A stretch of DNA of 64,000 nucleotides. Source: Candidatus Woesebacteria bacterium. GTDB lineage: Bacteria > Patescibacteriota > Microgenomatia > UBA8517. Shown piece after piece: positions 1 to 64,000 of this stretch. A program made the position numbers and the translations under genes. Position 1 is the first letter of the stretch, and each line of letters begins with the position of its first letter. The stretch lies in contig JAGVAE010000002.1 of assembly GCA_020060565.1 (NCBI GenBank), positions 85,036-149,035 on the forward strand, in the 5' to 3' direction. The notes beneath the pieces are model-generated. The model did no database searches and was not told the origin of the DNA. It was given only the letters and a program-made list of their open reading frames with translations.

Positions 1-809
1 TTAATGAGGGTGTTCTCATTCTCAAAAAACCAAGGGTCAAACTTGAAAACTATATGATCGGGACTTCTATCGAGCTTGTTTGTTAATAAGTTGATAATTG
101 AAGTCTTGCCTTCTCCCCATTCTCCTTGTAAAGCAAAAACAAAAGGTGAGTTAAAAGGGAGGTTTGCTATTTGTGAGTGAAATTCATTGACAAAATCCCC
201 TCTGTCTAGAATATCCTCAGACTCTGTAGTTATGGGTTCGTCAGAAATGTCCTGGTCGAAATTTACAACACCCCTTTTATTTAAGACCTTTTTAAGTGGT
301 TTAAGTTTTACAACAATAAGACAAATCAGGTGGGCGAAATAAATGACAGCGAATGCTATAAAAAACGTAACAAAATATGGAAATATAAGGTTTTGTAATC
401 TTTCCCATTTTATTGAATCTATGTAATCTAGGTTTAAGAAATTAATATAAAGTATGAACAAGACAGCTGTAAACAAAATACTGGTTATTATGTTGTCGGG
501 GATGTTGTTGGTAGTCCTGATGTATCTGATACACATTTTGGAGCAGGGGGTGTATGCCACAACCCCACTGAAAAAGGTAAATAGAATTAATATTATTCCA
601 TAATTTGTGTGCCAGAGAGGGATATTTAAAACCAACCAAGAAAGAATTGCATTGACTATAATTTTACTCACAGAAAAATGGACAATAACATTTATCAATA
701 ATGCAAAAATATTAATTTTTACGACATAAAAGAGGGCATCTTTTAAACCCACCGTTGTGAATGAGGATGAGAATAATCTAAGAAGGTTTTTTGTTTTTTT
801 CCAGCCCAT
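1..809 (-). CDS. Membrane-anchored P-loop NTPase with a KAP-like Walker A; the C-terminus runs off the window.
   Basis: My translation of the minus strand from ATG 809..807 is open all the way to position 1. About 5 predicted TM helices are followed by a soluble region containing PFVFALQGEWGEGKTSIINLL, i.e. the GxWGxGKT/S Walker A typical of KAP NTPases. The ORF track omits it because it has no in-window stop. Confidence 0.45.
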   Translation of the reverse strand, partial: MGWKKTKNLLRLFSSSFTTVGLKDALFYVVKINIFALLINVIVHFSVSKIIVNAILSWLVLNIPLWHTNYGIILILFTFFSGVVAYTPCSKMCIRYIRTTNNIPDNIITSILFTAVLFILYINFLNLDYIDSIKWERLQNLIFPYFVTFFIAFAVIYFAHLICLIVVKLKPLKKVLNKRGVVNFDQDISDEPITTESEDILDRGDFVNEFHSQIANLPFNSPFVFALQGEWGEGKTSIINLLTNKLDRSPDHIVFKFDPWFFENENTLI

Positions 810-877
810 ATAAATATATAGGCAGTTCAGAGACAATTATAAGCTTATAAGAAGCATTTAACAAATTGGAATGAATC

Positions 878-1720
878 TTATATTTTGCAGTACTTATTTA
901 CGAATTCGTCAACAATTTTAGTTGCTTCTAAAAAGTATTGTTGAGAGATTGAGTCGGGTAATTCTATTGTTTTATTTACTACATCTAATGACATATTGTA
1001 TGCCTGAGAATCAATACCTTTTGGACAATAGTATTGTCTTAAATTGTGGGGAAGTGTTACTAAAACGAACTCTTGGTTATTTGTTTGTTGTAATTGTTGG
1101 CATTCTGTTTTTGATTTAATTTCCCAGTTTGTTCCTATCTGACAACACGTATACGATCCACTCTGACAGGCCTCTAGGCTTATTTTAATGCTTCTATTTT
1201 CGCACTTTGAACCAGTTGCACCTTTACAGTCTCCAATAAGTTTTTTCGGATCTGGAGTGGGTGTGGCGACAGGTTTTTTGGTGGGTATTGGAGTTGGGAA
1301 TAGAGTGGGGCTTGTGGGGGTTTCTAATTGAGGAGCTGGTGTTTGATTTGTGTTTGACTTTGCAAATGACATTATTCGAAGTTGTAATGTTGCCAAGATG
1401 ATAATGAACAATAAAATGGTTAAAATTAAAATTTTGGGGACACTAAGATTTTTTAAATATCTCGTAATATGTTGAAAGGATTTTTTATAGTTTGGAGGAT
1501 CTTTGATTAAGGTGTAAATGAGCCTAATAAATGCATACAAAATAGCCATTATGATTAGCAAGGGTAGAGGTAAAAAGAAGAGTGATATTTTCTCTGCCCA
1601 AATTGGGGAATTGTTATCCCCAGATATTAGTCGTGTGACCCAGAATAATATGTTTGTTCCAAATATGGAGACCACAACTGCTACAAGAGCGAATATAAAT
1701 TTGCTTCTAAGATTCTTCAT
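878..1720 (-). CDS. Hypothetical membrane protein with TM helices, a Pro/Thr-rich linker and a Cys-rich extracytoplasmic domain.
   Basis: 280-aa ORF. Hydrophobic N-terminal segments, a PTPTP-type linker and a C-terminal domain with about 9 Cys. Confidence 0.45.
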   Translation of the reverse strand: MKNLRSKFIFALVAVVVSIFGTNILFWVTRLISGDNNSPIWAEKISLFFLPLPLLIIMAILYAFIRLIYTLIKDPPNYKKSFQHITRYLKNLSVPKILILTILLFIIILATLQLRIMSFAKSNTNQTPAPQLETPTSPTLFPTPIPTKKPVATPTPDPKKLIGDCKGATGSKCENRSIKISLEACQSGSYTCCQIGTNWEIKSKTECQQLQQTNNQEFVLVTLPHNLRQYYCPKGIDSQAYNMSLDVVNKTIELPDSISQQYFLEATKIVDEFVNKYCKI

Positions 1721-1800
1721 AAAAAATTGGCCTTGAGGTGAGGCTAAAATTTGGTATCCTCGCCACAGCTATATTATGGCATACACGCCATAATTTTACT

Positions 1801-2010
1801 ATGTCGACATTAAATGAAAGGTTCGGGATCAATCTGATGGAATTAAGGAAGAAAAGCAGAATTTCTCAAATGGAGTTAGCAGAAAAATCGAAACTCGACT
1901 TAAAAACCATAAGTAATTTGGAGAATGGTATAAGACAGCCGGTTTTAAAAACAATTTGGAAATTGGCAAATGGTCTAAATGTCAGTATGTCCAAACTTCT
2001 AGATTTTTAA
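1801..2010 (+). CDS. XRE-family helix-turn-helix transcriptional regulator.
   Basis: The ORF is 1738..2010. The internal start MSTLNERFG precedes ISQMELAEKSKLDLKTISNLENG, a classic HTH_XRE motif. Confidence 0.6.
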   Translation: MSTLNERFGINLMELRKKSRISQMELAEKSKLDLKTISNLENGIRQPVLKTIWKLANGLNVSMSKLLDF

Positions 2011-2080
2011 TTATCTCCATTAGGTTATAAATAACGCCATCAAGATTTATACTGAATTCAGGAGTGGTAAGTAGTGGCAT

Positions 2081-2458
2081 ATGAAACAACCTAAATACAT
2101 AACAAAGAAACCTGAATATAGAATCCTCTTAGAGCTTATTAAGAAACACAAACTGTTTTTGTCTAAAGGTAAGGGTTATAACATCCAAGCTATCGTTAAA
2201 ACGCTCCACATTGACCCTAAAACGGCAAGAAAATGGCTAAATACACCCAAGGTTCAGGAAGCCATATCAGAAGAAATTGAATTTTATGTATCTAAGATGC
2301 AAGAAGTTGGGGCTACTGACTGGAAAATGTGGGCAAGACAGATAGAATTTGCATCAAAAAATAAAATGGAGGACTCAGAAGAGATGGGATCTAATGTGAT
2401 AATTATTAGAGATAAAGAGAAAGGCATATTTAGAATAACAGACGAACTACCAATTTAA
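2081..2458 (+). CDS. Hypothetical protein of the mobile element; small basic protein.
   Basis: 125-aa ORF with no motif I can assign. Confidence 0.35.
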   Translation: MKQPKYITKKPEYRILLELIKKHKLFLSKGKGYNIQAIVKTLHIDPKTARKWLNTPKVQEAISEEIEFYVSKMQEVGATDWKMWARQIEFASKNKMEDSEEMGSNVIIIRDKEKGIFRITDELPI

Positions 2459-2813
2459 CCCTTTCCTTTTTATTTGGTCCCATCTAGTACAGGTAGTGGT
2501 TAGAGATAAACCAATGGGTTTTTACCTGTTTTCTGGTGATTTTAATGAGCAATTTTATTCTTTCCAGCCTTGAGTAATAAAGGAAACTAGCAAATTGGTT
2601 ATAATTTTGACTTTTATACTTCATAATTTAAGTTATGTGCCAACAAACATACAAACAAAACAAGTGTAGCCAACTCTTTGAGCTGGTTGACAGATAAGTT
2701 ACGTGCAGAAATATCTTCAATTTTCAATCCCCGTTATGGTAGGAAGTTAACTCCTTTAGAAATTGACGAAATAGCAGAAAGTTTAACGTTGTTTACAGAA
2801 ACAATGACTGGAG

Positions 2814-3002
2814 GTGATTCCGATGGATAAAGTCGACCAAAAAACAACAAAACAGATAAAGATAGATGCCGGGTGGCATAGGTTGTTCAAAATCGCATCT
2901 GCAAAGGCTGGAGTGAGCATCAGGGAGCTTGTAGAGGCCTGTTTTGCTGATTCCCAGAAGAAAATTTGGAAAGAATATGGAATTGGAGCTGTCAATGAGT
3001 GA
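2814..3002 (+). CDS. Ribbon-helix-helix (CopG/Arc-like) small DNA-binding protein.
   Basis: 62 aa. The pattern KQIKIDAGWHRLFKIASAKAGVSIRELVEACF is a beta-strand followed by two helices. Confidence 0.4.
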   Translation: MIPMDKVDQKTTKQIKIDAGWHRLFKIASAKAGVSIRELVEACFADSQKKIWKEYGIGAVNE

Positions 3003-3348
3003 TTTTCAAAAAGCGAGCGAGGTGTTGAAAAAGAGTAACGATAATAACGTTAATAAATATAAATATAATAACGATAGTAACGTTAATGGTAAATACGCCT
3101 TGGATTTAAAAAAATTTACCCCAAATACCGAAGTGAGTGTTTTAGCCAAAGAAATAGCTGAAGATATGAACGATCTGGCCAACTTTGCTTGTTATCTGGA
3201 TGTTGTAAACAAATTGGGAGTACAAGGTGCAAGGGAGCATTGGAGATTAATCAAAAATGACATTTTGGAAAAATCAAAAACTAAAACCCCAGTCCGTTCG
3301 CCTAAAAAGTATTTTATGTATATGTTGAGAATGAAAGGTAGAAAATAA
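2995..3348 (+). CDS. Hypothetical protein translationally coupled to the upstream RHH gene.
   Basis: ATGAGTGA overlap with the RHH stop. N/K-rich 117-aa product (MSDFQKASEVL...). Confidence 0.3.
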   Translation: MSDFQKASEVLKKSNDNNVNKYKYNNDSNVNGKYALDLKKFTPNTEVSVLAKEIAEDMNDLANFACYLDVVNKLGVQGAREHWRLIKNDILEKSKTKTPVRSPKKYFMYMLRMKGRK

Positions 3349-3353
3349 TAGTA

Positions 3354-3382
3354 TTGACATTATCACAGAATGTATATATCAT
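3354..3382 (+). promoter_or_regulatory. Sigma70-like promoter candidate: TTGACA, 17-nt spacer, TATCAT.
   Basis: TTGACA at 3354..3359 and TATCAT at 3377..3382. The likely start codon at 3388 suggests a near-leaderless transcript. Confidence 0.3.
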
Positions 3383-3387
3383 ATATT

Positions 3388-3798
3388 ATGACTAAAATAT
3401 CTACGAGTGAGGCAACAAGAATTCTCGGAATAAATAAACAAACCCTATTTAGGTGGGAAAAAAGTGGATCACTACCAGCTGTTGAGAGAAAGGGTTTAAC
3501 TGAAGCACGTATGTACGATAAAGAGACGATAGAGGAGATTGCTATGTGGAGAAATCTCCGTAAAGAAGAAAAAGCACACCTAAGGAAACTTGGAAAAATT
3601 AGAGAAAAACTAGATAGTTATTTACCCACAAAGCCTCTTGATGCCTTTGAATCACCGAGAATGTTATCCCACGCAGAGTTTTTAGATATGAAAAAAGGGT
3701 ACGAAGATCTAAGAAAGTGGGAAAAGAAATTAGATGAAATTCAAGAAAGTTATTGGAGTTTTGCGAAAGATTATTTTGGAAAAAACTTTGATGAATAA
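3388..3798 (+). CDS. Excisionase/MerR-like HTH DNA-binding protein; possible recombination directionality factor.
   Basis: N-terminal MTKISTSEATRILGINKQTLFRWEKSGSLPAVER is an Xis/MerR-type HTH. It lies directly upstream of the recombinase, with an ATGAATAA overlap. Confidence 0.45.
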   Translation: MTKISTSEATRILGINKQTLFRWEKSGSLPAVERKGLTEARMYDKETIEEIAMWRNLRKEEKAHLRKLGKIREKLDSYLPTKPLDAFESPRMLSHAEFLDMKKGYEDLRKWEKKLDEIQESYWSFAKDYFGKNFDE

Positions 3799-5305
3799 TC
3801 AATCATTACAATATATTATTTATGCTAGAAAGTCGCAGGAAAATAAAGATAGGCAGGTGTTATCCATCGATTCCCAGATAACCGAGCTTCGTGAATTTGC
3901 TGACAAAAACAATCTCAATGTAGTTAAAGAATTTCAAGAAAGTCAGACTGCGTACAAAATTGGAAGACCTATTTTTGCAGAAATGATGGAACTTATTGAA
4001 ATGGGGGTTGCCAATGCAGTTTTAGTTTGGAAACCAGACAGACTTGCTAGAAACGCTATTGATGGAGGGAGGATCATACAGTCAATGGATGACAACTTAC
4101 TTCAAGAAATAAGAACTCCTTATGAAATTTTTCGACAAACAGACAATCGAATGATCGTTTACATATATTTTGGGATGAGCAATGACTATTCAAGACAAAT
4201 TAGTGCAAATGTAAAAAGGGGAAATAGGGAAAAATATAGACGCGGTGAATTTGTAGGAAAAGCACTTCTCGGTTATTTAAATGCTGATGTTGGAAATTCC
4301 AAAAATATAATTTTAGATCCACCTAAATCACAAATAGTGAAAAAACTTTTTGAAGAATACTCGGCAGGATTGTACTCGGTCATTGATATGGTCAAAAAGG
4401 CCGATGTATTGGGATTAAAAGGTATTTACGGAAATCCAATTGCCAAAAGTGGGATGTACAAACTTCTGAAAAATACAGCCTATTATGGTCTGTACAAACA
4501 CGGAGGAGAATATCATCAGGGAAGTTATGAACCTCTAATTTCGATAGATTTATTTAACAAAGTGCAGGATGTGCTAAAAAGTAAAGGGAAACCGAGAAAA
4601 TTTGGTTGGATAAATCACGCTTACAAAGCTAGATTGATTAAATGCGGTGAATGTGGGTGTTCAGTTACAGCTGAAACAAAGAGGAAATTTTATAAGACAA
4701 CAGGTAGGACAGGAATTTACACTTACTATCATTGTACAAAAAGGAGAGGTAAATGTTCGCAAAAGCCAGTATCTGAAGAGGAGATGGAGCAGATGTTGAG
4801 GAAATATGTTTACCGGATAGAGATAGATAAAGAGGTGTGGAATTTGGGCATTGAGTTGTTGAAGGCTAAACATAGTGGTGAGATAAAACAGTCAATTCTA
4901 AGTCGAAGGTTGATAGAAAAAGATTATGAAAAAGTTGACAGAGAACTAGAAAAACTTCTACAGCTTCGAATAGATCAAGAGATCACGGCAGAGGAGTACT
5001 CATCGAGTAAAAAAACACTAATGGATAAAAAGTTGTTAATTAAAGAAAAATTGGGTGATAGGGAACAAACCTCTAACAATTGGTTGGAACTTGCTGAAAA
5101 CTTCTTTGAAACTGCACTTCAGGCACGGAAAATTATGGAAGGTACGGATTTGCAAAGAAAGAGGGATTTGATTCAATCGGTCGGTTGGAACCTCCTTTTG
5201 AAGGATAAAAAACTCGATTTTAGCTTCAAAAAGCCCTATGACATACTACTAAAACCTGATGCACGTACTTCCGTGCAGAGGGGGAGGGATTTGAACCCTC
5301 GATAA
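3791..5305 (+). CDS. Large serine recombinase (integrase).
   Basis: N-terminal resolvase motif YARKSQENKDRQVLSIDSQ with a catalytic Ser, a recombinase domain, and a zinc-ribbon CGECGC...YYHC plus coiled-coil C-terminus. The 3' end overlaps tRNA-Ser(GGA) by 30 nt. Confidence 0.8.
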   Translation: MNNQSLQYIIYARKSQENKDRQVLSIDSQITELREFADKNNLNVVKEFQESQTAYKIGRPIFAEMMELIEMGVANAVLVWKPDRLARNAIDGGRIIQSMDDNLLQEIRTPYEIFRQTDNRMIVYIYFGMSNDYSRQISANVKRGNREKYRRGEFVGKALLGYLNADVGNSKNIILDPPKSQIVKKLFEEYSAGLYSVIDMVKKADVLGLKGIYGNPIAKSGMYKLLKNTAYYGLYKHGGEYHQGSYEPLISIDLFNKVQDVLKSKGKPRKFGWINHAYKARLIKCGECGCSVTAETKRKFYKTTGRTGIYTYYHCTKRRGKCSQKPVSEEEMEQMLRKYVYRIEIDKEVWNLGIELLKAKHSGEIKQSILSRRLIEKDYEKVDRELEKLLQLRIDQEITAEEYSSSKKTLMDKKLLIKEKLGDREQTSNNWLELAENFFETALQARKIMEGTDLQRKRDLIQSVGWNLLLKDKKLDFSFKKPYDILLKPDARTSVQRGRDLNPR

Positions 5306-5362
5306 CCTTGCGGTTATAGCCGATTTCCAATCGACCGCACTAGACCACTATGCGACCCCTCC
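5276..5362 (-). tRNA. tRNA-Ser (anticodon GGA), class II with a long variable arm.
   Basis: Cloverleaf folded by hand. Acceptor GGAGGGG/CCCCTCT (G1·T72 wobble), anticodon loop TTGGAAA, T-arm GAGGG-TTCAAAT-CCCTC. CCA is not encoded. Confidence 0.75.
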
Positions 5363-5377
5363 AGAATCTGTATTATA

Positions 5378-5869
5378 TCAAACAGAACCCTCAAGAAGCT
5401 CTTTGGCTTTTGTTAGCATTTGTTTTTCTCCTCCAAAAGAGAGTCTTTTTTTAGCATCTTCAAAAGATAGCCAAGCTATCTCTTCTGTTTCCCAATCAAA
5501 GCCTTCTGGTAAATCTTTTACATATTCCATTAAAAAGAATGTTACGAATTTTAAAATTTTTCCTCTTTGTGGATCTTTGAAAGAATACATTGAAGTTCCA
5601 ATTTTTTTAACTATCTTTGCCTCAACACCACCCTCTTCATTTACCTCTCTTATTGCAGCCATCTCAAGTGAGGTGGGGTCTGCTTTGATTAGTCCTTTAG
5701 CCATTGGCCCTGGTTGGTCACCATCCTCGTCATCCACTCTTCCTTTGGGAAGCATCCAGTATTGTTTTGGGTATAGTTCACTTTTAGAGGTTTTTCTAAC
5801 AAGCCAAAGTATTTTGTTTTTTTCTTTTTTAAAAACTACTCCCCCTGAAGAAAACTCTCTAGTGGTCAT
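5378..5869 (-). CDS. NUDIX hydrolase.
   Basis: Nudix box GRVDDEDGDQPGPMAKGLIKADPTSLEMAAIREVNEEGGVE. The start at MTTREF avoids overlap with the downstream gene. Confidence 0.65.
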   Translation of the reverse strand: MTTREFSSGGVVFKKEKNKILWLVRKTSKSELYPKQYWMLPKGRVDDEDGDQPGPMAKGLIKADPTSLEMAAIREVNEEGGVEAKIVKKIGTSMYSFKDPQRGKILKFVTFFLMEYVKDLPEGFDWETEEIAWLSFEDAKKRLSFGGEKQMLTKAKELLEGSV

Positions 5870-5874
5870 TGGGT

Positions 5875-6342
5875 TTAAAACATCACTACTTCTTGTTTTT
5901 TGAGGTTGTGTGTTTTTTCCCATTCTTTCAATACTTCTTTTGCTTCTTTTATTATATCCTTCTCTCTTTTGATACTTATTTTTTTAGCGGCATCTGCAAA
6001 ATCCAACCATTTAAATTGATCAAAACCTATAAGTTCACTGCTTCCACCTTTTTGAAGCATTAGATAATAATAAAACTTTTGGGGGATGGATTTGGCATTG
6101 ATTATGGTAGATCCTGTTGCACGCCCAGCCTCTTCCAATACTCTGGCAGCCATTCCACCTTGTTCACTGGCAAGTCTAATAACAGCACGAACAGAAGACT
6201 CTCCACGTCTAACGGTTACTTTTGGAATCTCCCAATCTGGATCGTCTTTTCCTTTAACCAGCAAAAATTGACGTTTACCACGGTTCTCTCTAAAAAGAAC
6301 TGCTCCTCCAATTACTATTTGTTGATTTTTGTTATTTTTCAT
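5875..6342 (-). CDS. NUDIX-like hydrolase with a divergent Nudix box.
   Basis: RRGESSVRAVIRLASEQGG approximates GX5EX7REUXEEXGU. It sits in tandem with the previous NUDIX gene. Confidence 0.5.
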   Translation of the reverse strand: MKNNKNQQIVIGGAVLFRENRGKRQFLLVKGKDDPDWEIPKVTVRRGESSVRAVIRLASEQGGMAARVLEEAGRATGSTIINAKSIPQKFYYYLMLQKGGSSELIGFDQFKWLDFADAAKKISIKREKDIIKEAKEVLKEWEKTHNLKKQEVVMF

Positions 6343-6373
6343 TTTATTTTGAACTCGTTTAAAAATCTTCGTG

Positions 6374-6461
6374 CGGTGGGGGCGAGATTCGAACTCGCGT
6401 GGATGAAATTCACCCCCAAGGTTTTCGAGACCTGGCAGATAAACCGCTCCTGCACCCCACC
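6374..6461 (-). tRNA. tRNA-Ser (anticodon CGA), class II.
   Basis: Acceptor GGTGGGG/CCCCACC, anticodon arm CAGGT-CTCGAAA-ACCTT, long variable arm, T-arm GCGAG-TTCGAAT-CTCGC. 88 nt. Confidence 0.75.
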
Positions 6462-6464
6462 TTG

Positions 6465-6539
6465 TGGTGCACCCACCCAGAATCGAACTGGGACCTAATC
6501 CTCCGCAAGGATCAACTCTATCCGTTAAGCTATGGGTGC
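6465..6539 (-). tRNA. tRNA-Arg (anticodon GCG as read).
   Basis: Acceptor GCACCCA/TGGGTGC is perfect, with an Arg-like D-arm GGATAGAG, anticodon loop TTGCGGA and T-loop TTCGATT. CCA is encoded. Confidence 0.65.
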
Positions 6540-6564
6540 CTTTCGACTCCGCTCAAGGTAAACT

Positions 6565-7143
6565 TTATTTATTCCCAGGCAATTTCTTAGAAACCCAGTT
6601 CGTAACTTTATCAAGTCCTGAGGCAGGTATTTCCTCAAATGGTATATAGGCAGAAATCTCATGCTTCAAACTATCTTTAATTTCAGGATTAATCATTACT
6701 TCAATTCTCCCTGGCATTAAAAATGTTTCAAAAATTAAGATTTCGCTTCCCGATCTTTCTCCAAACCAAAAACGAGACATTGCCTGCCACTCAGTTAGCT
6801 TACCTGCAATTTTTACTCCTTTAGACGTTATTTTATATTCAACATTCTCTGGCGGGACAGTTGAAAGAATGTAGTATAAAAATACTAAAGCTACAATCAA
6901 AATTACTGGCATTATTCCTTCTGCAAGAAAAAGAATCAGACTGATTATACCCGCAATTGCAAAAATTGTTGTATAAAACTGTCTGTCACGCCTCTTAAAT
7001 GGCCTTGCTGGTGCAATCCAAGTAAGAAGTTCACGCTCAGGTTCACGCCTGACAACCACAGCTTGCGGCTCAGAATTTAATGTACTTTCGGAACTAGATT
7101 TTTGATCTGTGGCAGGATCCATAATACGCGTATTATACCTCAA
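6565..7143 (-). CDS. Hypothetical membrane protein with two TM helices.
   Basis: 192-aa ORF containing hydrophobic segments FAIAGIISLILF and VILIVALVFLYYIL. No motif assigned. Confidence 0.4.
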   Translation of the reverse strand: MRYNTRIMDPATDQKSSSESTLNSEPQAVVVRREPERELLTWIAPARPFKRRDRQFYTTIFAIAGIISLILFLAEGIMPVILIVALVFLYYILSTVPPENVEYKITSKGVKIAGKLTEWQAMSRFWFGERSGSEILIFETFLMPGRIEVMINPEIKDSLKHEISAYIPFEEIPASGLDKVTNWVSKKLPGNK

Positions 7144-7170
7144 AAACTGATATAATTGCAGTGCCTAAAC

Positions 7171-7254
7171 GGAGAGCATGCCGAACGGCTAAGGCAACAT
7201 CCTGCTAAGATGTGTCGCGAAAGCGACTGGTGAGTTCGACTCTCACGCTCTCCG
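7171..7254 (+). tRNA. tRNA-Ser (anticodon GCT), class II.
   Basis: Acceptor GGAGAGC/GCTCTCC, 3-bp D-stem, anticodon arm ACATC-CTGCTAA-GATGT, long variable arm, T-arm GTGAG-TTCGACT-CTCAC. Confidence 0.75.
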
Positions 7255-7258
7255 CACT

Positions 7259-7343
7259 GGTGGGTGGGCAGGACGGTAATGCGCGAGTCTTGAAAACTCG
7301 TGAGCGTAAGCTCTAACAGGTTCGACCCCTGTACCCACCGCCA
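7259..7343 (+). tRNA. tRNA-Ser (anticodon TGA), class II; CCA encoded.
   Basis: Acceptor GGTGGGT/ACCCACC, anticodon arm CGAGT-CTTGAAA-ACTCG, long variable arm, T-arm ACAGG-TTCGACC-CCTGT. This is the integration site of the mini-island. Confidence 0.8.
7304..7341 (+). repeat. Left 38-bp direct repeat (attL-like), corresponding to the 3' half of tRNA-Ser(TGA).
   Basis: GCGTAAGCTCTAACAGGTTCGACCCCTGTACCCACCGC is identical to 8205..8242. Confidence 0.8.
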
Positions 7344-7362
7344 ACTTTTTTATCCAATAAAT

Positions 7363-8196
7363 ATGAATACTTACAAAGGCGATATTATTGAAGAATCTTT
7401 GAGTGATAAAGACATTCTCAAAGACATAAATATAATCTCAACCAGGGTCGAAAAGGTGACAAAAGAGCATCAAACGCCGTGGCTTTCTCAATGGACCTTG
7501 GACACGATCGAGGTTAACGATAGTCAATCTGACAATTTAGCTAAAAGTTTAAGCAAAGCCCTTGATTCTAAACATGGCTGGTATATTGATTATCGTAATG
7601 ACAAATATCATTATGTGATTTTTAAAAACAGAGTTTTCAAACTGGATCGTAGTAAAAAATCTGACTATGAAAAAATGATTAAATATGGATTGTCTGTGGG
7701 TACACCAGATTACCAGTTGCCAAACTTTTCTAATTTACCAATTGATGTTTTAGACACTTTTTTGAGAGAAGCGAATTTAAATACTTACGCCAACGAGAAT
7801 GTCAAAAGAGTGTCTTCGCTTCGTCCTGGTTCTAACGATTATCATTTCAAAAAAGGTGACCTAACTTATCATGACACCTATTTTGGTGCCACTAAATTTA
7901 TTGGTGAAGAAATTGTTTATAAAGGTAGTAAAGCCACATGGGGTATGAATTACTATGGTTTTACTGTTAGTAATCAAATAAGTGAGAGTTTGTTTGACGC
8001 GATTTTGCGTCCAGCTTTAATGGCAGGCTCTGGTGATAATATACCAGTTCGTGGACCAAAAGAGTTTATAAACGGCAAATGGAAATATACATTTAAAGCC
8101 GATGGTGACTTGGCAAACTTTACAGGAATAGAGGAAGTTTCTAAAAACGGTAAAGTGATTAGTCGGTTATATTGCCATGGTGGATTCATCGAATGA
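7363..8196 (+). CDS. Hypothetical protein; sole cargo of the tRNA-Ser(TGA) mini-island.
   Basis: 277-aa ORF. The ORF-track start at 7300 would overlap the tRNA, so ATG 7363 is preferred. No catalytic motif recognised; the C-terminal half (WGMNYYGFTV...GKWKYTF) looks beta-rich. Confidence 0.5.
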   Translation: MNTYKGDIIEESLSDKDILKDINIISTRVEKVTKEHQTPWLSQWTLDTIEVNDSQSDNLAKSLSKALDSKHGWYIDYRNDKYHYVIFKNRVFKLDRSKKSDYEKMIKYGLSVGTPDYQLPNFSNLPIDVLDTFLREANLNTYANENVKRVSSLRPGSNDYHFKKGDLTYHDTYFGATKFIGEEIVYKGSKATWGMNYYGFTVSNQISESLFDAILRPALMAGSGDNIPVRGPKEFINGKWKYTFKADGDLANFTGIEEVSKNGKVISRLYCHGGFIE

Positions 8197-8204
8197 ACCG
8201 AAAT

Positions 8205-8242
8205 GCGTAAGCTCTAACAGGTTCGACCCCTGTACCCACCGC
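8205..8242 (+). repeat. Right 38-bp direct repeat (attR-like); a duplicated tRNA-Ser(TGA) 3' fragment.
   Basis: Exact copy of 7304..7341 lying immediately after the stop of the 7363..8196 gene. Confidence 0.8.
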
Positions 8243-8243
8243 A

Positions 8244-8849
8244 TTATTTTGCAATAGTTAACCAAAAGATTCTTTTTACACCCGCTTTTCTTAAAGTTTT
8301 TGAGGCCTCACTGAGAGTGGAGCCAGTTGTGAGAACATCATCAAAAAGAATTAGCGGATAGCGATTAGTGATTAGCGAATAGTTAGAACTAAGAGAGAAG
8401 ACACCTTTTAAATTCTCATGGCGAGTACTACCTTTAAGCCCAACCTGGGGCTTGGTTGAAACTTTTTTAATTAGTAAATTGGGTTCATATTTCCAATTCA
8501 TTTCGCGTGCTACCAGTTTCCCAATCTCTTCTGCTTGATTAAATCCCCTAACATTTTGTTTGTGCCAATGGAGTGGAATAGGAATTAGTAAATAGTTCTT
8601 ATTAATTAGATTTGTTGATTTCAAGTTTCTGACACAAATATCTGCCAGCTCTTTTGCAACTTCTGTTGTGTATTTGTACTTAAGGGCAATAATTGCTTTC
8701 CTTATTACTCCTTCGTATCTAAAAATGGAGAGTTTGTCTTTGGCGAATCCAACCTTTCTGACTTTTTTCAAGCAGCTTTCACAAATATATTTTCCCTCCT
8801 TGCCACACTCAAGGCAGGCTTTGGGAAAGAATAAATCAAGAATTCCCAT
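8244..8849 (-). CDS. comF: ComF-family phosphoribosyltransferase-domain protein (ComFC-like).
   Basis: N-terminal zinc finger CLECG...CESC and C-terminal PRT motif LILFDDVLTTGSTL. The ORF-track N-terminal extension would overlap the tmRNA, so the start is placed at MGILDLFF. Confidence 0.6.
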   Translation of the reverse strand: MGILDLFFPKACLECGKEGKYICESCLKKVRKVGFAKDKLSIFRYEGVIRKAIIALKYKYTTEVAKELADICVRNLKSTNLINKNYLLIPIPLHWHKQNVRGFNQAEEIGKLVAREMNWKYEPNLLIKKVSTKPQVGLKGSTRHENLKGVFSLSSNYSLITNRYPLILFDDVLTTGSTLSEASKTLRKAGVKRIFWLTIAK

Positions 8850-8867
8850 AAAGGCAGTTTTTGTCTG

Positions 8868-9235
8868 CGGAGACGGTGGGAATTGAACCCACGTCCGAAA
8901 ATACTTAATACAAAACTTACTACAAGCTTGTTTGGTTTTTGAATTTTCATCGAGCTTATCCAACCAACAGGAACGCTCGATGTAAGATTTATTTGTCTTT
9001 TGTTTAAGCCTTTAAATCGTTAAAGCTCAAACAGCATCTCTAACGGGTTAATGCCCATTTGATTCGGTAGAGAATCAAACCAAAGGACACCGATTAAGCA
9101 AAGGCTAAATTATAGCCTTGGTAATCAGAAGCTGGACTTGCGTCTGCTTTTATTTTTTAACTCTGTTTAACGAGTATGGGTTAAACTCGGCTTGCAGTTT
9201 TGTTAAAGAGCTTCCCGTCGAAACCGATCGTCTCC
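8868..9235 (-). ncRNA. ssrA: tmRNA (ssrA).
   Basis: Lies immediately downstream of smpB. 5' GGAGACG pairs with 3' CGTCTCC as a tRNA-like acceptor, and the 3' T-arm is GGGTTCAATTCCC. The internal tag ORF GCAGACGCA...GCTTAA encodes ADASPASDYQGYNLAFA. ~368 nt. Confidence 0.7.
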
Positions 9236-9238
9236 AGG

Positions 9239-9661
9239 TTATTTTAGCTCAAGATCAATATCCCTTTGGATATCAACCTTCTTTTGAGCTTCCTTCTTCT
9301 CAAACACGCGTTTACTCTTGGCCAAGGCTAGCTCAAGCTTAATTAAACGCCGTTTAGTATACACGCTTACAGGCACGAGAGTCAACTTTTTTTGCTTGGT
9401 TTTAGTCAAAAGATCTAATATTTGGCCCTTATGTAAAAGGAGTTTTCTTGAAGCTGTTGGTTCATAGTATCTTTTATTGGGAACGGGTATGTTTGCGTTG
9501 ACCAAATAGGCTTCTTTATTGATTATTTTTACAAACGAGCCTGTTAGGTTTATATGTCCCGTTCGAACCGCACGGGCCTCGCCTCCTGTTAGGGAGATTC
9601 CAGCCTCAGTGGTCTCAAGAATCTGGTAATCAAACTTGGCTCTTTTATTAACAATCTTCAT
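9239..9661 (-). CDS. smpB: SsrA-binding protein SmpB.
   Basis: 140 aa with conserved SmpB features (KFDYQILETTEAGISLTGGE...) and a basic C-terminal tail. Confidence 0.85.
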   Translation of the reverse strand: MKIVNKRAKFDYQILETTEAGISLTGGEARAVRTGHINLTGSFVKIINKEAYLVNANIPVPNKRYYEPTASRKLLLHKGQILDLLTKTKQKKLTLVPVSVYTKRRLIKLELALAKSKRVFEKKEAQKKVDIQRDIDLELK

Positions 9662-11493
9662 TTAATCTCCATTGAGTATAACTTATCTCCGGTTAGAAGA
9701 ATTATTTTCTTGTCTGTTTCACTTGCCACCAGGGTTATTGCTGATGAGATAAGATCGTCTACATATTGAGCTTTATAGACTCCTTTTTTGTCTGTAACCA
9801 CTACTCTTTTGCCCGCTCTGTCCAACAGATAAATATATTGATTATCAGGGTTTCCGTAAATAGCATTTACACTGCCTATCTCCGGAAAAGTCCCCTTAAT
9901 ATTAAAATTTTGAGAACTTCCCTGACTGAATTTTTGTATGCGGGAATTCGGGTAAAGTGCGTAGATCGACCCATCGATAGTAATTTGAACAACGTCTGAA
10001 AAATCTACATTAGTTCCCGCCGCCAGCCAATTCTGCTTTTCTCCAAAACCAGTACTATTTCCTGCATATCTATATATTTGATTTCCTGATTTATCTAATA
10101 AATACATGTTTCCTGCAAAAGCTGATATTAGGGCGTCTCCCGACCATGTTTTTTCTATAACTTTATTGTTTCCAGAATCCACTTGATAAACCCCATCACT
10201 TTCAAGTACAAAAACATTGTCTTCATATGCTGCAAGTGCTTGTGCTGAGTTCACTACTCCAGGACCTGCAACTACTTTGCTTTTTTTTGTTGAGGATTCA
10301 ACACTTACTATCCTTTGTCCTGATTTATCTAGTACATAGATTAAACCTCCCGAAAAAGACACCGCGTCACCTTTAAAACCCGACGAAAGAAGTGTTAGAT
10401 CTAAAAACATTTCAGGAGAGGCTTTGTATTCTCCCAAAACAGCCGCCCTACTGTCATCCATTTTTTTCTTTAAAGAATCTATCTCTGGATCTTTTACATT
10501 CAAGTTTTCAATTTGTTTTAATTTTTGTTCACCTGAGGCAAAAAGCTCCCTGCTTCTTTCACTGCTCACACTGGCAAGGCTTATAGCTTGTTCAACATCG
10601 TTTTGTGCTTGCTCTAATATTCCTCTATATTTATTCTTTGTGTCATTGATGCTTTTTTGTCTAATTCCAAATCCAATACTAACCGCAAGAAGACCTAAAA
10701 GAATTGCTGCTATAGTAAATGTCATTTTTTTACTTTGGGGGGAAATTTCCTCAGGGGAATCTACTTTTAAATAAATATTTCTTTTTGGAATTTTTTTAAG
10801 CAAGTCTGTAAAAAAATTACTTTTGGGAATAGTTGGTTTTATTATCTGCTCTTGGGGGACTGTTGTTTCTAATCTTTCTTCAAATTTAATTATTGCTGCA
10901 CCTAAGTTTCCCGGGCTTTGGGCTCCAAGGGCAATTGGACCGAGTGTCTCAATAGAATCTTCTGGGGCTGGAGCAGAAAGTGCGGCTTTGATAACTCCTT
11001 GGGAAACTATTTGAAAAAAAGATTTTGTAGCTAAAAGAATTACATCACCATTCCTTGGGTAACCAGAAGCAGTTATTACTTGATCGGCACCACTTTCCAA
11101 GATTTTTCCCAAAGCCCCTTCTCTAAAGACCATTACACTTGCTCCCCCAACAGCAGCTGAATAAACAACATTGTCTACAAATGAGGCTGCCACTATTTCT
11201 ACATCTCCCCATGTTTGACGAAATTCATCAGCTACTTTTTGAGTAGCATCCCTTAAAACATTAAAGGGTTTTCCCTCGAGCTTTCCGTAATACTCTTCAT
11301 GGTACCTTGTTAGAAGTTCTCGTCCCGCGGTAATAGTATCAATTCCACTTTCTGTATGGTTTGTTGAAACAATTACAAAAAGGTGTCCCCTAAGTTTAAG
11401 TTTATCTGGATCATCGGGAGTAAATTCATGTACCTGAGCCCAACCCGAATTACCAGGAGGTCCTGTGAGTTTTGAAGCACTCTGAATTAGCAT
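9658..11493 (-). CDS. Membrane protein with an N-terminal PP2C-like domain (canonical metal-binding residues apparently substituted), one TM helix, a coiled coil and C-terminal beta-propeller-like repeats.
   Basis: VVYSAAVGGASVMVFREG and GDVILLATKSFFQIV align to PP2C motifs (vAnvGDSRavl / gD.lllaSDGlwd) but lack the GDSR/DG residues. Repeated YVLDKSG / YLLDKSGNQIYRY / YLLDRAGKRVVV motifs are present. Confidence 0.4.
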   Translation of the reverse strand: MLIQSASKLTGPPGNSGWAQVHEFTPDDPDKLKLRGHLFVIVSTNHTESGIDTITAGRELLTRYHEEYYGKLEGKPFNVLRDATQKVADEFRQTWGDVEIVAASFVDNVVYSAAVGGASVMVFREGALGKILESGADQVITASGYPRNGDVILLATKSFFQIVSQGVIKAALSAPAPEDSIETLGPIALGAQSPGNLGAAIIKFEERLETTVPQEQIIKPTIPKSNFFTDLLKKIPKRNIYLKVDSPEEISPQSKKMTFTIAAILLGLLAVSIGFGIRQKSINDTKNKYRGILEQAQNDVEQAISLASVSSERSRELFASGEQKLKQIENLNVKDPEIDSLKKKMDDSRAAVLGEYKASPEMFLDLTLLSSGFKGDAVSFSGGLIYVLDKSGQRIVSVESSTKKSKVVAGPGVVNSAQALAAYEDNVFVLESDGVYQVDSGNNKVIEKTWSGDALISAFAGNMYLLDKSGNQIYRYAGNSTGFGEKQNWLAAGTNVDFSDVVQITIDGSIYALYPNSRIQKFSQGSSQNFNIKGTFPEIGSVNAIYGNPDNQYIYLLDRAGKRVVVTDKKGVYKAQYVDDLISSAITLVASETDKKIILLTGDKLYSMEIK

Positions 11494-11496
11494 TTT

Positions 11497-11718
11497 CTAA
11501 AGTATGAAAAGGGCAGCCAAAAAAACCAATATTGCAAATGCTAGATGAATATATCCTAAAAATATTATTAAACCCTCCGCCCCCAATGTAAGGGTTGATG
11601 TCATTAGTTTTGTCTGTCTAACAACAACCAGAGCAAATACCAAATATAACCCTAAAAGTATTAGAGATGCGATTTTTATTAAAAGCCAGATCGAAATTCC
11701 AAAAATTGAACTTATCAT
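11497..11718 (-). CDS. Small hypothetical membrane protein.
   Basis: Two hydrophobic helices. Start chosen at MISSIFG to avoid overlap with the upstream gene. Confidence 0.25.
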   Translation of the reverse strand: MISSIFGISIWLLIKIASLILLGLYLVFALVVVRQTKLMTSTLTLGAEGLIIFLGYIHLAFAILVFLAALFIL

Positions 11719-11731
11719 AATTATATTATTC

Positions 11732-12415
11732 TCATTTCTTCTTGACTTGGGGCACCAAGTCATTAATTATCCTTACTACACGATCGGGTTTGGGAACTGC
11801 CAAGAAATCAAACTCAGAAACCTCGGATGCAGTTTGAATAAAAACATTTCCATAATTAAAAACTGTTCTAACAACCCCACCCATGCTGTAAGTAACATCT
11901 TGAATATTATCGAGTGTTGCGTCTGAAACTCTTTTATATATCAAATTATTAAAATCTACGTCTACCACTCTTTCGTTTGTAACAATATAAACATTGAAGT
12001 ACCAATTAAGAAAGTTCTCTAGAGCATAAGCCATTGTAAATAAGTACCAGGCCATTGTAATAACCAATTCAAAACCGTTTGGGATTGTATCAAAAACTCC
12101 AAAAGCCTTGGCAACTGACGGAACAAAAAACATGACAATCGCAATTAAAACCCATTTAACATTCACTATTACATGTTGTCTCAAAAGAAGAACAATTTTT
12201 TCATCATTTGAGCGTGATTCGAAATCAACATTGTTGGGATAATAACTAAATGTAGAAAGCGCTTGATGATTATGGCTTTCAAAAGAGTCCTTTTCTTCCT
12301 TATTCACCGAAATATTCTTTTTGGAATTTGAAACAAATACATCAGGCATTTCAAACTTATTATACCAGGTCGAATCAAAAATTGTGCTATTTTTTCTCGA
12401 TATTGAAGAAGGCAA
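11732..12415 (-). CDS. Bacterial PH-domain (YdbS/YdbT-like, DUF304) membrane protein.
   Basis: Two adjacent TM helices (WVLIAIVMFFVPSVAKAFGVF / ELVITMAWYLFTMAYAL) followed by a soluble beta-rich domain, as in bPH_2 proteins. Confidence 0.45.
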   Translation of the reverse strand: MPSSISRKNSTIFDSTWYNKFEMPDVFVSNSKKNISVNKEEKDSFESHNHQALSTFSYYPNNVDFESRSNDEKIVLLLRQHVIVNVKWVLIAIVMFFVPSVAKAFGVFDTIPNGFELVITMAWYLFTMAYALENFLNWYFNVYIVTNERVVDVDFNNLIYKRVSDATLDNIQDVTYSMGGVVRTVFNYGNVFIQTASEVSEFDFLAVPKPDRVVRIINDLVPQVKKK

Positions 12416-14090
12416 AACCTTTTTGTGGAATCATTAGATATCCGGGTGCGCGTAAATTAAATGCCTGTTTGAATTCAGCTCCTGTTAGCTTAATTGACCC
12501 GTTGACAGTAACTTCATTGGTTGTGCCGTCTCCCTGAGAAACTGAAACACTTGAAACCGAATTTACACCACCCTTTTGCCTAAGTTCCGAATAACTATAA
12601 GGGTTCCCACCCCAACAAGAGGTTGATGTTGAACTTACACGATCGTCCGTTCCACTCTTAAGAACAATTGCAGCATTAACAATATCTGTAAACTCCTCAT
12701 TGTTTAACCAGGGATTCGCTTTTCCACATGTTGCACCACTCGCGGTATAACCCTGTCTATACCAAGCTTTATAAACCCAAGGTGATCCCCCCGCATATTC
12801 ATATGTCTTTTCCAAAAATCCCGATCCGCCACTACCATTTGTTGTGTCCCACCCTGAAGTAGTCAAATACCCGCCGGATGTTGATGAATAATAAGTAACC
12901 ACATCTTCCAAAACCTGTCCGCGTGTTGACTGCACTGCTTGTTTCCATGCATCGGGTGGGTTGTCTGCTTTACTCTTTCTGAAAACTTGACACGCTTCCG
13001 TTACGCAGATTTGCTTTCCCTCCTTTTTGTATCTGTACGCATAACTTCTGGCTGCAATTGCTTGAGCCTTTAGGGCTTCTGGGTGCCAGGAAGACGGCAT
13101 TTCAGCAATCCCCATTAGATAATAACTTTCAAAATCCACATTTCCCACTCCCGCAACATTGATTGTTCCTCCAGTATCTTTGTTTACAGGGTCTTTTCCG
13201 TAGTAGGCTTTTAATATCTGATTGGTATTTTGTCCGCTTTGGGCCCTTCCGCGTGCTCCATACTGACTCATTCCTTTCCTGTGTGTATATCCCCCAAATG
13301 AGAATACAGCGAAAGAGCCAGCAGGGGCTGCCTCCTTAAATCCTTTTATAGAGGCTGTATAATCATCAGCCAAAGCACTGTCTCCGACACTGGCTATAAA
13401 ACTACCGCTTTTAGCATTCAATATTTCCTGTTGTTTGTTACTTAAAACCGCTAGGAAACTTTCTACTTTCCCCACTTCTCCCTCCAAAAACTTTGCATCT
13501 TCTGTAACTTTCTTTTGAAGAGATGCCAAAGAAACTTTATTTTTTTCTAAACTTTCTTTATCTGCCTTAAGTGTAGACAAATCTTCTCCATATTCTTCCA
13601 TTACCTTTCTGTCATCATCAGCTGCCATTTGCTGATATGAAACTTCACGGAATGCGTCCACCGCATTAGACATCAAAAATGGAGTTATTGGATCATACAA
13701 TCTTCTTCTTTTATAATCGTTCAATACCTTTTCATCAAAAATTTCACTGGTGTATGCCAGATCTTCCTCTCTTCCTTCTATTTCCTTCTCAATATTTTTA
13801 AGTTGTGTAGAGATTGAAGTAATTCTTTGATTAAGACTATCTATTTGTTTTTTAAGGTTTGCCAGTTCTGTTTTGTTTTTTTCTTGGGCTGGAGCATAGG
13901 CTGCTGCAATTCTGGGAAGAATTACAGTTATACATTCTTCCATCTCCCCACTACTCAAATCACTAACAGATTTGTTTAAACAATCACTCTCACTAACAGC
14001 CAAAGCTGATTTTGAAAAATAAAAAAAGGAAAATGTGGCAAGTAAAAAAACAATCGTTAAAAATTTAAAATTGAAAATTGAAAATTTCAT
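12387..14090 (-). CDS. SpoIID/LytB-domain protein (peptidoglycan remodelling) with an N-terminal signal peptide and coiled coil.
   Basis: HRKGMSQYGARGRA and YYLMGIAEMPSSWHPEALKAQAIAARSYAY match the SpoIID/LytB signature. Confidence 0.6.
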   Translation of the reverse strand: MKFSIFNFKFLTIVFLLATFSFFYFSKSALAVSESDCLNKSVSDLSSGEMEECITVILPRIAAAYAPAQEKNKTELANLKKQIDSLNQRITSISTQLKNIEKEIEGREEDLAYTSEIFDEKVLNDYKRRRLYDPITPFLMSNAVDAFREVSYQQMAADDDRKVMEEYGEDLSTLKADKESLEKNKVSLASLQKKVTEDAKFLEGEVGKVESFLAVLSNKQQEILNAKSGSFIASVGDSALADDYTASIKGFKEAAPAGSFAVFSFGGYTHRKGMSQYGARGRAQSGQNTNQILKAYYGKDPVNKDTGGTINVAGVGNVDFESYYLMGIAEMPSSWHPEALKAQAIAARSYAYRYKKEGKQICVTEACQVFRKSKADNPPDAWKQAVQSTRGQVLEDVVTYYSSTSGGYLTTSGWDTTNGSGGSGFLEKTYEYAGGSPWVYKAWYRQGYTASGATCGKANPWLNNEEFTDIVNAAIVLKSGTDDRVSSTSTSCWGGNPYSYSELRQKGGVNSVSSVSVSQGDGTTNEVTVNGSIKLTGAEFKQAFNLRAPGYLMIPQKGFAFFNIEKK

Positions 14091-14147
14091 ATTTTTATTA
14101 TACCAAGTGAAAACTAATCTAAGGGGTGATAAAATAACTTAGTTAGT

Positions 14148-14540
14148 ATGAAGAAGTTTATATTTAGTATTATTTTTGTTTCTGCATTTATATTTTTGAA
14201 TACTTTGATTTCGCCAAAGGTCTCTATGGCTGCTGATGTTCATGGGGGCTGTGGAGATACAGAGATTGATACAGCCATTGGCTGTGTTCCTGTATTGGGT
14301 GATGGAACAAGTGATTTTATGACTTTTATTCTTAGGTGGGCAATTGGTGTTGGGGGTGGAATTGCTTTTCTTTTGATTCTTTATGCAGGTTTTATGACAA
14401 TGACTTCAGCAGGTAATCCAGAAAGACTTAAGGCGGGGCAAGAATTATTAACAAGTGCCATCTCTGGTCTGATTCTTTTGATATTGTCCGTATTTGTTCT
14501 AAACTTTATAGGAATCAATATTTTAGGTATATTTACATAA
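14148..14540 (+). CDS. VirB2/TrbC-like propilin candidate, paralog 1; the only one with a classical signal peptide.
   Basis: 130 aa. Signal peptide (…PKVSMA), a Cys pair, then TM1, loop TSAGNPERLKAGQELLTSAISG and TM2. Confidence 0.5.
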   Translation: MKKFIFSIIFVSAFIFLNTLISPKVSMAADVHGGCGDTEIDTAIGCVPVLGDGTSDFMTFILRWAIGVGGGIAFLLILYAGFMTMTSAGNPERLKAGQELLTSAISGLILLILSVFVLNFIGINILGIFT

Positions 14541-14873
14541 ATGAAAATAGCATTAGAGAGTCCTTATAAAGGTATTAGCGTTCCTTCAAGTGGTGGAAAA
14601 ATAAATGTAAACGAAACTGATATTGGAGGTATTATTACTGGAGTTTTGCCATATATCTTTGGTGCAGCTGCAATTTTACTTTTAATTTATTTAGTTACAG
14701 CAGGTCTTTCCATGATGCTTTCTCGGGGAGAACCAAAAACAATGCAGGCAGCACAAGCAAAAATAACCAATGCTTTGATCGGATTTGTTATTGTATTTTT
14801 TGCGTTTTCTTTAGTACTTCTTGTTGGAAATATTCTTGGAGTTAATGTTTTTGAAGACATATTTAAAAAATAA
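14541..14873 (+). CDS. VirB2/TrbC-like propilin candidate, paralog 2.
   Basis: 110 aa. ~40-aa leader, then TM1, loop SRGEPKTMQAAQAKITNALIG and TM2. Abuts paralog 1 (TAAATG). Confidence 0.5.
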   Translation: MKIALESPYKGISVPSSGGKINVNETDIGGIITGVLPYIFGAAAILLLIYLVTAGLSMMLSRGEPKTMQAAQAKITNALIGFVIVFFAFSLVLLVGNILGVNVFEDIFKK

Positions 14874-15193
14874 TGAAAAATCTTGCATTAAATATTAAGG
14901 ATTCTTTTTTTGGTAATCAGGGAGCGTCTTCTTTTCAAACAATTACTGGGGTTTCTGATATTGTTTCTTTATTTCTCAAAATTTCTTTTGTCCTGGCAGG
15001 TTTAATTCTTCTTTTCTATTTTATCTTGGGTGGAATTGGAATGATTGGGAGTGCTGGAAAAAATGATCCAAAAGCGGCTGAACAGGCCAAGCAAACCATA
15101 ACATCGGCTGTTATTGGGTTTGTTGTTGTGTTTGTAGCCTATTGGATAGTAAAATTGATTGGAATATTGTTTAATATTCCAAATATTATTTAA
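14873..15193 (+). CDS. VirB2/TrbC-like propilin candidate, paralog 3.
   Basis: 106 aa. Loop SAGKNDPKAAEQAKQTITSAVIG between two TM helices. ATGA overlap with paralog 2. Confidence 0.5.
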   Translation: MKNLALNIKDSFFGNQGASSFQTITGVSDIVSLFLKISFVLAGLILLFYFILGGIGMIGSAGKNDPKAAEQAKQTITSAVIGFVVVFVAYWIVKLIGILFNIPNII

Positions 15194-15547
15194 ATGCAAA
15201 AACTACTCGCAGATAATGTCTTTGGCACAATTAAAGCACCAGATTCTGCATTTAAGGACAGTGCTACTCCCCAAGCAGCCATTGGAAACTTAATTCAGCT
15301 TGTAATCTGGATTCTTATAATTGGCGCTGGGATCTATGCATTGTTTAATTTGGTTTTGGCTGGCTATTCTTTTATGTCAGCAGGAGATGATAGTAAAAAA
15401 GTTAGTGGAGCCTGGGCTATGATTTATCAAACAATGATCGGCTTGGCTGTTGCTGCAGGATCCTTTGTGCTGGCAGCCATCTTTGGACAGTTGATATTTG
15501 GCAAATGGGATTTTATCCTTAACCCAACAATTCCAACATTACAATAA
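15194..15547 (+). CDS. VirB2/TrbC-like propilin candidate, paralog 4.
   Basis: 117 aa. Loop SAGDDSKKVSGAWAMIYQTMIG between two TM helices. Confidence 0.45.
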   Translation: MQKLLADNVFGTIKAPDSAFKDSATPQAAIGNLIQLVIWILIIGAGIYALFNLVLAGYSFMSAGDDSKKVSGAWAMIYQTMIGLAVAAGSFVLAAIFGQLIFGKWDFILNPTIPTLQ

Positions 15548-15548
15548 A

Positions 15549-15923
15549 ATGAATAATTTACTGACAGATATTAAATTGGCACCAGAGAGTGGTTTTAGGG
15601 GTTTTGGTCAGTTGGGACTTGAAGGTTTAAGTGAAGAAAGTGCGGGTACGACATTCAACACCTTTGTTTCAACTGCCATAGGTGTAATGACCATCATTGC
15701 TTTTGTGTGGTTTGTTTTTACACTTTTTGTTGGGGCTTACGGATTTATGACTGCAGGAGGGGATAAACAGGCTCTCGAGTCTGCAAAGAAAAAAATAACT
15801 ACAGGAATAATAGGTGTCGTTATTGTAATTGCCGCCATTTTCATATTCCAACTTGTGGGGTATATACTTGGAATACCAAATATTCTTAATCCTGGGGAAA
15901 TGATTAGACAAATCAGTCAATAA
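15549..15923 (+). CDS. VirB2/TrbC-like propilin candidate, paralog 5.
   Basis: Start at MNNLLTDIK, 1 nt after the stop of paralog 4. Loop TAGGDKQALESAKKKITTGIIG. Confidence 0.5.
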   Translation: MNNLLTDIKLAPESGFRGFGQLGLEGLSEESAGTTFNTFVSTAIGVMTIIAFVWFVFTLFVGAYGFMTAGGDKQALESAKKKITTGIIGVVIVIAAIFIFQLVGYILGIPNILNPGEMIRQISQ

Positions 15924-15924
15924 T

Positions 15925-16326
15925 ATGTTTATTACAAACCTTCTATTAGCACAGGGCGATATCCCTGAGGGGTGGAATGGCCCAGCAAAAGGATCTGAAA
16001 TAAAAAACCCCGCTTTAGGAAACACCTTAAACGGACTTCTTCAAGAGGGTGGTTCCGCGTTTTTTGGAACCCTAATACCAAATCTTATTGGAATCTGTTA
16101 TGTAATTGGGGTAGTTATCTTTCTTTTTATGCTTATTACAGGTGCTATTCAATGGATAAGCTCCGGTGGAGACAAACAAGCATTAGAGTCAGCAAGGAAT
16201 AAAATATCAAATGCTTTGGTAGGAATTGTAATTTTGTTTGCTGTGTTTGCAATTATAAATCTAATTGAAACGTTTTTTGGTATAAATATTATGACCCTTG
16301 ACATGGGGGCTTTAGTAATTCAATAA
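15925..16326 (+). CDS. VirB2/TrbC-like propilin candidate, paralog 6.
   Basis: 133 aa. Loop SSGGDKQALESARNKISNALVG between two TM helices. Confidence 0.5.
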   Translation: MFITNLLLAQGDIPEGWNGPAKGSEIKNPALGNTLNGLLQEGGSAFFGTLIPNLIGICYVIGVVIFLFMLITGAIQWISSGGDKQALESARNKISNALVGIVILFAVFAIINLIETFFGINIMTLDMGALVIQ

Positions 16327-16336
16327 TATAAATGTA

Positions 16337-16675
16337 ATGAATAATTTGCTTGCGGAAACAATTAATTTAAAGCCACAATCAGGTGATTTTGTGGGAATAT
16401 CTAATTTTACACTCCCCTCAATTATTTCTGCTCTTATAAAAGGAGCTATGGTTATTGCTGCTATTATCTTCTTCTTTATGTTGGTTATTGGAGGAATTAA
16501 ATGGATTGCTTCAGGTGGTGACAAAGCTCAAACAGAAGCAGCCAGGAATCAAATTACTGCAGCTCTTGTGGGTTTGGTAATAGTCTTTGCTGCTTGGGCA
16601 ATAGTTTCTCTTATAGCCACATTCTTTGGAGGGGTTAATATCTTTAATCTTACAATTCCTGAAATTGGTAATTAG
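16337..16675 (+). CDS. VirB2/TrbC-like propilin candidate, paralog 7.
   Basis: 112 aa. MNNLLAETI leader. Loop ASGGDKAQTEAARNQITAALVG. Confidence 0.5.
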   Translation: MNNLLAETINLKPQSGDFVGISNFTLPSIISALIKGAMVIAAIIFFFMLVIGGIKWIASGGDKAQTEAARNQITAALVGLVIVFAAWAIVSLIATFFGGVNIFNLTIPEIGN

Positions 16676-16722
16676 TTATCTTCTTGATCATGTTTATCTT
16701 CTAGATTAGAATTATCTTTAAT

Positions 16723-17007
16723 ATGGGTGATGGTCCTGCTAGGATTTCTGATTTGCAATTAGTTTTTGGGAATGTTGTCAAGATTGCCTTGGCGGCCGCA
16801 GGTGTGGTTCTTTTTGTTTTACTTATTATTGGAGGATTAAAATATATTACTTCAGGTGGGGATCCCAAAGCAGCCGAGAGTGCGCAAAAAACAATTACTT
16901 ATGCTATTGGAGGACTTCTTCTTATACTTGCTTCATTTCTAATCCTGGAGCTAATTAGGACAATTACAGGAGTAGATGTCACCAATTTTATTGTTACCCA
17001 ACCGTAA
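16723..17007 (+). CDS. VirB2/TrbC-like propilin candidate, paralog 8; shortest, minimal leader.
   Basis: 94 aa. Loop TSGGDPKAAESAQKTITYAIGG between two TM helices. Confidence 0.45.
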   Translation: MGDGPARISDLQLVFGNVVKIALAAAGVVLFVLLIIGGLKYITSGGDPKAAESAQKTITYAIGGLLLILASFLILELIRTITGVDVTNFIVTQP

Positions 17008-17011
17008 TTTA

Positions 17012-19501
17012 ATGTTCAAAAAACTTGCCCTCATGTTTTTTTTATTTCTAATATCTTTGGGGGCGTATCTAATTGTTTTATCTCCAACTAAGGCTGCTGA
17101 TGAAAAACCCTTTCCTAAGATTTGGCTTCCTTGTGATGAAGATAGAAATATTGAATTTCATTCCTTAAGACCTTATCAAGCCGCTCCATGTGGAGAAGCC
17201 AATAAAGCTCTCTATTGCAGTAATGACCTAATTTTTAACGAGTCTTTTGACATGGAAGGTAAAAAAGATTGCACTATGAAGTTAAGGGGCCCGGGTGAAA
17301 TAACTTTTACTTGTTATCCAGATCATCATGTTTACCCACACACACTCTATGTAAAACTTGACAATTCAGATTTTCCGATTATGGGTAACACTGAAGATGT
17401 TAAAAACAGTAAAAACTCTTCGGAAACATTGGATGATGCAGCAAAAGTTAATGAATATGTGAGCTGGTATCTAAGCGGTGTTAATACAAGGGCTGAGTAT
17501 GGAACTCCAACTGAAGATCAAGTTGTAAACTATTCAGGGCCAGTTCAAAAACTTTTACCAAGTATTATCGCTGATGCTCAAAGATCTACTGTAATAAAAA
17601 ATGTTCTTGACAATAAATCTACTAACCACAATCAAACAGTAGTGTGTGCAACAAAACCAGTTCAACTTCTTCCCTCCTGGCTAACCAACATTTTCGATCT
17701 TCCTGCTGTGGGAATTGGTACAGCCAAAGCCGTCCCTTGCTATGATGGTGGTGGTTCAATTTATAAGCTTAAAAATTGGGATCAATCTTTTATTGGTGTC
17801 GCAAAGGATCTAATTAAACCCTATCTAGATAAAATACTCTCTGTTAATTATGCCACATCTTTTATTAGTAGTGCCCTTGTTGATAGATGGAATAAAAAAA
17901 TTCCACCCCTTCCTTGGGATGATGGAACAGGAAAACCGTTTGAAACTAGTGATAAATATCAAAAAGCCTACAATGAATGGCGGGGAGATTTATGCGCTTT
18001 CTTACCAAATCCTTTTAGCAGTAAAGAATATTTGGCTTGTGTGAAAATTCCTGGTGTTACCAACAATGAATTTGCAGACCTTTTCCAATATGTTCCCCTT
18101 GCAGAGACTCCAGACAAAGCAGGGTCTGAAAGCATTATTGGGGTTTCTATTGAACCAGATGGAGGAACAAAGGTGAATGTAGTTAACTGGGGCAAAAAAG
18201 TGGATCCACCATTATTTTTTGCTCATACAGAAGAAGTAAAACAACTTTCCGAAACTTTAAATAAAACCTATATGCCCAAAGATGTTCAGAGTGTTCCTGT
18301 TCCCGAGTCTACCGAAAAAAATGTTTGCAGTGTAGTAAATGTGCGTGCAAATGCGGGGGATAATTTATTTCCAGGAGATGAAGATGAACTTCAGCTTCAA
18401 AATGTTGAGTACTACATTACAGAAGCCACCTGTCATGAAGTCTGGACCAGGAGGGAATGGGAAGATGAGTTTGGTAAAAAACATTTTGACGATAACCACA
18501 CTATCGAATGTCCCGCCGAAGTGACAATAACCATAAAAACAAACACAATGACGCCAAGTGCTAATGAAATTTTCTCAACCACAGTTGCCGATTCAATGAG
18601 TACCTTTAGAAAAATTTATCCAAAAGTTGAAGCTGGAGCTCCTGTCAGTTGTATTGCTGACATACCAACTGTTACTAATGTTGACTATGACCCCCTTATT
18701 AATAAAAGACCTGGAAGTCAAAGTCCTAACGAAGGAGCTTTATCTTTTAGGGTTGATAACAAACCATCAGATGGTGGAAATGCAACACCACAACTAACCT
18801 TTCCCCACATAGGAAGTGTCTATGAATACTTTTTAAAAGGAATCCAAACAGCCCTTCGTCCGCAGGGCTATGCAGATCCAAACCCAATAAGTGGAAATTT
18901 ATGTCAAACCACCAGTCAAGCAAATCTGGGAGATATCTGTGCGGTAGCAGATGCTTATGGTATTCCTTGTTGTCAATTAAAAGGTATCGCTGCACTTGAA
19001 ACAGGTAGTGGTGCTGGTGTTGGTAATGGATCGTGTAGTACTAAAAATGGAACATTTTCTTGTTGTAATGGTGGAATGTGTGGACCTTCACAGATTGCTT
19101 GTGGTCAATATGATGCATTTACTGGAAACGACAATATTGATATGTGCGATTCTGCAGGATCTGCAGAACTTTTGGCTCGTGCAATGCTTCTAAAATTGTG
19201 TCAGGCAGATGGAAAATGTAATTCGTATGACTGGAATACGTGGGGAAATTATGTAAAAGAAAATTACAGTGTTGGAGACGGTGACTATACAGCAGCTGCA
19301 TATTTTTACGGACTAGCCAATGACTGCACAGTTACTGCTTGTTCACAATACAGATGGGGAGCTGGAAAAAGTTATTGTGATGCTGTAAAAAGCTACTGTG
19401 AAACTGGTTCCATACTTACTTCCAATACATCTAAACAGTTTTGTGATAAATGTAATGAAGAAATTATAAGGGCTGGCCAAACCCCAATCAATTGTAATTA
19501 A
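17012..19501 (+). CDS. Large secreted protein with a C-terminal Cys-rich domain; a possible divergent lytic-transglycosylase-like region is speculative.
   Basis: Start at MFKKLALMFF…AADEK (signal peptide). ~830 aa with about 40 Cys concentrated in the last 250 aa. GIAALETGSGAG…AAAYFYG faintly recalls the SLT motifs ES…AAYNAG. Confidence 0.45.
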   Translation: MFKKLALMFFLFLISLGAYLIVLSPTKAADEKPFPKIWLPCDEDRNIEFHSLRPYQAAPCGEANKALYCSNDLIFNESFDMEGKKDCTMKLRGPGEITFTCYPDHHVYPHTLYVKLDNSDFPIMGNTEDVKNSKNSSETLDDAAKVNEYVSWYLSGVNTRAEYGTPTEDQVVNYSGPVQKLLPSIIADAQRSTVIKNVLDNKSTNHNQTVVCATKPVQLLPSWLTNIFDLPAVGIGTAKAVPCYDGGGSIYKLKNWDQSFIGVAKDLIKPYLDKILSVNYATSFISSALVDRWNKKIPPLPWDDGTGKPFETSDKYQKAYNEWRGDLCAFLPNPFSSKEYLACVKIPGVTNNEFADLFQYVPLAETPDKAGSESIIGVSIEPDGGTKVNVVNWGKKVDPPLFFAHTEEVKQLSETLNKTYMPKDVQSVPVPESTEKNVCSVVNVRANAGDNLFPGDEDELQLQNVEYYITEATCHEVWTRREWEDEFGKKHFDDNHTIECPAEVTITIKTNTMTPSANEIFSTTVADSMSTFRKIYPKVEAGAPVSCIADIPTVTNVDYDPLINKRPGSQSPNEGALSFRVDNKPSDGGNATPQLTFPHIGSVYEYFLKGIQTALRPQGYADPNPISGNLCQTTSQANLGDICAVADAYGIPCCQLKGIAALETGSGAGVGNGSCSTKNGTFSCCNGGMCGPSQIACGQYDAFTGNDNIDMCDSAGSAELLARAMLLKLCQADGKCNSYDWNTWGNYVKENYSVGDGDYTAAAYFYGLANDCTVTACSQYRWGAGKSYCDAVKSYCETGSILTSNTSKQFCDKCNEEIIRAGQTPINCN

Positions 19502-19545
19502 CAAAACCCCTTTGATTTTTTATCTCAAAGCTATAGAATAACTTA

Positions 19546-21150
19546 ATGTCTATCCTGCTCAAAAAAGTTCTGTTATCTTTTCTTTCCTTTTTTGTATTAT
19601 TCTTTTCTGTTGCTCCAAATTTTGCAATTGCCAAGGCCCAATCTACAACTTGGTACAATCAAGACTTCAAAACCTGGTTTGGAAAAGTATCGGACGAAGG
19701 TAACCCGCAAGAGATTTTTGGAGAACGCTATACATCTGCTCAAGTTGAATGGGTCATATATGGGGTATTTGCCTTCTTTATAAATCACGTTACTCCTCCA
19801 GGAACCGCAGGTACTTGTATTAATGGTGATATCACGGGTTGTATCGGTGCAATTAGTGCTTATTTCAGTTCAATATCCTATGAAGATAAAACGAACGAGA
19901 GCCTCGCACAACTTGTTTTTGCAGATCGCCCCCTTTCAGGAATTTCATATGTCAAACATACTATACAGAAATTTGGTTCAGTGCCTACTGCTCATGCACA
20001 AAGCCCTGGTTTTGGCTTCTCGGCACTTTCTGGTCCTATTCAGGATATGTGGAATGGTTTTAGAAATATAGCTTTTGGATTGTTTGTTCTTGCAACTGTT
20101 GCTTTTGCTTTTATGATTATGTTTCGAGTTAAAATTTCTCCACAAGTTGTTATTACTGTTCAATCTGCAATTCCAAAAATTGTTATTTCATTGATCCTCG
20201 TTACTTTTTCCTATGCAATCGCAGGTTTTTTAATTGATCTTATGTACTTGGTTATTGGTTTTATCAGTTTGATCATGGCCCCATTAATACCAAATGTATT
20301 ACTGTTAAATTCAGTCAATTACAATGCCACAGATTTATTTAAACTTCTAACGGTAGGCCAGACAATTGGGATTGGAACTGGTGGTTTCAATGGAATTTTA
20401 CTTCTTTTAGGAATGTATCTTACTCCTTTATTTTTAATCCTTCTCGTTTTCGCTGCACTTTTTCTTGCTATTGCATTTATACCAGGTGCTCAAGTGTTCG
20501 GGGTCGTATTAATGTTATTAACTCTAATTATTATGTTGGTTATTGTTGTATTGGCAATGTGGATGTCTATTAAAATAATGTGGGCACTTTTCAAAGCCTT
20601 TGCAAACATCGTCCTTCTTACCATCTTTGCTCCAATACAGCTTGTTGCGGGGGTAATTGTGCCCAATTTTGGCTTTGGTCAGTGGGTAAGAAGTTATTTA
20701 TCACACCTTGCGGTTTTTGTAGTAACGGGTGTTTTGTGGCTACTTTCTTACATTTTTATGTTGCATGCTTGGGCAGGTATTGGCGATGGCTCCTCTTTAA
20801 CCCTTGCTGGCTCAAACGTAAGTCCCTGGCCACCCCTTCTGAATGTTGGTGGTGGAACATTCTTTATTTTTACTGGGGTTAGTTTTGTGCTTTTTACAAT
20901 GATTCCAAAAGCAACCGAACTAGTACAATCACTTCTTGCAGGTAAGCCATTTGCGTACGGAAGTGCAATTGGTGAAGCCTTTGGACCAGTCACAAAAGGT
21001 GTGGGAATAGGAACTGGGTTTGGAGCAACTTACTTGTCAGAGTTGGGTGAAAGTCAGTTAAGATCAGGTAGCGAAGCAGTAAGAAAACAAGGTAAAAGTA
21101 ATTTAACGAAAGGTTCTGCCTTAAAAGTTATGCAGGGGTTTTTTAGATAA
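19546..21150 (+). CDS. VirB6/TrbL-like polytopic membrane protein (PrgH/TcpH-like).
   Basis: Signal peptide, a ~190-aa extracytoplasmic domain, at least 6 TM helices and a Gly-rich C-terminal tail. The topology and its position in the locus fit the VirB6 family. Confidence 0.45.
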   Translation: MSILLKKVLLSFLSFFVLFFSVAPNFAIAKAQSTTWYNQDFKTWFGKVSDEGNPQEIFGERYTSAQVEWVIYGVFAFFINHVTPPGTAGTCINGDITGCIGAISAYFSSISYEDKTNESLAQLVFADRPLSGISYVKHTIQKFGSVPTAHAQSPGFGFSALSGPIQDMWNGFRNIAFGLFVLATVAFAFMIMFRVKISPQVVITVQSAIPKIVISLILVTFSYAIAGFLIDLMYLVIGFISLIMAPLIPNVLLLNSVNYNATDLFKLLTVGQTIGIGTGGFNGILLLLGMYLTPLFLILLVFAALFLAIAFIPGAQVFGVVLMLLTLIIMLVIVVLAMWMSIKIMWALFKAFANIVLLTIFAPIQLVAGVIVPNFGFGQWVRSYLSHLAVFVVTGVLWLLSYIFMLHAWAGIGDGSSLTLAGSNVSPWPPLLNVGGGTFFIFTGVSFVLFTMIPKATELVQSLLAGKPFAYGSAIGEAFGPVTKGVGIGTGFGATYLSELGESQLRSGSEAVRKQGKSNLTKGSALKVMQGFFR

Positions 21151-21166
21151 TTAAAAACAAGAGTTA

Positions 21167-23269
21167 TTAATCTGTAGAATTTACAGCCATTCGAATAAAA
21201 GCACCTATCTGATTATTTAATAAGGCTTTTTCTTCTTCTGTCTCAGATTTGGCAAAGTTAATACTTTTTGATGTATCAAGAATTTTCTTATCAAGATATC
21301 CCACACTCGCCGCCGTTTCAATTATTGCTTGTCGTTCTGTAGAAATTGTAGCCTGAACCGCTGACAAAAAAGCAATCGCCTTCCATTTGTTTTTTTCTTT
21401 TTTAACATATTTCTTTAATAAAGCATCTTCGGCTTCAATTCTCAGTTGATCATTGGGTAACTTGTTACCACCTGTCTGCATCTTGTCCATCAAAGTGTCT
21501 ATTTCAGTCAAATGATCACTAAACCACTTTTCATATTTCCCTTCTGTTATTATCCAATCTCTGCAAACTATATGGATTGATTTTTCAACCCCTTCCCAAT
21601 ACACAGGATCAAGACCATTTTCTCTATTTTTTCCCTTGGTTAATTCACCATTCATTGCCAAGTAGGCTCCCGTATCTTCCCTTAAGGAAAACAGTGCTCT
21701 TATTAAATAAGCTCTATATCCCCAATCTGCCGTATGGTCCTCATCTTTAAATATCTCCCCTAAAGTTTTACCTTCAACAAACAATTCCATTGCTGAACGT
21801 GTTTTACTCTTTGATTCGGGAAAGTTTCTGTCCCTAACGGGAACCGTTCTTAAAAAATCGACCATTATATGCTCTGGTGCAAAATTGGCCCAAGCAAAAG
21901 GACCTTCATAATACGAGTTCTGTCTGTTGTAGACAGTATTATCGCGAGGCCTTGTTAAATCGGTCATTGCATCCGACCATGGATAGTCTTCAGCATTTAC
22001 CTGAATCGCTCTATCACCATCCGTTTTTGTAGCTCTTGTACCATACATCGCAGCCAATCCAAAAAACCTAAATGTTTTTTCTGCAAAATTTACAGCAATT
22101 TGTGACTGCATTTTCATTGATGAATGGTTTTTAAATTTTCCCTCACTCATCAGGTCTTGAACCGCTTCAAGTGTGGCCTTAACACTTCCTCCATTGCTCG
22201 AATCTGCAAACTTATTAAATGCGGGAATCGAATCTAAAACCGCCTTATCTTCAGCAGTTAAACTTTCGTATGATTTACCATATAAATAAGCTGCCTTGTT
22301 GTATTCATTGGGAAGGGTTTTTAATTTTAATTTATATAACCACTCATTCTCCGTTGTTTCATTTACAAAAAGTTTTTTAAACCCCTTTCCATTTCTAAAC
22401 CAATCTAAATCGGTTTTCCATCTGGGATCAGATTGTAATGCCAAATACGTAAAGGCCCTTATACCAATGTCCACTTGTTCAGAAACACTCTTCCATTCTC
22501 TATCACCTTCTATAAAACCAGGCATTTCTCCGTATACTCTTGCAAAAAATTCGGGAGGCATATATTCAGGTAACTCTCCGTAAACCAGCTGAAAAATTTT
22601 CCCTGAAGGAGCAAGTTTTTTATAGAAAGCAAACCATTGATCAAAAAGTTTATCAACATCTTGAATTATCGTTAATGACTGTTCTATCCCTTTTTGTTTT
22701 TCTACCTGTTCCTGGGTTTTTTTTGAACCCCCGCTCAGTTCATTTAAGGCATCGCTTCCACCAGCTGCTCTTAGTGCTATTGATTCTCTAAGAGATTTAG
22801 CTGGCCATTCGTCGTTATAATTTACAATTCTATCCATAATGAAATATGTCCAGTATTTTCTTTCCTGTTCCGTGGGGGCTTTAGTTATTTTTTCTACTAT
22901 TCCTTCACCAAACATTCCAGACATTATCTGGGCTAATATTTCGGGGTTCATCTTAAAGTCACCAGCATCAGGAGATAAATCGACGGGATTAGTAACAGCT
23001 TTTACCGAATCAGGGGCTCCTTCCATATGAGGACCAACTTGTCCCAAGTGGCGCATATAATCTATTGAAGAACCCTGAGGGCTTGGTTGTTCTGGCGATG
23101 TTGGTCCATCAGACATATTCAAATTGTAGCACGGAGTAGGGTAAAACAACAAACCGTCCCATAGCTTGACTTTGTGGCTAAGTGAGTATACACTCGCGGA
23201 CAAGATGGAATTTGACAAAATTAAAACCGCTGTTGCAAATTTTTTTGACCGGAATGAAAAATTAGCCAT
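21167..23269 (-). CDS. Large hypothetical protein (700 aa) encoded antisense within the secretion locus.
   Basis: Long uninterrupted ORF with no recognisable motif. The N-terminus could be a signal peptide, or the start could be later at MSDGPTSP (23116). Confidence 0.4.
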   Translation of the reverse strand: MANFSFRSKKFATAVLILSNSILSASVYSLSHKVKLWDGLLFYPTPCYNLNMSDGPTSPEQPSPQGSSIDYMRHLGQVGPHMEGAPDSVKAVTNPVDLSPDAGDFKMNPEILAQIMSGMFGEGIVEKITKAPTEQERKYWTYFIMDRIVNYNDEWPAKSLRESIALRAAGGSDALNELSGGSKKTQEQVEKQKGIEQSLTIIQDVDKLFDQWFAFYKKLAPSGKIFQLVYGELPEYMPPEFFARVYGEMPGFIEGDREWKSVSEQVDIGIRAFTYLALQSDPRWKTDLDWFRNGKGFKKLFVNETTENEWLYKLKLKTLPNEYNKAAYLYGKSYESLTAEDKAVLDSIPAFNKFADSSNGGSVKATLEAVQDLMSEGKFKNHSSMKMQSQIAVNFAEKTFRFFGLAAMYGTRATKTDGDRAIQVNAEDYPWSDAMTDLTRPRDNTVYNRQNSYYEGPFAWANFAPEHIMVDFLRTVPVRDRNFPESKSKTRSAMELFVEGKTLGEIFKDEDHTADWGYRAYLIRALFSLREDTGAYLAMNGELTKGKNRENGLDPVYWEGVEKSIHIVCRDWIITEGKYEKWFSDHLTEIDTLMDKMQTGGNKLPNDQLRIEAEDALLKKYVKKEKNKWKAIAFLSAVQATISTERQAIIETAASVGYLDKKILDTSKSINFAKSETEEEKALLNNQIGAFIRMAVNSTD

Positions 23270-23885
23270 ACAACAAAGGATGGTGGATCAGACTTTTCAA
23301 AAAAGCCGTTCGAGTGAAGAAAAGCTAGAACTAGATCAATGTCTATACGCAGAGAAAAACATTCCGATTATAAAAGCGAGACTTGACGAGCTTATTAAAA
23401 ATATCAACACTTCTGTTTTCGACAATAAGGGCTCTGTAATACCATGGAAAGTAACTATTGGTAAAAGCCCTCGTTCACATAATGAGGGAGGGAACTCTAT
23501 ATATGAATATGGGGAAGGATACGGTATTGTTGGTGGCCACGATGTTTTTGATGGTTGGTTTCTCACCAGAGAGCAGGACACTGAACTCAAAGTTGGCAGC
23601 CTATTCCAATTACAAATCAAGTTAATTTTTCCACTTACCGAAACAAACACTGCAGGTCAAATTAATAGACACTCCAATAAATATTTTTCCATTTTTGGTT
23701 TTATGTCTGGAGATTTGTTCCACAATCACGAAAGCGGAACTTTTTACAGGAGCTATAGCAGCCTTTCAATTCATAGAAATTTCTACTTAGATAATCCAAA
23801 CGAACTCGTAGCGGAATTTGGTAACAAATTAAAAGAGGAATTGTTAGGACTTAACGATTTTCAGAACCATTCTCCAAAAAATTAA
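23205..23885 (+). CDS. Hypothetical protein.
   Basis: ORF 23166..23885 with internal start MEFDKIK. Would overlap the 5' end of the divergent 700-aa ORF unless that gene starts later. Confidence 0.25.
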   Translation: MEFDKIKTAVANFFDRNEKLAIQQRMVDQTFQKSRSSEEKLELDQCLYAEKNIPIIKARLDELIKNINTSVFDNKGSVIPWKVTIGKSPRSHNEGGNSIYEYGEGYGIVGGHDVFDGWFLTREQDTELKVGSLFQLQIKLIFPLTETNTAGQINRHSNKYFSIFGFMSGDLFHNHESGTFYRSYSSLSIHRNFYLDNPNELVAEFGNKLKEELLGLNDFQNHSPKN

Positions 23886-24341
23886 CAAGAAATGAAGGGT
23901 TTGTACTTGTGAAAAGGGGTGTCCATTGCAATAAAACAGTAAGCTATTTGAATATATCTTTCCCCAATTCTTTGGCTTGATCAAGAAAAAAATCTTCCAT
24001 CTTTTTTCTATCCTGTTAAACGGATAATAATTAAAATCCACTTTTAGCTCCCCATCTGGAAAAAATAATGTATACGTATGAAGCCCTAAAAATTGGCGGT
24101 GAATAATTTTCTTAACGAACATTTTACTACCAACAATACCAATAAACTTGTTTATGCTAGGTAAATGAATTTCTTGGTTTTCTGAAAACAGATCAATATC
24201 GTGAGACTCTCTATGTTTTAAGTAAAATTCTGAAAGAACGGTTCCACCTGTCAAATAAAACCGTTTTAATAAATAGGGTTCTTTTAGGACAAATTCGAGA
24301 AATTCTTGCTGATGCTTATCGAGGATGGTTTTGTTCCCCAT
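23844..24341 (-). pseudogene. AbiEii/DUF1814-like nucleotidyltransferase, probably truncated or frameshifted.
   Basis: The N-terminus KRFYLTGGTVLSEFYLKHRESHDIDLF matches the AbiEii GGTAL…R.SxDIDf motif. Reading continues in another frame (MEDFFLDQAKELGKDIFK*) across an A7 homopolymer near 23990, and the total length is far below the family norm. Confidence 0.35.
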
Positions 24342-24633
24342 ATTAGGTATTCAAAATATTCTTTGGTCTTTTCGTCAATTTTCTTATTTATATATTTCCA
24401 GGAATTTTTAACCTCTGAGAGGGAAATTTTCTCTCCATCTAAACCGTAATTTATCATTTGTGTTAGTCTCCAGAGTTTATATTCCTTGGGACTATTTTTC
24501 TTAAATTTTACCTCATCGGTGGACCAATTAATCATGACTAATTATATCATTTTTGCTGTGAAAAGGGATTCTTATTGCACAAGTTGCTTCACGTTGTAAT
24601 CTTAACCTAGAGTAGACAACTTCTACTGCCCAT

Positions 24634-25674
24634 ATGGAACAACACGCAATACCACAAAACGTAAGTTCATATCAATTTAAGTTGGTTGGGGATATGACTC
24701 TTAAGCAGTTTTTTCAACTTGCTGGAGGAATTTTAGTTGGAGTAATTTTTTATTCTGCTCCCTTACTTGGAATTATTAAATGGCCTTTGGCAATTCTTTC
24801 TGTTCTTTTAGGGGTTGGGCTTGCTTTTCTCCCTCTTGAGGAGCGTCCCTTGGAAAAGTGGATTTTTGCTTTTTTTCGTGCAATATATGCTCCCACCCTT
24901 TTTAATTGGAAAAAGGCTTTATCTCCTCCTAAATTTTTTCAGGATGAACCAGCGGGTTCCACTCCCGAACAAGATGCTGCTCTTAAGGGTTATCTGACAA
25001 CAACCAATCAAGCCTCTGGTGCTTCTGCAAATTTGGATAAAGCTGAAATTGGTTTTTTTTCAAAGCTTGCTGGACTTTTAACAGGAACTATCAGTGTTAT
25101 TCCTTCTGCCAAACCTGCTACTCCAACTGAGGCTACTTCTCAAAAGCCAGTTGAGTTGAAAGTACCAGAAAATGCTCCAGTTAGAATTCAAACAGGTGCA
25201 TCACATTTAGTGGTTGAGGAAAAACCAAAGATTGCTACTGTCCAAAACCAAGTCACTGTTAATGCTGTTGCCCCAATTGTAGCGGGAGATGAAATGATTT
25301 CTACAAAACAGGCAATTTTTTCAGTTGATGCAGCCCCACCCAATCCCCCAACTATACCCAATGTGGTTGTGGGACAAGTGGTTGATCAAGACAGAAAAAT
25401 TATTGAGGGGGCAATAATGGAAATACGAGACTCAATGGGAAGACCAATAAGAGCCTTAAGGAGTAATCGTGTGGGACATTTTCTTACAGTCACACAGCTT
25501 GATAATGGACACTACGAAATAATTACAGATAAAGATGGTTATGAGTTTGTTGCGGTTTCTTTTGATGCAAATGGTGCCTTGATTCCTCCAATTTTAGTTC
25601 AAGGAAAAAGATTGGGACCAGTGGTTGAGGATATTCCCGTTGGAATTGTTAAACCAGCCTATTCAATAAATTAA
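24634..25674 (+). CDS. PrgI/VirB3-like membrane protein with a long C-terminal extension.
   Basis: The N-terminus IPQNVSSYQFKLVGDMTLKQFFQLAGGILVGVIFY plus two TM helices matches the PrgI-family pattern, and the gene sits directly upstream of VirB4. Confidence 0.45.
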   Translation: MEQHAIPQNVSSYQFKLVGDMTLKQFFQLAGGILVGVIFYSAPLLGIIKWPLAILSVLLGVGLAFLPLEERPLEKWIFAFFRAIYAPTLFNWKKALSPPKFFQDEPAGSTPEQDAALKGYLTTTNQASGASANLDKAEIGFFSKLAGLLTGTISVIPSAKPATPTEATSQKPVELKVPENAPVRIQTGASHLVVEEKPKIATVQNQVTVNAVAPIVAGDEMISTKQAIFSVDAAPPNPPTIPNVVVGQVVDQDRKIIEGAIMEIRDSMGRPIRALRSNRVGHFLTVTQLDNGHYEIITDKDGYEFVAVSFDANGALIPPILVQGKRLGPVVEDIPVGIVKPAYSIN

Positions 25675-25675
25675 A

Positions 25676-26392
25676 ATGAAACCAAAACTTAACAGTTTAA
25701 ATATTCCCAAGATTCCGTATTTAAGTGTTCCTGACAAACCTATTGTTTCAACCTCTCAGAACCACTTACCAATTGCGGATGTTACCAATGATGTTGTTCT
25801 TTATAAAGATGGTGGGGCTGCTCTTGTTATGGAATCTACATCACTAAACTTTGGCCTTTTAAGTGAAAAGGAGCAAGGAGCCGTCATTGCGGCCTATGCT
25901 GCAATGATTAATTCTCTTTCTTTTTCGATACAAATATTAGTTCGAACTCAAAGGAAAGATATAAGTTCATACATAAGTTATATTGATGAACAAGCTAAAA
26001 AACTAACACATCCCCTTCTTCAAAAATTAATGGCTGAGTATAAAGGATTTATCTTAGATTCTGTTAAAAAGAAAAACGTTTTAGGAAAAAGATTTTTTGT
26101 AATTCTCTATCTTTCCCCACTTGAACTTGGAGTTGGAAAATCATTGGCCGTTGTCACAAAACGAGGAGTTACACTTCCTTTTTCCAAATCCTATGTTATT
26201 AAAAAAACAAAAATAACACTTTATCCAAGACGGGATCATCTTATAAGACAAGCTGGCAGACTTGGAATTAAATTTAGACAACTTACCACCAACGAGCTTA
26301 TTGATCTTTTCTATACCGTCTATAATCCTGAACATCCAGCAGTTAAAAAAGAACCTGAAGTAATATTAGAAAGGAGAGAGTCCAGTGGATAA
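25676..26392 (+). CDS. VirB4/TrbE N-terminal domain encoded as a separate ORF.
   Basis: IADVTNDVVLYKDGGAALVMESTSLNFGLLSEKEQGAVIAAYAAMINSLSFSIQILVRTQRKD…YISYI and RFFVILYLSP follow the CagE_TrbE_VirB N-terminal consensus. The stop overlaps the next ORF by 8 nt. Confidence 0.55.
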   Translation: MKPKLNSLNIPKIPYLSVPDKPIVSTSQNHLPIADVTNDVVLYKDGGAALVMESTSLNFGLLSEKEQGAVIAAYAAMINSLSFSIQILVRTQRKDISSYISYIDEQAKKLTHPLLQKLMAEYKGFILDSVKKKNVLGKRFFVILYLSPLELGVGKSLAVVTKRGVTLPFSKSYVIKKTKITLYPRRDHLIRQAGRLGIKFRQLTTNELIDLFYTVYNPEHPAVKKEPEVILERRESSG

Positions 26393-28229
26393 CAATACAA
26401 AACCAATAGTCCAAGCACCAACCCAGCCATCTAGCCATCCAACCATTCAACCTTCACCTCAGTCTGAGGTAAAACCCAAGATTGTAAGTCCTGTGGCGGC
26501 TGTTGATGGGGGAGCTAGTGTAATTGATGTCATAGCTCCCCAAGCGATTGAGCAAGATTTTGATTATTTTAAAATTAATGATGTTTATTTCAGAACCATC
26601 TTTGTAGGGGGCTATCCAAGGTTTGTTGCTCCTGGTTGGTTGGAACCCGTTGTTAATTTTGACTCCTCCTTGGATATTTCTTTCTATGTTTATCCAGTTG
26701 ATGGAAAAACAGTACTTGATGATCTAAGACACAAGATTGCAGAGATGGAGGCGGAAATCTCAACAGACATAGAACGTGGAAGAATAGTGGATCCTTCCAC
26801 CCAAGCCAAGCTTGAAGATGCAAGGAGCCTTCAGGAACAACTAGTTAAAGGAATTGAAAGATTTTATGAGTTTAGTTTCTATATAACCATTCCCGCCAAC
26901 AATCTTGAGGAATTAAACCATGTTACAAAACAAATTGAATCTCAACTTGGATCTCTTTTAATTGTCAGTAAGCATGCACTTCTTGATCAGGAGTCGGGTT
27001 TTCTTTCAACTGCTCCTTTTGGAATGGATAGGTTAAATATTACAAGAAACATGGATACGACTTCTGTTGCTACAACTTTTCCTCTAACTTCAACCGAACT
27101 TTCCAGTGACCGCGGTGTTCTTTACGGAATAAACTCTCAAAATGAGTCTTTTATTATTTTTGATAGATTTTCTTTGGAGAATGCCAACATGACAATTTTT
27201 GCCACCTCTGGTGCAGGTAAATCTTATTTTGTAAAACTGGAGGCAGTTCGCTCCCTCATGATTGGAACTGAGGTAATAATAATTGATCCTGAAAGTGAAT
27301 ATAAACCATTAACACAAGCAGTTGGGGGCGAATATATTTCATTTTCTTTCAACTCTCCTGCCAAAATCAATCCTTTTGATTTGGCACAAATTAGAGAAGA
27401 AGGAGAAAACCAATTGGGTCAAAAGATTCTTTCCCTTCACTCTCTCATGAAAGTTATCATGGGTGCAATCACTCCCACCCAAGAAGCCCTTCTTGATCGC
27501 GCCCTTATCATGACCTATCGCAATAAAGGAATAACAATGGACCCAGATACACAGTCCAAAGAACCCCCACTAATGGAAGATCTTTATAAAACCCTAATTG
27601 GTATGGAGGTTCCTGATGCTTTAGACCTTGCTGCTCGGCTTGAGAAATTTGTAAGAGGGTCATTTGTGGGAATATTTGATAAACAAACAAATATAAATAT
27701 TAACAATCCTTTTACTGTTTTTTCTATTAAAGATTTACAGGACGCACTACGTCCCATCGCCATGTTTACAATTCTTGATTACATTTGGACAAGGGTTAAA
27801 AAAGACCTCAAGAAACGCATCTTAATCGCCGAAGAGGCCTGGCAAATGATGAAGTACCCCGATACCTCAGCCTTTTTGTGGAGTGTTGTTAAAAGGGCAC
27901 GTAAATATTATTTGGGCTTAACTACAATTACTCAGGATGTTGAAGACTTTTTAAGCCAGGATATTGGAAAAGCCATTGTTACAAATAGTTCCATGCAAGT
28001 ACTTCTTAAACAATCTCCTGCTGCAATTGATAAGATTGCGGAAGTTTTTTATTTGAGTCAGGGGGAAAAACAATTATTACTTGCTGCAAATGTTGGAGAG
28101 GGAATTTTCTTTGCAGGACCACACCATGCTCCAATTAGAGTTATTGCTAGTGAGGATGAAAATAAATTGATCACAACCAAACCACAAGAAATGATGATGA
28201 TAAATCCAAATGCATATGAGGCAAAATAA
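26385..28229 (+). CDS. VirB4/TraC-family T4SS ATPase (C-terminal ATPase part), GTG start.
   Basis: Walker A FATSGAGKSYFVK and Walker B RILIAEEAWQMM. The middle region DYFKINDVYFRTIFVGGYPRFVAPGWL is typical of VirB4. Confidence 0.8.
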   Translation: MDNNTKPIVQAPTQPSSHPTIQPSPQSEVKPKIVSPVAAVDGGASVIDVIAPQAIEQDFDYFKINDVYFRTIFVGGYPRFVAPGWLEPVVNFDSSLDISFYVYPVDGKTVLDDLRHKIAEMEAEISTDIERGRIVDPSTQAKLEDARSLQEQLVKGIERFYEFSFYITIPANNLEELNHVTKQIESQLGSLLIVSKHALLDQESGFLSTAPFGMDRLNITRNMDTTSVATTFPLTSTELSSDRGVLYGINSQNESFIIFDRFSLENANMTIFATSGAGKSYFVKLEAVRSLMIGTEVIIIDPESEYKPLTQAVGGEYISFSFNSPAKINPFDLAQIREEGENQLGQKILSLHSLMKVIMGAITPTQEALLDRALIMTYRNKGITMDPDTQSKEPPLMEDLYKTLIGMEVPDALDLAARLEKFVRGSFVGIFDKQTNININNPFTVFSIKDLQDALRPIAMFTILDYIWTRVKKDLKKRILIAEEAWQMMKYPDTSAFLWSVVKRARKYYLGLTTITQDVEDFLSQDIGKAIVTNSSMQVLLKQSPAAIDKIAEVFYLSQGEKQLLLAANVGEGIFFAGPHHAPIRVIASEDENKLITTKPQEMMMINPNAYEAK

Positions 28230-28231
28230 GT

Positions 28232-30973
28232 ATGGTAAAATATTATTCCCCACCAGAAACTCTTGAAACAGACCGTGACTCTTTAGAAAGCCTAATTAAA
28301 TCAACTGAATACGCTTTTAAGGGAGATTTGTTTGGTGGGAGCGAAACCAACCTTTCTCTTTCTCAACCTTTTACCTCTCCCGACGGTAAGTATCGCTGGC
28401 AAAGTGTAAAAGATTTCTTTATTTATATTACAGACTTAACAAAAACTGGAAACATTAAAGTGGCAAACGCTGTTCTTTACGACAATCTTGCCAAAGCGCC
28501 AAAATATGTTGAATTTAAAGGAGCTGAAAAATCCCCTGTTGACCAAACACTTCCACAAAAAGGAATTCTTGAACAGTTTGAAAAGGAGATGGAGACAAAA
28601 GAGGCCGGAAGGAAAAAGGTTGTTGAAGAATCTGATAGACAAGTCCGAGCAGCAATAGAAAAACAAAAAGAAGTATATAAAGCAACTATTCAGGAACAAA
28701 TAAAACAAGCAAAAGAGGCTGAAGTCAATCTTAAAGGTAAAAAGATATATGTAAAAGTTGAAGATCCTGATATTGAACAAGTACCTGAAGTTAAAAGCTT
28801 AAAAGAACAGGCAGAGGTAGATCCTAAAAAATTTATTGAGGATGCATCAAAAGAATTTGGTAAAAACCCAAACATTAAAGATTTATCTATTGATGAACAA
28901 ATGGCTGCAGCAAAACAAGCTTCTCTTACAAGCTACGAGGTATTGACTAACAATTCTCCACTCGTCCAAGCAGCTGTTATTAACAAAGTTGCCTCAGACC
29001 CTAATACTAAAAATTATTTAGAGAATGCCGCAGCCTCTCTAGTCAATCAAAAAATGTCCCAACTTGAGCTAAGTAAGGTGTTTTTTGATTCATCAAAAAT
29101 AGATGGACACAAAAATATCAACGATATCAATGTCGAGATTTCCTATACCCCAAAGCCTGGATTTAAAGAATACGACTTAAACGAACAGATAATTAGACCC
29201 CACCTTGAAAACTTGAACCATCAAAATCTTTTAGTTGACACTTTTAAAGATTTTAGTGAAGGGGAAATAAAATCGCGTATTTTACTAGGAATTGGTGGTC
29301 GAATAGAAGCTCATGTTGCAAAACTTCCTGCGGGGAGTCTAGTTGCCAAAGCATATAGGTCAGACGTGGTTCAACTAGGAATGTCTTCCATGGGTTTTGT
29401 TAGAGCTGTTCCTGTTGCTGCGGTTGAAGGATCTATTGTGGGAGAAGTTATTACCGCTTCTGGGTTAGGGAACGCTGCTTTGGTTGTTCAAGCTAAAACA
29501 GGTATAAATTTAGGTGTTAAGTTGGCTGCCAAAACTAGTGCAGAAACTGCAGTTAAGGTTGGTGTTGAAACCACTGTCAAAGCAGGCGTTTCAACTGCAG
29601 CAAAAACAGGGTTTAAAGGACTACTAGCAAAAATTGGAACTTCTCTTTTTGGAACAGCTGCTGGCGGACCGATAGGATTCATCGCTACTTGGATTGGCAC
29701 AGATGTTTTATTAAAACTTGTCGAAAAAATCCCTTGGGGAAAAATTAAAAAGTTTGGTGTAGCAATTGCCTCTTTTATTGTGGGCGTCCCAATGCTTGCA
29801 ATAGGACTTACAATGGCCAACGCTCCTTTGACACTTGGCGGTTTTGGTTTAACAGCTTTTGGTGCTGCTTCTGCAAAAGGACTTACATTAGCTGGAACTG
29901 TTGGTGGAGCATTTAAATTGTTTGGTGTGATTGGAACAGCAACCCTGGGAGCAATCGGGGGACCCATACTTTCTTTTTTGATTGGTTTTCCATTAGTTGT
30001 TGCCTTGATTTTGTTTATAATAAATTCTGGAGCCTATGTTGTTCCTGAATCCTCTTTGTCTTATTCAAAGGGACAAGATAATCCATATTTGTCTGTAACG
30101 AAAGAGGCAAACCCCGGAAAAATAAGTAATCCTTCAGGAAACCAACCTGTCTCATTTACTGTTTCAGTTACTGCCACCAAAACTACACTTACCAACGTAA
30201 AAATTGAATCTACATCTTGTAATGTAATCAAAAAAGATGGGTCGAATGTTGGGTGTCCTTTAGAGAATATTCAAGAATTACCTGCAGATTTAAAACTTTC
30301 GCCAGGAAACCCTTATGTTTTTGATTTTTCTGTGGATTTTGGATCAAACCTTTCAGATTCGTTAGTTTTTGATTCCATTAAGATTAGTGCAGACTCAGAC
30401 GAACAAAAAGGTATTACAACTTCGGGGTCAGAAACCGTCTGTGTGGGAGAGTGTCCAGTTGATTGTGTTAAAGTTGAAGACAACGCAATGCCCTGGCCAG
30501 GAAATCTGCGAGCAAATCTTGAAGCCGCCGTTGCCTCTCTTTCTGGAGGTCACCCTGGCTTTATAGCAAAAGTGTGTAGTAACAATAAAGAAGTAAACCT
30601 TTGTTATAATCCCCCACAAATAAGTGAGGGGTATTTTGCGTGGCATATACATACTGATAGCTGTGATGTTGTTTTTAATCAAAAAGGTCTACAAAGTGAA
30701 AAGGATGCTCTTTTCTTGGTAACTCACGAATTAACACACCATATCCAAAAAATAGTTGGTGGTAGTGTTCAGGAATATTTAGATTCAGGGGGTTTTAGGG
30801 AATTGGCAGGGGAGGGTTTTTGTACTTACAAAGACACTGCTAATGATGTTTACGAGTCCATGGCTGAAGCCTTAGGTCTTTATGCATCAATTCCTTCATG
30901 GGGAGGGTGTGCAGCCAACTACAGAACCAAGTATCCAAGAAATTATGTTTTTGCAGAAGGTTTTATGAAGTAA
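28232..30973 (+). CDS. Large protein with an N-terminal charged/coiled-coil region, a central Gly/Ala-rich membrane region and a C-terminal HExxH zincin-like domain.
   Basis: 913 aa. Glycine-zipper-like hydrophobic block from about residue 380 to 600. Near the C-terminus, LVTHELTHHIQK carries the HExxH motif, within a Cys-containing region (CVGECPVDC…). Confidence 0.45.
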   Translation: MVKYYSPPETLETDRDSLESLIKSTEYAFKGDLFGGSETNLSLSQPFTSPDGKYRWQSVKDFFIYITDLTKTGNIKVANAVLYDNLAKAPKYVEFKGAEKSPVDQTLPQKGILEQFEKEMETKEAGRKKVVEESDRQVRAAIEKQKEVYKATIQEQIKQAKEAEVNLKGKKIYVKVEDPDIEQVPEVKSLKEQAEVDPKKFIEDASKEFGKNPNIKDLSIDEQMAAAKQASLTSYEVLTNNSPLVQAAVINKVASDPNTKNYLENAAASLVNQKMSQLELSKVFFDSSKIDGHKNINDINVEISYTPKPGFKEYDLNEQIIRPHLENLNHQNLLVDTFKDFSEGEIKSRILLGIGGRIEAHVAKLPAGSLVAKAYRSDVVQLGMSSMGFVRAVPVAAVEGSIVGEVITASGLGNAALVVQAKTGINLGVKLAAKTSAETAVKVGVETTVKAGVSTAAKTGFKGLLAKIGTSLFGTAAGGPIGFIATWIGTDVLLKLVEKIPWGKIKKFGVAIASFIVGVPMLAIGLTMANAPLTLGGFGLTAFGAASAKGLTLAGTVGGAFKLFGVIGTATLGAIGGPILSFLIGFPLVVALILFIINSGAYVVPESSLSYSKGQDNPYLSVTKEANPGKISNPSGNQPVSFTVSVTATKTTLTNVKIESTSCNVIKKDGSNVGCPLENIQELPADLKLSPGNPYVFDFSVDFGSNLSDSLVFDSIKISADSDEQKGITTSGSETVCVGECPVDCVKVEDNAMPWPGNLRANLEAAVASLSGGHPGFIAKVCSNNKEVNLCYNPPQISEGYFAWHIHTDSCDVVFNQKGLQSEKDALFLVTHELTHHIQKIVGGSVQEYLDSGGFRELAGEGFCTYKDTANDVYESMAEALGLYASIPSWGGCAANYRTKYPRNYVFAEGFMK

Positions 30974-30983
30974 AATAAAATAT

Positions 30984-31568
30984 ATGGGAAAAGTTTTTAA
31001 TTTTATTAAAAAATATTGGGTTCTAATTTTGATAGCACTAATGCTTGTGTTGGTTATTATTGATAAATTTATTATTCCTGATAAAAAAGTCTCCCAAACT
31101 GTTTCAACCCCAAAATCAAACAGGGTTGCTGATTACAAATCAATTCAGCCTGGAAAAAGTAAGCTAGAAGAAATTAATAGTCTTTTAGGTTATCCAATTG
31201 AACAGAGTGAAAAGGATGGAAACATAATTGCCGAATACAGATCTTCAAGTAATTATAGAAATAATCTTGTGACTGTACAAAATGGAGTAGCTACTTTGAT
31301 TAAAGAAATTGTTACCGCAACCGACAATAAAAAATCTCAAGACATAATACAAGAATATGGCGAAGCTCCTTTTGTTCTCTATGACCAAAAACCTAGTTCA
31401 ACTTTCAATTTGTATGTTTATCCCACAAACGGAATCGCCTATCTTGGACATGAAGATGGAACCTTACTTGAAGTCTGGTATTTCCAACCAATTGATATTG
31501 ATTCGTTCATTTCAACCTGGGCAAAAGATTATTCTAAAGAAAAAACAACTGAGACCTTAAAATATTAG
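30984..31568 (+). CDS. Bitopic membrane protein; could be a VirB8-like component (speculative).
   Basis: N-terminal TM anchor (WVLILIALMLVLVII) plus a ~165-aa extracytoplasmic domain. It is the last gene of the locus. Confidence 0.3.
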   Translation: MGKVFNFIKKYWVLILIALMLVLVIIDKFIIPDKKVSQTVSTPKSNRVADYKSIQPGKSKLEEINSLLGYPIEQSEKDGNIIAEYRSSSNYRNNLVTVQNGVATLIKEIVTATDNKKSQDIIQEYGEAPFVLYDQKPSSTFNLYVYPTNGIAYLGHEDGTLLEVWYFQPIDIDSFISTWAKDYSKEKTTETLKY

Positions 31569-31574
31569 ATTCTT

Positions 31575-32690
31575 CTAGTTTTGAATTCTAACTGGCATTA
31601 TTAGATGGAGATAATCTGGATCTGTTGAATCTGTAAAAACACCAGCTTTATCCATTGTTGTAAATTCCATTTTTACCTCATCCCCCACTACTGAGTGAAG
31701 GAACTCTTCTAAAAATCTATAGTTAAATGAAATTTCAAAATCTTTTATTTCTCCTTCAATTTTTGCCTCAACTTGGGTTTCTTGACTTCCCGAGGAACTA
31801 CTTTCCGCAAGAACCTTTACTGAGTCTTTAGAAAGTTTCAATTTAACAATATTGGCTGCTTCTCTTGCAAAAATAGATGCGAGCTTAACCGCTCTTAAAA
31901 ATTCTTCTTTATCAAGTCTTACTGAAATTTGTGAGCTTTTTGGAATAATCTTTTCAAAATCAGGATATTCCCCTTCCAAAATTTTGGATGACAAAACAAC
32001 ATCCCCAAGTCCAAAAATAACCTGTTTTTCTTTTTCTTGTATTTCAAACTGAATTTCTGATATCTCATCTGTTGATCTCCCCAATTCCGAAAGGATTCCT
32101 TTGGGTATTACGATTTTTTGCAAACTTTTCTGGTTTTTTTGTGAATCTATTCTTATTTTCTTTTTTGATAACCTAAATCCATCAGTAGCAACTAAAAACA
32201 AATCGTTTTTATCTATTATTACAAGTACACCAGTAAGGATTGGTCTTGTTTCATCTGTACTTGTTGCAAAAATTACTTGAGAAAGTGATTCTACCAACTC
32301 TTTCTTTGGTAACACAAACGGATTAGTTAATATGTTTGGAATTTTTGGAAAATCCGAGGCATTCATTCCTAATACTTTTGATGTAAATCCTGAGGTTGAT
32401 ATTTTTAATTGTTCCTTTTCAGATTCCAATAAGACAGTTTCTTTGGAAAGATTGTTTACTAGGTCTGAAATTACTTTTGAAGGAATGCTTATTTCTCCTT
32501 CTTCTTCTATCTTTGCTCCAATCTGTGTAACCACTGATATTTCCAAATTTGTCGAAGATATCGTAAGTTTCGTTTTGGTTGCTTTTAAAAGAATGTTTCC
32601 AAGTATTGGGAGTTGAGATCTAACACTTACGAATCTGGAGGCTTGGGTAACTGCTTTTGCTAAGTTTTCTTGTAGTACGTTTAATTTCAT
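31575..32690 (-). CDS. dnaN: DNA polymerase III beta subunit (sliding clamp).
   Basis: 371 aa. MKLNVLQENLAKAV…LPILGNILL is typical of DnaN, and the gene is adjacent to dnaA. Confidence 0.9.
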   Translation of the reverse strand: MKLNVLQENLAKAVTQASRFVSVRSQLPILGNILLKATKTKLTISSTNLEISVVTQIGAKIEEEGEISIPSKVISDLVNNLSKETVLLESEKEQLKISTSGFTSKVLGMNASDFPKIPNILTNPFVLPKKELVESLSQVIFATSTDETRPILTGVLVIIDKNDLFLVATDGFRLSKKKIRIDSQKNQKSLQKIVIPKGILSELGRSTDEISEIQFEIQEKEKQVIFGLGDVVLSSKILEGEYPDFEKIIPKSSQISVRLDKEEFLRAVKLASIFAREAANIVKLKLSKDSVKVLAESSSSGSQETQVEAKIEGEIKDFEISFNYRFLEEFLHSVVGDEVKMEFTTMDKAGVFTDSTDPDYLHLIMPVRIQN

Positions 32691-32897
32691 TTTGACGGTT
32701 TTTTGGTTTGGTGTTTCATATTATATATTAAACAGTAGTACTAGTAGTAGTCAGTGTTGATAAGTTGATAAAAACTTAAGTTTAGAATTAAGATTCGGGA
32801 CATATTAGTGTTTACATTGAGCATAGTGAAATGTTGATAAAGTTGTGGATAATTCTGAGATACCTGTTGATAAGTTTGTACTTCTTATCTTTTATCC
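32691..32897. promoter_or_regulatory. Candidate oriC: a DnaA-box cluster plus an AT-rich unwinding region in the dnaA-dnaN spacer.
   Basis: Perfect TGTGGATAA at 32844..32852. Near-boxes TGTTGATAA at ~32755, 32833 and 32867, and TTATCCTCA at 32891. AT-rich ATATTATATATTAAA. Confidence 0.55.
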
Positions 32898-34271
32898 TCA
32901 TATCCCCAATTTGATCTTTGATATATCCTCACGAATATGCACATCTGTTGTGGCTAGTTCTGTAATCTTACCCACAGCGTGCATAACAGTAGTATGGTCG
33001 CGTCCTCCAACCAACCTTCCAACTTCTTCAAGAGGGATTCCTAAATGAGTTCTTAGTAAGTACATAAGAATTTGTCTGGGTCTAGCAACGGGTCTTGCCC
33101 GTGAATCTCCAAGAAGGGACCTCTTGCCTATTTGATAGTAACTTGAAACTGCCTCAACAACCTCTGAAGGGTCTTTTTTTACTATTTTTCCGTTTGTTTC
33201 GATTCCCTTTCCTAAAACTGACTCTATAAGTTCGTTGCTAATTTCTAAGTGTTTAAGTTTTATCTCAGTCATAAGTTTGATAAGTACACCCTCAATTTTT
33301 CTAGCAGAATCGATATTTCCTGCAATCATTTGAATGTGTTCCATTTCAAGAACAATTCCTTTCTCTTTTGCTTTAATTTGGGTAATTGCACACCTAAGTT
33401 CAAAGTCGGGAGGTGCAATGTCTACAATTAAACCTGCTTCAAAGCGGCTCCTAAGACGTTCTTCAAGGCGTGCAATTTCACTTGGTTGTCTATCACTTGT
33501 AAGAATTACTTGTCCCCCAGCGGCTGTTACAGTATTGAATGTATGGAAAAACTCTTCTTGTACAGCGTCTTTACCTGCAATGAACTGGATATCATCAATT
33601 AACAGAAGATCTAGTTTTCTATATTTATCCCTGAAGCTTTGTGTAGTTTTGTTTCTAATACCCTCAATAATATCGTTTGTAAAACTCTCTCCAGTACAGA
33701 GTAAAACTTTAAGGCTAGAGTTCTTTTTAAGAGCGGAGTTTCCCACTGCACCCATTAAATGGGTTTTACCTACCCCTACCCCGCCCCAAATAAAAAGTGG
33801 GTTGTATGCACTTCCTAAACTGTCAGACACCGCAAGGGCTGCGGCATGTGCCATTTGATTTGAACCCGATACTGCAAAGTTTTCAAAATTGAAATTAGGT
33901 CTTATTTTGGCTCTATTTAAAACTTCCAATAGATTCTCGTTTTTTTCATCCTTTTTACCTTCTGATTGGAAAAGGGGAGAAATATTTAATTCTTTTACCA
34001 CGCCCTTTTCTGGGTTCTCTTTGATTACAAATACAACATCACAAGGCTTACCAATTACTTTAGAAATCGAATCTTGTATTAAACCAAAATATCTTGATTC
34101 AATTGTACTTTTTACAAAAAGCGAAGAACAGCCTACCTCAACAAGCATTCTCTCCCCCATCTCTTGAGCCTTTGCTAAATGGGTTTGAGAAAACCAAGTA
34201 GAAAAAATTGCAGGAGAGACGGAAACCTTTACAATCTCTAATGTATCCTTCCAAGAAGATTTGTTATCCAT
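32898..34271 (-). CDS. dnaA: Chromosomal replication initiator DnaA.
   Basis: Walker A GGVGVGKTHLMGAVGN, AAA+ motifs and a C-terminal DNA-binding domain. Confidence 0.9.
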   Translation of the reverse strand: MDNKSSWKDTLEIVKVSVSPAIFSTWFSQTHLAKAQEMGERMLVEVGCSSLFVKSTIESRYFGLIQDSISKVIGKPCDVVFVIKENPEKGVVKELNISPLFQSEGKKDEKNENLLEVLNRAKIRPNFNFENFAVSGSNQMAHAAALAVSDSLGSAYNPLFIWGGVGVGKTHLMGAVGNSALKKNSSLKVLLCTGESFTNDIIEGIRNKTTQSFRDKYRKLDLLLIDDIQFIAGKDAVQEEFFHTFNTVTAAGGQVILTSDRQPSEIARLEERLRSRFEAGLIVDIAPPDFELRCAITQIKAKEKGIVLEMEHIQMIAGNIDSARKIEGVLIKLMTEIKLKHLEISNELIESVLGKGIETNGKIVKKDPSEVVEAVSSYYQIGKRSLLGDSRARPVARPRQILMYLLRTHLGIPLEEVGRLVGGRDHTTVMHAVGKITELATTDVHIREDISKIKLGI

Positions 34272-34301
34272 GGTAACTGTCTATTTACAAAGTTATCCAC
34301 A
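34264..34301. promoter_or_regulatory. DnaA boxes upstream of dnaA (autoregulation or oriC part).
   Basis: Perfect TTATCCACA at 34293..34301. TTATCCATG at 34264..34272 overlaps the dnaA start. Confidence 0.45.
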
Positions 34302-34338
34302 ATGAGTCAAGTGGCAATTTTTGTGATATAATCACTCC

Positions 34339-34479
34339 ATGAGTACAAAAAGAACTTATCAGCCAAGCAAAACCAAAAGAAGAAATACACACGGATTTTT
34401 ATCTAGAATGAAGTCTGCCGATGGTAGAAAAATTTTAAAAAGAAGAAGACTAAAAGGTAGAAAAAATTTAACCGTTTAA
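34339..34479 (+). CDS. rpmH: 50S ribosomal protein L34.
   Basis: [46 protein letters not shown]. Below the ORF-track size cutoff; found by manual translation. Confidence 0.85.
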
Positions 34480-34491
34480 CTTCAATTAATA

Positions 34492-34836
34492 ATGTTGGCA
34501 AAAAAACATAGACTTACAGGTTCAGGTGATTTTGCAAAAGTCCAAAAAGAAGGAAACACCTTCCAGTCAACCAACTTTGGTGTAGCAATACTAGACAGAA
34601 AAGATGACAACCCTCCTAGGTTTGCTTTTGTGGTTTCTACAAAAATTGCTAAGGATGCCATTGATAGAAACACAATCAAACGCCACATGAGCGAAACCGT
34701 GAGGCTGCTAACTAATGAGGTTAAAAACGGACTCGATGTTGTTTTTCTTGCAAAAACCAGCATTATGAGAATTCCTGCAGATGGTATTGTTCGTGAGGTA
34801 AGAACTGCAGTTAGAGAGTGTGGTATTACGAAGTGA
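34492..34836 (+). CDS. rnpA: RNase P protein component.
   Basis: 114-aa basic protein in the conserved position rpmH-rnpA-yidD-yidC. Confidence 0.85.
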
Positions 34837-35054
34837 AGACTCTTTTAACTTTTGTAATTAACCTTTATAAAAAGCTTTTCTCACCAATTCTTGAAGGGTT
34901 GTTTGGTAAGGCTTGCAGGTTTACACCGACCTGTAGTCAGTATACAATTGAAGCTCTGGAAAAATATGGGGCAACAAAAGGTTTGTTATTAGGAATCAAA
35001 AGATTCTTAAGATGTCACCCTTGGGGAAGCTCAGGATACGATCCTGTAAAATAA
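34818..35054 (+). CDS. yidD: Membrane protein insertion efficiency factor YidD.
   Basis: [23 protein letters not shown]…[12 protein letters not shown] is the YidD signature. A GTG at 34833 would be an alternative start. Confidence 0.8.
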
Positions 35055-35058
35055 TTAT

Positions 35059-35898
35059 ATGTTTCAATTTTTAGGACAAATATTTTCAACAATACTAACT
35101 CAGCCACTCGCAAATGGTCTTATTCTTTTTTATAACATCTTTGGTCATAATCTAGGAGTTGCCACAATTGTTTTTAGCGCTGTTTTGTTCTTAATAACAC
35201 GCCCTCTAAATAAACCTCAGATGGAATCGATGAAAAAAATTAAAGAAGTTCAACCTCTTGTAAACAAACTTAAAGCAAAATATGGGACAGATAAAATGGG
35301 TTTTTCTAAAGCCCAGGCCGAACTATATAAACAAAAAGGGATAAATCCAGGAGCGGGTTGTATTTTTCAGATACTACAACTAGTAATTTTGATTACCTTT
35401 TACCAAGTGTTTGCCAATTCTCTTTCAAATACAGCTGATTCGCTGGTTAAATTAAATGATTTACTCTACCAACCTTTAAAAATTGCAACCGATTCAACTC
35501 TTAATACAAGTTTTTGGTATTTAAACATTAGTAAACCCGACCTTATTCATATTCCGGGAATTTCTTTCGGGCTTCCTGGCCTTTTCTTGATTTTGGCAAC
35601 TATTTCTCAGTTTCTATCTATAAAAATTACAGCACCTTATATAAAACAGGAAGAAAAAGTTGTTAAAGCCACAAAGAGCGAGACCGATAACATGCAACTG
35701 GCAATGAGTTCTTCAATGATGTATACGATTCCCTTAATGACCCTTTATTTCGGATATCAATTTCCATCAGGTCTAGCACTTTATTGGTTGATATTCTCAC
35801 TAGGAACTGTTTGGCAGCAGGTATCAATTAATGGTTGGGGAGGTTTAACCCCTTTCTTAAAGAAATTTAATCTGTTAAAATCCGAAGCACAAAAATGA
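35059..35898 (+). CDS. yidC: Membrane protein insertase YidC/Oxa1 family.
   Basis: 279-aa polytopic protein in the conserved operon position. Short Gram-positive-type YidC. Confidence 0.8.
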   Translation: MFQFLGQIFSTILTQPLANGLILFYNIFGHNLGVATIVFSAVLFLITRPLNKPQMESMKKIKEVQPLVNKLKAKYGTDKMGFSKAQAELYKQKGINPGAGCIFQILQLVILITFYQVFANSLSNTADSLVKLNDLLYQPLKIATDSTLNTSFWYLNISKPDLIHIPGISFGLPGLFLILATISQFLSIKITAPYIKQEEKVVKATKSETDNMQLAMSSSMMYTIPLMTLYFGYQFPSGLALYWLIFSLGTVWQQVSINGWGGLTPFLKKFNLLKSEAQK

Positions 35899-36353
35899 AG
35901 AACGAAAAAATTCTAAAAGAGTTGACAGACGAACTGTTAAAACTGATGGCAACTCACGCTTCAGCGGAAGTTTCATACGACAAATCCAACGAGAGCTATG
36001 TGGTTAATATAGATGGAAAGGACGAAACAGGGCTTTTAATTGGTAAAAAAGGAGAAACACTTCTAAGTCTACAAACAATACTTGGAATACTTCTTAAAGG
36101 TAAAACGGGGGAGTGGGAGAGAGTTACCGTCAACGTTGGAGACTATCTTGAAAAAGAAGAGGAGTATCTTAAAAATTTAGCAGTTAACACTGCTTCTCGT
36201 GCAAAAGAAACCAAAGAGCCACAAAGCCTTTATAACCTAAAACCATTTCAGAGAAGAATTATACATATGGTTCTTTCAGAAGACAAAGAAATAGTTACAG
36301 AGTCAGTGGGGGAGGGTGAAGAGAGATATTTAGTTGTGAAAGCTTCAAAATAG
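35895..36353 (+). CDS. jag: Jag/KhpB RNA-binding protein (KH + R3H).
   Basis: GLLIGKKGETLLSLQTIL KH-like motif and a C-terminal R3H-like region. Lies downstream of yidC. Confidence 0.65.
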   Translation: MKNEKILKELTDELLKLMATHASAEVSYDKSNESYVVNIDGKDETGLLIGKKGETLLSLQTILGILLKGKTGEWERVTVNVGDYLEKEEEYLKNLAVNTASRAKETKEPQSLYNLKPFQRRIIHMVLSEDKEIVTESVGEGEERYLVVKASK

Positions 36354-36369
36354 AGTAAAATCCAGTTAA

Positions 36370-37602
36370 GTGATTAGACGGATTAAATTAATTGAATATT
36401 ATTTTGTTATTCTTTTGTTGTTTTTGTTGCCAACACAGCTTGCTTATCATTTTTGGCCCCCCTGGTCATTTGTATTTGGTATAAGGATTGATCTACTTTC
36501 ACCATCAATTTATTTTACTGATTTACTGGTCTTAATATTGGTTGCTCTTAATTTAGAAATCATTAAAAAATACAAGAAATACTTTTGTTTAATCTTAGTC
36601 TTTGCATTTATCAATTCATTTTTTTCAGCATTGCCTCTATTAAGTCTTTATAAATGGTTAAAAATTGTAGAGTTTGTCTTTGTGATTATTTATTTTGTAC
36701 AGGTAAAGGCGATTAGCCTTTCGTTACTGGTCAATACACTTTTTTATTCATTAGTGTTTTTTTCCCTGATTGGAATAGCCCAATTTGTTAATAGAGGAAC
36801 AGTTGGGGGAATTCTATATTACCTTGGAGAGAGAAGTTTTAGTCAATCTACACCAGGAATTGCTCTAATTGCACTTAATGGGGTGGAATACATGAGGGCC
36901 TATTCTACATTTTCTCACCCAAATTCACTCGCGGGTTTTTTAGGGGCAGGGATCTTGTTTGTACTTTTGAGTGGAAAACTTAAGAAGAATTTTTTTAATA
37001 TTTTAGGAGTTTTTTTAATTCTTACTTGTTTTGTTTTATCTTTTTCACTTTCTAGTTATTTGGGAATATTTTTTGTTTTTTCATTCTATTTATTTTCAAA
37101 AAATAAAAACATTTTTACTAAATTAGTGCTTGTCTCGTTTTTTGTTTTTATGCTAAGTAGTTTACTTTTTCCGGTTATTTCTCCTTGGGTACTTAATAAC
37201 TTTTCAAAAATTGGACAAAACATTGTTCAAAGAATTGATTTGGCATATATATCTGGACAAATGATTGGTCAAAGATTTTTGATAGGCCAGGGGTTGGGTA
37301 CTTTTATTGCTAACATACCCACATATAAGGGGATATACACATACTCTTGGCTGCTTCAGCCTGTACATAATATTTTTCTTTTAATTTTTTCAGAGATTGG
37401 AGTGTTTGGGCTATTGGCATTTTACTTTTTGGTAAGTAAAACATTAAAAACATTGGTAAAGTATAGAAGACTTTATCTTCTACTTTCTTTAATATATCTA
37501 TTGTTTACAGGACTTTTTGACCATTACTCACTAACACTTCAACAGAACTTGCTTCTTTTTAGTATCTTCATAGGAATTTCTTTTCGTGCTAAAATAGCCT
37601 GA
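36370..37602 (+). CDS. O-antigen ligase/polymerase-like (Wzy_C family) polytopic membrane protein.
   Basis: About 12 TM helices. HNIFLLIFSEIGVFGL resembles the Wzy_C H-N-x-x-L…E-x-G motif. Confidence 0.4.
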   Translation: MIRRIKLIEYYFVILLLFLLPTQLAYHFWPPWSFVFGIRIDLLSPSIYFTDLLVLILVALNLEIIKKYKKYFCLILVFAFINSFFSALPLLSLYKWLKIVEFVFVIIYFVQVKAISLSLLVNTLFYSLVFFSLIGIAQFVNRGTVGGILYYLGERSFSQSTPGIALIALNGVEYMRAYSTFSHPNSLAGFLGAGILFVLLSGKLKKNFFNILGVFLILTCFVLSFSLSSYLGIFFVFSFYLFSKNKNIFTKLVLVSFFVFMLSSLLFPVISPWVLNNFSKIGQNIVQRIDLAYISGQMIGQRFLIGQGLGTFIANIPTYKGIYTYSWLLQPVHNIFLLIFSEIGVFGLLAFYFLVSKTLKTLVKYRRLYLLLSLIYLLFTGLFDHYSLTLQQNLLLFSIFIGISFRAKIA

Positions 37603-38027
37603 TGGAAAAAAATGAAATTGTAATACACACCGATGGGGGATCTCGTGGAAACCCGGGACCGGCGGCGTGTGCATTTGTCGTTGAAAAAGATGGCAAAGAA
37701 GTTTTTAAATCTGCAAAATTTTTAGGAATCCAAACTAATAATTATGCTGAATACCGGGGTGTTATCTTGGCATTGGAATGGCTATCAAGTCAACCATTCA
37801 ACAATATGACCAATTTGTCAATCGTTTTTTTCCTCGACTCAGAATTAATTGTTAAACAAATTAATGGAATATACAAAGTTAAGGATGAAGGATTAAGAAA
37901 TCTTTTTTTTGAAACAATAACACTTATGAATAAGATTGCTGGTATTTTTGTTTTCAAAAATATTCCTAGAGAGAAAAATAAAATTGCAGATTTTTTGTTA
38001 AACGAAGAACTGGATAAATTTTGTTAA
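37602..38027 (+). CDS. rnhA: Ribonuclease HI.
   Basis: IHTDGGSRGNPGPAACAFVV and NNYAEYRGVILALEW are RNase H catalytic motifs. Confidence 0.8.
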   Translation: MEKNEIVIHTDGGSRGNPGPAACAFVVEKDGKEVFKSAKFLGIQTNNYAEYRGVILALEWLSSQPFNNMTNLSIVFFLDSELIVKQINGIYKVKDEGLRNLFFETITLMNKIAGIFVFKNIPREKNKIADFLLNEELDKFC

Positions 38028-38142
38028 ATGTCTTCGGGTAAGTTTTTGTGTGAAAGTTTCACGTCCTGTTTTAGGTACGGATACTTTAAAAAAAATTTTG
38101 TAAATTTAAAATCTTCTTCTTTGCGGTAAAATAGTTAGAGAC

Positions 38143-40779
38143 ATGAACAGTGAATCAAAAATTCAAGTAGTTCTTTTTTCTGACCCAAATTTTTTGGCGA
38201 TTAATATTCTAGAAATTTTACTTTCTAAAAATTGTAAGGTATTTGTGGTGTCAGATAATGAAGTAGTTTGGAAGGAAAGAATCAAAAATTTAGCAAATAC
38301 TTCAAACTTTTCGGTGATAAACACAGATGACTATAAAAGTCTTGAAAATTTTTCCTATGCAGTTTTTTGTGGGGGCTATATCAACAAGAAAACTTTATTA
38401 ACAGATTTTAAAAAGTTCAACTCTAACAAAAATTTTGGAAAAGCAAAGACGCTAGCAATTTTTCCCTTTGAAACCTTTTCCTATAAAAACAGTGATCGAA
38501 TCGCTATAAGTGATAATGCTGGAATAATTTATACAGGAGATTTAATGGGACCAAGAATTGATCTTGATAGCAATCTTCTTTTACCAACTTTAATTTGTGA
38601 GATGTTTGAAAAAGGGACTTTAACTTTGGGGGTGGGAGAAATTTTTTATCCAGTTTTTGTTGCTGATGTGGCCAAAACAATAGTTAAATGGTTATTGTCA
38701 TTTGGTCCATATGGAAAGGAAATTTTTCTTCTAGGTCGACAGCTATCAAGTGGAGATTTTTGGAAAAAAAATCTTAAAATTTTTCCAGATTTAAAGATTT
38801 TTTATGATACCGAAGTAGAGACCAGGTTTCTCCCAAAAAATTATGAGATTATTTTAATAAACTCCAATCTTAATATATGTTTTAATGAAACTTATAAATG
38901 GTTGATTCAGCAAAATGCCATTTTTTCTCAACCAAAGAGAAAGATGGGTTTAAATACAAAAACTAGAGAGAAAAAGACAAAATCTATAAAATACAAATTT
39001 TTGCGTCCATATGTTTTGTCATTACTATTTCTTCTAATTCTGCCAGTTCTAACATCTTTAATTTCTGGAGGACTTCTTTATTTATCTTTTAGACAATTTT
39101 TATCAGAAAAGACTGATAGCGCAAAGACTTTTTCTTATGTTGCAAAGACAACGTTCTCAATAGGAAAAAAAGTAAGCGACATCTTTAGTTACATTCCATT
39201 AGCGGGAAGGATTTATAAGGAAATGTCTTACATTTCCTTGACCGGAGAGATTTCATCAGATTTAATGGCTACCGTAATTCCAGCTGCAGAGAGCGGAAGA
39301 GAGATAATGACAGGGATACTAGGGACTGGAATATATGATGTTAATAAACCCGCATTGCAAATAAAGTCTAGTTTAGATTACATGTACCAAAAAATATCTA
39401 TTTTCCATGTAACTACTCAAGACAATGCAAACGGTGGTGTTTACGCTGCTCAGCAGATGCTTCAGCTGGTAGATTTTAACAGATTAAAAACATATACCAA
39501 AGAAGGTGGAATTTTAATATCGAATTTACCTTCAATTCTAGGAAGCGGCAACCCTAAAAATTACCTGATTTTATTTCAGAATAATATGGAACTTAGACCC
39601 ACGGGAGGGTTCATTGGTTCTTATGGTGTAGCTAATTTTGGAGGTGGAAAAATGAACGGATTGGCCATAAATGACATATATTCAGCCGATGGACAACTCA
39701 AGGGTCACGTTGAGCCACCCCTTCCTATAAAAAATTATTTAAATGAAGCAAATTGGTGGTTTAGAGATAGTAACTGGAATCCAGATTTTCCAACCTCAGC
39801 AGAACGGGCCGAATGGTTTTTAAACAAAGAAATGGACCAAAAAGTGGATGGGGTAATAGCCGTCGATCTTACCCCAATCAAAAACATAATTGAATATACG
39901 GGATCAATATTTTTACCTGATTATAATTTAACAATATCGTCTAACAATTTTTATGAAAAAACCCAAGAAGAAGCGCAGGCAAATTTCTTTCCTGGTTCAA
40001 GAAAGAAAGCTAGTTTTTTAACTGCTCTTTCTAGAACGCTTATATCTGAGTTGGGCAAAATGAATTCTAAAAATCAATTATTTGTATTAAAAGCTTTTTA
40101 TAAAAACCTAACCAACAGACATATTCAGATATATTTACACGATAAAAATTCTGCAGAAGCATTAAACAAACTTGGGTGGGATGGCAAAATGCAAACTTAT
40201 TCTTGTGGATCTAATTGCTTCTCAGATTTTTTTGGTGGGGTTGAAGCAAACGTTGGTGTTAACAAAGCTAACTATTTCGTAAAAAGAGAATTTGATTTTG
40301 GTGTGGAAATGGATTCACAAAAAATAAAAAGAAATTTAGTAATAAGTTTAGAAAATTCTGCTAATCCAGCATTGGGTCTGGCTGGGGTTTATAAAACCTA
40401 TTTAAGAGTAATGGTTCCAACCGATGCATATTTGATCAGCGTAAAAAAGATAAGTGGTCAAAATGTCAAAAACCTTACTCCTGAGATAACCCAAGAAAAA
40501 GGGAGACAAGAAGTAGGGGTTCTGGTTGAGGTCAGTCCAAAATCTAAAGATCAAATTATTTTTGAATGGCAGAACACACTTCCTGAGGAAACCCCAATAA
40601 ACAGCTATGGACTATATATTAGAAAACAATCAGGTGTGGGGGAGGATTCGTTATCAATAAAATTCAAGGGAATTGGTAAATTGGTAAGTAGTCCGATCTT
40701 TTCCTTGACCCAAGAGGGTGAATACAGCTATAATACGATTCTGGACAAAGACTTCTTCGCAAGGTTGTCTTGGAAATAA
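38143..40779 (+). CDS. Large membrane-anchored extracytoplasmic protein (possibly DUF4012-like).
   Basis: 878 aa, with a TM helix near residue 290 (LSLLFLLILPVLTSLISGGLLYL) and a conserved-looking core ELRPTGGFIGSYGVANFGGG…AVDLTP. Confidence 0.35.
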   Translation: MNSESKIQVVLFSDPNFLAINILEILLSKNCKVFVVSDNEVVWKERIKNLANTSNFSVINTDDYKSLENFSYAVFCGGYINKKTLLTDFKKFNSNKNFGKAKTLAIFPFETFSYKNSDRIAISDNAGIIYTGDLMGPRIDLDSNLLLPTLICEMFEKGTLTLGVGEIFYPVFVADVAKTIVKWLLSFGPYGKEIFLLGRQLSSGDFWKKNLKIFPDLKIFYDTEVETRFLPKNYEIILINSNLNICFNETYKWLIQQNAIFSQPKRKMGLNTKTREKKTKSIKYKFLRPYVLSLLFLLILPVLTSLISGGLLYLSFRQFLSEKTDSAKTFSYVAKTTFSIGKKVSDIFSYIPLAGRIYKEMSYISLTGEISSDLMATVIPAAESGREIMTGILGTGIYDVNKPALQIKSSLDYMYQKISIFHVTTQDNANGGVYAAQQMLQLVDFNRLKTYTKEGGILISNLPSILGSGNPKNYLILFQNNMELRPTGGFIGSYGVANFGGGKMNGLAINDIYSADGQLKGHVEPPLPIKNYLNEANWWFRDSNWNPDFPTSAERAEWFLNKEMDQKVDGVIAVDLTPIKNIIEYTGSIFLPDYNLTISSNNFYEKTQEEAQANFFPGSRKKASFLTALSRTLISELGKMNSKNQLFVLKAFYKNLTNRHIQIYLHDKNSAEALNKLGWDGKMQTYSCGSNCFSDFFGGVEANVGVNKANYFVKREFDFGVEMDSQKIKRNLVISLENSANPALGLAGVYKTYLRVMVPTDAYLISVKKISGQNVKNLTPEITQEKGRQEVGVLVEVSPKSKDQIIFEWQNTLPEETPINSYGLYIRKQSGVGEDSLSIKFKGIGKLVSSPIFSLTQEGEYSYNTILDKDFFARLSWK

Positions 40780-40805
40780 GCAAAGCTTGGTTATGAACTA
40801 AAAAA

Positions 40806-41486
40806 ATGGATAAAAAAACACTAAATGCTGAAGAAAGAAAACTAGAGGGAAGAAAGGTTAAGACCTTAAGAACACAAGGGTATTTACCCGGAAATGTCTA
40901 TGGTAAAAAAGTAAAATCTCAATCGGTTCAGGTAAACAAAAAGGAGTTTGAAACAATATATAACGAGGTTGGGGAGACGGGACTTATTTCTCTTAAACTT
41001 AAAAAAGAGGAACTTCCTGTTCTTGTTTCCAACGTTCAAAAACACCCCATTACTGACGAATTTATACACGTCGATTTTCGTCAAGTTGATCTTAAAACTA
41101 AAGTTACAGCTGAAGTTCCAATTGAAGTAATTGGGGAGTCCCCTGCAGAGAAACAAGCAATAGGAACGGTTGTCCAATACCTTAATGAAGTTGAGGTTGA
41201 GGCTCTTCCAACAGATCTTCCAGAGAAGTTTGAAGTAGATACATCAAACCTTGCTGAGGTAGACCAAGCTATTTATGTTAAAGATCTAAAGGTTGATGTC
41301 ACAAAGATTGAAATCAGGACTGGTGCAGACGAAATAGTTGTTAAAGTAGAACCCCCACAAAAAGAAGAAGTAATTGAAGTACCAGTTGCTGCTGAAGGTG
41401 AAGTTCCAGCAGAAGGATCACCAGCACCTGAAGGTGAAGTTCCAGCAGAAGGATCAGAAACTCCAAAAGAAGAACCTAAGGCTTAA
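40806..41486 (+). CDS. rplY: 50S ribosomal protein L25 / general stress protein Ctc, with an acidic repeat C-terminal extension.
   Basis: The N-terminus LNAEERKLEGRKVKTLRTQGYLPGNVYGK is typical of L25. The C-terminus carries EGEVPAEGS repeats. Confidence 0.8.
   Translation: MDKKTLNAEERKLEGRKVKTLRTQGYLPGNVYGKKVKSQSVQVNKKEFETIYNEVGETGLISLKLKKEELPVLVSNVQKHPITDEFIHVDFRQVDLKTKVTAEVPIEVIGESPAEKQAIGTVVQYLNEVEVEALPTDLPEKFEVDTSNLAEVDQAIYVKDLKVDVTKIEIRTGADEIVVKVEPPQKEEVIEVPVAAEGEVPAEGSPAPEGEVPAEGSETPKEEPKA
41394..41456 (+). repeat. Tandem duplication with a 36-nt period inside the rplY 3' end.
   Basis: GAAGGTGAAGTTCCAGCAGAAGGATCA occurs at 41394..41420 and at 41430..41456. Confidence 0.5.
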
Positions 41487-41748
41487 TAATATAATTAGGA
41501 TCAATTTCGTTTGCTTTATCAATTCTTTCTATTTCAATCCAACCGGGAATGTAATCCGGATGTTTACTTAAAAAGTTTTGCCAAAAAATATCTTCTTTGT
41601 TTTGTGTCTCAGCTCCTAATACCTTAACATCCACATCTACCGGTTTTAAATATGTATCAATATTTATTGAAGCTAAAAGAAGAATAAAAAGAAAAAGTAT
41701 ATAAAAAAAGATCTCAATGGCGGCGTTATTGACCTTCTTGGCAGACAT
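41476..41748 (-). CDS. Small hypothetical membrane protein.
   Basis: 90-aa ORF with one hydrophobic helix. Weak call. Confidence 0.2.
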   Translation of the reverse strand: MSAKKVNNAAIEIFFYILFLFILLLASINIDTYLKPVDVDVKVLGAETQNKEDIFWQNFLSKHPDYIPGWIEIERIDKANEIDPNYIIKP

Positions 41749-42294
41749 GTGTTAATGTTAAATATAGACATGAATCCAGACAATAACAACCCACAAAGTA
41801 CAAACTCAAATTTAGAAAAACTTGAGCAAGATCTTGATAAGTTGACCCAGGAAGCTGCATCAACAACTCAACCCGAAAGCAATACTCCAGTTCAACCTCA
41901 ACCCACTCAACCTATGCCGCAACCAGCCCAACCAATCGAGATCCCACCAGTTTCGCCAGAACCAATGGCAGATCCAGTTCAACCTATTCAGACACCACCG
42001 GCTGCACCAGACGTTCCCGTTGAAGGGGCTAAGAAGGGATCGTCTCTAATGGCTGTTGCTATGACGCTTTTAATTATTGCAATTGTGGTAGCTGTTGGAT
42101 ATGTTGCCTATACAAAGTTTTTTGTGACACCTTCGACACCCGCAGTAGTTGTACCAATACAAACCCCAACAGAAATTCCATTGCCAATTATTACACCACA
42201 AGCCACAGAATCAGCAATACCAACAGCAACCGAATCAGCCCTTCCTTCTGCGTCGCCATCTGCAAGTTCTACGCCTTCGGCCACTCCGCAGTAA
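41749..42294 (+). CDS. Pro/Gln-rich low-complexity protein with a single TM helix.
   Basis: 181 aa. PQP/PT-rich regions flank LMAVAMTLLIIAIVVAVGYVAY. Confidence 0.3.
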   Translation: MLMLNIDMNPDNNNPQSTNSNLEKLEQDLDKLTQEAASTTQPESNTPVQPQPTQPMPQPAQPIEIPPVSPEPMADPVQPIQTPPAAPDVPVEGAKKGSSLMAVAMTLLIIAIVVAVGYVAYTKFFVTPSTPAVVVPIQTPTEIPLPIITPQATESAIPTATESALPSASPSASSTPSATPQ

Positions 42295-44320
42295 TCAGAA
42301 GACCTTTATTTCCCATCTCATGCCATATTTGTTCTGTGACAAATGGCATAAAAGGATGAAGGAGTTTAAGATAAACATTTAAACCTTTTTCTAATTGTTG
42401 TCTATTAATTTTTCCTTGTTTTGCTTCTTCAATATTTTTATTGCAGAAAACTCCCCAAAACTGGCCAAAAAGATACTCAGCTGCATTACTTAATTTATAC
42501 TTATCCAAAAAGTTTGTAGTAATTTCTGTCGCTTGAGTCAGGCCAGTACTAAACAGATCAGCGTCTTTTGCAGATTCTGTTCCTTCAAAGTTTTTTATAA
42601 ATCGTGCAGCGTTCCAAATTTTATTTGCAAATTTTCTCTGAGCATTAATGTTTTCTTCCGAGAGGGCTACATCGTTTTCAATCAAAGCTCCCCAAAGAAG
42701 TCCCATGCGTAGTGCATCAGCACCGTATTTATCTGCCATTTCAATAGGATCAATTACATTCCCCTTACTCTTACTTATCTTTTGTCCTTCTTTATCTCTT
42801 ACAAGTCCATGTAATAAAATATTTTCAAAAGGGGTTTTTCCTGTCACATAAATTCCCAACATTAACATCCTTATTACCCAAAAAGGAAGAATATCATAAC
42901 CCGTTTCCATAACACTTGTTGGATAGAACTTTTCAAAATCACCCTCCGTTGTTGTTTGTAATGTGGCAAAAGGCCATTGACCTGAAGAAAACCAAGTATC
43001 AAAAGTATCTGTGTCTTGGGTTAATTTGCTATTACCACACTTATCACATTTTACTGGTGTTTCTCCTTTTGTTATTGTCCATTCATGACATTCTTCACAA
43101 CTCCAGGCTGGGATTCTAATACCCCAAACAATTTGACGGCTTATATTCCAATCTCTTAGATTTTTGAGCCAGTGAATTGCTATTTTTTCATACTTTTTTG
43201 CCACGAATTTTACTTCACCAGATTTAATATTATCCAAAACTTTGTTTGCTAACGGTTCTACTTTGATAAACCACTGAGTAGATATAGTTGGTTCAAGAAT
43301 TGAATGGTCTCTGTAGCAAGTACCAATTGTGTGGTAAATTTTCTCTACCTTTTTAATAAGTCCTGCAGACTCAAGATCTTTCACAACCTCCTTGCGGGCA
43401 ACGGCAGCTTTCATGCCTAGATATTTTTCTGGGCAATTAATCATTTTCCCTTTTTGGTCTATTACACTAATGATCGGAAGTTTATGTGCTTGTCCGATCT
43501 CAAAATCGGCTGCATCATGCGCGGGTGTAATCTTAAGTGCACCCGTTCCAAAATCTTTATCTACCAAATTATCTTCAATTACCGAAACCTCGCGGTTAAT
43601 CAGCGGTATATTTGCGGTTAAACCGACCAATCTTGAATATCTTTTATCTTTCGGATTAACAGCGACAGCAACATCGGCAAAAATTGTTTCAGGTCTTGTT
43701 GTGGCAATGGTAATTGATCCATAGTCAAGATAATAAATATTGTCATCCTGTTCAATGGAATCAACCTCAAGCTGAGAATATGCAGTTCCACATTTTATAC
43801 AGTAATTAACAATGCGCTCACCTCTGTAAACAAGTCCGTCATCGTGTAATTTTTTGAATGTTGAATAAACAACCTTAATTATTTCAGGATCCAAAGTGAA
43901 CTTAAATCTGGACCAATCACACGATGCTCCCAATCTTTTAAGTTGGACCTCCATTACTCCTGTATTCTCATGAACATAATCCCAGATCATTTTGTAAAGA
44001 GTGTCGCGGTCGTAATCAAACCTGCTTTTGTCATTTTTGGCTAATTTCTTTTCAAAAACATATTGGGTTTCAATTCCAGCATGATCACTCCCTGGAAGCC
44101 AGAGGGTTGGTTCCCCTTTCATTCTGTGATAACGGATTAAGACATCCTCAATTGCTACATATCTGGCGTGTCCAATATGAAGAGGGTCATTTGCGTTCGG
44201 GGGAGGCATAATAATAGTAAAAGCCTTACTGTTACCATTTGGTTTAAAAGCATTTGAACCTTCCCATTTTTTATAAATATCACTCTCAAACTTTTTGTGA
44301 TCGTATGTTTTATCCATCAT
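42269..44320 (-). CDS. valS: Valyl-tRNA synthetase-like class Ia aaRS; unusually short at 683 aa.
   Basis: PPPNANDPLHIGHA (PPPN + HIGH), KISKSKGN (KMSKS), and zinc knuckles CIKCG / CDKCG. Confidence 0.7.
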   Translation of the reverse strand: MMDKTYDHKKFESDIYKKWEGSNAFKPNGNSKAFTIIMPPPNANDPLHIGHARYVAIEDVLIRYHRMKGEPTLWLPGSDHAGIETQYVFEKKLAKNDKSRFDYDRDTLYKMIWDYVHENTGVMEVQLKRLGASCDWSRFKFTLDPEIIKVVYSTFKKLHDDGLVYRGERIVNYCIKCGTAYSQLEVDSIEQDDNIYYLDYGSITIATTRPETIFADVAVAVNPKDKRYSRLVGLTANIPLINREVSVIEDNLVDKDFGTGALKITPAHDAADFEIGQAHKLPIISVIDQKGKMINCPEKYLGMKAAVARKEVVKDLESAGLIKKVEKIYHTIGTCYRDHSILEPTISTQWFIKVEPLANKVLDNIKSGEVKFVAKKYEKIAIHWLKNLRDWNISRQIVWGIRIPAWSCEECHEWTITKGETPVKCDKCGNSKLTQDTDTFDTWFSSGQWPFATLQTTTEGDFEKFYPTSVMETGYDILPFWVIRMLMLGIYVTGKTPFENILLHGLVRDKEGQKISKSKGNVIDPIEMADKYGADALRMGLLWGALIENDVALSEENINAQRKFANKIWNAARFIKNFEGTESAKDADLFSTGLTQATEITTNFLDKYKLSNAAEYLFGQFWGVFCNKNIEEAKQGKINRQQLEKGLNVYLKLLHPFMPFVTEQIWHEMGNKGLLITAEWPKA

Positions 44321-44405
44321 TTCTTTTTAAGAAGCTTAAAGACTAAATAGCCACCAACAAACAAAAAGATTGAAACAATAGTTGTTAAGATGGTTAGATC
44401 AGTTG

Positions 44406-45452
44406 TCATGTGTTAATTTTTAAATTTGGAATCCTATCAATTATATCAGGATTTATAAATTCTCCACGAATAGCCTTGAAGCTGGCTGCAATTCCAATCA
44501 TTGCGGCATTATCTCCTGTAAGCCTTTTGGAATAAGGAAAAAGAATGTTTATTCCATATTCTTTACCAAGCTTTCTAAGGCGTTTTCGTAGTTCTATATT
44601 TGCACAGACACCGCCACCAATTAGAAAATGGCTAAATGGTTGATTTGTTGAATGGTTTAAAACGTAAGAAATAACACGAATTAAATGAGTAAAAGCAACG
44701 TCTTGAAAACTGGCGGCAAGATTGTAAATTTTATCTTTGCTTAATGGCTTTTCGGATTCTACCAATCTACTCATGGCGGTTTTTAGACCAGAATATGTAA
44801 ATATCATTCTTTTTTCCTGACCAATTATGGGAATGGGAAGTTTATAAAGGGCTTGCCCTGAGCTTGCCAAACGGGACATCTTTTCCAATATTGCTCCTCC
44901 TGGATATCCCAAACCCAGCATACGAGCGCCTTTATCCAAAGCCTCCCCTAATGCATCGTCTGTGGTTTGTGCTAGTATTTCATATTCTCCAATTTTATTT
45001 ATCTTCACAAGAAGAGTATTTCCGCCAGAAACAACTAAACCTAACATTGGGAATTTAGAATTTAGAATTTTAAATTTAAAATTTGCCAGGGGTGAGAGAA
45101 TATGCGCTTCCAAATGATTAACGGCGATAAGTTTTTTATTGTGTTTTAATGCTAGTTTTTTAGCCCTATCAATTCCCACCCCAAGAGCAATAGAAAGACC
45201 TGGACCAATAGTGACCGCTATACAGTCTAAATTTTCAATTTTTAATTTTGAATTTTTAATAGCGTGATCGATGACCCAGTCGATGCGCTCTTCGTGCATT
45301 CTTTGGGCAAGTGAAGGCATTACACCACCAAATTTGGCATGGAGAGAAGCCTGAGACCAAATTATATTAGAAAGAATATTTGTTCCTTCTGTCACCGCTG
45401 CCGCCGTCTCATCACAACTTGTATCAATTGAAAGAATCTTCATATTAATCAA
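44406..45452 (-). CDS. tsaD: tRNA N6-adenosine threonylcarbamoyltransferase TsaD (Kae1/YgjD family).
   Basis: MKILSIDTSCDETAAAV…, GPGLSIALGVG and LVVSGGNT motifs. The start may be at 45443. Confidence 0.85.
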   Translation of the reverse strand: MINMKILSIDTSCDETAAAVTEGTNILSNIIWSQASLHAKFGGVMPSLAQRMHEERIDWVIDHAIKNSKLKIENLDCIAVTIGPGLSIALGVGIDRAKKLALKHNKKLIAVNHLEAHILSPLANFKFKILNSKFPMLGLVVSGGNTLLVKINKIGEYEILAQTTDDALGEALDKGARMLGLGYPGGAILEKMSRLASSGQALYKLPIPIIGQEKRMIFTYSGLKTAMSRLVESEKPLSKDKIYNLAASFQDVAFTHLIRVISYVLNHSTNQPFSHFLIGGGVCANIELRKRLRKLGKEYGINILFPYSKRLTGDNAAMIGIAASFKAIRGEFINPDIIDRIPNLKINT

Positions 45453-46032
45453 TACTTCTACATTTTAAATAAATTTCTGAGATTGGTGTTGGTTTACTTA
45501 AAATGTCAGATTGGTGAACAAGCCTAGTGACACAATCAGTTATTTCCTCAGTTTTATTGATTGGTGGCTGCCATGGAAGGAAATTTGAATATTTCCAGAT
45601 GGTTAGGTGGGGAGAAAAATGATAAAAGTTGTCTTCATATGGTACATTGGAGTCAATTTGGTATTGGAAATCTTCAATTTGTTTAGAGCACCTAACCTTT
45701 GCTACTATAGCCCCCGGTGATATACAGCGAATGAATAGAGCCTGACTTAGTGCTACCGTTGCCCCGTTTAAATTGTGTAAATTTGTTTCTATAAACTCGT
45801 TTATTTGTATCAGTTTATTTAATCCCGCCCTGTTCCAATAATAAAGTGTAATATGCGGTTCTTTTTTGGAATCAATCTTTCTTAAGCCAATATGTTTGTA
45901 TTTTCTGTACATTTCTGATTTGATATCAGACCATTCTTGTCTCCATCCGTCTGGTATTGGAATGGCAACATAAAGCCCCCTTATTGGGCGTTCACCCTCC
46001 TTCAGATTTTTGCGAAAACTGATTCTCTCCAT
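45445..46032 (-). CDS. 2H phosphoesterase superfamily protein (LigT-like).
   Basis: Two H-x-T-x motifs (HITLYY and HLTIWK), spaced as in 2',5' RNA ligase/CPDase-family proteins. Confidence 0.45.
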   Translation of the reverse strand: MERISFRKNLKEGERPIRGLYVAIPIPDGWRQEWSDIKSEMYRKYKHIGLRKIDSKKEPHITLYYWNRAGLNKLIQINEFIETNLHNLNGATVALSQALFIRCISPGAIVAKVRCSKQIEDFQYQIDSNVPYEDNFYHFSPHLTIWKYSNFLPWQPPINKTEEITDCVTRLVHQSDILSKPTPISEIYLKCRSID

Positions 46033-47088
46033 TTAAATATTTCCCCAACTGATCAATCTGTCATTTTCATTCTTTCCAAATTCTATCTTTACCCAAATGA
46101 TAATGGCTTCGTCATCAAATTTACGGATCGTGTCGGCTACCCTTTCCGCCCATTCAATTGACACAACTGATTTGTTTTTAATTAAATCTCCAAATCCTAG
46201 TGCATCCAGTTCTTTGGAATTATCAAGTCTCCATGCATCAAAATGAAAAAGTTTTTTATCTTTTTGCCCATATTCATTCTCTAGTGCAAATGTTGGGGAG
46301 GTGACAAGTTCTGTGATTCCCATAGCCCGTGCGAGCCCTTTAGTGAATTGGGTTTTGCCTGTTCCCATTTCTCCTTCAAGAGCAAAAACAATTGTACGTT
46401 TGCCTTTATAGCTTTCATATTTTTGCCAAAGTTCTTTACCCAAATTTTGGGTATTTTCTTCACTTCTACTTAATACCTCATTTTTATCTTTAATTCTAAT
46501 CTCGCCCTGTCTAAGAATAGTGGGGTTATCAAGTGTTGTGTCAATCACGGTTGAGGGTTCATTGTGGGGAAGTTCTCCAGCATCAATAATTAAATCGATT
46601 AGGGATTTTTGCTTTTCAGATATATTTTCAATAATATCCGATATCTTATATGGACGTTTTTGGTATGAAGCATTTGCTGACGTTGCAACAATGGGTCTGC
46701 CAAATTTTTCAATTAAATTAAGCATCAATTTATAATCAGGGATTCTTACCCCAAGAGTTTTTTCTTCTGACTCAATTCCAGATGCCACAAAACCTTTACC
46801 TTTTGAAATGATAGTAACAGGACCAGGAAGAAATGTTTTATATAAATTCCTGGCAACATCATTAAGTGTTACATATTTTTCAGCCATTTCTTGGGATGAA
46901 CACATAATTGCATAGGGTTTTCCAAGTGCCCTTTTTTTGTAAAGGTTTAGTTTTTTTACAGCCTTATTATTTTTAGAGTCAACGGCAATGCCATATACAG
47001 TTTCACACGGAAAGACCACAAGACCTCCATCTTCCAAGACGTCTATAGCCTTTTTGATTACACTATCATCAGCTTTTACTATCTGCAT
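46033..47088 (-). CDS. Fusion protein: TsaC/Sua5/YrdC domain (N-terminal) plus a TsaE/YjeE P-loop domain (C-terminal).
   Basis: N-terminal VVFPCETVYGIAVD…VRIP is the YrdC fold. The C-terminal FALEGEMGTGKTQFTKGLARAMG…SPTFAL is the TsaE Walker A and signature. Confidence 0.65.
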   Translation of the reverse strand: MQIVKADDSVIKKAIDVLEDGGLVVFPCETVYGIAVDSKNNKAVKKLNLYKKRALGKPYAIMCSSQEMAEKYVTLNDVARNLYKTFLPGPVTIISKGKGFVASGIESEEKTLGVRIPDYKLMLNLIEKFGRPIVATSANASYQKRPYKISDIIENISEKQKSLIDLIIDAGELPHNEPSTVIDTTLDNPTILRQGEIRIKDKNEVLSRSEENTQNLGKELWQKYESYKGKRTIVFALEGEMGTGKTQFTKGLARAMGITELVTSPTFALENEYGQKDKKLFHFDAWRLDNSKELDALGFGDLIKNKSVVSIEWAERVADTIRKFDDEAIIIWVKIEFGKNENDRLISWGNI

Positions 47089-47112
47089 GCAGCTATTGTA
47101 GCAATTCTGAAG

Positions 47113-48870
47113 CTAAATTGCTGGCCCTGTGCCACGTAAGTAAATTGCTTGCCAGGGTTTATAGTTGGAGACAAAGTTTTTGTCTGTTAATATCTCCCCA
47201 TTTCTGACTACTTTATAACTAAATGTAACTTTAGCTCCGCGGGCTGCATAATCTATCTGCTTTGTTTGACCTGCAGGAAGGGTGGGATCGTCTTGGTATA
47301 AATCTTCTGGTGCTGGTGTAACGTTTGTAATTGTTGGTTTTGAGGTGGTGGCAACCCTACCATCACTTACACCATAGAGTTCAAACACAAGAGAATATTT
47401 TTTTGAATTGTTTTTAGCCTGAATCAGAATGTAGCCAGGAGTATCATTTTTAAATTTAAAGTCGGGAGAGGGGGAATAAACTGTAGCGTCAAACCCTGGA
47501 GGTGAATTTTGTTCATAATAACTAACTCTATATGCATGTGCCGCACGTTCCAATATTGGTAGCCCCGCATTAAGCACAGACCTAAATAGAGTTGTTGAAA
47601 CCTGGCAAACCCCACCACCGTCACCCAAAATTGTTCTTCCATTTTCAATAATGTATGCTTCTTTATAACCAGTAATTTTAGAAATATCTCCAATATTTTG
47701 ATTAAAGGAAAAGATGTCACCAGGTTTAACTAATGTTCCATTAATTTTGCTTGCAGCTAAATTTACATTAAAAACCCTTCCTGGTATTGAATGATAATAT
47801 GTTGATTCTCCACGACCAATTAACTCCTTAATACCCAAAGTATTAACTTCATCAGTAGAAACATCTGGTGAAGTTCTTAGAACTGGAATCTCAAATGTAG
47901 CTATTTTTTCATCTGTTGAAGCAATCTTGTCCAAAGTGCCTTTGAATAAATCATTAAATTTTTGGCTATCAAGGATTATTCCATCTAGGGCAGGTAAAAA
48001 TTCCGTGACTTTACTGCCGTTAAATTCAAATTTTGGATTTTGAGGATCGCGATTGATGTTTGAGGCTATATCAAATACAATCTTATCCAATTCTTCTTTA
48101 TTATACCCTCCCCTAGGATTAATCAGTTTGAATAAATCACCATCCTTATAATTAAACTTTTGGGATTCAAAACCCAAATTAATGCTTTTACCTAAGTATT
48201 TTTCTCCAATTTCTTTAGCTTTTACAGTCTCTTTATCATCTAGTGAATAATCAACCATTATTAATGGAATTGGAATGTCGTCGCTTCTAATGTAGGACAA
48301 GTTGCGTCCTAAATTTGCTCTAAGAATTTTGATGTCTAATTCTGAACCAGGCAGACCCTTGTTTACTTGTACTATCTCACCCTTCTTCTCAATAGAAGGG
48401 TAGACCGGATTAACTGTAACTTGCCTCTTAACCATAGAAGTAAACTTTTCTAATTTTTCCTCATCGATATTTGTAGCAAGACCGATATTTTGTTTTTCAG
48501 TAACTAAACGAATTTTCTGAATAGTATCTAAAATAAAATTATCTGTCCGTGTCAAGTTGTAAGCTCTGTCAACCGATGCGCTAATATCATAATTTAGGTC
48601 AATATCTCTTGTAATTAGTTCAAAAGATTGAGCTTGTTCTGTTAATTTTATTTTTTCTGGAGGAGAAATGTTTTGGGAAAGAATAGTAACCGCATCTTTG
48701 GGAATTTTACCACCAACTTTTATTCCTGCTATATAAGTATTGGGGTAGATCCTACCCACATATCTAATGTTATAAATAAGAAAAGGACCCAAAATTAGTA
48801 TGATCAGAGAAGATAAAACAATAGTAAGGTAACGAGTACGCTTTTTCTTAAATGATATCGCGGAAGTCAT
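47113..48870 (-). CDS. VanW-family protein with an N-terminal TM anchor.
   Basis: GGGVCQVSTTLFRSVLNAGLPILERAAH is the VanW signature. Confidence 0.6.
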   Translation of the reverse strand: MTSAISFKKKRTRYLTIVLSSLIILILGPFLIYNIRYVGRIYPNTYIAGIKVGGKIPKDAVTILSQNISPPEKIKLTEQAQSFELITRDIDLNYDISASVDRAYNLTRTDNFILDTIQKIRLVTEKQNIGLATNIDEEKLEKFTSMVKRQVTVNPVYPSIEKKGEIVQVNKGLPGSELDIKILRANLGRNLSYIRSDDIPIPLIMVDYSLDDKETVKAKEIGEKYLGKSINLGFESQKFNYKDGDLFKLINPRGGYNKEELDKIVFDIASNINRDPQNPKFEFNGSKVTEFLPALDGIILDSQKFNDLFKGTLDKIASTDEKIATFEIPVLRTSPDVSTDEVNTLGIKELIGRGESTYYHSIPGRVFNVNLAASKINGTLVKPGDIFSFNQNIGDISKITGYKEAYIIENGRTILGDGGGVCQVSTTLFRSVLNAGLPILERAAHAYRVSYYEQNSPPGFDATVYSPSPDFKFKNDTPGYILIQAKNNSKKYSLVFELYGVSDGRVATTSKPTITNVTPAPEDLYQDDPTLPAGQTKQIDYAARGAKVTFSYKVVRNGEILTDKNFVSNYKPWQAIYLRGTGPAI

Positions 48871-48909
48871 ACCGATATGATACCATTTAATTGTTATAGA
48901 AGATCAAAA

Positions 48910-50364
48910 ATGAACGAAGAACAAATTCCACCAAATACATATACTATTCCAACTGGCTCACCAAATAATACACCTGAGGTTCCTTTAGACCAAACACAAG
49001 AAGAAATTCCACCAGTTGTTCCACCTCCAGTAAAGAAAAGTTTTTTTCTTCCATCTCAAATCCCCAAAGTAGCTATCTTTGCAGGAATTGGGGTTTTACT
49101 TTTGGTCGTAATATTCATAATATTCAAAGCCCTAACTTCATCAAAATCAACTACAGCCACAGGAACAATTACCTGGTGGGGTCTTTGGGAAGACCAAACA
49201 GTAATGCAGCCATTAATTAGTGAATATGAGACTCTACATCCTGGTACGAAAATAAATTATATTAAGCAATCTCCACAGGATTATAGAGAGAGATTAACAA
49301 ATTCGTTAGCAAAAAAAACAGGACCAGATATTTTTTTCTTTCATAACTCATGGGTTCCAATGTTCAAAGCAAATTTAGATTCACTTCCTGCATCGGTTAT
49401 GAGTCCCGCTGATTTTTCAAAAACCTTCTATCCAGTAATGTCATCCGATTTAACGTCAGGAAGTAGTATTGTGGGTATTCCTTTGGGGTATGAAGCGTTA
49501 ACTTTATATATTAATCAAGATATATTTGATAAAGCTGGAAAGGCGGCTCCAACAAATTGGGATGATTTTAGATTGGTTGCAAAGCAACTTACAGTTAAAG
49601 ATGACCAAGGAACTATTACTCAAGCAGGGGCGGCGATGGGTAGGACTGAGAATGTTGATCACTGGCCAGAGATTTTAGCCCTTCTTATGCTTCAAAATGG
49701 AGTTAATTTAAGTAATCCCATAGGTGCACCAGCCGAAGGAGCTCTTACATATTTCACTCTATTTTCAACCGTTGACGGAGTTTGGGATGCCACACTCCCT
49801 TCTTCAACACAAGCTTTTTCTGCAGGGAAGCTGGCAATGTATATAGGACCAACGTGGAGAGCTTTTGAAATCCAACAACAAAATCCAAATATTAAGTTTA
49901 AAACTGTGCCAATTCCACAACTTCCAAAAGACAACCCGAACCAAGCTGATATAACATACGCAACCTATTGGGCACAGGGTGTTTGGTCTGGTAGTGAAAG
50001 AAAGGCTGTGGCATGGGACTTCTTAAAATTTCTATCATCAAAAGACTCCCTTACTAAGCTTTATCAAAATGAAAGCAAGATAAGAAGTTTTGGGGAACCA
50101 TATCCAAGGAGTGATATGGCAAACTTACTTTCAACCCATCCAATTGCTGGATCTGTGGTCTCTCAAGCATCGGGAGCGGTGAGCTGGTATCTTAATTCTA
50201 GAACTTTTGATGGACCAACGGGAATAAATTCTCAAATGATTAATTATTTTGAAGATGCTGTCAATGCAGTAGCTAGTGGTAAAACCCCAGCTGACAAGGC
50301 CCTGACAACAGCCGCTCAGGGAGTTCAGCAAATACTTGCCCAATATAAATTAATTGCAAAGTAG
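48910..50364 (+). CDS. ABC transporter substrate-binding protein (family 1, sugar-type) with a TM/signal anchor.
   Basis: Start at MNEEQ. Pro-rich linker, TM, then ITWWGLWEDQ…FFFHNSW, typical of SBP_bac_1. Confidence 0.55.
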   Translation: MNEEQIPPNTYTIPTGSPNNTPEVPLDQTQEEIPPVVPPPVKKSFFLPSQIPKVAIFAGIGVLLLVVIFIIFKALTSSKSTTATGTITWWGLWEDQTVMQPLISEYETLHPGTKINYIKQSPQDYRERLTNSLAKKTGPDIFFFHNSWVPMFKANLDSLPASVMSPADFSKTFYPVMSSDLTSGSSIVGIPLGYEALTLYINQDIFDKAGKAAPTNWDDFRLVAKQLTVKDDQGTITQAGAAMGRTENVDHWPEILALLMLQNGVNLSNPIGAPAEGALTYFTLFSTVDGVWDATLPSSTQAFSAGKLAMYIGPTWRAFEIQQQNPNIKFKTVPIPQLPKDNPNQADITYATYWAQGVWSGSERKAVAWDFLKFLSSKDSLTKLYQNESKIRSFGEPYPRSDMANLLSTHPIAGSVVSQASGAVSWYLNSRTFDGPTGINSQMINYFEDAVNAVASGKTPADKALTTAAQGVQQILAQYKLIAK

Positions 50365-51184
50365 AATGCTTAACAGCAAAGGTCTAACAATCAACGAAAG
50401 AGCTTCAGTTGTTTATCACAATTTATTTGATTATCCATTAAATTTTTCAGATCTGATAAAGTGGACCACAGGAAAACAAATATTGTCAAATGATTCAAAC
50501 GTGTCAGTTGTTAATAAAAGGGGATTTTATTTTATAGAAGGTAGAGATGGACTTGTATATAAAAGGGTATTAAGAAAAAGAATTTCTGCAAAAAAAATAA
50601 AGATTGCCAAAAATACAGCTAAAATCCTTTCTTTTATTCCAACCCTCAAAATGATAGGGATAACAGGTTCCTTAGCAATGCAAAACTCGTCTGAGGATAG
50701 TGATATTGATTTAATGATTGTTGCAAAAAGCGGAAACCTTTGGACTACAAGACTATTTTGCTACATGACTACATGGCTAAATGGTTTTGCGGTAAGAATT
50801 CCAGAAGATAAAGTTCAAAAAAATAAACTATGCCTTAATATTTGGTTGGACGAAAGCGACTTAATCTGGAAGCAAAAAGACAGAAATGTGTATACTGCCC
50901 ACGAAATTGCACAAATAATTCCTTTAATAGACAAGGACAATACTTTTGAAAGATTATTATTTCAAAATAAATGGATTCTTGATTATTGGCCAAGGGCTGT
51001 GAAGATTAAAAATATTAAATTTGAAACTAAAAAACCAACATCTGGTTTAATTGAAAAATTTTGCTATTGGCTGCAATACCAATATATGAGAAACAAAATT
51101 ACTAGGGAAGTTATTACTCCAACTCGCGCCCTGTTTCATCCACAAGATTGGGCAAAAGTAGTTTTAGGCAGACTTTCCTCTTGA
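50354..51184 (+). CDS. Nucleotidyltransferase-domain protein.
   Basis: GSLAMQNSSEDSDIDLMIV is a GS…DxD polymerase-beta-like NTase motif. Confidence 0.4.
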   Translation: MQSRMLNSKGLTINERASVVYHNLFDYPLNFSDLIKWTTGKQILSNDSNVSVVNKRGFYFIEGRDGLVYKRVLRKRISAKKIKIAKNTAKILSFIPTLKMIGITGSLAMQNSSEDSDIDLMIVAKSGNLWTTRLFCYMTTWLNGFAVRIPEDKVQKNKLCLNIWLDESDLIWKQKDRNVYTAHEIAQIIPLIDKDNTFERLLFQNKWILDYWPRAVKIKNIKFETKKPTSGLIEKFCYWLQYQYMRNKITREVITPTRALFHPQDWAKVVLGRLSS

Positions 51185-51209
51185 CACAACATTGTTTTCT
51201 ATTTAGAAT
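51181..51209 (+). promoter_or_regulatory. Sigma70-type promoter of groES-groEL.
   Basis: TTGACA at 51181..51186, a 17-nt spacer, then TAGAAT at 51204..51209. Confidence 0.5.
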
Positions 51210-51234
51210 AGCACTCATCATCATTGAATGCCAA
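51208..51234 (+). promoter_or_regulatory. CIRCE-like inverted repeat (HrcA operator candidate) overlapping the groES start codon.
   Basis: ATAGCACTC-N9-GAATGCCAA versus the consensus TTAGCACTC-N9-GAGTGCTAA (8/9 and 7/9 matches). Confidence 0.4.
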
Positions 51235-51521
51235 AATTAAAACTTAAACCAACAGCAGGATATCTTCTAATTGAACCTTTGGAAAAAGAGGTCAAAACTG
51301 CTTCAGGTATTTATTTACCAGACACGGCTAGCGAGAAACCTCAAAAAGGAAAAGTATTAGTAACTGGGGGAGTTCTCCTTCAAGATGGTCAAAAAATAGC
51401 ATCTCCTGCAAAAGTGGGGGATGTGGTTATTTATAAAAAGTGGGGGGGAAATGAAGTTAAAATTGAAGGTAAAGAATATTTATTTGTAAAATTTGAGGAT
51501 ATATTAGCCATAGAGGCCTAA
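51228..51521 (+). CDS. groES: Co-chaperonin GroES.
   Basis: 97 aa with the typical GroES sequence (LKPTAGYLLIEPLEKE…KVGDVVIYKKWGG). Confidence 0.9.
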   Translation: MPKLKLKPTAGYLLIEPLEKEVKTASGIYLPDTASEKPQKGKVLVTGGVLLQDGQKIASPAKVGDVVIYKKWGGNEVKIEGKEYLFVKFEDILAIEA

Positions 51522-51548
51522 TATATCCGTTATTTAGATGTACCATTT

Positions 51549-53180
51549 ATGGCAAAACAATTAAAATTTAGCAAAGAAGCCCGACGCGCTCTACTTACGG
51601 GAATTAACACTGTGGCCAAAGCAGTTGTTACTACATTGGGGCCAAAAGGAAGAAATATTGCTCTTGATAAAAAATGGGGAGCTCCAAACATAGTTCATGA
51701 TGGTGTTTCTGTTGCAAAGGAAATTGATTTACCAGATCCATTTGAAAACATGGGTGCACAGCTTGTAAAAGAAGCAGCGAGTAAAACCAATGATAATGCT
51801 GGAGATGGAACCACAACATCAACTCTTTTAGCTCAAGTAATGACGGCAAAAGGTATGGCAAAAATTAATGCAGGAGCAAATCCAATGATTGTTAAAAAGG
51901 GAATTGAAAAGGCAGTTGAAGCAGTCACGGCTGAACTCAAAAAGATGGCAAAACCCATTAAGGGAAAGGAGGAAATTACTCAAGTTGCTACAATCTCTGC
52001 TGGAGATGACGCAATTGGAGCAAAAATTGCAGAGGCTTTAGATAAGGTTGGGCGCGATGGCGTGGTTACTGTTGAAGAAGGAAAAGGTTTAACAATAGAC
52101 ATTGAATACAAAGAAGGAATGGAGTTTGACCGTGGCTATGCCTCAGCTTATTTTGTAACCAATGCTGACAAAATGGAGGCAGAAATTGAGGATGCATACA
52201 TTCTTTTAACTGATAAAAAGATTTCTTCTATCCAAGACCTTCTTCCTTTCTTGGAAAAATTTGTAAAAGTAAGTAAAAGTTTGGTAATTATTGCTGATGA
52301 AATAGAGGGGGAAGCTTTGGCTACTTTGGTTGTTAATAAACTAAGAGGAACTTTTAATGTTTTGGCAATTAAAGCTCCTGGATTTGGAGATAGACGCAAA
52401 GAAATGCTTGAAGATATTGCGACTCTTACAGGAGGAACGGTAATAAGCGAAGACACGGGCAGAACTTTTGAATCAATAGAAGTAACAGATCTTGGTCGTG
52501 CAGACAAGGTATGGGCAGACAAAGATAATGCAAGAATAATTGGAGGCAAGGGAGATAAGAAATTGATTGACAGTAGAGTTGAATCAATTAAAAAACAAAT
52601 TAAAGCCAGTGATTCTGATTTTGATAAAGAAAAATTTGAAGAGAGATTAGCTAAACTTTCAGGTGGAGTTGCCCAAATTAATGTTGGTGCTGCGACAGAA
52701 ATTGAGCTTAATGACAAAAAAGAAAGAGTAAAGGATGCAGTTGGAGCCACCAAAGCTGCAGTTGAGGAAGGAATTGTTCCTGGGGGAGAAACAGCACTTC
52801 TAAGAAGTCGTGAAGTACTTAAAAAGTTAAAAGTTGAAAAGGGTGATGAGAAAATTGGACTTGATATAGTTTTCGATGCTCTAGAAGAACCTATTAAATG
52901 GCTTGCAAAAAACGCTGGAGACGATGAACTTGTGGTTCTTAAAAAAGTTTTGGCTAAGAATGATAATGATTATGGATATAATGCTTTAACTTCCGAATTT
53001 GGATCAATGACCAAAATGGGAATAATTGACCCAGTAAAAGTCACAAGAAGTGCTCTTCAAAATGCAGCCAGTGTTGCAATGATGGTTCTCACCACTGAAG
53101 GCTTAGTTACAGATATTGTTGAAGAAAAGAAAGAAACACCTCAAATGCCACCAGGTGGAATGGGTGGAATGGATTACTAA
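51549..53180 (+). CDS. groEL: Chaperonin GroEL.
   Basis: 543 aa with GroEL hallmarks ([12 protein letters not shown]…, [12 protein letters not shown]) and a C-terminal GGMGGMDY. Confidence 0.95.
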
Positions 53181-53201
53181 ACTTCTTGATATAATCTTCT
53201 A

Positions 53202-53768
53202 ATGTGGAAAGAGGCGGAGGAATTTCTTCTAAAAGATAAATATATTGCACCACTAGTCAAAAAATGGGGACATTGTTCAGTCAAACCAATTAAGAAATTG
53301 TTATATTTTCAGGATCTTGTGGAGGCCATAGCAAACCAGCAGCTTTCAGGTAAAGCAGCATCAACTATTTTTGGTAGGGTAAAAGACATGTGTAATGGAA
53401 AAATTGGTCCCAAGGTAATTCTGAAGCTTTCCGAAACTAAGCTTCGTGGTGCAGGTCTTTCATATGCCAAAATAAAATACATTAAAGACTTGTCCAGCAA
53501 AGTTGAAAACAAAGAACTTAAAATTGATAAATTAGACAAACTCTCAGACAACGAAGTTATAGCAAAACTTGTTCAGGTTAAGGGAATTGGAACTTGGACC
53601 GCAGAGATGTTTTTAATGTTTGCTTTGGGGCGGCCCGATATTTTTCCAAAAGATGACCTTGGTATAAATAAAGCAATGCAAAAATTAAAATTGAAAAACT
53701 CTAATAGGTGGAAGCCATATAGAACAGTCGCTTCATGGTATTTATGGAGGTCATTGGAAAATAGGTAA
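53202..53768 (+). CDS. HhH-GPD base-excision DNA glycosylase (AlkA/3-methyladenine glycosylase II-like).
   Basis: LVQVKGIGTWTAEMFLMFALGRPDIFPKDDLG is an HhH-GPD motif with the catalytic Asp region. Confidence 0.6.
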   Translation: MWKEAEEFLLKDKYIAPLVKKWGHCSVKPIKKLLYFQDLVEAIANQQLSGKAASTIFGRVKDMCNGKIGPKVILKLSETKLRGAGLSYAKIKYIKDLSSKVENKELKIDKLDKLSDNEVIAKLVQVKGIGTWTAEMFLMFALGRPDIFPKDDLGINKAMQKLKLKNSNRWKPYRTVASWYLWRSLENR

Positions 53769-53789
53769 TTTGGTGGTAAATTACCTCAA

Positions 53790-54218
53790 ATGGCAGAGAG
53801 AAAAGAAAGATTGGAAAAAAATGGAGTAGTTTTTGCTTTGTGGGATGGGAAAAATCTTCAATTGGAGGTAAGAAAAAAACCTGGTAATTTTTTTGGGTTT
53901 ACGATAATCCCAGGTGGAAAAGTAGAAAAAAGTGAATCTTTTGAAGATGCTTTATTACGCGAAGTAAAAGAAGAATACAGAATTGAAGTTTTGGAATATT
54001 ACACATTAGGTGATTTTACTGAAATTGAGGATGGGGGAATTGTAAATACAAGAAGATTGTTTTTAGTAACACGATGGAATGGAGAATTGGGTAATCCAGA
54101 AAAAATAAACGATCACATTGGAGTGCCTATTGAAAAAGCCTTTGGTCTTAGCAATCATCCTTTAACAAAAACCTTTTTGGATGTGATTCAAAAAGAAATA
54201 TTCAAGTTATCTACTTAG
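53790..54218 (+). CDS. NUDIX hydrolase (MutT-like).
   Basis: Nudix box GGKVEKSESFEDALLREVKEEYRIEV. Confidence 0.65.
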   Translation: MAERKERLEKNGVVFALWDGKNLQLEVRKKPGNFFGFTIIPGGKVEKSESFEDALLREVKEEYRIEVLEYYTLGDFTEIEDGGIVNTRRLFLVTRWNGELGNPEKINDHIGVPIEKAFGLSNHPLTKTFLDVIQKEIFKLST

Positions 54219-54956
54219 GACTGAAAGAGGATTAAGAGCAATGCCATTTTGGCGGATTTCAAGATGAAGGTGGGGGCCTGTTGAATGGCCCGTAATACCA
54301 ACCTGTCCGATTTCGGTTTCTGTAGTAACAATATCCCCAACTTTGACATTGATACCACTCAAGTGTGCATATCGTGAAGTCAAGCCTTTATCGTGATCAA
54401 CAACAACAGTATTTCCGTATCCATATTTGGTGCGTTCAACTTCAGTTACCACACCTGATTTTATAGACGTAATAGAATCTCCAATCTCTCCACCAAAATC
54501 TACTCCAGGATGAAATAACCCAAATCCTTGGTTGATTTTGATTATTTTAAGTGGATATGAAGTGGCCTTTACAGTTTTAAGAGTGTTTTGGGTTTGAATT
54601 ACAGTTTCTGTGGGTTCCACTTCAAAGTCAGCAGCTTGGACACCATTCTGGGCAACGGGTAAAAAGGTACCAGCTATAATGAGTGCACTTAAATTGGCTG
54701 CAAAGTATCTTTTGACATTTTTATGTCCAGAAACATGTCTAGCTATTTTGCCAAACATTGTGCCTGATCTGTACTTTTTTCTTATAATTTTTGGAGTAGG
54801 AACAAATGGCTCTTCCACCAAAGGCTTTCGCCTTTTTATTAGCTTCATATGAAGCTGGAGGCGGTACTTGGGTAATTCAAGACTAAATTTTCTCATATGG
54901 CCCCGAGAACTCAGGGTTTGGTCCCTTCCAAGCTCAACCTGAACCTGGTTAGGCAT
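54207..54956 (-). CDS. M23-family metallopeptidase (LytM domain) with an N-terminal TM anchor.
   Basis: HPGVDFGG…, YAHLSGINVKVGD and GHSTGPHLHLEI are M23 motifs. The true start may be internal (MRKFS or MKLIKRR). Confidence 0.75.
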   Translation of the reverse strand: MPNQVQVELGRDQTLSSRGHMRKFSLELPKYRLQLHMKLIKRRKPLVEEPFVPTPKIIRKKYRSGTMFGKIARHVSGHKNVKRYFAANLSALIIAGTFLPVAQNGVQAADFEVEPTETVIQTQNTLKTVKATSYPLKIIKINQGFGLFHPGVDFGGEIGDSITSIKSGVVTEVERTKYGYGNTVVVDHDKGLTSRYAHLSGINVKVGDIVTTETEIGQVGITGHSTGPHLHLEIRQNGIALNPLSVLSR

Positions 54957-55031
54957 ATAAAAACCCGCAGGAATGCGGGTGAGCCGTGATTCTACAGTAT
55001 GAAAGCAGTCAAAGTCAAGTTTTTGGGGGCC

Positions 55032-55481
55032 CTAAAATTTAATGTCAAAATCCAAGGATGGGGGTTGAAGTCGGCTTTGTTTTATGTCTAGATTGTTAAT
55101 TTCATTTTTTAAACTATTCAATTTGATTTGGCTCTCAGAAAGGATATCTCTCGATGTCGTAGCTTGGGATGTGTTTTGAGCCGTTGGGGTAGGTTTGGGA
55201 GTCTCTAGTGCGACCTGAGCGACGTTTCTCTTTCCAAAGAGAAGTCCTAATATAAGAATTAGAAATATCAAACCAAAAGAGATACTTACAGGCAAAAATA
55301 TTTTCTTATTTGTATAAAATTTACTGTTTTTAAATTTACCCAGTTCAATAGAGGCTACTAGTTTAGCCTTTGATAATATGAGTTTCCAACCAGTGGGTTC
55401 AGAAACTGGTGGCTCAACAGGCAAGGAGGTGGATTCTTGGGGGTTTGGGTTTATGTTGGAATTATCGTTTGGGTTTATCAT
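55032..55481 (-). CDS. Bitopic membrane protein with a C-terminal coiled coil.
   Basis: 149 aa. TM helix PVSISFGLIFLILILGLLF plus LNSLKNEINNLDIKQSRL. Confidence 0.3.
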   Translation of the reverse strand: MINPNDNSNINPNPQESTSLPVEPPVSEPTGWKLILSKAKLVASIELGKFKNSKFYTNKKIFLPVSISFGLIFLILILGLLFGKRNVAQVALETPKPTPTAQNTSQATTSRDILSESQIKLNSLKNEINNLDIKQSRLQPPSLDFDIKF

Positions 55482-56293
55482 TTCATTTGGTTTTGAATAG
55501 AAATAAGCATCTCTGTTAAGTAGCTATTTAGTTGAGAAAGTGGGCTAATTGAGGAGGATAATATTTCAACAGAATTTCTATAAGTTGCTCCAACTCCGAA
55601 GTTTTGAGAATACAAAGTCTGGATTTTTACCACCGCAGAATCTTCATTTTTTTGTAGTTGTTGCAAGACCGCGTCAGTGTCATTAATCCATCTATTAAAG
55701 GGATCAATTTTAAGCTTACCCACAGCCACCTGGTCGTCAATGTATTTTTTAAGATCAGTAAATATTTGTTGATGGGCTAGCCTTATCCCAATTTCCTGAC
55801 TTAAACTAATATCAAAAAGACCCTCATTAATTATGGGTGTTGTATTGGTTTCAAGGCGGCTTTTACTTTCATCAGATTTGTTAAACAAATCTACAGGCTC
55901 ATCACTATCTAGATAATTTTTAATATGATTTTGATACCACTCAATTTCGGGATCAATTTTTGCGTATATAGCATTTTTTTGGTTTTCATCAAAACCCTTA
56001 GATTCCCATATATGCATTCTGATTGCGGTTAAATAAACCACGATCAAATTATCTCTCTCTTTAAGCATTTTTAGGGTCTTGCGTCTAGCTTCACTTTTAA
56101 GTTGGAGTGTTGGGTTCCCTTGATAGAAAGATTTGGCTTCCTGGAATTCTGAATATGCCTTTTGGTAAACACTTAATTGATATTGATAATCGGCATATGC
56201 TTTTGGAGCGTCAAAGTCTTGAGCATGAATGCTAGTACCAAGTACTAAGTACAAAATACTAAATACTAATATTGCTATGGCAGTTTTTTTCAT
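55478..56293 (-). CDS. Hypothetical secreted protein.
   Basis: Start at MKKTAIAILVFSILYLVLGTSIHA (signal peptide). No motif assigned. Confidence 0.4.
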   Translation of the reverse strand: MKKTAIAILVFSILYLVLGTSIHAQDFDAPKAYADYQYQLSVYQKAYSEFQEAKSFYQGNPTLQLKSEARRKTLKMLKERDNLIVVYLTAIRMHIWESKGFDENQKNAIYAKIDPEIEWYQNHIKNYLDSDEPVDLFNKSDESKSRLETNTTPIINEGLFDISLSQEIGIRLAHQQIFTDLKKYIDDQVAVGKLKIDPFNRWINDTDAVLQQLQKNEDSAVVKIQTLYSQNFGVGATYRNSVEILSSSISPLSQLNSYLTEMLISIQNQMK

Positions 56294-56304
56294 TTTGTTT
56301 GATG

Positions 56305-56376
56305 AGGCCACGACCAGAATCGAACTGGTGCATAACTGTTTTGCAGACAGTCGTGTTTCCTCTTCACCACGTGGCC
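56305..56376 (-). tRNA. tRNA-Cys (anticodon GCA).
   Basis: Acceptor GGCCACG/CGTGGCC, anticodon arm ACTGT-CTGCAAA-ACAGT, T-arm ACCAG-TTCGATT-CTGGT. 72 nt, CCA not encoded. Confidence 0.75.
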
Positions 56377-56423
56377 ACTAAGACATTCTACCATAAAATA
56401 TGGTAAACTCGAGGCTACCTAAA

Positions 56424-57293
56424 ATGAAGACATTTAAGATTGTACTTATTATTATTGCCTCCGTTGCGGTTCTTTCGGCTACTTCACTACTTTTAATTGG
56501 TTATTTTAATCCCAAACCAGGTGGCCTTTTAGTTGATACAGTTCCTTCATCAAGTGTGTTTATAAATGGTAATTTTGTTGGTAAAACTCCATATAGAGGA
56601 ACAAATACTGTTGGGCAAATCAGTCTTAAATTGGTTCCTGAGGCGTCTGATAGGAATCTTATTGCTTACGAAACTAAGGTGGGTTTGGTTTCAGGAATTG
56701 AAACAGTGGTTAGACGTGAATTTGGAGAGTCGGAGGAGGAGTCCTCGGGAGATGTCATTTCATTTGAAAAAACTGGGGGGGATTCTTCTGGGTTGGTTGT
56801 AGTTTCTTCACCAGATAATGCTCAAGTGTTAATTGATGGATTTGTTCAGGGGTTTACTCCTTATAGTTTGGGATCTACCACCATTGGAAACCATAATATT
56901 ACAGTTAACGCCCCAGGATACATAGATAAAAGTATTGGAGTAAAAACCAGAAAGGGTTATAAACTTACCATTTTTGTAAAACTGGCCAAATCTCAAGAAG
57001 TAGCTCCAAGTCCATCTCCTTCAATATCTTCTCAAACAGAGAGTAAAACATATGTGGTGATTGGGGAAACCCCAACTGGATTTTTAAGAATGAGGACAAA
57101 GCCAGGAACTACGGGTGAGGAAATTGCAGAACTAACGGTGGGTAGCAAGTACTTATTTATTGAAACAGATATCCCATCTGGTTGGTATAAAATTCAATAC
57201 AAAGATCCCGCCCCAGGTCTTCCAAATGGTATAACTGGTTGGGTTTCTAACCAATATGTGCAGATTTCTACGGAAAGTGGGACACTAAATTAG
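56424..57293 (+). CDS. PEGA-domain protein with a C-terminal SH3-like domain.
   Basis: Two PEGA-like segments (VPSSSVFINGNFVGKTPY and SSPDNAQVLIDGFVQGFTPY), an N-terminal TM, and a C-terminal WYKIQYKD…GWV. Confidence 0.55.
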   Translation: MKTFKIVLIIIASVAVLSATSLLLIGYFNPKPGGLLVDTVPSSSVFINGNFVGKTPYRGTNTVGQISLKLVPEASDRNLIAYETKVGLVSGIETVVRREFGESEEESSGDVISFEKTGGDSSGLVVVSSPDNAQVLIDGFVQGFTPYSLGSTTIGNHNITVNAPGYIDKSIGVKTRKGYKLTIFVKLAKSQEVAPSPSPSISSQTESKTYVVIGETPTGFLRMRTKPGTTGEEIAELTVGSKYLFIETDIPSGWYKIQYKDPAPGLPNGITGWVSNQYVQISTESGTLN

Positions 57294-58262
57294 TTAGGTT
57301 GTGGCAACTACTGAAATTCCTGAATAAAGAATAAGATAGACCAGGGTCACCCAAAGGCCAATAGCTATTATCAGAGATTTGTCTGTTAGAAGTAGTCTTT
57401 CTGGAGTTTCACTTCTATTTTCAAATATAAGAGATTCATACCTCATTATTCCGAAAATTGTCACAGGAATTGTAAACATCATCAGTTTATCAATAGTTGT
57501 AGTTCGACTTACTTCAGCCAGAGCCATCCAAAAAGGAAGTGTCGCTTTGGGACTTTCAAAAAAAGTAAAAAGTGCCCAGGACATCCAAGAAGCACTGGCA
57601 AACATAGTAACAAATGAATTTAGAAGCTCCTTTTTATAATCTCCCAAACTCTTTCTAGTTATTGGATTATCTCCTCCAATTACATTAAGTTCTGCTCTAC
57701 GCTTTCCAGAGGCAAGGAAAAGAGCCACTGAAATTACACAAAGCAAAAACCAAACAGAAAGGTGGGCATTAACAACAAATGCCCCTGCATATACACGCAT
57801 TACAAATCCTGTAGCGATAATTACAATATCGACAACGGCGATATTTTTTAATCCAAGACTATATGCAATTTGAAGAATCATATAAACAAGAACTAAAAAG
57901 AAAAATATAACATTAAGATTAATGCTAATTAAGAATGAAACTCCCGCTAAAACCAGACCCTCAATTATGGCCACACGAACAGGAAGGACACCTGAAGCTA
58001 TTGGGCGATACCTTTTTTTAGGATGGAGGCGATCTCTCTCAACATCTTGAATATCGTTTAATATGTAGGCTGCGGATGTAGCAAAACAGAAAGCTATAAA
58101 TGCTTGAAATGACAACACAAAAAGATCTTTTTCAAACATTGTTCCTGAAAGAAAGACTGCAGCAAAAATAGCCAAGTTTTTAATCCAGTGAACTGGTCGT
58201 GCAACCTTAATCATTGCAACAACTATGTTATCTTTTTGTTTTTCGATCGGTGTGTTAACCAT
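57294..58262 (-). CDS. UbiA-family prenyltransferase, decaprenyl-phosphate phosphoribosyltransferase-like.
   Basis: NDIQDVERDRLHPKKRYRPIASG is a UbiA Asp-rich motif. Polytopic. Start placed at MVNTP to limit overlap with the upstream gene. Confidence 0.6.
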   Translation of the reverse strand: MVNTPIEKQKDNIVVAMIKVARPVHWIKNLAIFAAVFLSGTMFEKDLFVLSFQAFIAFCFATSAAYILNDIQDVERDRLHPKKRYRPIASGVLPVRVAIIEGLVLAGVSFLISINLNVIFFFLVLVYMILQIAYSLGLKNIAVVDIVIIATGFVMRVYAGAFVVNAHLSVWFLLCVISVALFLASGKRRAELNVIGGDNPITRKSLGDYKKELLNSFVTMFASASWMSWALFTFFESPKATLPFWMALAEVSRTTTIDKLMMFTIPVTIFGIMRYESLIFENRSETPERLLLTDKSLIIAIGLWVTLVYLILYSGISVVATT

Positions 58263-59293
58263 AATATTAGACCCCCAAGAAATATAGCTATCCCCACTAT
58301 TGTATAAATCTTTGCTCCCGTATTCAAATTCAGAGCAATGATTCCAAGTATGGCAGTTATTCCCCAATAAAAAAGAGCAACCTGTCCCTTTGTAAAACCA
58401 GCATCTAAAAGTCTGTGATGGAGATGGCCCCTGTCTCCCCAAACGGGAGATTTGCCATTTCTGATTCTATTAACTATTACATATCCAGTATCAATTAGTG
58501 GAACACCAAGAACCACAAGAAGTACACCAACTTTAGTGGTTGCAAGAATTGAAAGAACACCCAAAAGATATCCCGCCAAAGTACTTCCTCCATAACCAGG
58601 CATTATTTTTTGGGGGAAGGCGTGCCATGGCAAAAAACCGAGATATGCACCAGCTGTAATTCCTGCTAGAATTATAACCGGCCATTGAGTAATATCAGCA
58701 GAAAACTTAATAGAAAGAAAAGCTATTGTTAGGGCTGCAATAATAGTGACACCACTGAGCTGTCCGTCCACCCCCTTAGCTCCCATATTTAACATGTTCA
58801 TTAAAAATGTTATCCAAAATATACCAAATAGACTGGAAACCAACCAAATAGTATGTGTGCCAAATAGGTTAAAAGTAATTTGTGGCTGACTTAAATCAAG
58901 GGTTCCTCCCAATGGGTTTGTAATAAACGCAATTCCAATTCCAGCAGCAATTGGAGCTGCCGCAGCCAAGGCACCAATACCAAGTCGAAGATATGGATTG
59001 AGATTGTATTTGTCATCCAACACTCCCATGAAAACCAAGATTAAAGCTCCAATCAGAATTCCTATTAAATGTTTATCAATGGGTAAAAAAATAAGGGCGG
59101 AAATAAAGAGTGCCAGAAATATCGGTATTCCACCACCCCTAGGAGTAGGAACAGAATGAATGACTTTTGGGTGCTTTGTCTTTTTGGGGTCATCAATGAT
59201 ACCCAGCCGTCCCGCAAACTTAATTACCAAAGGCGTAACAAGAAAAGACACTACAGTTGCTACCAACCAAGGAAAGAGAAAGATATTTTGCAT
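58223..59293 (-). CDS. Polyprenyl-phosphate N-acetylhexosamine-1-phosphate transferase (MraY/WecA, GT4 family).
   Basis: NMLNMGAKGVDGQLSG matches NxxNxxDGxDGL, with DDKYNLNPY. About 10 TM helices. Confidence 0.6.
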   Translation of the reverse strand: MQNIFLFPWLVATVVSFLVTPLVIKFAGRLGIIDDPKKTKHPKVIHSVPTPRGGGIPIFLALFISALIFLPIDKHLIGILIGALILVFMGVLDDKYNLNPYLRLGIGALAAAAPIAAGIGIAFITNPLGGTLDLSQPQITFNLFGTHTIWLVSSLFGIFWITFLMNMLNMGAKGVDGQLSGVTIIAALTIAFLSIKFSADITQWPVIILAGITAGAYLGFLPWHAFPQKIMPGYGGSTLAGYLLGVLSILATTKVGVLLVVLGVPLIDTGYVIVNRIRNGKSPVWGDRGHLHHRLLDAGFTKGQVALFYWGITAILGIIALNLNTGAKIYTIVGIAIFLGGLILWLTHRSKNKKIT

Positions 59294-59294
59294 A

Positions 59295-59627
59295 TTAGAA
59301 AAAACCAACCAAAAGAACAATCTTAACTACAGTTATAGCAAGAAGAAGGGAAACAAAGCTACTTGATATGATCAATGCCTTTATTAAGAAAGTATCTTTT
59401 ATAAAATTGGAGATAAGAATGTTTGTAGACGTAATAAACAAACCCACCACGGGAGCTGCAATAAGAAAAAGGGAGGGGGTTAACTGTTCCATTCCAGACG
59501 GTAGACCATAGAAAAAAGGAACTACTGGCGGAAGAAATTCTCTTATAATCAAAACAAAGAAAATTAGTAATAGATTTAAAACAACCGAGAAATAGACACT
59601 GCCTTTAAATGGTATGTTTTTCCACAT
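59295..59627 (-). CDS. Small hypothetical membrane protein.
   Basis: 110 aa with three hydrophobic helices. Confidence 0.3.
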   Translation of the reverse strand: MWKNIPFKGSVYFSVVLNLLLIFFVLIIREFLPPVVPFFYGLPSGMEQLTPSLFLIAAPVVGLFITSTNILISNFIKDTFLIKALIISSSFVSLLLAITVVKIVLLVGFF

Positions 59628-59645
59628 CTCAGGCTTAATATTACA

Positions 59646-61133
59646 CTACTTACCTTTAGGAGCCAAATCAATCCTGGAGTATACATCTGCATTTTCAATT
59701 TGAGAGATAAGAAGATATTTAGTTTTGATAAGTGGGTATATATTTGGAAACGGATGTTGTGAAGTTAAAATAATAAATTTGGGAGGATTAACTGTTAGTT
59801 GTTTTGTCACTTCCTCAAAATTTGAAAAATCATTAATATGATAGTCAGCAACGTATTTAATTGGAGGAAGTCTGCGGGATAGAGCATAGACAGTGGCTGA
59901 ATCAGGATCCCACATGAAGACTTTTTCAGAAGGCATACTCGAAGAAACAAGAAAATCTGAAATCTTGTAATTTCTGTTTACCGAACTTGCAAAACCACGA
60001 AAGTATTGAGCTTTATTTATATTTCCTGTAGCGAAATTAATAAAGCGCAAATAATAGCTTCCTGTTTGGTAATAATAGAATTTATAATAAACCGGAACAA
60101 AGAAGCAGATAGTAAGGGGAATAACCACAAGAGATTGTTCGATTGTTTTTTCTGCAAAAAACATTCCCAAGAAGAAAGAAGCAGGAGCTAGTATTTGGAT
60201 ATAATAGTGAGGATAGGGTCTTTCTGAAAGAGTTACTGCAAAAAGACCTAGAAGTGTCCAAACACAAAAAAGAATGAAATTTTTGGATAGCTTCTTTCGG
60301 AATAGATAAAGAACGACGGTTCCAGCAAAAACTACAGCTGCGCGTATTAAAAGTGGAGCATTTCTAACATAGAAAGGTTTTTGTATGTCCCCTGGTCTAA
60401 AACTACTTAAGTAGCCCACATTCTGCATAAAAGCGGCCTTAATATATTCAGGAAGTGCTCCCGCTGCGTAGTACCAGGCAAAGAAAAATAGTATTGGGAT
60501 AATAAAACCAAGTCCCAGAATCAATGTATTTTTAATTACCCCTTTCCAATCCTTAAAATTGGTGGTAATTAGCCAGTAAATTACTATGATAGGAAGGTCA
60601 AATGCCGCAGGGATTTTAAATAATGCCCCAATCCCAAACATCATTCCTGCAAAAAATAACTTTTTGAAACTTAAACTTCCGTTAAGTAGGATATAGAGAG
60701 CAATAAGACTGAATCCGATCATAAATGGCTCTGCATTGACAATGTTTCCTTCAAATAAAGGAATAGTAGTTAGGATGGCGAAGATAAAGGTGGATATCTT
60801 TTGGATTTTGTCATTACTCGCAAAAAGTTTGGCTGCAAGCTTATAAAAGAAAGCAATAGTGAGCATATTCCAAAAAGCCAGGATTGCCTTAAACCAGAAT
60901 AGATTTCCCGCAATAGCAGCTGTTAAATAAAGAAGGGGAGGTTTATTGTCATGAATATCTTTAAATAAAGTCAGTCCCTGTCTAACTCCCTGGCCGAGAG
61001 TTAGATAAATCATTTCGTCTCCGTAGTAGTAGGGCTCAAAGAAAGAAGGGATTCTAAGGATTAAAACCAAAGCCAAAATCCCCACTACCCAGGCGGGAAG
61101 GTGAATTTTGTGAATCCAATGAGTTTTTGGCAT
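59646..61133 (-). CDS. GT-C fold glycosyltransferase (ArnT/PMT-like, family 39/83).
   Basis: The N-terminus RIPSFFEPYYYGDEMIYLTLGQG resembles the first extracytoplasmic loop with DE of PMT/ArnT enzymes. About 11 TM helices. Confidence 0.55.
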   Translation of the reverse strand: MPKTHWIHKIHLPAWVVGILALVLILRIPSFFEPYYYGDEMIYLTLGQGVRQGLTLFKDIHDNKPPLLYLTAAIAGNLFWFKAILAFWNMLTIAFFYKLAAKLFASNDKIQKISTFIFAILTTIPLFEGNIVNAEPFMIGFSLIALYILLNGSLSFKKLFFAGMMFGIGALFKIPAAFDLPIIVIYWLITTNFKDWKGVIKNTLILGLGFIIPILFFFAWYYAAGALPEYIKAAFMQNVGYLSSFRPGDIQKPFYVRNAPLLIRAAVVFAGTVVLYLFRKKLSKNFILFCVWTLLGLFAVTLSERPYPHYYIQILAPASFFLGMFFAEKTIEQSLVVIPLTICFFVPVYYKFYYYQTGSYYLRFINFATGNINKAQYFRGFASSVNRNYKISDFLVSSSMPSEKVFMWDPDSATVYALSRRLPPIKYVADYHINDFSNFEEVTKQLTVNPPKFIILTSQHPFPNIYPLIKTKYLLISQIENADVYSRIDLAPKGK

Positions 61134-61187
61134 CCACTTATATTACCCCTAAAGCCAAACTGTAATCAATGATATATAATTGACAGT

Positions 61188-62135
61188 ATGGAAAAGGTTT
61201 TAGTTACGGGTGGGGCGGGGTTTATTGGAAGCCATTTATGTGAGTATTTACTAAATAAAGGTTATAAAATAGTTTGCTTGGATAACTTGATAACTGGATC
61301 CAAAAGAAACATAGAGCCCTTTTTGGGAAACCCAAATTTCGAGTTTATTGAGGCAGATGTGACAAGTGGCGAATCAGTAAATCAGTTAATCAATAAATCA
61401 GTTAATTATATTTTTCATCTTGCATCTCCCGCATCCCCCGTGGACTTTGAAAAACTTTCAGAAGAAATTTTAACTGTTAATTCTATTGGGGTATTGAAGC
61501 TTTTGGAATTGACAAAAAATACCAAAGCGAAGTTTTTAATGGCTTCGACATCCGAAGTATATGGGGACCCTAAAGAAAATCCTCAAAAAGAAACCTATTG
61601 GGGAAATGTCAATTCATTTGGTCGAAGATCTTGTTATGACGAAGGAAAGCGTTTTGCTGAAGCTGCCTGTTATGTTTATTTAAAAAAATATGACGTGGAT
61701 TTGCGAGTTGTCAGAATTTTTAATACTTACGGACCCAGAATGAGGACAGATGATGGTAGAGCACTCATAACTTTTGTAATGGAAGCTATAAAAAATGAAC
61801 CACTCACTGTTTTTGGGGATGGAACACAAACAAGGTCTTTTTGTTATGTAACAGATTTAGTTGAAGGATTATTTAAAGCTATGTTTACAGATGGGACCAA
61901 AGGGGAGGTCTTTAATATAGGTAATCTTGAAGAATATTCCATGAATGATTTAGCGAAGAAAATAAAGGAAATGACAGCAACACCATCAAAAATTGTTTAC
62001 AAGGATTTGACTTCTGATGACCCCAAACAAAGACGCCCTGATATATCAAAAGCCAAGAATATTTTAGATTGGGAACCGAAAGTGGGGGTAACCGAAGGTC
62101 TTCAAAAAACAATTGAGTATTATCAGAGTATCTGA
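61188..62135 (+). CDS. UDP-glucuronate decarboxylase (UDP-xylose synthase) / NAD-dependent epimerase-dehydratase.
   Basis: VLVTGGAGFIGSHLCEYL Rossmann motif, SEVYGDP, and the YDEGKR catalytic region, as in UXS. Confidence 0.8.
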   Translation: MEKVLVTGGAGFIGSHLCEYLLNKGYKIVCLDNLITGSKRNIEPFLGNPNFEFIEADVTSGESVNQLINKSVNYIFHLASPASPVDFEKLSEEILTVNSIGVLKLLELTKNTKAKFLMASTSEVYGDPKENPQKETYWGNVNSFGRRSCYDEGKRFAEAACYVYLKKYDVDLRVVRIFNTYGPRMRTDDGRALITFVMEAIKNEPLTVFGDGTQTRSFCYVTDLVEGLFKAMFTDGTKGEVFNIGNLEEYSMNDLAKKIKEMTATPSKIVYKDLTSDDPKQRRPDISKAKNILDWEPKVGVTEGLQKTIEYYQSI

Positions 62136-62161
62136 CGCAACAAATCAATTAAAAATTAAAA

Positions 62162-63652
62162 CTACACCTTCTCAGTAACTTTGTACTCTATATATTTTCC
62201 AAGCATTAAACGGGTGTGGGCATCAAGTCCTGGAAGGGCTGAAAATAAAAGCCCTGCAATAGGCATTAGAACAAATTCAAATGGTGCAAAAATTACTCTC
62301 CATATAGAAACTTCTTTGGGACGGGGTGGCTTTTGAATATAGTCAATTATGAGCATAATAACCAAGAATGCAAGAGAAATAGTAAGAACGAAGGATGATA
62401 GTTTTGGAACTGTATAACCTAGGGCGGTTCTGCCAAAAGCGGGATTAATAAGAGTTGGGACAGTAAGCCCTATGGTAATTAAAAACCAATTAACTGGCCA
62501 AAGGAAATGTGCCCAAACGATCTGAATAAGTCTCATTGTTTTATCCCAAAAAGGAATATCTTTTGATAGAAGATAGCTTTTTATTACCCAGGGATCGTCA
62601 CTTACTCCCCATGCCCATCTTTTAATCTGTTCATACTGAGTTTTTAGGGTCTTCCAAAAAGAAGTTGATTGGGCAGCATCAGCCATTAAAGGAAGATAAA
62701 TTGGTTCTACCTCAATTCCACCTCCACTTTTATAGAAAGCCTTGAAAAATATTCCCCAGTCTTCTGGAATTTTATCTGCATCCCAGTAACCAACACTATC
62801 TAAGAGTTTGTATGAAAGGGTGTAGTTTTGTCCGTTGATTAACTTGTCACGGCGGGAGAGCTGCGACATGTTATAAATACTCATTAAGGTATTGGGTACT
62901 CGGGTAATAGCTGGAATTTCCCAGATATTGTTATAAAACATAACAGCAGGTTGCCAAAAAGTCTTATATCTATTTGGATTATCTAAGAATCTAAAGGCGA
63001 GATTGGCAAAATGCTTGGGGTGAAATTTATGATCTGCATCACAAGAAGTGACTGTAACGTAGTTGATATCAATTTTATTTAAATCAATGTAGTTTTCCTT
63101 TATCCAGATTGCAGCAAATCTTTCATTACTGGCTTTGCCTGCAACTTCACCTGGGACCAGTTCATGAACTGTCATATAAAGATGTCCAAAAACACCCTTA
63201 AACTTTTTAAAGAGTTCTTCAAACTTTGCTTCTCTGTCTTGTTTTATCTCTTTTTCCTCCATAGCAAGAACAGGAATGATCTGACCAGTGGGAAAGTCTT
63301 GGATGGCAAGAGAACTAAGAGTTCGCTCAAGAACATGAATAGGTTCTTTATAAGTTGGGATAATTACAACATGACGAACTTTCTGGTAGTCGGGAAAGCC
63401 TTTAACATCAGCCATCCAGTTGTAGATTTTTGCTGCCTGTATTTTTGTATGAGAGATAATTGATGAGACTGCAATTTGAAGTGATTGATAAAACCAGTAA
63501 ATATTAAAAAATAAAATAAAGTAAGCTACAAATACAGGAAAAACAAAAATGCCCCAATAAGGAAGAAGAATTAAATTCCAGGATACAAACCCCGGTAAAA
63601 TCTCCAGTGCCCTAAGAATCCCTTTGTCATGTTTTATAATAAAATCACGCAT
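62162..63652 (-). CDS. Membrane-embedded family-2 glycosyltransferase.
   Basis: VVIIPTYKEP (DxD-region start), TSCDADH, N-terminal and C-terminal TM helices, QxxRW-like KRWAWG. Confidence 0.6.
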   Translation of the reverse strand: MRDFIIKHDKGILRALEILPGFVSWNLILLPYWGIFVFPVFVAYFILFFNIYWFYQSLQIAVSSIISHTKIQAAKIYNWMADVKGFPDYQKVRHVVIIPTYKEPIHVLERTLSSLAIQDFPTGQIIPVLAMEEKEIKQDREAKFEELFKKFKGVFGHLYMTVHELVPGEVAGKASNERFAAIWIKENYIDLNKIDINYVTVTSCDADHKFHPKHFANLAFRFLDNPNRYKTFWQPAVMFYNNIWEIPAITRVPNTLMSIYNMSQLSRRDKLINGQNYTLSYKLLDSVGYWDADKIPEDWGIFFKAFYKSGGGIEVEPIYLPLMADAAQSTSFWKTLKTQYEQIKRWAWGVSDDPWVIKSYLLSKDIPFWDKTMRLIQIVWAHFLWPVNWFLITIGLTVPTLINPAFGRTALGYTVPKLSSFVLTISLAFLVIMLIIDYIQKPPRPKEVSIWRVIFAPFEFVLMPIAGLLFSALPGLDAHTRLMLGKYIEYKVTEKV

Positions 63653-63654
63653 GG

Positions 63655-64000
63655 TTATTTTGTAAGGCGGGGAAAAAGCGGATCAATAGTTTTTATTTTT
63701 GAATTACTGAATTGATCTAACACTTTCTTGGCAGTTTCTGGTAAAAATGGTTGCAGATCATATGCAATTGCTAATATTTTATCAATTACAGAATCTAAAA
63801 TATCAGTTTTTTCTGAAGTGTTTTCCCAGAGTTTTTCTTCAGAAATTATTCCGTCAACAATTCGGATATTAGTCCAAATGTCGTCAAGTGCTTGACCAAA
63901 TTGAAAATTGGTCAGGTTTGTTTCAATTGAGTCTAGACTAAACGTCGAAGGCTTTGGTTGTCCAGGACGGTTTTGTAGTTCAGCTAATTTTCCAACTCTT
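63655..64000 (-). CDS. metG: Methionyl-tRNA synthetase, C-terminal anticodon-binding part; the N-terminus is beyond the window.
   Basis: …LQPFLPETAKKVLDQFSN… resembles the MetRS anticodon-binding helix bundle (PFMPETAEKI). Partial gene, so confidence is moderate. Confidence 0.45.
   Translation of the reverse strand, partial: RVGKLAELQNRPGQPKPSTFSLDSIETNLTNFQFGQALDDIWTNIRIVDGIISEEKLWENTSEKTDILDSVIDKILAIAYDLQPFLPETAKKVLDQFSNSKIKTIDPLFPRLTK

What the first reader, a model, noticed from the sequence alone, without database searches (positions are those of the whole stretch)
17012..19501. Secreted 830-aa protein with a densely Cys-rich C-terminal domain inside the T4SS-like locus
A signal peptide is followed by a long Cys-poor region and then a ~250-aa C-terminal domain with ~40 cysteines in CxC, CC and CxxC spacings. 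GIAALETGSGAG and, ~130 residues later, DYTAAAYFYG weakly echo the SLT lytic-transglycosylase motifs (ES… / AAYNAG). The protein could be the cell-wall-breaching enzyme (VirB1/PrgK analogue) or an adhesin or tip protein of the apparatus. A Cys-rich extracellular domain is unusual for bacteria and suggests a disulfide-stabilised surface-exposed function.
Basis: inference. Interest (0 to 1): 0.5.

Follow-up and report, generated by a model that had tools for sequence, protein, structure and literature searches.

The report
Cryptic wall-cutting enzyme beside pilin genes
This gene from an ultrasmall (Patescibacteria/CPR) bacterium encodes an exported, disulfide-rich protein that ends in a highly diverged lysozyme-like (lytic-transglycosylase-fold) domain, and it probably supplies the cell-wall-cutting step that surveys reported as missing from these organisms' type IV secretion/pilus loci.

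Summary
The ORF is real (17012-19501, 829 aa; alternative start 16976). The cysteine count was overstated: there are 32 Cys in total and 19 in the last ~200 aa, not ~40. There are two CC, one CxxC and no CxC.

The Glu of "GIAALET" (E675) is conserved in 119/119 homologues. Profile alignments place it on the catalytic Glu of Slt70 and goose lysozyme. The SLT guess is therefore supported.

The N-terminal ~580 aa are modelled confidently but have no solved structural relative.

The family is large (793 clusters at 50% identity) and labelled Microgenomatia/Woesebacteria. In 37 of 39 loci the gene lies between a VirB2-pilin array and a polytopic membrane protein, near PrgI/VirB4.

The C-terminal domain is an exchangeable cassette. 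There are at least 6 sequence classes, and a sharp recombination breakpoint sits at an invariant junction motif.

Best reading: a VirB1/PrgK-type wall-breaching enzyme of the T4SS/pilus. The cassette swapping suggests it may target the host wall. This is a new variant of a known kind.

The parts
17012..19501 (+). CDS of the 829-aa protein, stop codon included. An alternative upstream ATG at 16976 gives 841 aa; residue numbers in this report use the 841-aa frame.
   Evidence: The ORF is listed. Homologues start at the residue aligned to M13. The NCBI version is 829 aa and the JGI version 841 aa. An AGGAG lies before 16976.
17012..17095 (+). N-terminal export signal (residues 13-40): MFKK, the hydrophobic stretch LALMFFLFLISLGAYLIVL, then TKA|AD. 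It is either a cleaved Sec signal peptide or a signal anchor.
   Evidence: Read directly from the sequence. It is modelled as helix 3-22 of the 829-aa model. No signal-peptide predictor was available.
17096..18799 (+). Conserved N-terminal module (residues ~41-608) containing 13 Cys. It has a mixed alpha/beta architecture with very long beta-strands. No solved structural or sequence relative was found.
18800..18871 (+). Junction motif FPHIGSVYEYFLKGIQTALRPQGY (residues 609-632). It is the most conserved stretch of the family and marks the 5' recombination boundary of the variable C-terminal cassette.
   Evidence: Translation. G601, Y606, F607, L608, I611, Q612, L615, R616, P617 and G619 (829-aa numbering) are invariant in 119 sequences. 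DNA identity switches around 18,820-18,970.
18926..19498 (+). C-terminal GH23 / SLT-like lysozyme-fold domain of tail class A (residues 651-841), with 18 Cys.
18998..19000 (+). Codon of E675, the predicted catalytic glutamate (motif IPCCQLKGIAALE-T; compare Slt70 IPQSYAMAIARQE-S).
   Evidence: Translation. The residue is invariant in A1 (E70) and A2 (E663). It is present in 119/119 tails across all six classes.
19283..19312 (+). DYTAAAYFYG (residues 770-779), the counterpart of SLT motif III (AYNAG). Y, F and G are invariant within class A.
   Evidence: Position. Y171, F172 and G174 are invariant in A1. It aligns to 'A.CnYyg' of class D.
14148..17007 (+). Context: an array of eight small VirB2-type pilin-like genes directly upstream of the CDS.
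   Evidence: Seven of the eight ORFs match PF18895 T4SS_pilin, six of them at or above the Pfam cut-off. The same arrangement occurs in 37 of 39 related loci.
19546..21150 (+). Context: a 534-aa polytopic membrane protein directly downstream, a candidate VirB6/PrgH analogue that no library recognises.
   Evidence: Sequence. No family hits. A homologue follows the gene in 37 of 39 loci.
24634..28229 (+). Context: the T4SS core, made up of a PrgI (VirB3-like) protein, a TraC-like/TrsD-like ORF and a VirB4-type P-loop ATPase.
   Evidence: Pfam PrgI, P-loop_TraG, DUF87 and AAA_10. NCBIfam TrsD/VirB4. Synteny.
12387..14090 (-). Context: a coiled-coil + SpoIID/LytB-domain protein transcribed divergently from the pilin array. 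It is a second candidate peptidoglycan-cleaving enzyme of the locus.
   Evidence: Pfam SpoIID 9.5e-20. TIGR02669 7e-30. Present in 37 of 39 loci.

Best explanation
The gene encodes an exported, disulfide-stabilised protein with two modules. It is a dedicated component of the chromosomal T4SS/VirB2-pilus locus of Microgenomatia (Patescibacteria).

The C-terminal ~190 aa form a highly diverged GH23 (SLT / goose-lysozyme-type) domain. Its invariant glutamate, E675, acts as the general acid that cleaves the MurNAc-beta-1,4-GlcNAc bond of peptidoglycan. In this tail class no conserved second carboxylate follows the Glu, so a lytic-transglycosylase reaction (1,6-anhydro-MurNAc product) is more likely than hydrolysis.

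The conserved ~580-aa N-terminal module, whose fold is unknown, most likely docks the enzyme to the pilus or channel. The wall would then be opened only where the apparatus crosses it. That is the job done by VirB1 in diderm T4SSs and by PrgK/TraG in monoderm T4SSs.

Shown computationally: the fold, the conserved Glu, the synteny, the Cys parity and the cassette exchange. Inferred: export, enzymatic activity, reaction type, docking, and whose wall (own or host) is cut.
For: - Catalytic residue. E675 lies at the C-terminal end of a helix. It is invariant in 21 class-A sequences and in 52 sequences of all classes. A Glu in the same context is present in 119/119 tails.
- Transitive homology. Class A to class D is 98.5% probable over 167 columns (ET~ES, CGPaQI~GVaQI, AAaYFYG~A.CnYyg). 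Class D to E. coli Slt70/MltC/D/E/F is 90.7% probable, E 1.2e-6, with ES aligned on ES and GVaQ on GLMQ.
- Independent profile evidence. The best PDB hits of the family profile are goose-type lysozymes, with the Glu on GEWL 'IISRES' (E 0.026 and 0.32).
- Sub-threshold Pfam SLT/SLT_2 hits occur in several members.
- Context. In 37 of 39 loci the gene lies between the pilin array and the polytopic protein, with PrgI/TraC-like/VirB4 6-9 kb downstream. In the other two loci it follows VirB4.
- Extracytoplasmic location. There is an N-terminal hydrophobic signal. Cys content is 6x background, and 169/210 homologues have an even count, p=6e-20.
- Some family members carry extra envelope-glycan-acting domains (NAGPA; weak GDSL and BNR hits).
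- Literature gap. The 2025 survey found VirB1 homologues not associated with virB4 in most Patescibacteria classes, and allowed that other glycosidases could take the role (PMC12102498).
Against: - No sequence library recognises this protein itself (Pfam, NCBIfam, PHROGs, PDB sequences).
- The direct class-A to E. coli lytic-transglycosylase profile alignment is not significant on its own (probability 1.6%, E 0.03). Profile against single-sequence Slt70 failed.
- SLT motif II is altered (CGPSQI instead of GLMQ).
- The fold evidence rests on a prediction from only 21 sequences.
- Activity, export and association with the apparatus are untested.
- A SpoIID-type enzyme in the same locus could be the real VirB1 analogue.
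- The rapid exchange of the C-terminal cassette is not what one expects of an enzyme that only cuts the cell's own conserved wall.
- No Dsb-type oxidoreductase is encoded in this 64-kb window.
Confidence: 0.6

Rival explanations
1. Host-directed, exchangeable 'warhead'. The conserved N-terminal module rides on or at the tip of the VirB2 pilus, or is secreted through the T4SS. It presents a swappable lysozyme-type domain that cuts the host (prey) cell wall, not the producer's own. Cassette turnover would be driven by host peptidoglycan chemotypes or host lysozyme inhibitors.
For: - At least 6 sequence classes of C-terminal domain sit on one conserved scaffold.
- The closest core relative (P0002, 89% identical) carries a different class, while a 64%-identical core (P0003) carries a 95%-identical tail.
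- At the DNA level the breakpoints are sharp at the invariant junction motif, and identity recovers in the downstream gene.
- By core similarity, the nearest neighbour shares the tail class in only 66 of 120 cases.
- Some members add NAGPA, GDSL-like or BNR-like glycan-acting domains.
- A separate SpoIID-type enzyme in the locus could serve the producer's own wall.
- Patescibacteria are obligate epibionts, and their T4SS is essential for growth on the host (PMC10633639; PMC12857230).
Against: - No immunity-like gene co-varies with the cassette. The next gene is the conserved polytopic protein, and it stays 69-77% identical across a cassette switch.
- There are no orphan cassettes or paralogues in the window.
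- There is one copy per locus in a fixed position, as for a structural component.
- Nothing shows that the protein leaves the producer's surface.
- Only class A has a fold model. Classes C, E and F are linked to lysozymes only by the helix-Glu motif.
Confidence: 0.3
2. Non-catalytic wall-binding or adhesin module. The lysozyme-like domain has lost activity. It serves only to bind glycan strands and anchor the N-terminal module (an adhesin or pilus-associated protein) to a cell wall.
For: - Motif II is degenerate (CGPSQI), and no library model scores the domain.
- The very high disulfide content resembles binding or scaffold domains.
Against: - The catalytic-position Glu is conserved in 119/119 sequences across classes that share almost nothing else. 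This is hard to explain without catalysis.
- Within class A the Y/F/G of motif III and the G-P of motif II are also conserved.
Confidence: 0.07
3. Housekeeping autolysin for growth or division that merely happens to lie next to the T4SS genes near the replication origin.
For: - The locus is chromosomal and close to dnaA/dnaN, among housekeeping genes.
- Other wall enzymes (M23 peptidase, VanW/PG_binding_4, SpoIID) are scattered through the window.
Against: - The position between the pilin array and the polytopic protein is kept in 37 of 39 species-level loci that are otherwise 25-50% identical. The two exceptions still sit beside VirB4.
- All taxon-specific source names among the family's records are Microgenomates or Woesebacteria, the class reported to be rich in pilin arrays (PMC12102498). 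Family presence was not checked against array presence genome by genome.
Confidence: 0.03

Closest known systems
VirB1 (Agrobacterium and other diderm T4SSs)
   Same: - It is a lysozyme/SLT-fold enzyme encoded inside a T4SS gene cluster next to the VirB2 pilin gene(s).
- It is exported by Sec.
- It is thought to open the wall locally for the apparatus.
- VirB1 also carries a second, non-enzymatic part (VirB1*) that promotes pilus formation. Here too the enzyme is fused to a large non-enzymatic module. (Established knowledge; PMC12857230.)
   Different: - VirB1 is ~240 aa, with the SLT domain at the N-terminus, and standard profiles detect it.
- Here the domain is C-terminal and escapes Pfam, NCBIfam and PHROGs.
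- Here it contains 18 Cys (19 in the last 201 aa).
- It follows a ~580-aa module with no known relative.
- It is exchanged as a cassette.
PrgK (pCF10), TraG (pIP501), TcpG/CD419-type monoderm T4SS peptidoglycan hydrolases
   Same: - They belong to monoderm T4SSs.
- They are large multidomain proteins with an N-terminal membrane or export segment and an SLT-type domain.
- They are essential or important for channel assembly (PMC12102498; PMC12857230).
   Different: - Those proteins pair SLT with CHAP/NlpC-P60 or LytM domains. No such domain is detected here.
- The partner here is an unrecognised module.
- Those systems lack pilins, whereas this locus has eight pilin-like genes.
Family-1 lytic transglycosylases (Slt70, MltC, MltD, MltE, MltF; Pfam SLT PF01464; CAZy GH23)
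   Same: - The catalytic Glu lies at the helix end and is followed by Ser/Thr.
- The context is shared: I-P-x6-I-A-x2-E-[ST] in both this protein and Slt70.
- The order of motifs I-II-III is preserved.
   Different: - Motif II is CGPSQI rather than GLMQ, and motif III is AAYFYG rather than AYNAG.
- There is a ~13-residue Cys-rich insertion between motifs I and II.
- There are up to nine predicted disulfides.
- The protein falls below the Pfam threshold: no hit for this protein, and 19.0 bits against a 21.3 cut-off for the best class-D relative.
Goose-type lysozymes (GEWL, cod and salmon g-type lysozyme)
   Same: - They are the best sequence-profile hits of the family profile in the PDB, with Glu aligned on Glu73.
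- They are also disulfide-containing secreted enzymes.
   Different: - g-type lysozymes are hydrolases with additional Asp residues in the beta-hairpin (established knowledge). Class A has no conserved acidic residue there.
- Class B does have a conserved Asp 13 residues after the Glu. Different tail classes may therefore differ in reaction type (inference).
Polymorphic toxin architecture (CdiA-CT, Rhs-CT and similar)
   Same: A conserved N-terminal body, an invariant junction motif and an unrelated-looking, recombining C-terminal domain.
   Different: - Every cassette for which there is evidence (A, B, D) is a lysozyme-type domain, not a diverse set of toxins.
- There is no adjacent co-varying immunity gene and no orphan cassette.
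- The resemblance is in architecture only. No homology is claimed.

Membership tests
GH23 / SLT lysozyme-like superfamily | Lysozyme-like alpha+beta fold | tested here: met
   [not shown]
GH23 / SLT lysozyme-like superfamily | Catalytic Glu at the C-terminal end of a helix, followed by Ser/Thr (motif I, 'ES') | tested here: met
   E675-T676 ends model helix 60-71. It is invariant, and present in 119/119 tails. It aligns to the catalytic Glu through class D and to GEWL E73 through the family profile.
GH23 / SLT lysozyme-like superfamily | Motif II (GLMQ) and motif III (AYNAG) | tested here: inconclusive
   CGPSQI and AAAYFYG occupy the aligned positions. G98, Y171, F172 and G174 are invariant within class A. 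However, the Leu-Met of motif II and the Asn-Ala of motif III are replaced.
Pfam SLT (PF01464) / SLT_2 (PF13406) | Score at or above the curated gathering threshold | tested here: not met
   This protein has no hit even at E<=10. The best relative, P0090, scores 19.0 bits against a cut-off of 21.3. SLT_2 is hit weakly by 2-3 members.
GH23 / SLT lysozyme-like superfamily | Cleavage of the MurNAc-GlcNAc bond (muramidase or lytic transglycosylase activity) | not testable with these tools
   This needs recombinant protein and sacculi.
T4SS-associated peptidoglycan hydrolase (VirB1 / PrgK / TraG-pIP501 functional class) | Encoded within a T4SS gene cluster | tested here: met
   In the window the gene lies between the pilin array and PrgI/VirB4. 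The same order occurs in 37 of 39 loci from different species, and the other two loci place it beside VirB4.
T4SS-associated peptidoglycan hydrolase (VirB1 / PrgK / TraG-pIP501 functional class) | Match to the VirB1, TrsG or CD419 profiles used for T4SS typing | not tested
   Those MPF profiles are not among the libraries available here. A published survey using them found VirB1 homologues poorly associated with virB4 outside Paceibacteria (PMC12102498), which suggests this family is not picked up.
T4SS-associated peptidoglycan hydrolase (VirB1 / PrgK / TraG-pIP501 functional class) | Second peptidoglycan-hydrolase domain (CHAP/NlpC-P60 or LytM), as in monoderm members | tested here: not met
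   No such Pfam domain occurs in this protein or in 52 homologues at E<=1. The N-terminal module has no structural match to any hydrolase.
T4SS-associated peptidoglycan hydrolase (VirB1 / PrgK / TraG-pIP501 functional class) | Required for assembly or function of the apparatus | not testable with these tools
   This needs genetics in a cultivable relative.
Goose-type lysozyme (hydrolase subgroup of GH23) | Additional catalytic Asp residues in the beta-hairpin after the Glu | tested here: not met
   In class A, no acidic residue is conserved between E70 and G98 of alignment A1. Class B does have a nearly invariant Asp 13 residues after the Glu.
Polymorphic toxin systems (architecture only) | Conserved body + junction motif + variable C-terminal domain | tested here: met
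   Six tail classes, mosaic identities, and DNA breakpoints at the junction motif.
Polymorphic toxin systems (architecture only) | Adjacent cognate immunity gene that co-varies with the C-terminal domain, and/or orphan cassettes | tested here: not met
   The downstream gene is the conserved polytopic protein. It remains 69-77% identical at the DNA level across a cassette switch. There are no orphan tails or paralogues in the window.

The most novel reading that the evidence does not exclude
The protein is not a housekeeping VirB1. It is a pilus- or T4SS-borne, host-directed weapon or door-opener of an epibiotic bacterium.

- The ~580-aa module is a new fold that mounts on the VirB2-type pilus or channel.
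- It carries an exchangeable, disulfide-hardened lysozyme cassette that breaches the host's cell wall.
- Cassette turnover by recombination at the invariant YEYFLKGIQTALRP-GY junction tracks host wall chemistry or host lysozyme inhibitors.

If so, this would be a polymorphic 'lysozyme-tipped' T4SS component, a class not described so far.
Probability: 0.3. Interest if true: 0.8.

Novelty: new variant of a known kind. Interest (0 to 1): 0.55.

Why it matters
The T4SS of Patescibacteria is the first T4SS shown to be essential for growth of the bacterium that carries it, and, unusually for monoderm bacteria, it carries pilins (PMC10633639; PMC12857230).

The most complete survey found VirB1-type wall hydrolases poorly linked to virB4 in most classes. 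It suggested that the VirB2 pilus may not need one, and it also noted that VirB6 homologues are scarce in Microgenomatia (PMC12102498).

This analysis adds four points:
- In Microgenomatia/Woesebacteria a large, strictly syntenic protein next to the pilin array ends in a cryptic GH23 domain. The wall-cutting function is probably present and simply invisible to sequence profiles.
- It supplies a concrete catalytic residue (E675) to mutate.
- It identifies a ~580-aa, confidently modelled module without any solved relative as a core part of the locus.
- It shows the enzyme domain is an exchangeable cassette. That makes the question "own wall or host wall?" directly testable and could link tail class to host range in uncultivated epibionts.

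Tried and rejected
- Sequence searches with the whole protein found nothing: Pfam, NCBIfam, PHROGs and PDB sequences.
- The class-A profile against PDB sequences found nothing.
- Profile against single-sequence Slt70 by hhalign gave a meaningless alignment. I replaced it with a five-enzyme E. coli profile.
- A homologue search with the C-terminal domain alone gave only three fragments, so the domain is not found in other architectures.
- Class B and class C profiles against the PDB gave no lysozyme hit. Class C, E and F profiles against class A or the E. coli lytic transglycosylases were not significant. The lysozyme nature of classes C, E and F therefore rests only on the conserved helix-Glu motif.
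- In the full-length model the C-terminal part is poor (pLDDT 30-60), because the alignment mixes tail classes. Only the separate class-A model was used for that domain.
- The AFDB50 library was not available.
- The Dsb search found no DsbB/DsbA/VKOR-type protein in the 64-kb window. A DsbB + thioredoxin-like CxxC pair lies near the locus in only two relatives.
- Polymorphic-toxin membership was rejected, because there is no co-varying immunity gene and no orphan cassettes.
- The idea that the N-terminal module is a second known hydrolase (CHAP, M23, amidase) was rejected for lack of any sequence or fold match.
Full report
1. THE OBSERVATION

A single ORF runs from 16976 to 19501 on the + strand (841 aa). 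Many homologues begin at the residue that aligns with M13. NCBI's copy of this exact protein is 829 aa, while JGI's is 841 aa. Residue numbers below use the 841-aa frame.

From M13 the N-terminus reads MFKK, then a 19-residue hydrophobic stretch, then TKA|AD. This is a Sec signal peptide or a signal anchor, read from the sequence; no predictor was available.

The cysteine description was inflated:
- There are 32 Cys in all and 19 in the last 201 residues.
- There are two CC pairs, one CxxC and no CxC.
- The two quoted motifs are at residues 670 and 770, so they are 100 residues apart, not ~130.

The enrichment itself is real:
- Cys makes up 3.8% of the protein and ~9.5% of the C-terminal domain, against 0.62% in 25 other proteins of the window.
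- It is a family property. The median is 28 Cys per homologue.
- An even Cys count occurs in 169 of 210 full-length homologues (p = 6e-20). This is the signature of obligatory disulfide pairing outside the cytoplasm.

2. CONTEXT AND FAMILY

Upstream lie eight small ORFs, seven of which match PF18895 T4SS_pilin, six at or above the Pfam cut-off (14148-17007). Downstream lie:
- a 534-aa polytopic membrane protein;
- a PrgI (VirB3-like) protein;
- a TraC/TrsD-like ORF;
- a VirB4-type ATPase.

dnaN and dnaA follow at 31.6-34.3 kb. The locus is therefore chromosomal and close to the origin, as described for Microgenomatia T4SS loci (PMC12102498).

The protein has more than 400 homologues. The named ones come from the Patescibacteria group, Microgenomates and Woesebacteria. 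An exhaustive profile search gives 793 clusters at 50% identity, 466 of them below 1e-30. A scan of species-representative genomes returns 59 loci with the same labels, plus bins titled "uncultured Gammaproteobacteria", which look like placeholder names.

Of 39 loci of at least 15 kb:
- In 37, the order is SpoIID-domain gene (minus strand), pilin array, this gene, polytopic protein. PrgI, the TraC-like ORF and VirB4 lie 6-9 kb further on wherever the flank reaches that far.
- In the other two, the gene lies a few kb downstream of VirB4.

It is therefore a fixed component of this locus type.

3. THE C-TERMINAL DOMAIN

No library recognises the protein.

I aligned the C-terminal region with its 20 closest tails and modelled it. 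Residues 651-841 fold with pLDDT ~80-95.

The Glu of GIAALET (E675, codon 18998-19000) ends a helix and is followed by a beta-hairpin, as in lysozymes. Its conservation is complete:
- invariant in the 21 class-A sequences;
- invariant in a 52-sequence alignment spanning all tail classes;
- present in the same helix context in 119/119 tails when each class is aligned on its own.

Sequence links to known enzymes are as follows:
- The local context matches Slt70 position by position: IPCCQLKGIAALET against IPQSYAMAIARQES.
- Class A aligns to tail class D with 98.5% probability over 167 columns (ET~ES, CGPaQI~GVaQI, AAaYFYG~A.CnYyg).
- Class D aligns to a profile of E. coli Slt70/MltC/D/E/F with 90.7% probability, E 1.2e-6, catalytic Glu on Glu and GVaQ on GLMQ.
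- Class B aligns to the same profile with 86% probability.
- Class A alone is not significant against it, but its top alignment again places E675 on the catalytic Glu.
- Independently, the best PDB sequence hits of the whole-family profile are two goose-type lysozymes, with the family Glu on the catalytic Glu of "IISRES" (E 0.026 and 0.32).
- Class D members reach 19 bits on Pfam SLT against a cut-off of 21.3, and a few members touch SLT_2.

I conclude that the domain belongs to the GH23/SLT lysozyme-like superfamily but lies outside current family models. Class A has no conserved acidic residue in the hairpin after the Glu, so I favour a lytic-transglycosylase reaction. Class B has a nearly invariant Asp 13 residues after the Glu, as in goose lysozyme, and may be a hydrolase. 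Both points are inferences.

4. THE N-TERMINAL MODULE

In the full-length model built from 119 sequences, residues ~40-620 have pLDDT mostly above 90. The architecture is:
- a Cys-rich beta region;
- a helical region;
- several 15-25-residue beta-strands;
- a terminal helix that carries the most conserved motif of the family, FPHIGSVYEYFLKGIQTALRPQGY.

A few relatives carry additional N-terminal domains: NAGPA phosphodiester glycosidase (two proteins, E 1e-25 to 1e-32), plus weak GDSL-like and BNR-like matches. All of these are enzymes that act on envelope glycans.

5. CASSETTE EXCHANGE

The C-terminal tails of 120 homologues fall into at least six BLAST-unlinked classes: 67, 18 (ours), 14, 11, 7 and 2 members. 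Tail class does not follow the core phylogeny:
- The closest core, P0002 (89% identical), carries a class-B tail.
- P0003 has a core only 64% identical but a tail 95% identical to ours.
- By core similarity, the nearest neighbour shares the tail class in only 66 of 120 cases.

The same pattern appears at the DNA level:
- Against the P0002 locus, the window is ~83% identical up to ~18,820, unalignable (44-53%) across 18,973-19,422, and 69-77% identical again in the next gene.
- Against the P0003 locus, it is 53-65% identical in the core but 84-90% identical across 18,823-19,572.

The 5' boundary coincides with the invariant junction motif (18800-18871).

This architecture recalls polymorphic toxins. 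However, no immunity gene co-varies with the cassette, and there are no orphan cassettes.

6. MECHANISM AND RIVALS

My best explanation (confidence 0.6) has three steps:
- The protein is exported and oxidatively folded.
- Its N-terminal module associates with the pilus or T4SS.
- Its GH23 domain cleaves glycan strands locally so that the apparatus can cross a wall, which is the VirB1/PrgK/TraG function.

This fits the published gap. VirB1 homologues were not found associated with virB4 in most Patescibacteria classes, and other glycosidases were suggested as substitutes (PMC12102498).

The main rival (0.3) is that the target is the host's wall. It rests on:
- the cassette turnover;
- the extra glycan-acting domains in some relatives;
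- the presence of a separate SpoIID-type enzyme in the locus;
- the epibiotic lifestyle, with an essential T4SS (PMC10633639).

A non-catalytic binding role (0.07) is disfavoured by the universally conserved Glu. A housekeeping autolysin (0.03) is disfavoured by the synteny.

No Dsb-type oxidoreductase is encoded in the window. A DsbB + thioredoxin-like pair lies near the locus in two relatives. The rest of the 438-kb contig could not be examined.

7. VERDICT

The ORF, the signal, the motifs and the context are right. The Cys count, the Cys spacings and the motif distance are wrong.
- The finding is a new variant of a known kind: a T4SS-associated peptidoglycan-cleaving enzyme. Three things are unusual about it: a cryptic, disulfide-rich GH23 domain; fusion to a large module of unknown fold; and cassette-like exchange of the enzyme domain.
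- Interest is 0.55.

Noticed in passing
window 12387-14090 (-): A 567-aa protein with an N-terminal coiled-coil region and a SpoIID/LytB domain (Pfam 9.5e-20; TIGR02669 7e-30) is transcribed divergently from the pilin array. It is conserved in that position in 37 of 39 related loci. It is a second candidate peptidoglycan-cleaving enzyme of the T4SS/pilus locus.
   Followed up: partly
window 19546-21150 (+): A 534-aa polytopic membrane protein lies directly downstream and matches no library. A homologue follows the gene in 37 of 39 loci. It may be the 'missing' VirB6/PrgH analogue that the 2025 survey reported as scarce in Microgenomatia.
   Followed up: partly
window 14148-17007 (+): An array of eight small pilin-like genes. 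Seven match PF18895 T4SS_pilin (six at or above the Pfam cut-off) and one (15194-15547) has no Pfam hit. The eight-gene array is kept in most related loci.
   Followed up: partly
window 25676-28229 (+): VirB4 appears to be split into a 238-aa TraC/TrsD-like ORF and a 614-aa P-loop ORF that overlap by 8 nt. The same two-gene arrangement is called in relatives (L002, L004).
   Followed up: partly
window 21167-23269 (-) and 28232-30973 (+): Two large proteins of the locus (700 aa and 913 aa) have no match in Pfam, NCBIfam or PHROGs. Proteins of similar size occupy the same positions in L002 and L004, but they are poorly conserved in sequence (tblastn hits in only 1-2 of 39 loci).
   Followed up: no
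window 23844-24341 (-): A short ORF with an AbiEii nucleotidyltransferase-toxin match (2.3e-6, N-terminal part only) sits inside the T4SS locus. It may be a toxin-antitoxin remnant.
   Followed up: no
window 3370-5305 (+): A MerR-type HTH gene is followed by a large serine recombinase (Resolvase + Recombinase + Zn_ribbon_recom). This may be the edge of an integrated element.
   Followed up: no
window 47113-48870 (-), 54207-54956 (-), 56400-57293 (+): Further wall-associated proteins are present: VanW + PG_binding_4, a Peptidase_M23 protein, and a PEGA + SH3_3 protein. The organism therefore encodes several other peptidoglycan-directed proteins outside the T4SS locus.
   Followed up: no
loci L007, L008, L010, L018, L020, L021 and others: Many species-representative MAGs that carry this Patescibacteria-type locus are titled 'uncultured Gammaproteobacteria bacterium' (one 'Alphaproteobacteria', one 'Ignavibacteria'). 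These are most likely placeholder or wrong taxon labels in the public records.
   Followed up: no
L054 and L056, gene at 8001: In two loci the homologue is not next to a pilin array. It lies ~3-6 kb downstream of PrgI/TraC-like/VirB4, which is an alternative arrangement of the same locus.
   Followed up: no
P0155, P0252 (N-terminal ~100-275); P0241; P0256: Some family members are extended by a NAGPA phosphodiester-glycosidase domain (E 1e-25 to 1e-32). Others have weak GDSL-like lipase/acylhydrolase or BNR-like matches.
   Followed up: partly
L004 521-1407; L014 ~5600-6450: A thioredoxin-like exported protein with a CSHC motif and a DsbB homologue lie ~9 kb upstream of the locus in two relatives. 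No counterpart exists in this window.
   Followed up: partly
window 16968-17012: There are two candidate starts. The ATG at 16976 has an AGGAG 3 nt upstream but would overlap the last pilin gene by 32 nt. The ATG at 17012 has no Shine-Dalgarno sequence but matches the start of many homologues. NCBI and JGI annotations disagree (829 aa versus 841 aa).
   Followed up: partly

Follow-up and report, generated by a model that had tools for sequence, protein, structure and literature searches.

The locus described here has its closest published counterparts in the T4SSs of Patescibacteria. In these bacteria, 2,272 TrsD homologues have been counted, 1,664 of which adjoin virB4, and TrsD is described as a remote homologue of the N-terminal portion of VirB4, with no function assigned (Quinonero-Coronel et al., 2025, PMC12102498). 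In Gracilibacteria, TrsD homologues reportedly occur away from virB4. Besides TrsD and VirB4, the patescibacterial systems comprise a PrgI/VirB3 homologue and arrays of VirB2-like pilins, which are abundant in Microgenomatia, and dnaA and dnaN lie nearby (Quinonero-Coronel et al., 2025, PMC12102498). The study does not explicitly use the term 'split' for VirB4. It is the source used here for the homology of TrsD, as Guglielmini et al. (2014) do not mention TrsD by name in their main text.

The same gene order is known from the staphylococcal conjugative plasmids pGO1 and pSK41 (MPF_FATA class), which carry a small VirB3-like gene, a TrsD/TraD of about 227 aa and a VirB4-like ATPase, TrsE/TraE, of 672 aa. 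The succession of PrgI, a small protein and an ATPase is found in S. aureus pSK41 (TrsD/TraE) as well as in Bacillus and Clostridium plasmids. In the full-length CD1110-type VirB4/PrgJ proteins of Firmicutes elements, the N-terminal module is part of one polypeptide that is encoded directly after prgI (802 aa in a Priestia plasmid). TrwK/VirB4 of R388, a diderm system, is likewise a single chain of 823 aa and serves below as the mechanistic template for the small protein.

The window, i.e., the whole stretch of 64,000 nucleotides from a Candidatus Woesebacteria bacterium that was analyzed, contains the following features:

14148..16675, forward strand: small-gene array with weak VirB2-like (Mbov_0395 family) pilin matches, upstream in the same T4SS locus (context)
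24634..25674, forward strand: gene for a PrgI/VirB3-like membrane protein, 346 aa (Pfam PrgI, 29.3 bits against a cut-off of 27)
25676..26392, forward strand: ORF1, TrsD-like, putative detached N-terminal module of VirB4 (ATG start, 238 aa, folded core at about aa 30-220)
26372..26376, forward strand: Shine–Dalgarno-like AGGAG in the 3′ end of ORF1, with 8 nt between it and the GTG of ORF2
26385..26392, forward strand: overlap of ORF1 and ORF2, GTGGATAA, 8 nt, with the GTG of ORF2 followed by the TAA stop of ORF1
26385..28229, forward strand: ORF2, VirB4 ATPase of the CD1110 type without the N-terminal module (GTG start, 614 aa)
26400..26507, forward strand: Pro/Ser/Gln-rich low-complexity leader or linker, ORF2 aa 6-41
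27198-27224, forward strand: Walker A, FATSGAGKS, ORF2 aa 272-280, conforming to GxxGxGK[ST]
27819-27842, forward strand: Walker B, ILIAEEAW, in which Glu replaces the usual Asp of hhhhDE(AW)
28232..30973, forward strand: next gene, 913 aa, starting 2 nt past the ORF2 stop (context)
31575-32690: dnaN
32898-34271: dnaA

The genes are tightly packed. In the order prgI(virB3), trsD, virB4 and the 913-aa gene, the intergenic distances are +1, -8 and +2 nt, with a single nucleotide between the stop of the PrgI-like gene and the ATG of ORF1 (TAAaATG). The 346-aa protein has its PrgI domain at the N-terminus, two hydrophobic segments at aa 26-63 and a CarboxypepD_reg-like region at the C-terminus (Pfam CarboxypepD_reg, E 8.5e-4). 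The 913-aa protein has hydrophobic segments at aa 505-603 and an HExxH motif at aa 832, and it found no match in Pfam and NCBIfam. ORF2 is accompanied by further T4SS genes, i.e., the PrgI-domain gene two genes upstream and the pilin-like array, in which five of six tested ORFs match (E 1e-7 to 4e-4), each under the curated cut-off. Compared with the Patescibacteria T4SS (Quinonero-Coronel et al., 2025, PMC12102498), there is no substantive difference; TrsD-VirB4, PrgI/VirB3, the pilin array and dnaA/dnaN are all found in the window, with a patescibacterial type of VirB4 and an adjacent TrsD near dnaA/dnaN. At the scale of the window, a GC-skew profile did not help to locate the origin. By contrast, pSK41 is a conjugative plasmid with a relaxase and a coupling protein, whereas the locus in the window is chromosomal and adjoins dnaN/dnaA, and the 8-nt overlap takes the place of a 14-nt gap between trsD and the ATPase gene.

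The two ORFs are best explained, with a probability of about 0.92, by a genuine and ancient fission of virB4 that runs through the whole Patescibacteria T4SS lineage and is common to the pSK41/pGO1-type conjugation systems of Gram-positive bacteria. ORF1 would then be the TrsD-like, first (N-proximal) module of VirB4 and ORF2 the remainder, i.e., the middle domain and the RecA-like ATPase domain, and the two are probably translated as distinct proteins of one operon that runs from prgI(virB3) to the 913-aa gene. A sequence-only reading of this stretch had placed both ORFs, the GTG and the +1 frame exactly where they are, and its estimate of about 850 aa for the two together compares with 852 aa. 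It had left three options side by side, i.e., gene fission with translational coupling, a programmed frameshift, and a sequencing or assembly error, of which the first is supported by the evidence below. What it had missed is that the split is no local event but a family-wide arrangement of TrsD and VirB4, already known and published, that Patescibacteria share with the pSK41/pGO1-type T4SSs of Gram-positive bacteria.

The identity of ORF2 is straightforward. It scores 373.1 bits against the NCBIfam model of CD1110 VirB4 (NF045971, cut-off 325), which places it in the same ATPase family as the full-length Firmicutes proteins, and 101.5 bits against Pfam P-loop_TraG (cut-off 25.8); in the PDB it matches the C-terminal domain of VirB4 (4ag5, E 5.7e-46). 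The NF045971 match covers profile positions 183-735 of 752, so that the first approximately 180 positions are missing from the polypeptide. At least 7,998 homologues are found in databases, and the best 120 of these are all 569-673 aa long. The nearest homologues come from MAGs of Patescibacteria, Microgenomates and Woesebacteria. TraE of pSK41 is 25% identical to ORF2 over 613 aa, and the alignment begins at the equivalent N-terminal position; homology to TraE and to the fused protein P0151 starts at aa 40-47 of ORF2. Conservation with other VirB4 proteins sets in with the segment VIDVIAPQAIE, past the Pro/Ser/Gln-rich leader, which had been noticed as a linker past the junction, as had both Walker motifs. 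The Walker B of pSK41 TraE has DE, whereas ORF2 has EE. The Glu was initially seen in only one of 81 loci, the 80 more distant ones all having DEAW, but it is neither unique nor an error, since 46 of the 120 closest ORF2 homologues carry it, including an independent one of 97% identity.

For ORF1, the sequence-only reading had spoken of a canonical N-terminal domain of VirB4. The link to this domain stands, by way of several weaker lines of evidence; the word canonical does not, as neither Pfam nor the PDB gave a sequence match. A local Pfam scan up to E 10 returned no family for ORF1, although the PF26593 model was possibly absent from the copy used, and a sequence search of the PDB gave a chance match only. 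PF26593 (TraC-like) is present in the precomputed annotation of 117 of the 120 best ORF1 homologues, including one that is 97% identical. In a look-up by exact sequence, ORF2 is on record and no record was found for ORF1. Against the NCBIfam model of TrsD (NF041427), ORF1 scores 26.9 bits (E 3.8e-6) with a cut-off of 200, and it is a remote relative of TrsD that is a non-member by the NCBI threshold. Profile-profile comparison with hhalign is clearer, as the ORF1 family aligns with pSK41 TrsD with 95% probability and an E-value of 4e-8 over 181 columns, pairing aa 24-219 with aa 31-218, i.e., homology over the full length. The family also matches a small protein of pBMB68 in this type of comparison.

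The connection from ORF1 to full-length VirB4 is more distant. An NCBIfam model of full-length VirB4 matches ORF1 weakly at positions 105-234, far under the curated cut-off, and hhalign against one full-length Priestia VirB4 reaches 16% probability (E 0.0016) at the N-terminus, aa 22-90. Since the latter is weak, the link rests on the NCBIfam profile, the fused homologues and the fold. In the AF2 model of ORF1 (pLDDT 77.5), TrwK/VirB4 is the best and only consistent fold match (PDB 7o42, 7o41, 8rtb, 8rtd), with a query-normalized TM-score of 0.45-0.49 and approximately 12% identity; the Foldseek E-value is marginal, 0.015 at best, and the output does not give the aligned part of TrwK. Taken together, these lines, i.e., the NCBIfam, profile-profile and fold matches and the fused homologues, connect ORF1 with the N-terminal module of VirB4. 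Alternatively, ORF1 could be an accessory T4SS protein that only resembles the VirB4 N-terminus and does not stand in for the part missing from ORF2, with a separate role for TrsD and ORF2 being a naturally short VirB4. The weak similarity of ORF1 to full-length VirB4 N-termini agrees with this view, as do long disordered tails in TrsD proteins. We nevertheless consider it very unlikely, because in natural fusions both parts are arranged and spaced as in a normal VirB4, and because the profile match runs colinearly without overlap. In addition, no protein other than VirB4 is a consistent fold match, and the position after prgI in Firmicutes plasmids is occupied by a fused version in some cases and by a split one in others.

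Both genes of the proposed fission are under strong purifying selection (dN/dS about 0.04; 0.043 for ORF1). ORF1 has 1,494 database homologues, and the best 120 of these are all 225-242 aa long. Together with the homologues of ORF2, these numbers place the pair of ORFs far outside what chance would give. The sequence-only reading had suggested that orthologous loci be compared for fused and split VirB4, and this comparison turned out clearly in favor of the split. In total, 94 split junctions were read, i.e., those of 93 related loci and the window's own, while fused equivalents of ORF1 and ORF2 were limited to a single locus and a single database protein. A TrsD-like gene lies directly upstream of the ATPase gene in the 93 related loci and in pSK41. 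The spacing at the 94 junctions ranges from a 56-nt overlap to a 237-nt gap, and in the relatives the downstream gene starts with an ATG a few nt from the upstream stop.

In the window itself, the frame of ORF2 is +1 relative to ORF1 and is shut by two stops five codons upstream of the GTG, so that any change of frame would be confined to 26370-26392. The overlap is indeed 8 nt long, as had been said, although the string given for it at the time, AGTGGATAA, has 9 nt. From its sequence, 26385-26392 is a predicted translational-coupling junction. ORF2 would be initiated at the GTG at 26385 by means of the AGGAG, which lies within the final codons of ORF1, and this position of the motif would couple translation of ORF2 to that of ORF1.

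A programmed +1 frameshift in the 7-codon overlap window, possibly stimulated by the AGGAG or by tandem AGG-AGA codons, could instead produce a fused VirB4, alone or beside the separate products. The +1 frame of ORF2 fits such an event, as does the rarity of the AGGAG-type motif, which precedes 3 of the 35 long ORFs of the window. In E. coli, tandem AGG/AGA Arg codons give rise to +1 shifts if the corresponding tRNAs are in short supply. In the window, however, no Arg codons are used more often than AGA (258 occurrences) and AGG (101 occurrences), which are therefore not 'hungry' ones, and the tandem motif is missing at 89% identity, for which reasons this site was rejected. Inspection of 26370-26392 for frameshift-prone motifs, which had been recommended earlier, revealed no slippery sequence of the X XXY YYZ or CUU UGA type. 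In prfB, the corresponding spacing is 3 nt, whereas here the AGGAG precedes the last sense codon (GGA, 26387-26389) by 10 nt and the stop by 13 nt. ORF2 has its own start signal, AGGAG and GTG at a spacing of 8 nt, and the same 614-aa product is called independently by the NCBI and JGI gene callers. Moreover, the junction already differs among close relatives, with an ATGA overlap and frame +2 in a relative of 89% identity and an 11-nt overlap at 80%, and over the 94 junctions the frame relations 0, +1 and +2 occur 25, 31 and 38 times, with gaps of up to 237 nt. Programmed frameshifting was therefore rejected as highly improbable. A single-base sequencing or assembly error that split one normal virB4 gene has a negligible probability: a 1-nt shift within 26370-26392 would formally join the frames, but an independent assembly of 97% identity (sample SRR22388156) has the same stop, GTG, 8-nt overlap and AGGAG, with silent differences flanking this identical junction, each of the 93 related junctions examined is split as well, with all three frame relations represented, and the proteins of both families have the lengths expected of split genes.

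If virB4 has undergone fission, the TrsD-like subunit would be expected, by analogy with canonical VirB4, to re-associate non-covalently with the ATPase. In the structure of the R388 system, the N-terminal domain of VirB4 is in contact with VirB3 and the inner-membrane complex; the TrsD-like subunit would accordingly connect the ATPase with the PrgI/VirB3-like membrane protein.

Many TrsD homologues have long disordered tails that are not seen in canonical VirB4. In relatives of the window's locus these tails are rich in P/Q/T, reach approximately 500 aa and end in LPP[IL][PA]EI or FVVEEL, and the VirB4 partners of tailed TrsD often have a conserved M..LNLPFLKKK head. An equation of the LPPLPEI C-terminus of long TrsD proteins with VIAPQAIE of ORF2, which would place the break point across the linker, was rejected, since the VirB4 partners keep the equivalent of ORF2 from aa 42 onward, approximately 35 aa past their own start. 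It is conceivable, though improbable, that the fission was accompanied by tethering, in which disordered linkers and short terminal peptide motifs re-join the halves non-covalently; to our knowledge, nothing of the kind has been described for TrsD. If true, the N-terminal module could be dosed or exchanged apart from the ATPase, and in the sub-clade of the window such regulation might go together with the Asp-to-Glu change in Walker B.

For annotation, the fission of virB4 means that the junction of ORF1 and ORF2 should not be flagged as a frameshift, pseudogene or assembly error, and that ORF1 is better named a TrsD-like (VirB4 N-terminal module) protein than 'hypothetical'. The architecture of TrsD and VirB4 has already been recorded from more than 2,000 genomes, and its natural break point shows where VirB4 has a domain boundary. 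For the epibiotic life of Patescibacteria, their T4SS is reportedly essential, which makes the separate N-terminal module a reasonable target for structural work.

The N-terminal module and the ATPase part of VirB4 are encoded here by two overlapping genes, located exactly where the sequence-only reading had placed them. The operon around this pair contains the following features:

24634-25674, + strand: PrgI/VirB3-like gene, 346 aa
25676..26392, + strand: ORF1, TrsD-like, ATG start, 238 aa
26385..28229, + strand: ORF2, VirB4 ATPase, GTG start, 614 aa
27198-27224, + strand: Walker A motif, FATSGAGKS
27819-27842, + strand: Walker B-like motif, ILIAEEAW, ORF2 aa 479-486
28232-30973, + strand: 913-aa ORF directly after virB4

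ORF2 lies in the +1 frame relative to ORF1 and overlaps it by 8 nt (GTGGATAA). As two stops close the ORF2 frame only five codons 5′ of the GTG, any frame change would be confined to 26370-26392. An AGGAG sits 8 nt from this GTG, which is a conventional initiation signal. Its presence is noteworthy only because a Shine–Dalgarno-like 4-5-mer occurs within 20 nt upstream of the start in just 3 of the 35 long ORFs of the window, the starts being approximate longest-ORF calls; two of these three are internal operon starts, i.e., those of ORF2 and the 913-aa gene. The spacings between the PrgI-like gene, ORF1, ORF2 and the 913-aa ORF are +1, -8 and +2 nt, the signature of a translationally coupled operon. 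Both Walker motifs are where the sequence-only reading had put them, in ORF2, and the Pro/Ser/Gln-rich linker noticed after the junction makes up the ~40 N-terminal residues of ORF2.

Three explanations had been offered for this junction: gene fission with translational coupling, a programmed frameshift, or a sequencing or assembly error. Frameshifting is rejected, as the ATPase gene stands in all three frames relative to the small gene (0/+1/+2 in 25/31/38 of 94 junctions, the window's own and 93 related ones), the spacing varies from a 56-nt overlap up to a 237-nt gap, and ORF2 has its own initiation signal. ATGA-type 4-nt overlaps and gaps of 0-30 nt are the commonest forms, and junctions differ even in relatives at 89% and 80% identity. 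A slippery heptamer was looked for at the window junction and none was found. A distance of 10 nt separates the AGGAG from the last sense codon, unlike in prfB, and the AGG-AGA at the junction consists of the two arginine codons that this genome uses most. In some Uhrbacteria-like loci, unusually long trsD-virB4 spacers (83-110 nt) contain tandemly repeated heptamers, among them aattacgaattacgaattacg and aaatcccaaatctcaaatccc (L009 ~6643-6725, L010 ~6640-6728, L029 ~6640-6749, L030 ~5011-5100).

A sequencing or assembly error is excluded by L117, assembled independently from a different run (97% identical protein), which has the same stop, GTG, 8-nt overlap and AGGAG, with silent differences around them, as well as by homologue lengths and related loci. 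The best 120 homologues of ORF1 are all 225-242 aa long and those of ORF2 569-673 aa; the window's own ORF2 is recorded at NCBI and JGI as a 614-aa product. Among the best cluster representatives matching ORF1 (clusters at 50% identity), 149 of 150 lack the ATPase part. The ORF1 homologue stops before the ATPase gene in every informative case among 31 genome loci (29-89% identity; Microgenomates, Daviesbacteria, Saccharibacteria and Uhrbacteria), and in all informative cases except one among 80 metagenome loci. Between the window and L117, dN/dS is 0.043 for ORF1 and 0.037 for ORF2 (at a dS of about 0.6), and such strong purifying selection on the two genes excludes a decaying pseudogene. Of the three options, genuine fission with coupled translation is the correct one.

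ORF2 is a VirB4 ATPase, with 373 bits against the NCBIfam CD1110-type VirB4 model (cut-off 325) and a match to Pfam P-loop_TraG; its C-terminal half matches the Thermoanaerobacter VirB4 C-terminal domain structure 4ag5 (E 5.7e-46). The CD1110 match starts only at position 183 of 752, indicating that the N-terminal module is absent from ORF2. The Walker B motif has Glu where an Mg-coordinating Asp is usual, and Ala in place of the Ile/Val before it. The form hhhhDEAW is present in 80/80 more distant related loci; [A]EEAW is found in 46 of the 120 closest homologues, including the independent 97%-identical one, and is therefore a real sub-clade trait.

ORF1 gave no match in a local Pfam-A scan, even at E 10, nor in a PDB sequence search. 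A Pfam family for the small protein exists, PF26593 (TraC-like), and precomputed annotations assign it to nearly all ORF1 homologues, including the 97%-identical one; this model is probably absent from the local copy. Among NCBIfam models, ORF1 does match TrsD/TraD (E 3.8e-6) and a full-length VirB4 model of mycoplasma type, the latter at positions 105-234 (E 8e-6). ORF2 takes up positions 294-893 of this second model, so the two are colinear without overlap. An AlphaFold2 model of ORF1 (mean pLDDT 77.5, 36 aligned sequences) was compared with the PDB using Foldseek; the best 13 matches were all TrwK/VirB4 of plasmid R388, with modest scores (best E 0.015, probability 1.0, TM 0.45-0.49) that do not specify the aligned part of TrwK. 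ORF1 probably represents the missing N-module of VirB4, for which rare natural fusions are the strongest evidence. Two such Patescibacteria-like forms, P0151 among the database representatives (787 aa) and L110 among the metagenome loci (796 aa), contain a stretch resembling ORF1 (aa 4-201, 45% identity) that a ~12-residue connector, free of any low-complexity linker, joins to a stretch resembling ORF2 (aa 203-768, 65%). They may have arisen by secondary re-fusion or be left over from the ancestral state.

The split is nothing out of the ordinary: the architecture is family-wide and has already been published. The same layout is found in pSK41 of S. aureus (a small VirB3-like gene, trsD of 227 aa and VirB4-like TraE of 672 aa) and in pCBG of C. 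botulinum (PrgI, 93 aa; 'TraC family protein', 257 aa; ATP-binding protein, 620 aa), the latter with an 11-nt overlap. pBMB68 of B. thuringiensis and a Pontibacillus plasmid have a like layout, whereas a Priestia plasmid carries an unsplit 802-aa gene in the same place after prgI. In hhalign comparisons, the match of the ORF1 family to pSK41 TrsD is full-length (95%, E 4e-8), and the small protein of pBMB68 is matched as well (98%, E 1e-13). The alignment of ORF2 with TraE starts at residues 47 and 35, respectively, so the break points are equivalent. TrsD is the most abundant T4SS component found in Patescibacteria, with 2,272 homologues of which 1,664 are associated with VirB4, and the homologue of Southlakia epibionticum is essential (Quinonero-Coronel et al., 2025; PMC12102498).

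TrsD-like proteins of many other Patescibacteria have a low-complexity C-terminal tail rich in P/Q/T/S/A, which brings their length to as much as 715 aa (P0123-P0268; L037, L038, L040, L043, L044, L046, L049, L052-L054, L057). Such tails often close with a conserved motif, LPP[IL][PA]EI(K/T) in 34 of 150 representatives or HPFVVEELxDDYG in 25 of 150. In the window, a short linker is present on ORF2, not on ORF1. In many lineages (L033-L109), the split VirB4 partner opens with the conserved head M..LNLPFLKKK, which ~30 low-complexity residues separate from the first conserved VirB4 segment; ORF2 starts with MDNNTKPIVQ and lacks this head. Patescibacteria-type trsD-virB4 pairs also occur in several public MAG records titled 'uncultured Gammaproteobacteria', 'Candidatus Methylomirabilis' and 'Alphaproteobacteria' (L005, L008, L011, L023-L027, L030; P0346), contigs that are probably mislabelled or mis-binned.

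Further features surround the operon:

14148-16675, + strand: pilin-like array, about seven tandem small ORFs, 106-141 aa
23844-24341, - strand: probably truncated AbiEii-like ORF, 165 aa
24284-24535, - strand: 83-aa ORF just upstream of the T4SS operon, overlapped by the 165-aa ORF
31575-32690, - strand: dnaN
32898-34271, - strand: dnaA
35059-35898, + strand: yidC

The window shares the pilin-like array and dnaN plus dnaA (31575-34271) with published systems, in which Microgenomatia are rich in VirB2-like pilin arrays and dnaN/dnaA commonly lie close to virB4 (PMC12102498). Mbov_0395-family VirB2-like pilin matches were obtained for 5/6 tested array ORFs, all weak and below cut-off (E 1e-7 to 4e-4), and the array agrees with divergent ones reported for Microgenomatia and Saccharimonadia. 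With dnaN, dnaA and yidC immediately 3′ of the operon, the locus lies beside a probable replication origin, the position of which was not settled by GC skew at window scale. The + strand operon converges on dnaN; if the origin is upstream of dnaA, its transcription would run head-on to the fork. The PrgI/VirB3-like protein is unusually long (346 aa versus ~90-130 aa in plasmids); its middle is of low complexity, and its C-terminal region gives a weak match of the CarboxypepD_reg (beta-sandwich) type. The 913-aa ORF has no match in Pfam or NCBIfam. Its middle (aa ~505-603) is hydrophobic and rich in Gly and Ala, and the HExxH motif HELTH at aa 832 (nt 30725) points to a C-terminal domain resembling metallopeptidases; the ORF may be the counterpart of the divergent VirB6 or peptidase genes reported 3′ of virB4 in Saccharibacteria. 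The AbiEii toxin profile has 238 positions, of which the 165-aa ORF covers only 11-69; this ORF is probably a truncated type IV toxin-antitoxin nucleotidyltransferase.

Altogether, ORF1 and ORF2 are two conserved genes that are initiated separately, co-transcribed and tightly coupled, and that are homologous to successive VirB4 parts. In the R388 machine, the N-proximal module of VirB4 touches VirB3 and the inner-membrane complex, and the gene order VirB3-like/N-module/ATPase is colinear with systems that have these parts fused. The 27-kDa TrsD-like product would bind the 69-kDa ATPase and stand in for the N-proximal module of VirB4, and coupled translation would favour co-assembly of the two proteins in matched amounts.

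Follow-up and report, generated by a model that had tools for sequence, protein, structure and literature searches.

Among the machineries of Patescibacteria, only the T4SS has been shown to be indispensable for epibiotic growth; it operates without a relaxase and a coupling protein (PMC10633639; PMC12102498). In most Patescibacteria classes, published surveys did not find a VirB1-type hydrolase near virB4. The 64,000-nucleotide stretch of Candidatus Woesebacteria DNA analysed here (the window) contains a virB4 gene followed by a large gene without a Pfam assignment, and we asked what its 913-aa product contributes to the secretion machinery. A preliminary description, made from the sequence alone, had read it as a tripartite T4SS protein with a charged, coiled-coil-like N-terminus, a glycine-zipper membrane block and a C-terminal HExxH zincin motif, possibly a channel or pore component with hydrolase activity and without an obvious named equivalent. 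The underlying reading frame is correct: it is open from ATG to stop, and the quoted strings are found in the translation at residues 478 (GGPIGFIATWIG), 533 (LTLGGFGLTAFGAASAKGLTLAGTVGGAF) and 830 (VTHELTHH).

The gene belongs to an operon with the order PrgI(VirB3)–TrsD–VirB4–[913-aa gene]–194-aa membrane protein, whose members overlap or are separated by gaps of 2–10 nt and which adjoins dnaN/dnaA (Table 1). As had been described, it follows VirB4 directly, beginning 2 nt past the VirB4 stop codon. Orthologues are present in 49 GTDB loci, every one immediately 3' of VirB4, and the whole order recurs in 47–49 GTDB loci of Woesebacteria, Microgenomates and Patescibacteria; PrgI is conserved in 47 loci, and a TraC-like domain (PF26593) is recorded at orthologous loci. 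This arrangement agrees with how the T4SS of Patescibacteria has been described (PMC12102498), and the operon context supports the proposed T4SS membership of the protein. The same locus encodes an 841-aa secreted Cys-rich protein and a 534-aa polytopic protein with homologues in 30 of the 49 loci. The latter corresponds in relative position to the TrbL/VirB6 protein of a Pontibacillus locus, and hhalign and Pfam gave no link to PrgH/TrbL.

Table 1. Features of the T4SS locus, with positions counted from the first nucleotide of the window.
Feature	Position	Strand	Basis
Six small ORFs in tandem, including five VirB2-like T4SS pilins	14148..16675	+	PF18895, E=1.3e-5 to 3.5e-11
Polytopic membrane protein of 534 aa, proposed as a VirB6 analogue solely from its position	19546..21150	+	Signal peptide and multiple hydrophobic segments
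PrgI (VirB3-like) family membrane protein with C-terminal extension	24634..25674	+	PF12666, E=1.3e-6
TrsD/TraC-like protein (N-terminal part of split VirB4)	25676..26392	+	NF041427, E=3.8e-6
VirB4-like ATPase (C-terminal P-loop part)	26385..28229	+	NF045971, E=2.8e-111; PF19044, E=5.3e-29
Predicted 913-aa T4SS-associated membrane-anchored hydrolase (whole ORF)	28232..30973	+	ORF, homologues, orthologues after VirB4
Residues 1–390: N-terminal domain, helical, charged and conserved; predicted to lie in the cytoplasm	28232..29401	+	AF2, composition
Residues 391–560: Gly/Ala/Thr/Val-rich, partly hydrophobic block	29402..29911	+	Composition, family-averaged hydropathy/charge, AF2
Residues 561–606: final transmembrane helix ending in FIINSGAY-VVPP, predicted exit to the outside	29912..30049	+	Hydropathy, AF2
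Residues 620–738: Ig-like beta-sandwich with conserved Cys663/Cys675	30089..30445	+	AF2
Residues 746–913: predicted M34-like gluzincin metallopeptidase domain, undescribed family	30467..30970	+	Model, motif conservation
H832-E833-L-T-H836: predicted HExxH zinc-binding/catalytic motif	30725..30739	+	Invariant in A3; 148/150 relatives
Y866...E875-S-M-A-E879: conserved Tyr followed by a Glu helix; candidates for the oxyanion Tyr and the third zinc ligand	30827..30868	+	Invariant in A3
194-aa bitopic partner (N-terminal TM and ~150-aa ectodomain), cognate to HExxH domain	30984..31568	+	Co-occurrence

Sequence searches alone do not assign the protein to a described family. A word-indexed homologue search identified 12 close homologues, and its repetition with a 31-sequence alignment returned the same 12 proteins and no others. 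Neither the whole protein nor its thirds had a significant match in Pfam, NCBIfam or PADLOC (best, eCIS_core at E=0.15), the full-family profile (A5) had no meaningful match among PDB sequences, and a tandem-repeat search within the gene found nothing relevant.

Structure prediction with AlphaFold2 (AF2) supports the tripartite layout as real and adds a fourth part, an Ig-like beta-sandwich preceding the C-terminal head. The N-terminus is indeed highly charged (D/E/K/R, 30.9% of residues 1–350), but it is not a plain coiled coil: AF2 models the first ~390 residues with confidence as a helical domain (pLDDT mostly >90), inside which a single 58-residue helix spans positions 110–167. This domain contains neither an N-terminal hydrophobic segment nor a signal peptide, and no relative of it was found in Pfam, PDB profile or Foldseek searches; when the full-length model was compared with the PDB by Foldseek, only weak beta-sandwich and M1-peptidase matches came back, none of them for the N-terminal domain. 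It would reside in the cytoplasm, probably docked to VirB4/PrgI.

The following region has a different composition, with 31% Gly and Ala and just 11% charged residues between positions 351 and 605. Its first part combines variable low-complexity sequence with a conserved K-rich motif, EKIPWxKIKK (~495–507), and family-averaged hydropathy and charge delineate charge-free stretches at 468–494 and 508–549. Residues 433–573 were modelled at pLDDT 25–45 and almost without secondary structure, and the number of spans is not fixed by the model. By family-averaged hydropathy, only three hydrophobic stretches are conserved in the family; a topology counting just the two strongest peaks places the C-terminus inside the cell. 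The strongest hydrophobic peak is the segment 561–606, which includes the only confidently modelled helix of the hydrophobic region (561–598), and its FIINSGAY-VVPP motif is invariant in the family alignments A1 and A4 and kept in 124 of 127 full-length HExxH-type relatives. All ten cysteines of the protein lie within residues 663–893, with none among the first 605. Because the cysteines all follow this last transmembrane helix, and because the enzymes that occupy the place of the head in orthologues act on peptidoglycan (see below), we infer that the head is extracytoplasmic. The Gly/Ala-rich block, closing with the conserved helix, would then be the membrane anchor.

The proposed glycine zipper did not survive comparison with composition-matched sequences. 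Small-xxx-small motifs number 31 in this region versus 28.4 ± 3.4 in 2000 shuffles, and GxxxG occurs 6 times versus 5.8; since these counts match, the "zipper" follows from composition, and a glycine-zipper pore former was rejected for lack of periodicity above composition. We likewise consider it very improbable that the block forms the translocation pore, whether as a highly diverged VirB6 or as a glycine-zipper channel, joined to a hydrolase. Such a pore would account for the few VirB6 homologues that published profile searches detected in Microgenomatia (PMC12102498), and like VirB6, TrbL and PrgH the protein has a hydrophobic membrane segment encoded in a T4SS operon, here directly 3' of VirB4. 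However, no TrbL/VirB6/PrgH signal appears in Pfam even at E ≤ 10 (PrgH itself matches TrbL), clear transmembrane helices are far fewer than in these proteins, and a separate conserved polytopic protein, that of 534 aa, occupies the place that VirB6 takes in a related Firmicute locus. The ~100 nearly charge-free residues at 508–606 and the conserved motifs KTGINLG, EKIPWxKIKK and FIINSGAY are compatible with a pore, and the low AF2 confidence could mean an obligate oligomer, but the block is largely length-variable low-complexity sequence for which no packed membrane bundle was modelled, and PrgK-type hydrolases likewise have long non-catalytic N-terminal parts.

Residues 620–738 were modelled as strands at pLDDT >90, and their Foldseek matches are beta-sandwiches (Spo0M/arrestin-like, CARDB, ApaG, and TRAP-beta), all weak and none at E ≤ 1e-3; four orthologues match DUF7507. 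This domain may act as a spacer. In the model of the C-terminal domain (pLDDT 79, pTM 0.83), a helix and a beta-sheet are followed by the HExxH helix and the Glu helix; the HExxH motif lies on helix 823–841, and Y866 and E875/E879 fall within or shortly ahead of helix 873–885. The zincin motif noted earlier is thus conserved among relatives (Table 1) and embedded in a zincin topology, not in a non-peptidase fold, and in most of the 150 relatives an ExxxE follows 38–44 residues past the first His. As modelled, we regard the zincin fold of residues 746–913 as established.

The folds nearest to the head are PPEP-2, PPEP-3, and lethal factor; the sequence identity is 13–14%, and neither Pfam nor PDB sequences gave a match. 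The M34-like gluzincins of MEROPS with an ATLF-like domain, represented by PPEP-1/2/3 and anthrax lethal factor, are extracytoplasmic enzymes, as is predicted for the head. They share with it an active-site helix that bears HExxH, as well as conservation of a Tyr ~34–37 and of a Glu ~43 residues past the first His; the spacing of the H/E/H, Tyr, and Glu residues of the head matches PPEP-3 (H153, E154, H157, Y190, and E196-E197). These nearest structural relatives cut proteins, not peptidoglycan. The C-terminal domain profile (A3) found nothing among PDB sequences at E ≤ 10, Foldseek of the C-terminal model found no viral structure at E ≤ 1e-3, and peptidoglycan hydrolase and peptidase profiles of Pfam-A and NCBIfam did not match the head (eCIS_core, E=0.15). 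Because no curated family profile matches, we place the head in a new family within the fold and not in M34 itself. This newly defined zincin family comprises about 275 clusters at 50% identity and is confined to the T4SS-hydrolase architecture.

The orthologues point to the substrate of the head. In Pfam, the 913-aa protein itself lacks a recognised peptidoglycan hydrolase domain (SLT/lysozyme, CHAP, NlpC/P60, or M23), and in 48 orthologues the C-terminal slot is occupied by Peptidase_M23 (26), HExxH (8), CHAP (4), Amidase_2 (3), M15_4 (1), or NlpC/P60 (1). At least five enzyme chemistries are represented among the heads: the new zincin, two M23 types, CHAP, Amidase_2, and M15. Over the N-terminal ~600 aa, the HExxH-type protein P0005 is 64% identical to the M23-type protein P0007, compared with 66% for the HExxH pair P0005/P0006; past residue ~750, the identity of P0005 and P0007 falls to ~10%. 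Judged from these identities, the head swaps are recent. Since the slot holds M23, CHAP, Amidase_2 or M15 in orthologues, the head is probably a peptidoglycan-directed peptidase.

A protease that cuts a surface protein, such as a pilin precursor, an adhesin, or S-layer or host surface proteins, would be in line with the closest folds, which are all protein endopeptidases, and with the six-gene pilin array and the 841-aa secreted protein of the same locus. To our knowledge, moreover, no peptidoglycan hydrolase has this zincin fold family. We nevertheless judge this reading to be quite unlikely, as M23, CHAP, Amidase_2, and M15_4 are all peptidoglycan enzymes, and the identity to PPEPs is just 14%. 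Loci with these other heads also retain the core operon PrgI–TrsD–VirB4, so that a head that processes the machinery would be dispensable in most lineages. The PPEPs themselves differ from the head: they are secreted as free enzymes and act on Pro-Pro bonds of adhesins, whereas the head is part of a membrane protein of the T4SS, has conserved cysteines and occurs in a slot also used by peptidoglycan hydrolases.

Gene order and layout also resemble a known system, contrary to the view that the protein has no named equivalent. On pCF10, the order prgI–prgJ(VirB4)–prgK(871 aa)–prgL(208 aa) is the same as PrgI–VirB4–[large hydrolase]–[bitopic protein] here. PrgK has a charged N-terminus, one transmembrane helix and external LytM/MUR/CHAP domains, a layout like that predicted for the 913-aa protein, whose orthologues bear M23 or CHAP as PrgK does, and PrgK binds PrgL, the product of its next gene. 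Similarly, a Pontibacillus plasmid has the order pilin–VirB6–PrgI–TrsD–VirB4, followed by a 1050-aa NlpC/P60+M23 protein. The likeness does not extend to detectable sequence homology, with hhalign probabilities of 0.2% both for PrgK (against A1) and for the Pontibacillus protein (against A5). PrgK (pCF10), TraG (pIP501), and CwlT (ICEBs1) are VirB1-like, membrane-anchored peptidoglycan hydrolases that belong to T4SSs of Gram-positive bacteria, and the window protein is similar to them in size (~900 aa). It differs from them in four respects: its membrane part is a long Gly/Ala-rich block and not one helix, it has one catalytic head with an Ig-like domain before it, this head is of a zincin kind new to T4SS hydrolases, and it is exchanged between lineages along with the next gene.

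Taken together with the swapping of heads, these parallels lead us to favour, with reservations, the reading that the 913-aa protein is the cell-wall hydrolase subunit of an origin-proximal, Gram-positive-type (MPF_FATA-like) chromosomal T4SS of Microgenomatia/Woesebacteria (CPR). By analogy, it is most likely the functional counterpart of VirB1 and PrgK/TraG/CwlT. Outside the membrane, the disulfide-containing M34-like gluzincin domain, with H832, E833, H836, Y866, and E875/E879 as key residues, would cleave peptide bonds of the stem peptide or cross-bridge locally, which may allow the secretion channel or pilus to pass through the wall. The large gene after virB4 can thus be assigned, at this level of confidence, as the hydrolase subunit of the Patescibacteria T4SS, an assignment from which the annotation of hundreds of CPR genomes would benefit.

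The next gene varies with the head. Homologues of the 194-aa partner are restricted to loci of the HExxH type: they lie downstream of the orthologue in 8/8 of these and in 0 of the other types. When downstream ORFs were clustered, clusters and catalytic types corresponded one-to-one: all eight HExxH loci fell in one cluster, classic M23 heads accounted for 17 of the 18 members of another, and separate clusters accompany the others. Partner ectodomains of different clusters are unrelated, with only the N-terminal anchor in common. On this gene content, the head and the next gene are exchanged between lineages as one enzyme–partner cassette resembling toxin–immunity modules, with M23, CHAP, Amidase_2, and M15 heads each having their own partner. 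As in polymorphic toxin cassettes, the N-terminal region is conserved while the C-terminal enzyme varies, and, as in toxin–immunity cassettes, the downstream gene co-varies with the C-terminal type.

These features raise the question of whether the protein is a weapon, that is, a T4SS-tethered or released effector whose head attacks the host bacterium's wall. In Microgenomatia, the T4SS near the origin would then carry a polymorphic hydrolase head and a cognate membrane-anchored inhibitor or immunity cassette, shuffled to match the wall chemistry of the target, with the partner protecting the wall of the producer. CdiA-CT/CdiI, LXG, T6SS Tae/Tai, and Xanthomonas X-Tfe/X-Tfi all combine a conserved N-terminal delivery or anchor part, an interchangeable C-terminal enzyme, and a co-varying next gene, as here, and Xanthomonadales have bacteria-killing T4SSs with peptidoglycan-hydrolase effector/immunity pairs. 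The 913-aa protein also evolves fast (25–41% identity between orthologues, beside 82–89% for the adjacent VirB4), the anchor and ectodomain of the partner would place it where the enzyme acts, and the role of this T4SS in epibiotic growth without relaxase and coupling protein is in keeping with such a function.

We consider both the effector and the host-matched cassette unlikely. The conserved transmembrane helix would hold the enzyme on the producer membrane, from which an external part of ~300 aa should not pass the cell's own wall, an argument also made in published work on PrgK, and no cleavage or release site was identified in the 913-aa protein. The locus itself also differs from polymorphic toxin systems: exactly one copy is present per locus, in a core operon by oriC and not in a typical toxin island, and no orphan enzyme or immunity modules are seen, as dnaN follows directly. 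The enzyme is apparently permanently membrane-anchored, and its partner also has a membrane anchor. If the host-wall reading were true, the cassette would be the first toxin–immunity-like module built into a T4SS core and would provide a direct molecular handle on CPR host range.

In the favoured reading of a wall hydrolase acting for its own secretion machinery, the extracellular module and the partner gene form a single exchangeable cassette, and the partner most likely binds the head, restraining or positioning it. This reading predicts that the substrate is peptide bonds of peptidoglycan, that each partner binds its cognate head, and that the head type tracks wall chemistry. For a VirB8/PrgL identity of the partners, hhalign probabilities are ≤6% for all partner clusters and 0.3% for the HExxH-type cluster, and the partner repeat pattern is unlike NTF2. 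The partner profile (A6) had no meaningful match among PDB sequences. The 194-aa partner family comprises 133 clusters of 170–200 aa, with weak matches to BamE and DUF4309. Its pairing with HExxH heads recurs on the metagenome contigs L052, L056, and L057, and these additional loci, outside the clustered GTDB set, agree with the co-variation described above.

This analysis indicates that the 913-aa protein is probably a membrane-anchored hydrolase of a T4SS, with a zincin head that acts on peptidoglycan and a co-anchored partner encoded by the next gene. Its reading frame runs from ATG to stop within a tight same-strand operon, which comprises genes for a PrgI/VirB3-family protein, a TrsD/TraC-like protein, a VirB4-like ATPase, the 913-aa protein and a 194-aa protein, and has convergent dnaN and dnaA on its 3' side. 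The preliminary description had placed the gene directly after VirB4, and its ATG indeed lies 2 nt past the stop codon of the ATPase gene, with a GAGG about 12 nt 5' of it. A scan of GTDB species representatives returned 49 related loci, in which the neighbours of the orthologue, PrgI, TrsD, VirB4 and dnaN, keep their order. Those with informative titles come from MAGs of about 0.8–1 Mb assigned to Candidatus Woesebacteria, Microgenomates or Patescibacteria. The locus in the window agrees with the published picture of Patescibacteria T4SSs, which are MPF_FATA-like and often adjoin dnaA/dnaN; VirB6 homologues are "scarce" in Microgenomatia, virB4-linked VirB1 homologues are rare (PMC12102498), and the peptidase and lysozyme genes located just 3' of virB4 in Saccharibacteria are essential (PMC12102498; PMC10633639).

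Features of the T4SS locus, with positions in the window
Feature	Position	Strand	Match or remark
567-aa protein	12387–14090	−	adjoins pilin array; SpoIID domain PF08486, E=9.5e-20; coiled-coil-like matches
Tandem array of six small ORFs (110–141 aa)	14148–16675	+	5/6 match PF18895 (T4SS pilin)
841-aa secreted protein	16976–19501	+	N-terminal signal or anchor; between pilin array and 534-aa membrane protein
534-aa polytopic membrane protein	19546–21150	+	signal peptide and many hydrophobic segments
700-aa minus-strand ORF and smaller ORFs	21167–24535		between 534-aa protein and PrgI
PrgI/VirB3-family protein	24634–25674	+	PF12666, E=1.3e-6
TrsD/TraC-like protein, 238 aa	25676–26392	+	
VirB4-like ATPase, 614 aa	26385–28229	+	NF045971 "CD1110 family", E=2.8e-111; PF19044, E=5.3e-29
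913-aa protein	28232–30973	+	
194-aa ORF with N-terminal TM helix	30984–31568	+	directly after 913-aa gene

Comparable layouts are found in Gram-positive T4SSs. In pCF10, the order is prgH(VirB6)-prgI(VirB3)-prgJ(VirB4)-prgK(871 aa)-prgL(208 aa), and PrgK begins with a Lys-rich region of about 245 aa, which a single TM helix connects to LytM (M23-like), lysozyme and CHAP domains. The N-terminal domain of PrgK is intracellular, its TM helix spans residues 254–274 and its hydrolase domains are extracellular; conjugation needs PrgK, which binds PrgL (PMC11323569; PMC12857230). Among plasmids, the TrsD-like protein has its best-scoring match on one from Pontibacillus (E=9e-18), which encodes a pilin, VirB6 (TrbL), PrgI, TrsD and VirB4 and, after these, a 1050-aa NlpC/P60+M23 protein. 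From these two layouts, we infer that the 913-aa protein corresponds, in position and architecture, to the VirB1-like hydrolases of Gram-positive T4SSs, which replaces the earlier view that it has no obvious named equivalent; neither PrgK nor the Pontibacillus NlpC/P60+M23 protein shows detectable sequence homology to it. A T4SS-associated, membrane-anchored wall hydrolase is a known kind of component.

The N-terminal region had been described as highly charged and coiled-coil-like. It is indeed charged (30.9% of residues 1–350), but AlphaFold2 predicts a confidently folded helical domain over about 390 aa (pLDDT mostly >90, with one 58-residue helix at 110–167) rather than a plain coiled coil. 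Neither Pfam nor a PDB sequence profile nor Foldseek turned up a relative of this domain (with the whole multi-domain model as query, which limits the search). Residues 351–605 are rich in Gly and Ala (31%) and poor in charge (11%). Every peptide quoted earlier was located (GGPIGFIATWIG, residue 478; LTLGGFGLTAFGAASAKGLTLAGTVGGAF, residue 533; VTHELTHH, residue 830), and the proposed glycine zipper did not survive comparison with composition-preserving shuffles of the region, with 31 small-xxx-small motifs against 28.4 ± 3.4 and six GxxxG against 5.8. Family-averaged hydropathy resolves three charge-free stretches (about 468–494, 508–549 and 557–606), the first two of which are separated by a conserved Lys-rich loop, EKIPWxKIKK (495–507). 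Residues 433–573 are essentially unmodelled by AlphaFold2 (pLDDT 25–45), and the last hydrophobic helix, 561–598, is the only confident one. The preferred topology would keep the Lys-rich loop and the N-terminus inside, cross the membrane three times between residues 508 and 606 and leave the C-terminus outside; it follows the positive-inside rule and agrees with the lack of a signal peptide, with the confinement of cysteines to the C-terminal 250 residues (10/10 within 663–893) and with the wall hydrolases that fill the same C-terminal position in other orthologues. This membrane block is unusual, and together with the N-terminal domain it is new.

A VirB6-like pore fusion, in which the Gly/Ala-rich block would form the channel, was also considered. 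In pCF10 and the Pontibacillus plasmid, however, VirB6 is a separate protein encoded upstream of VirB3, and the 534-aa polytopic protein in the window sits at this relative position, with homologues upstream of PrgI in 30 of the 49 loci. Since the VirB6 position is thus occupied, the case for the block as a channel is weakened, and we regard the pore fusion as the least probable of the readings, and very improbable. Neither Pfam nor hhalign links the 534-aa protein to TrbL or PrgH; its position makes it a candidate "missing" VirB6 of Microgenomatia.

Beyond the membrane block, residues 620–738 form an Ig-like beta-sandwich (AlphaFold2, pLDDT >90), with weak matches only, to Spo0M/arrestin-like, CARDB, ApaG and TRAP-beta folds. 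The C-terminal domain that follows has a zincin fold with an intact motif. Conservation of HExxH, which the preliminary description had singled out as decisive, extends to 148 of the best 150 relatives, most of which also have E-x-[MF]-x-E 38–44 residues past the first His. A non-peptidase fold had likewise been raised; the AlphaFold2 model is instead of peptidase type, with a helix, a small beta-sheet, the HExxH helix and a Glu helix (pLDDT 79.3 and pTM 0.83 for the domain alone, pLDDT >90 within the full-length model). This order of elements is typical of zincins. H832, E833, H836, Y866 and E875 are also spaced almost like the metal and catalytic residues of PPEP-3, H153, E154, H157, Y190 and E197 (PMC12828418). 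Invariant residues in the close homologues are H832, E833, H836, C864, Y866, E875, M877 and E879. A profile of the last ~177 aa retrieved 275 cluster representatives among 1.84 billion at E≤1e-3, nearly all with the match C-terminal in proteins of 600–1100 aa; the same upstream TM helix and IINxxAYVVPP motif are present in 124 of the 127 full-length relatives, and short matches are fragments of the same architecture. Pfam and NCBIfam contain no matching family (eCIS_core at best, E=0.15), and the domain profile found nothing among PDB sequences. By sequence, the domain lies outside every described family, and for this reason we treat it as a family of its own, new and of M34-like gluzincin fold, rather than as part of M34. 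A literature search found no published description of it; the catalytic family is a new, undescribed zincin confined to this protein architecture.

The C-terminal position of the orthologues is filled by different hydrolase domains. The 12 nearest homologues are alike over the first ~750 residues and differ in their ends, seven carrying the HExxH head, four Peptidase_M23 and one Amidase_2. In the C-terminal regions of the orthologues from 47 GTDB loci and of the 913-aa protein (48 in total), Pfam identified M23 in 26, CHAP in four, Amidase_2 in three and M15_4 and NlpC/P60 in one each, and the HExxH domain is present in eight. The Pfam-identified families are all peptidoglycan peptidases or amidases. 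Over the N-terminal ~600 aa, the close homologue P0005 (HExxH) is 64% identical to P0007 (M23) and 66% to P0006 (HExxH). As the cross-type pair is nearly as close as the HExxH pair, the exchanges are recent. Between P0006 and P0007, sliding-window identity is 60–80% up to residue ~450, 33–50% in the beta-sandwich and ~10% past residue 751. On the simplest reading of this context, the HExxH head shares the role of the domains found at this position in other orthologues and would cut peptidoglycan amide or peptide bonds outside the membrane. A protease acting on protein substrates in the manner of PPEPs would be an alternative. Set against the peptidoglycan enzymes that share its position, we consider this a rather remote prospect.

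The head type also predicts the first downstream ORF, with near one-to-one correspondence in a clustering across all loci. HExxH heads are followed by partners of 187–197 aa that form one cluster (8/8 loci), and classic M23 heads by partners of 322–356 aa in a second, in which 17 of 18 members have an M23 head by motif rule. An M23 variant ending in ...PEDYFC has partners of 148–161 aa in a third cluster, and Amidase_2, two CHAP types and two further types have partners of 204–389 aa in clusters of their own. By tblastn, the 194-aa ORF matches precisely those seven GTDB loci that have an HExxH-head orthologue. Independently obtained loci follow the same pattern: P0006 precedes a 192-aa ORF that falls in the HExxH-partner cluster, P0009 (M23) a 342-aa ORF in the M23-partner cluster and P0007 an ORF of at least 270 aa. 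Conversely, L056 and L057, two loci found from partner-family members, have an upstream gene with FIINSGAY and HExxH...ExxxE. Therefore, the extracellular head and the next gene constitute an exchangeable cassette, and such head-plus-partner exchange is new.

All partners but one have a strongly hydrophobic N-terminal segment, and in profile–profile comparison, similarity between the HExxH partner and the rest is limited to the first ~45 residues, the anchor. The HExxH-partner family (133 clusters, all about 170–200 aa) contains no fusions. Its ectodomain has two alpha-beta repeats with the motif "G-x-S/T-x-x-x-V-x-x-x-x-G-x-P"; weak matches to BamE and DUF4309 provide a lead only. By analogy with the self-regulation of PrgK, the partner could be a cognate inhibitor or regulator that restrains a dangerous hydrolase in a tiny cell, or, by analogy with PrgL, a docking partner. 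It could also be an immunity protein in the toxin–immunity sense, and the matched pairs would then belong to a host-directed polymorphic weapon. We hold the weapon to be unlikely. On the reading as a T4SS-associated wall hydrolase, which we consider more likely than not, the N-terminal domain would dock onto the cytoplasmic ATPase/VirB3 platform, the hydrophobic block would anchor the protein next to the channel and the beta-sandwich would space the zincin head into the wall. The head would then cut peptidoglycan peptide bonds locally, allowing the channel or pilus to cross, and the membrane-anchored partner would bind the head and limit or direct its activity.

Several further features of these loci were recorded. 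VirB4 is split into the TrsD/TraC-like protein and the ATPase, with an 8-nt overlap (25676–28229); every related locus and the Pontibacillus plasmid have the split as well. In the best-matching loci among L001–L050, the ATPase is 81–89% identical, compared with 61–66% for the neighbouring DnaN, and orthologues of the 913-aa protein are mostly 25–41% identical across loci; VirB4 is thus unusually strongly conserved next to a fast-evolving gene. One orthologue (L014:6059-12097) has 2012 aa, with ~1100 additional N-terminal residues, and may be a fusion with an upstream gene or a read-through ORF call. Many GTDB MAG records with loci of Patescibacteria type (L002, L007, L010, L012 and others) are titled "uncultured Gammaproteobacteria bacterium", probably a placeholder or mislabelled taxonomy. 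The six-ORF pilin array is VirB2-like; such arrays have been reported for Microgenomatia and Saccharimonadia. The adjoining SpoIID protein may cleave glycan strands in concert with the T4SS, and the 841-aa protein, which appears Cys-rich from the termini read and has homologues in 16 related loci, could be a pilus-tip or adhesin component. Finally, the stretch that interrupts the T4SS locus upstream of PrgI looks like a lineage-specific insertion; a search with its 700-aa ORF, the one ORF of the stretch used as a query, turned up a homologue in a single related locus.
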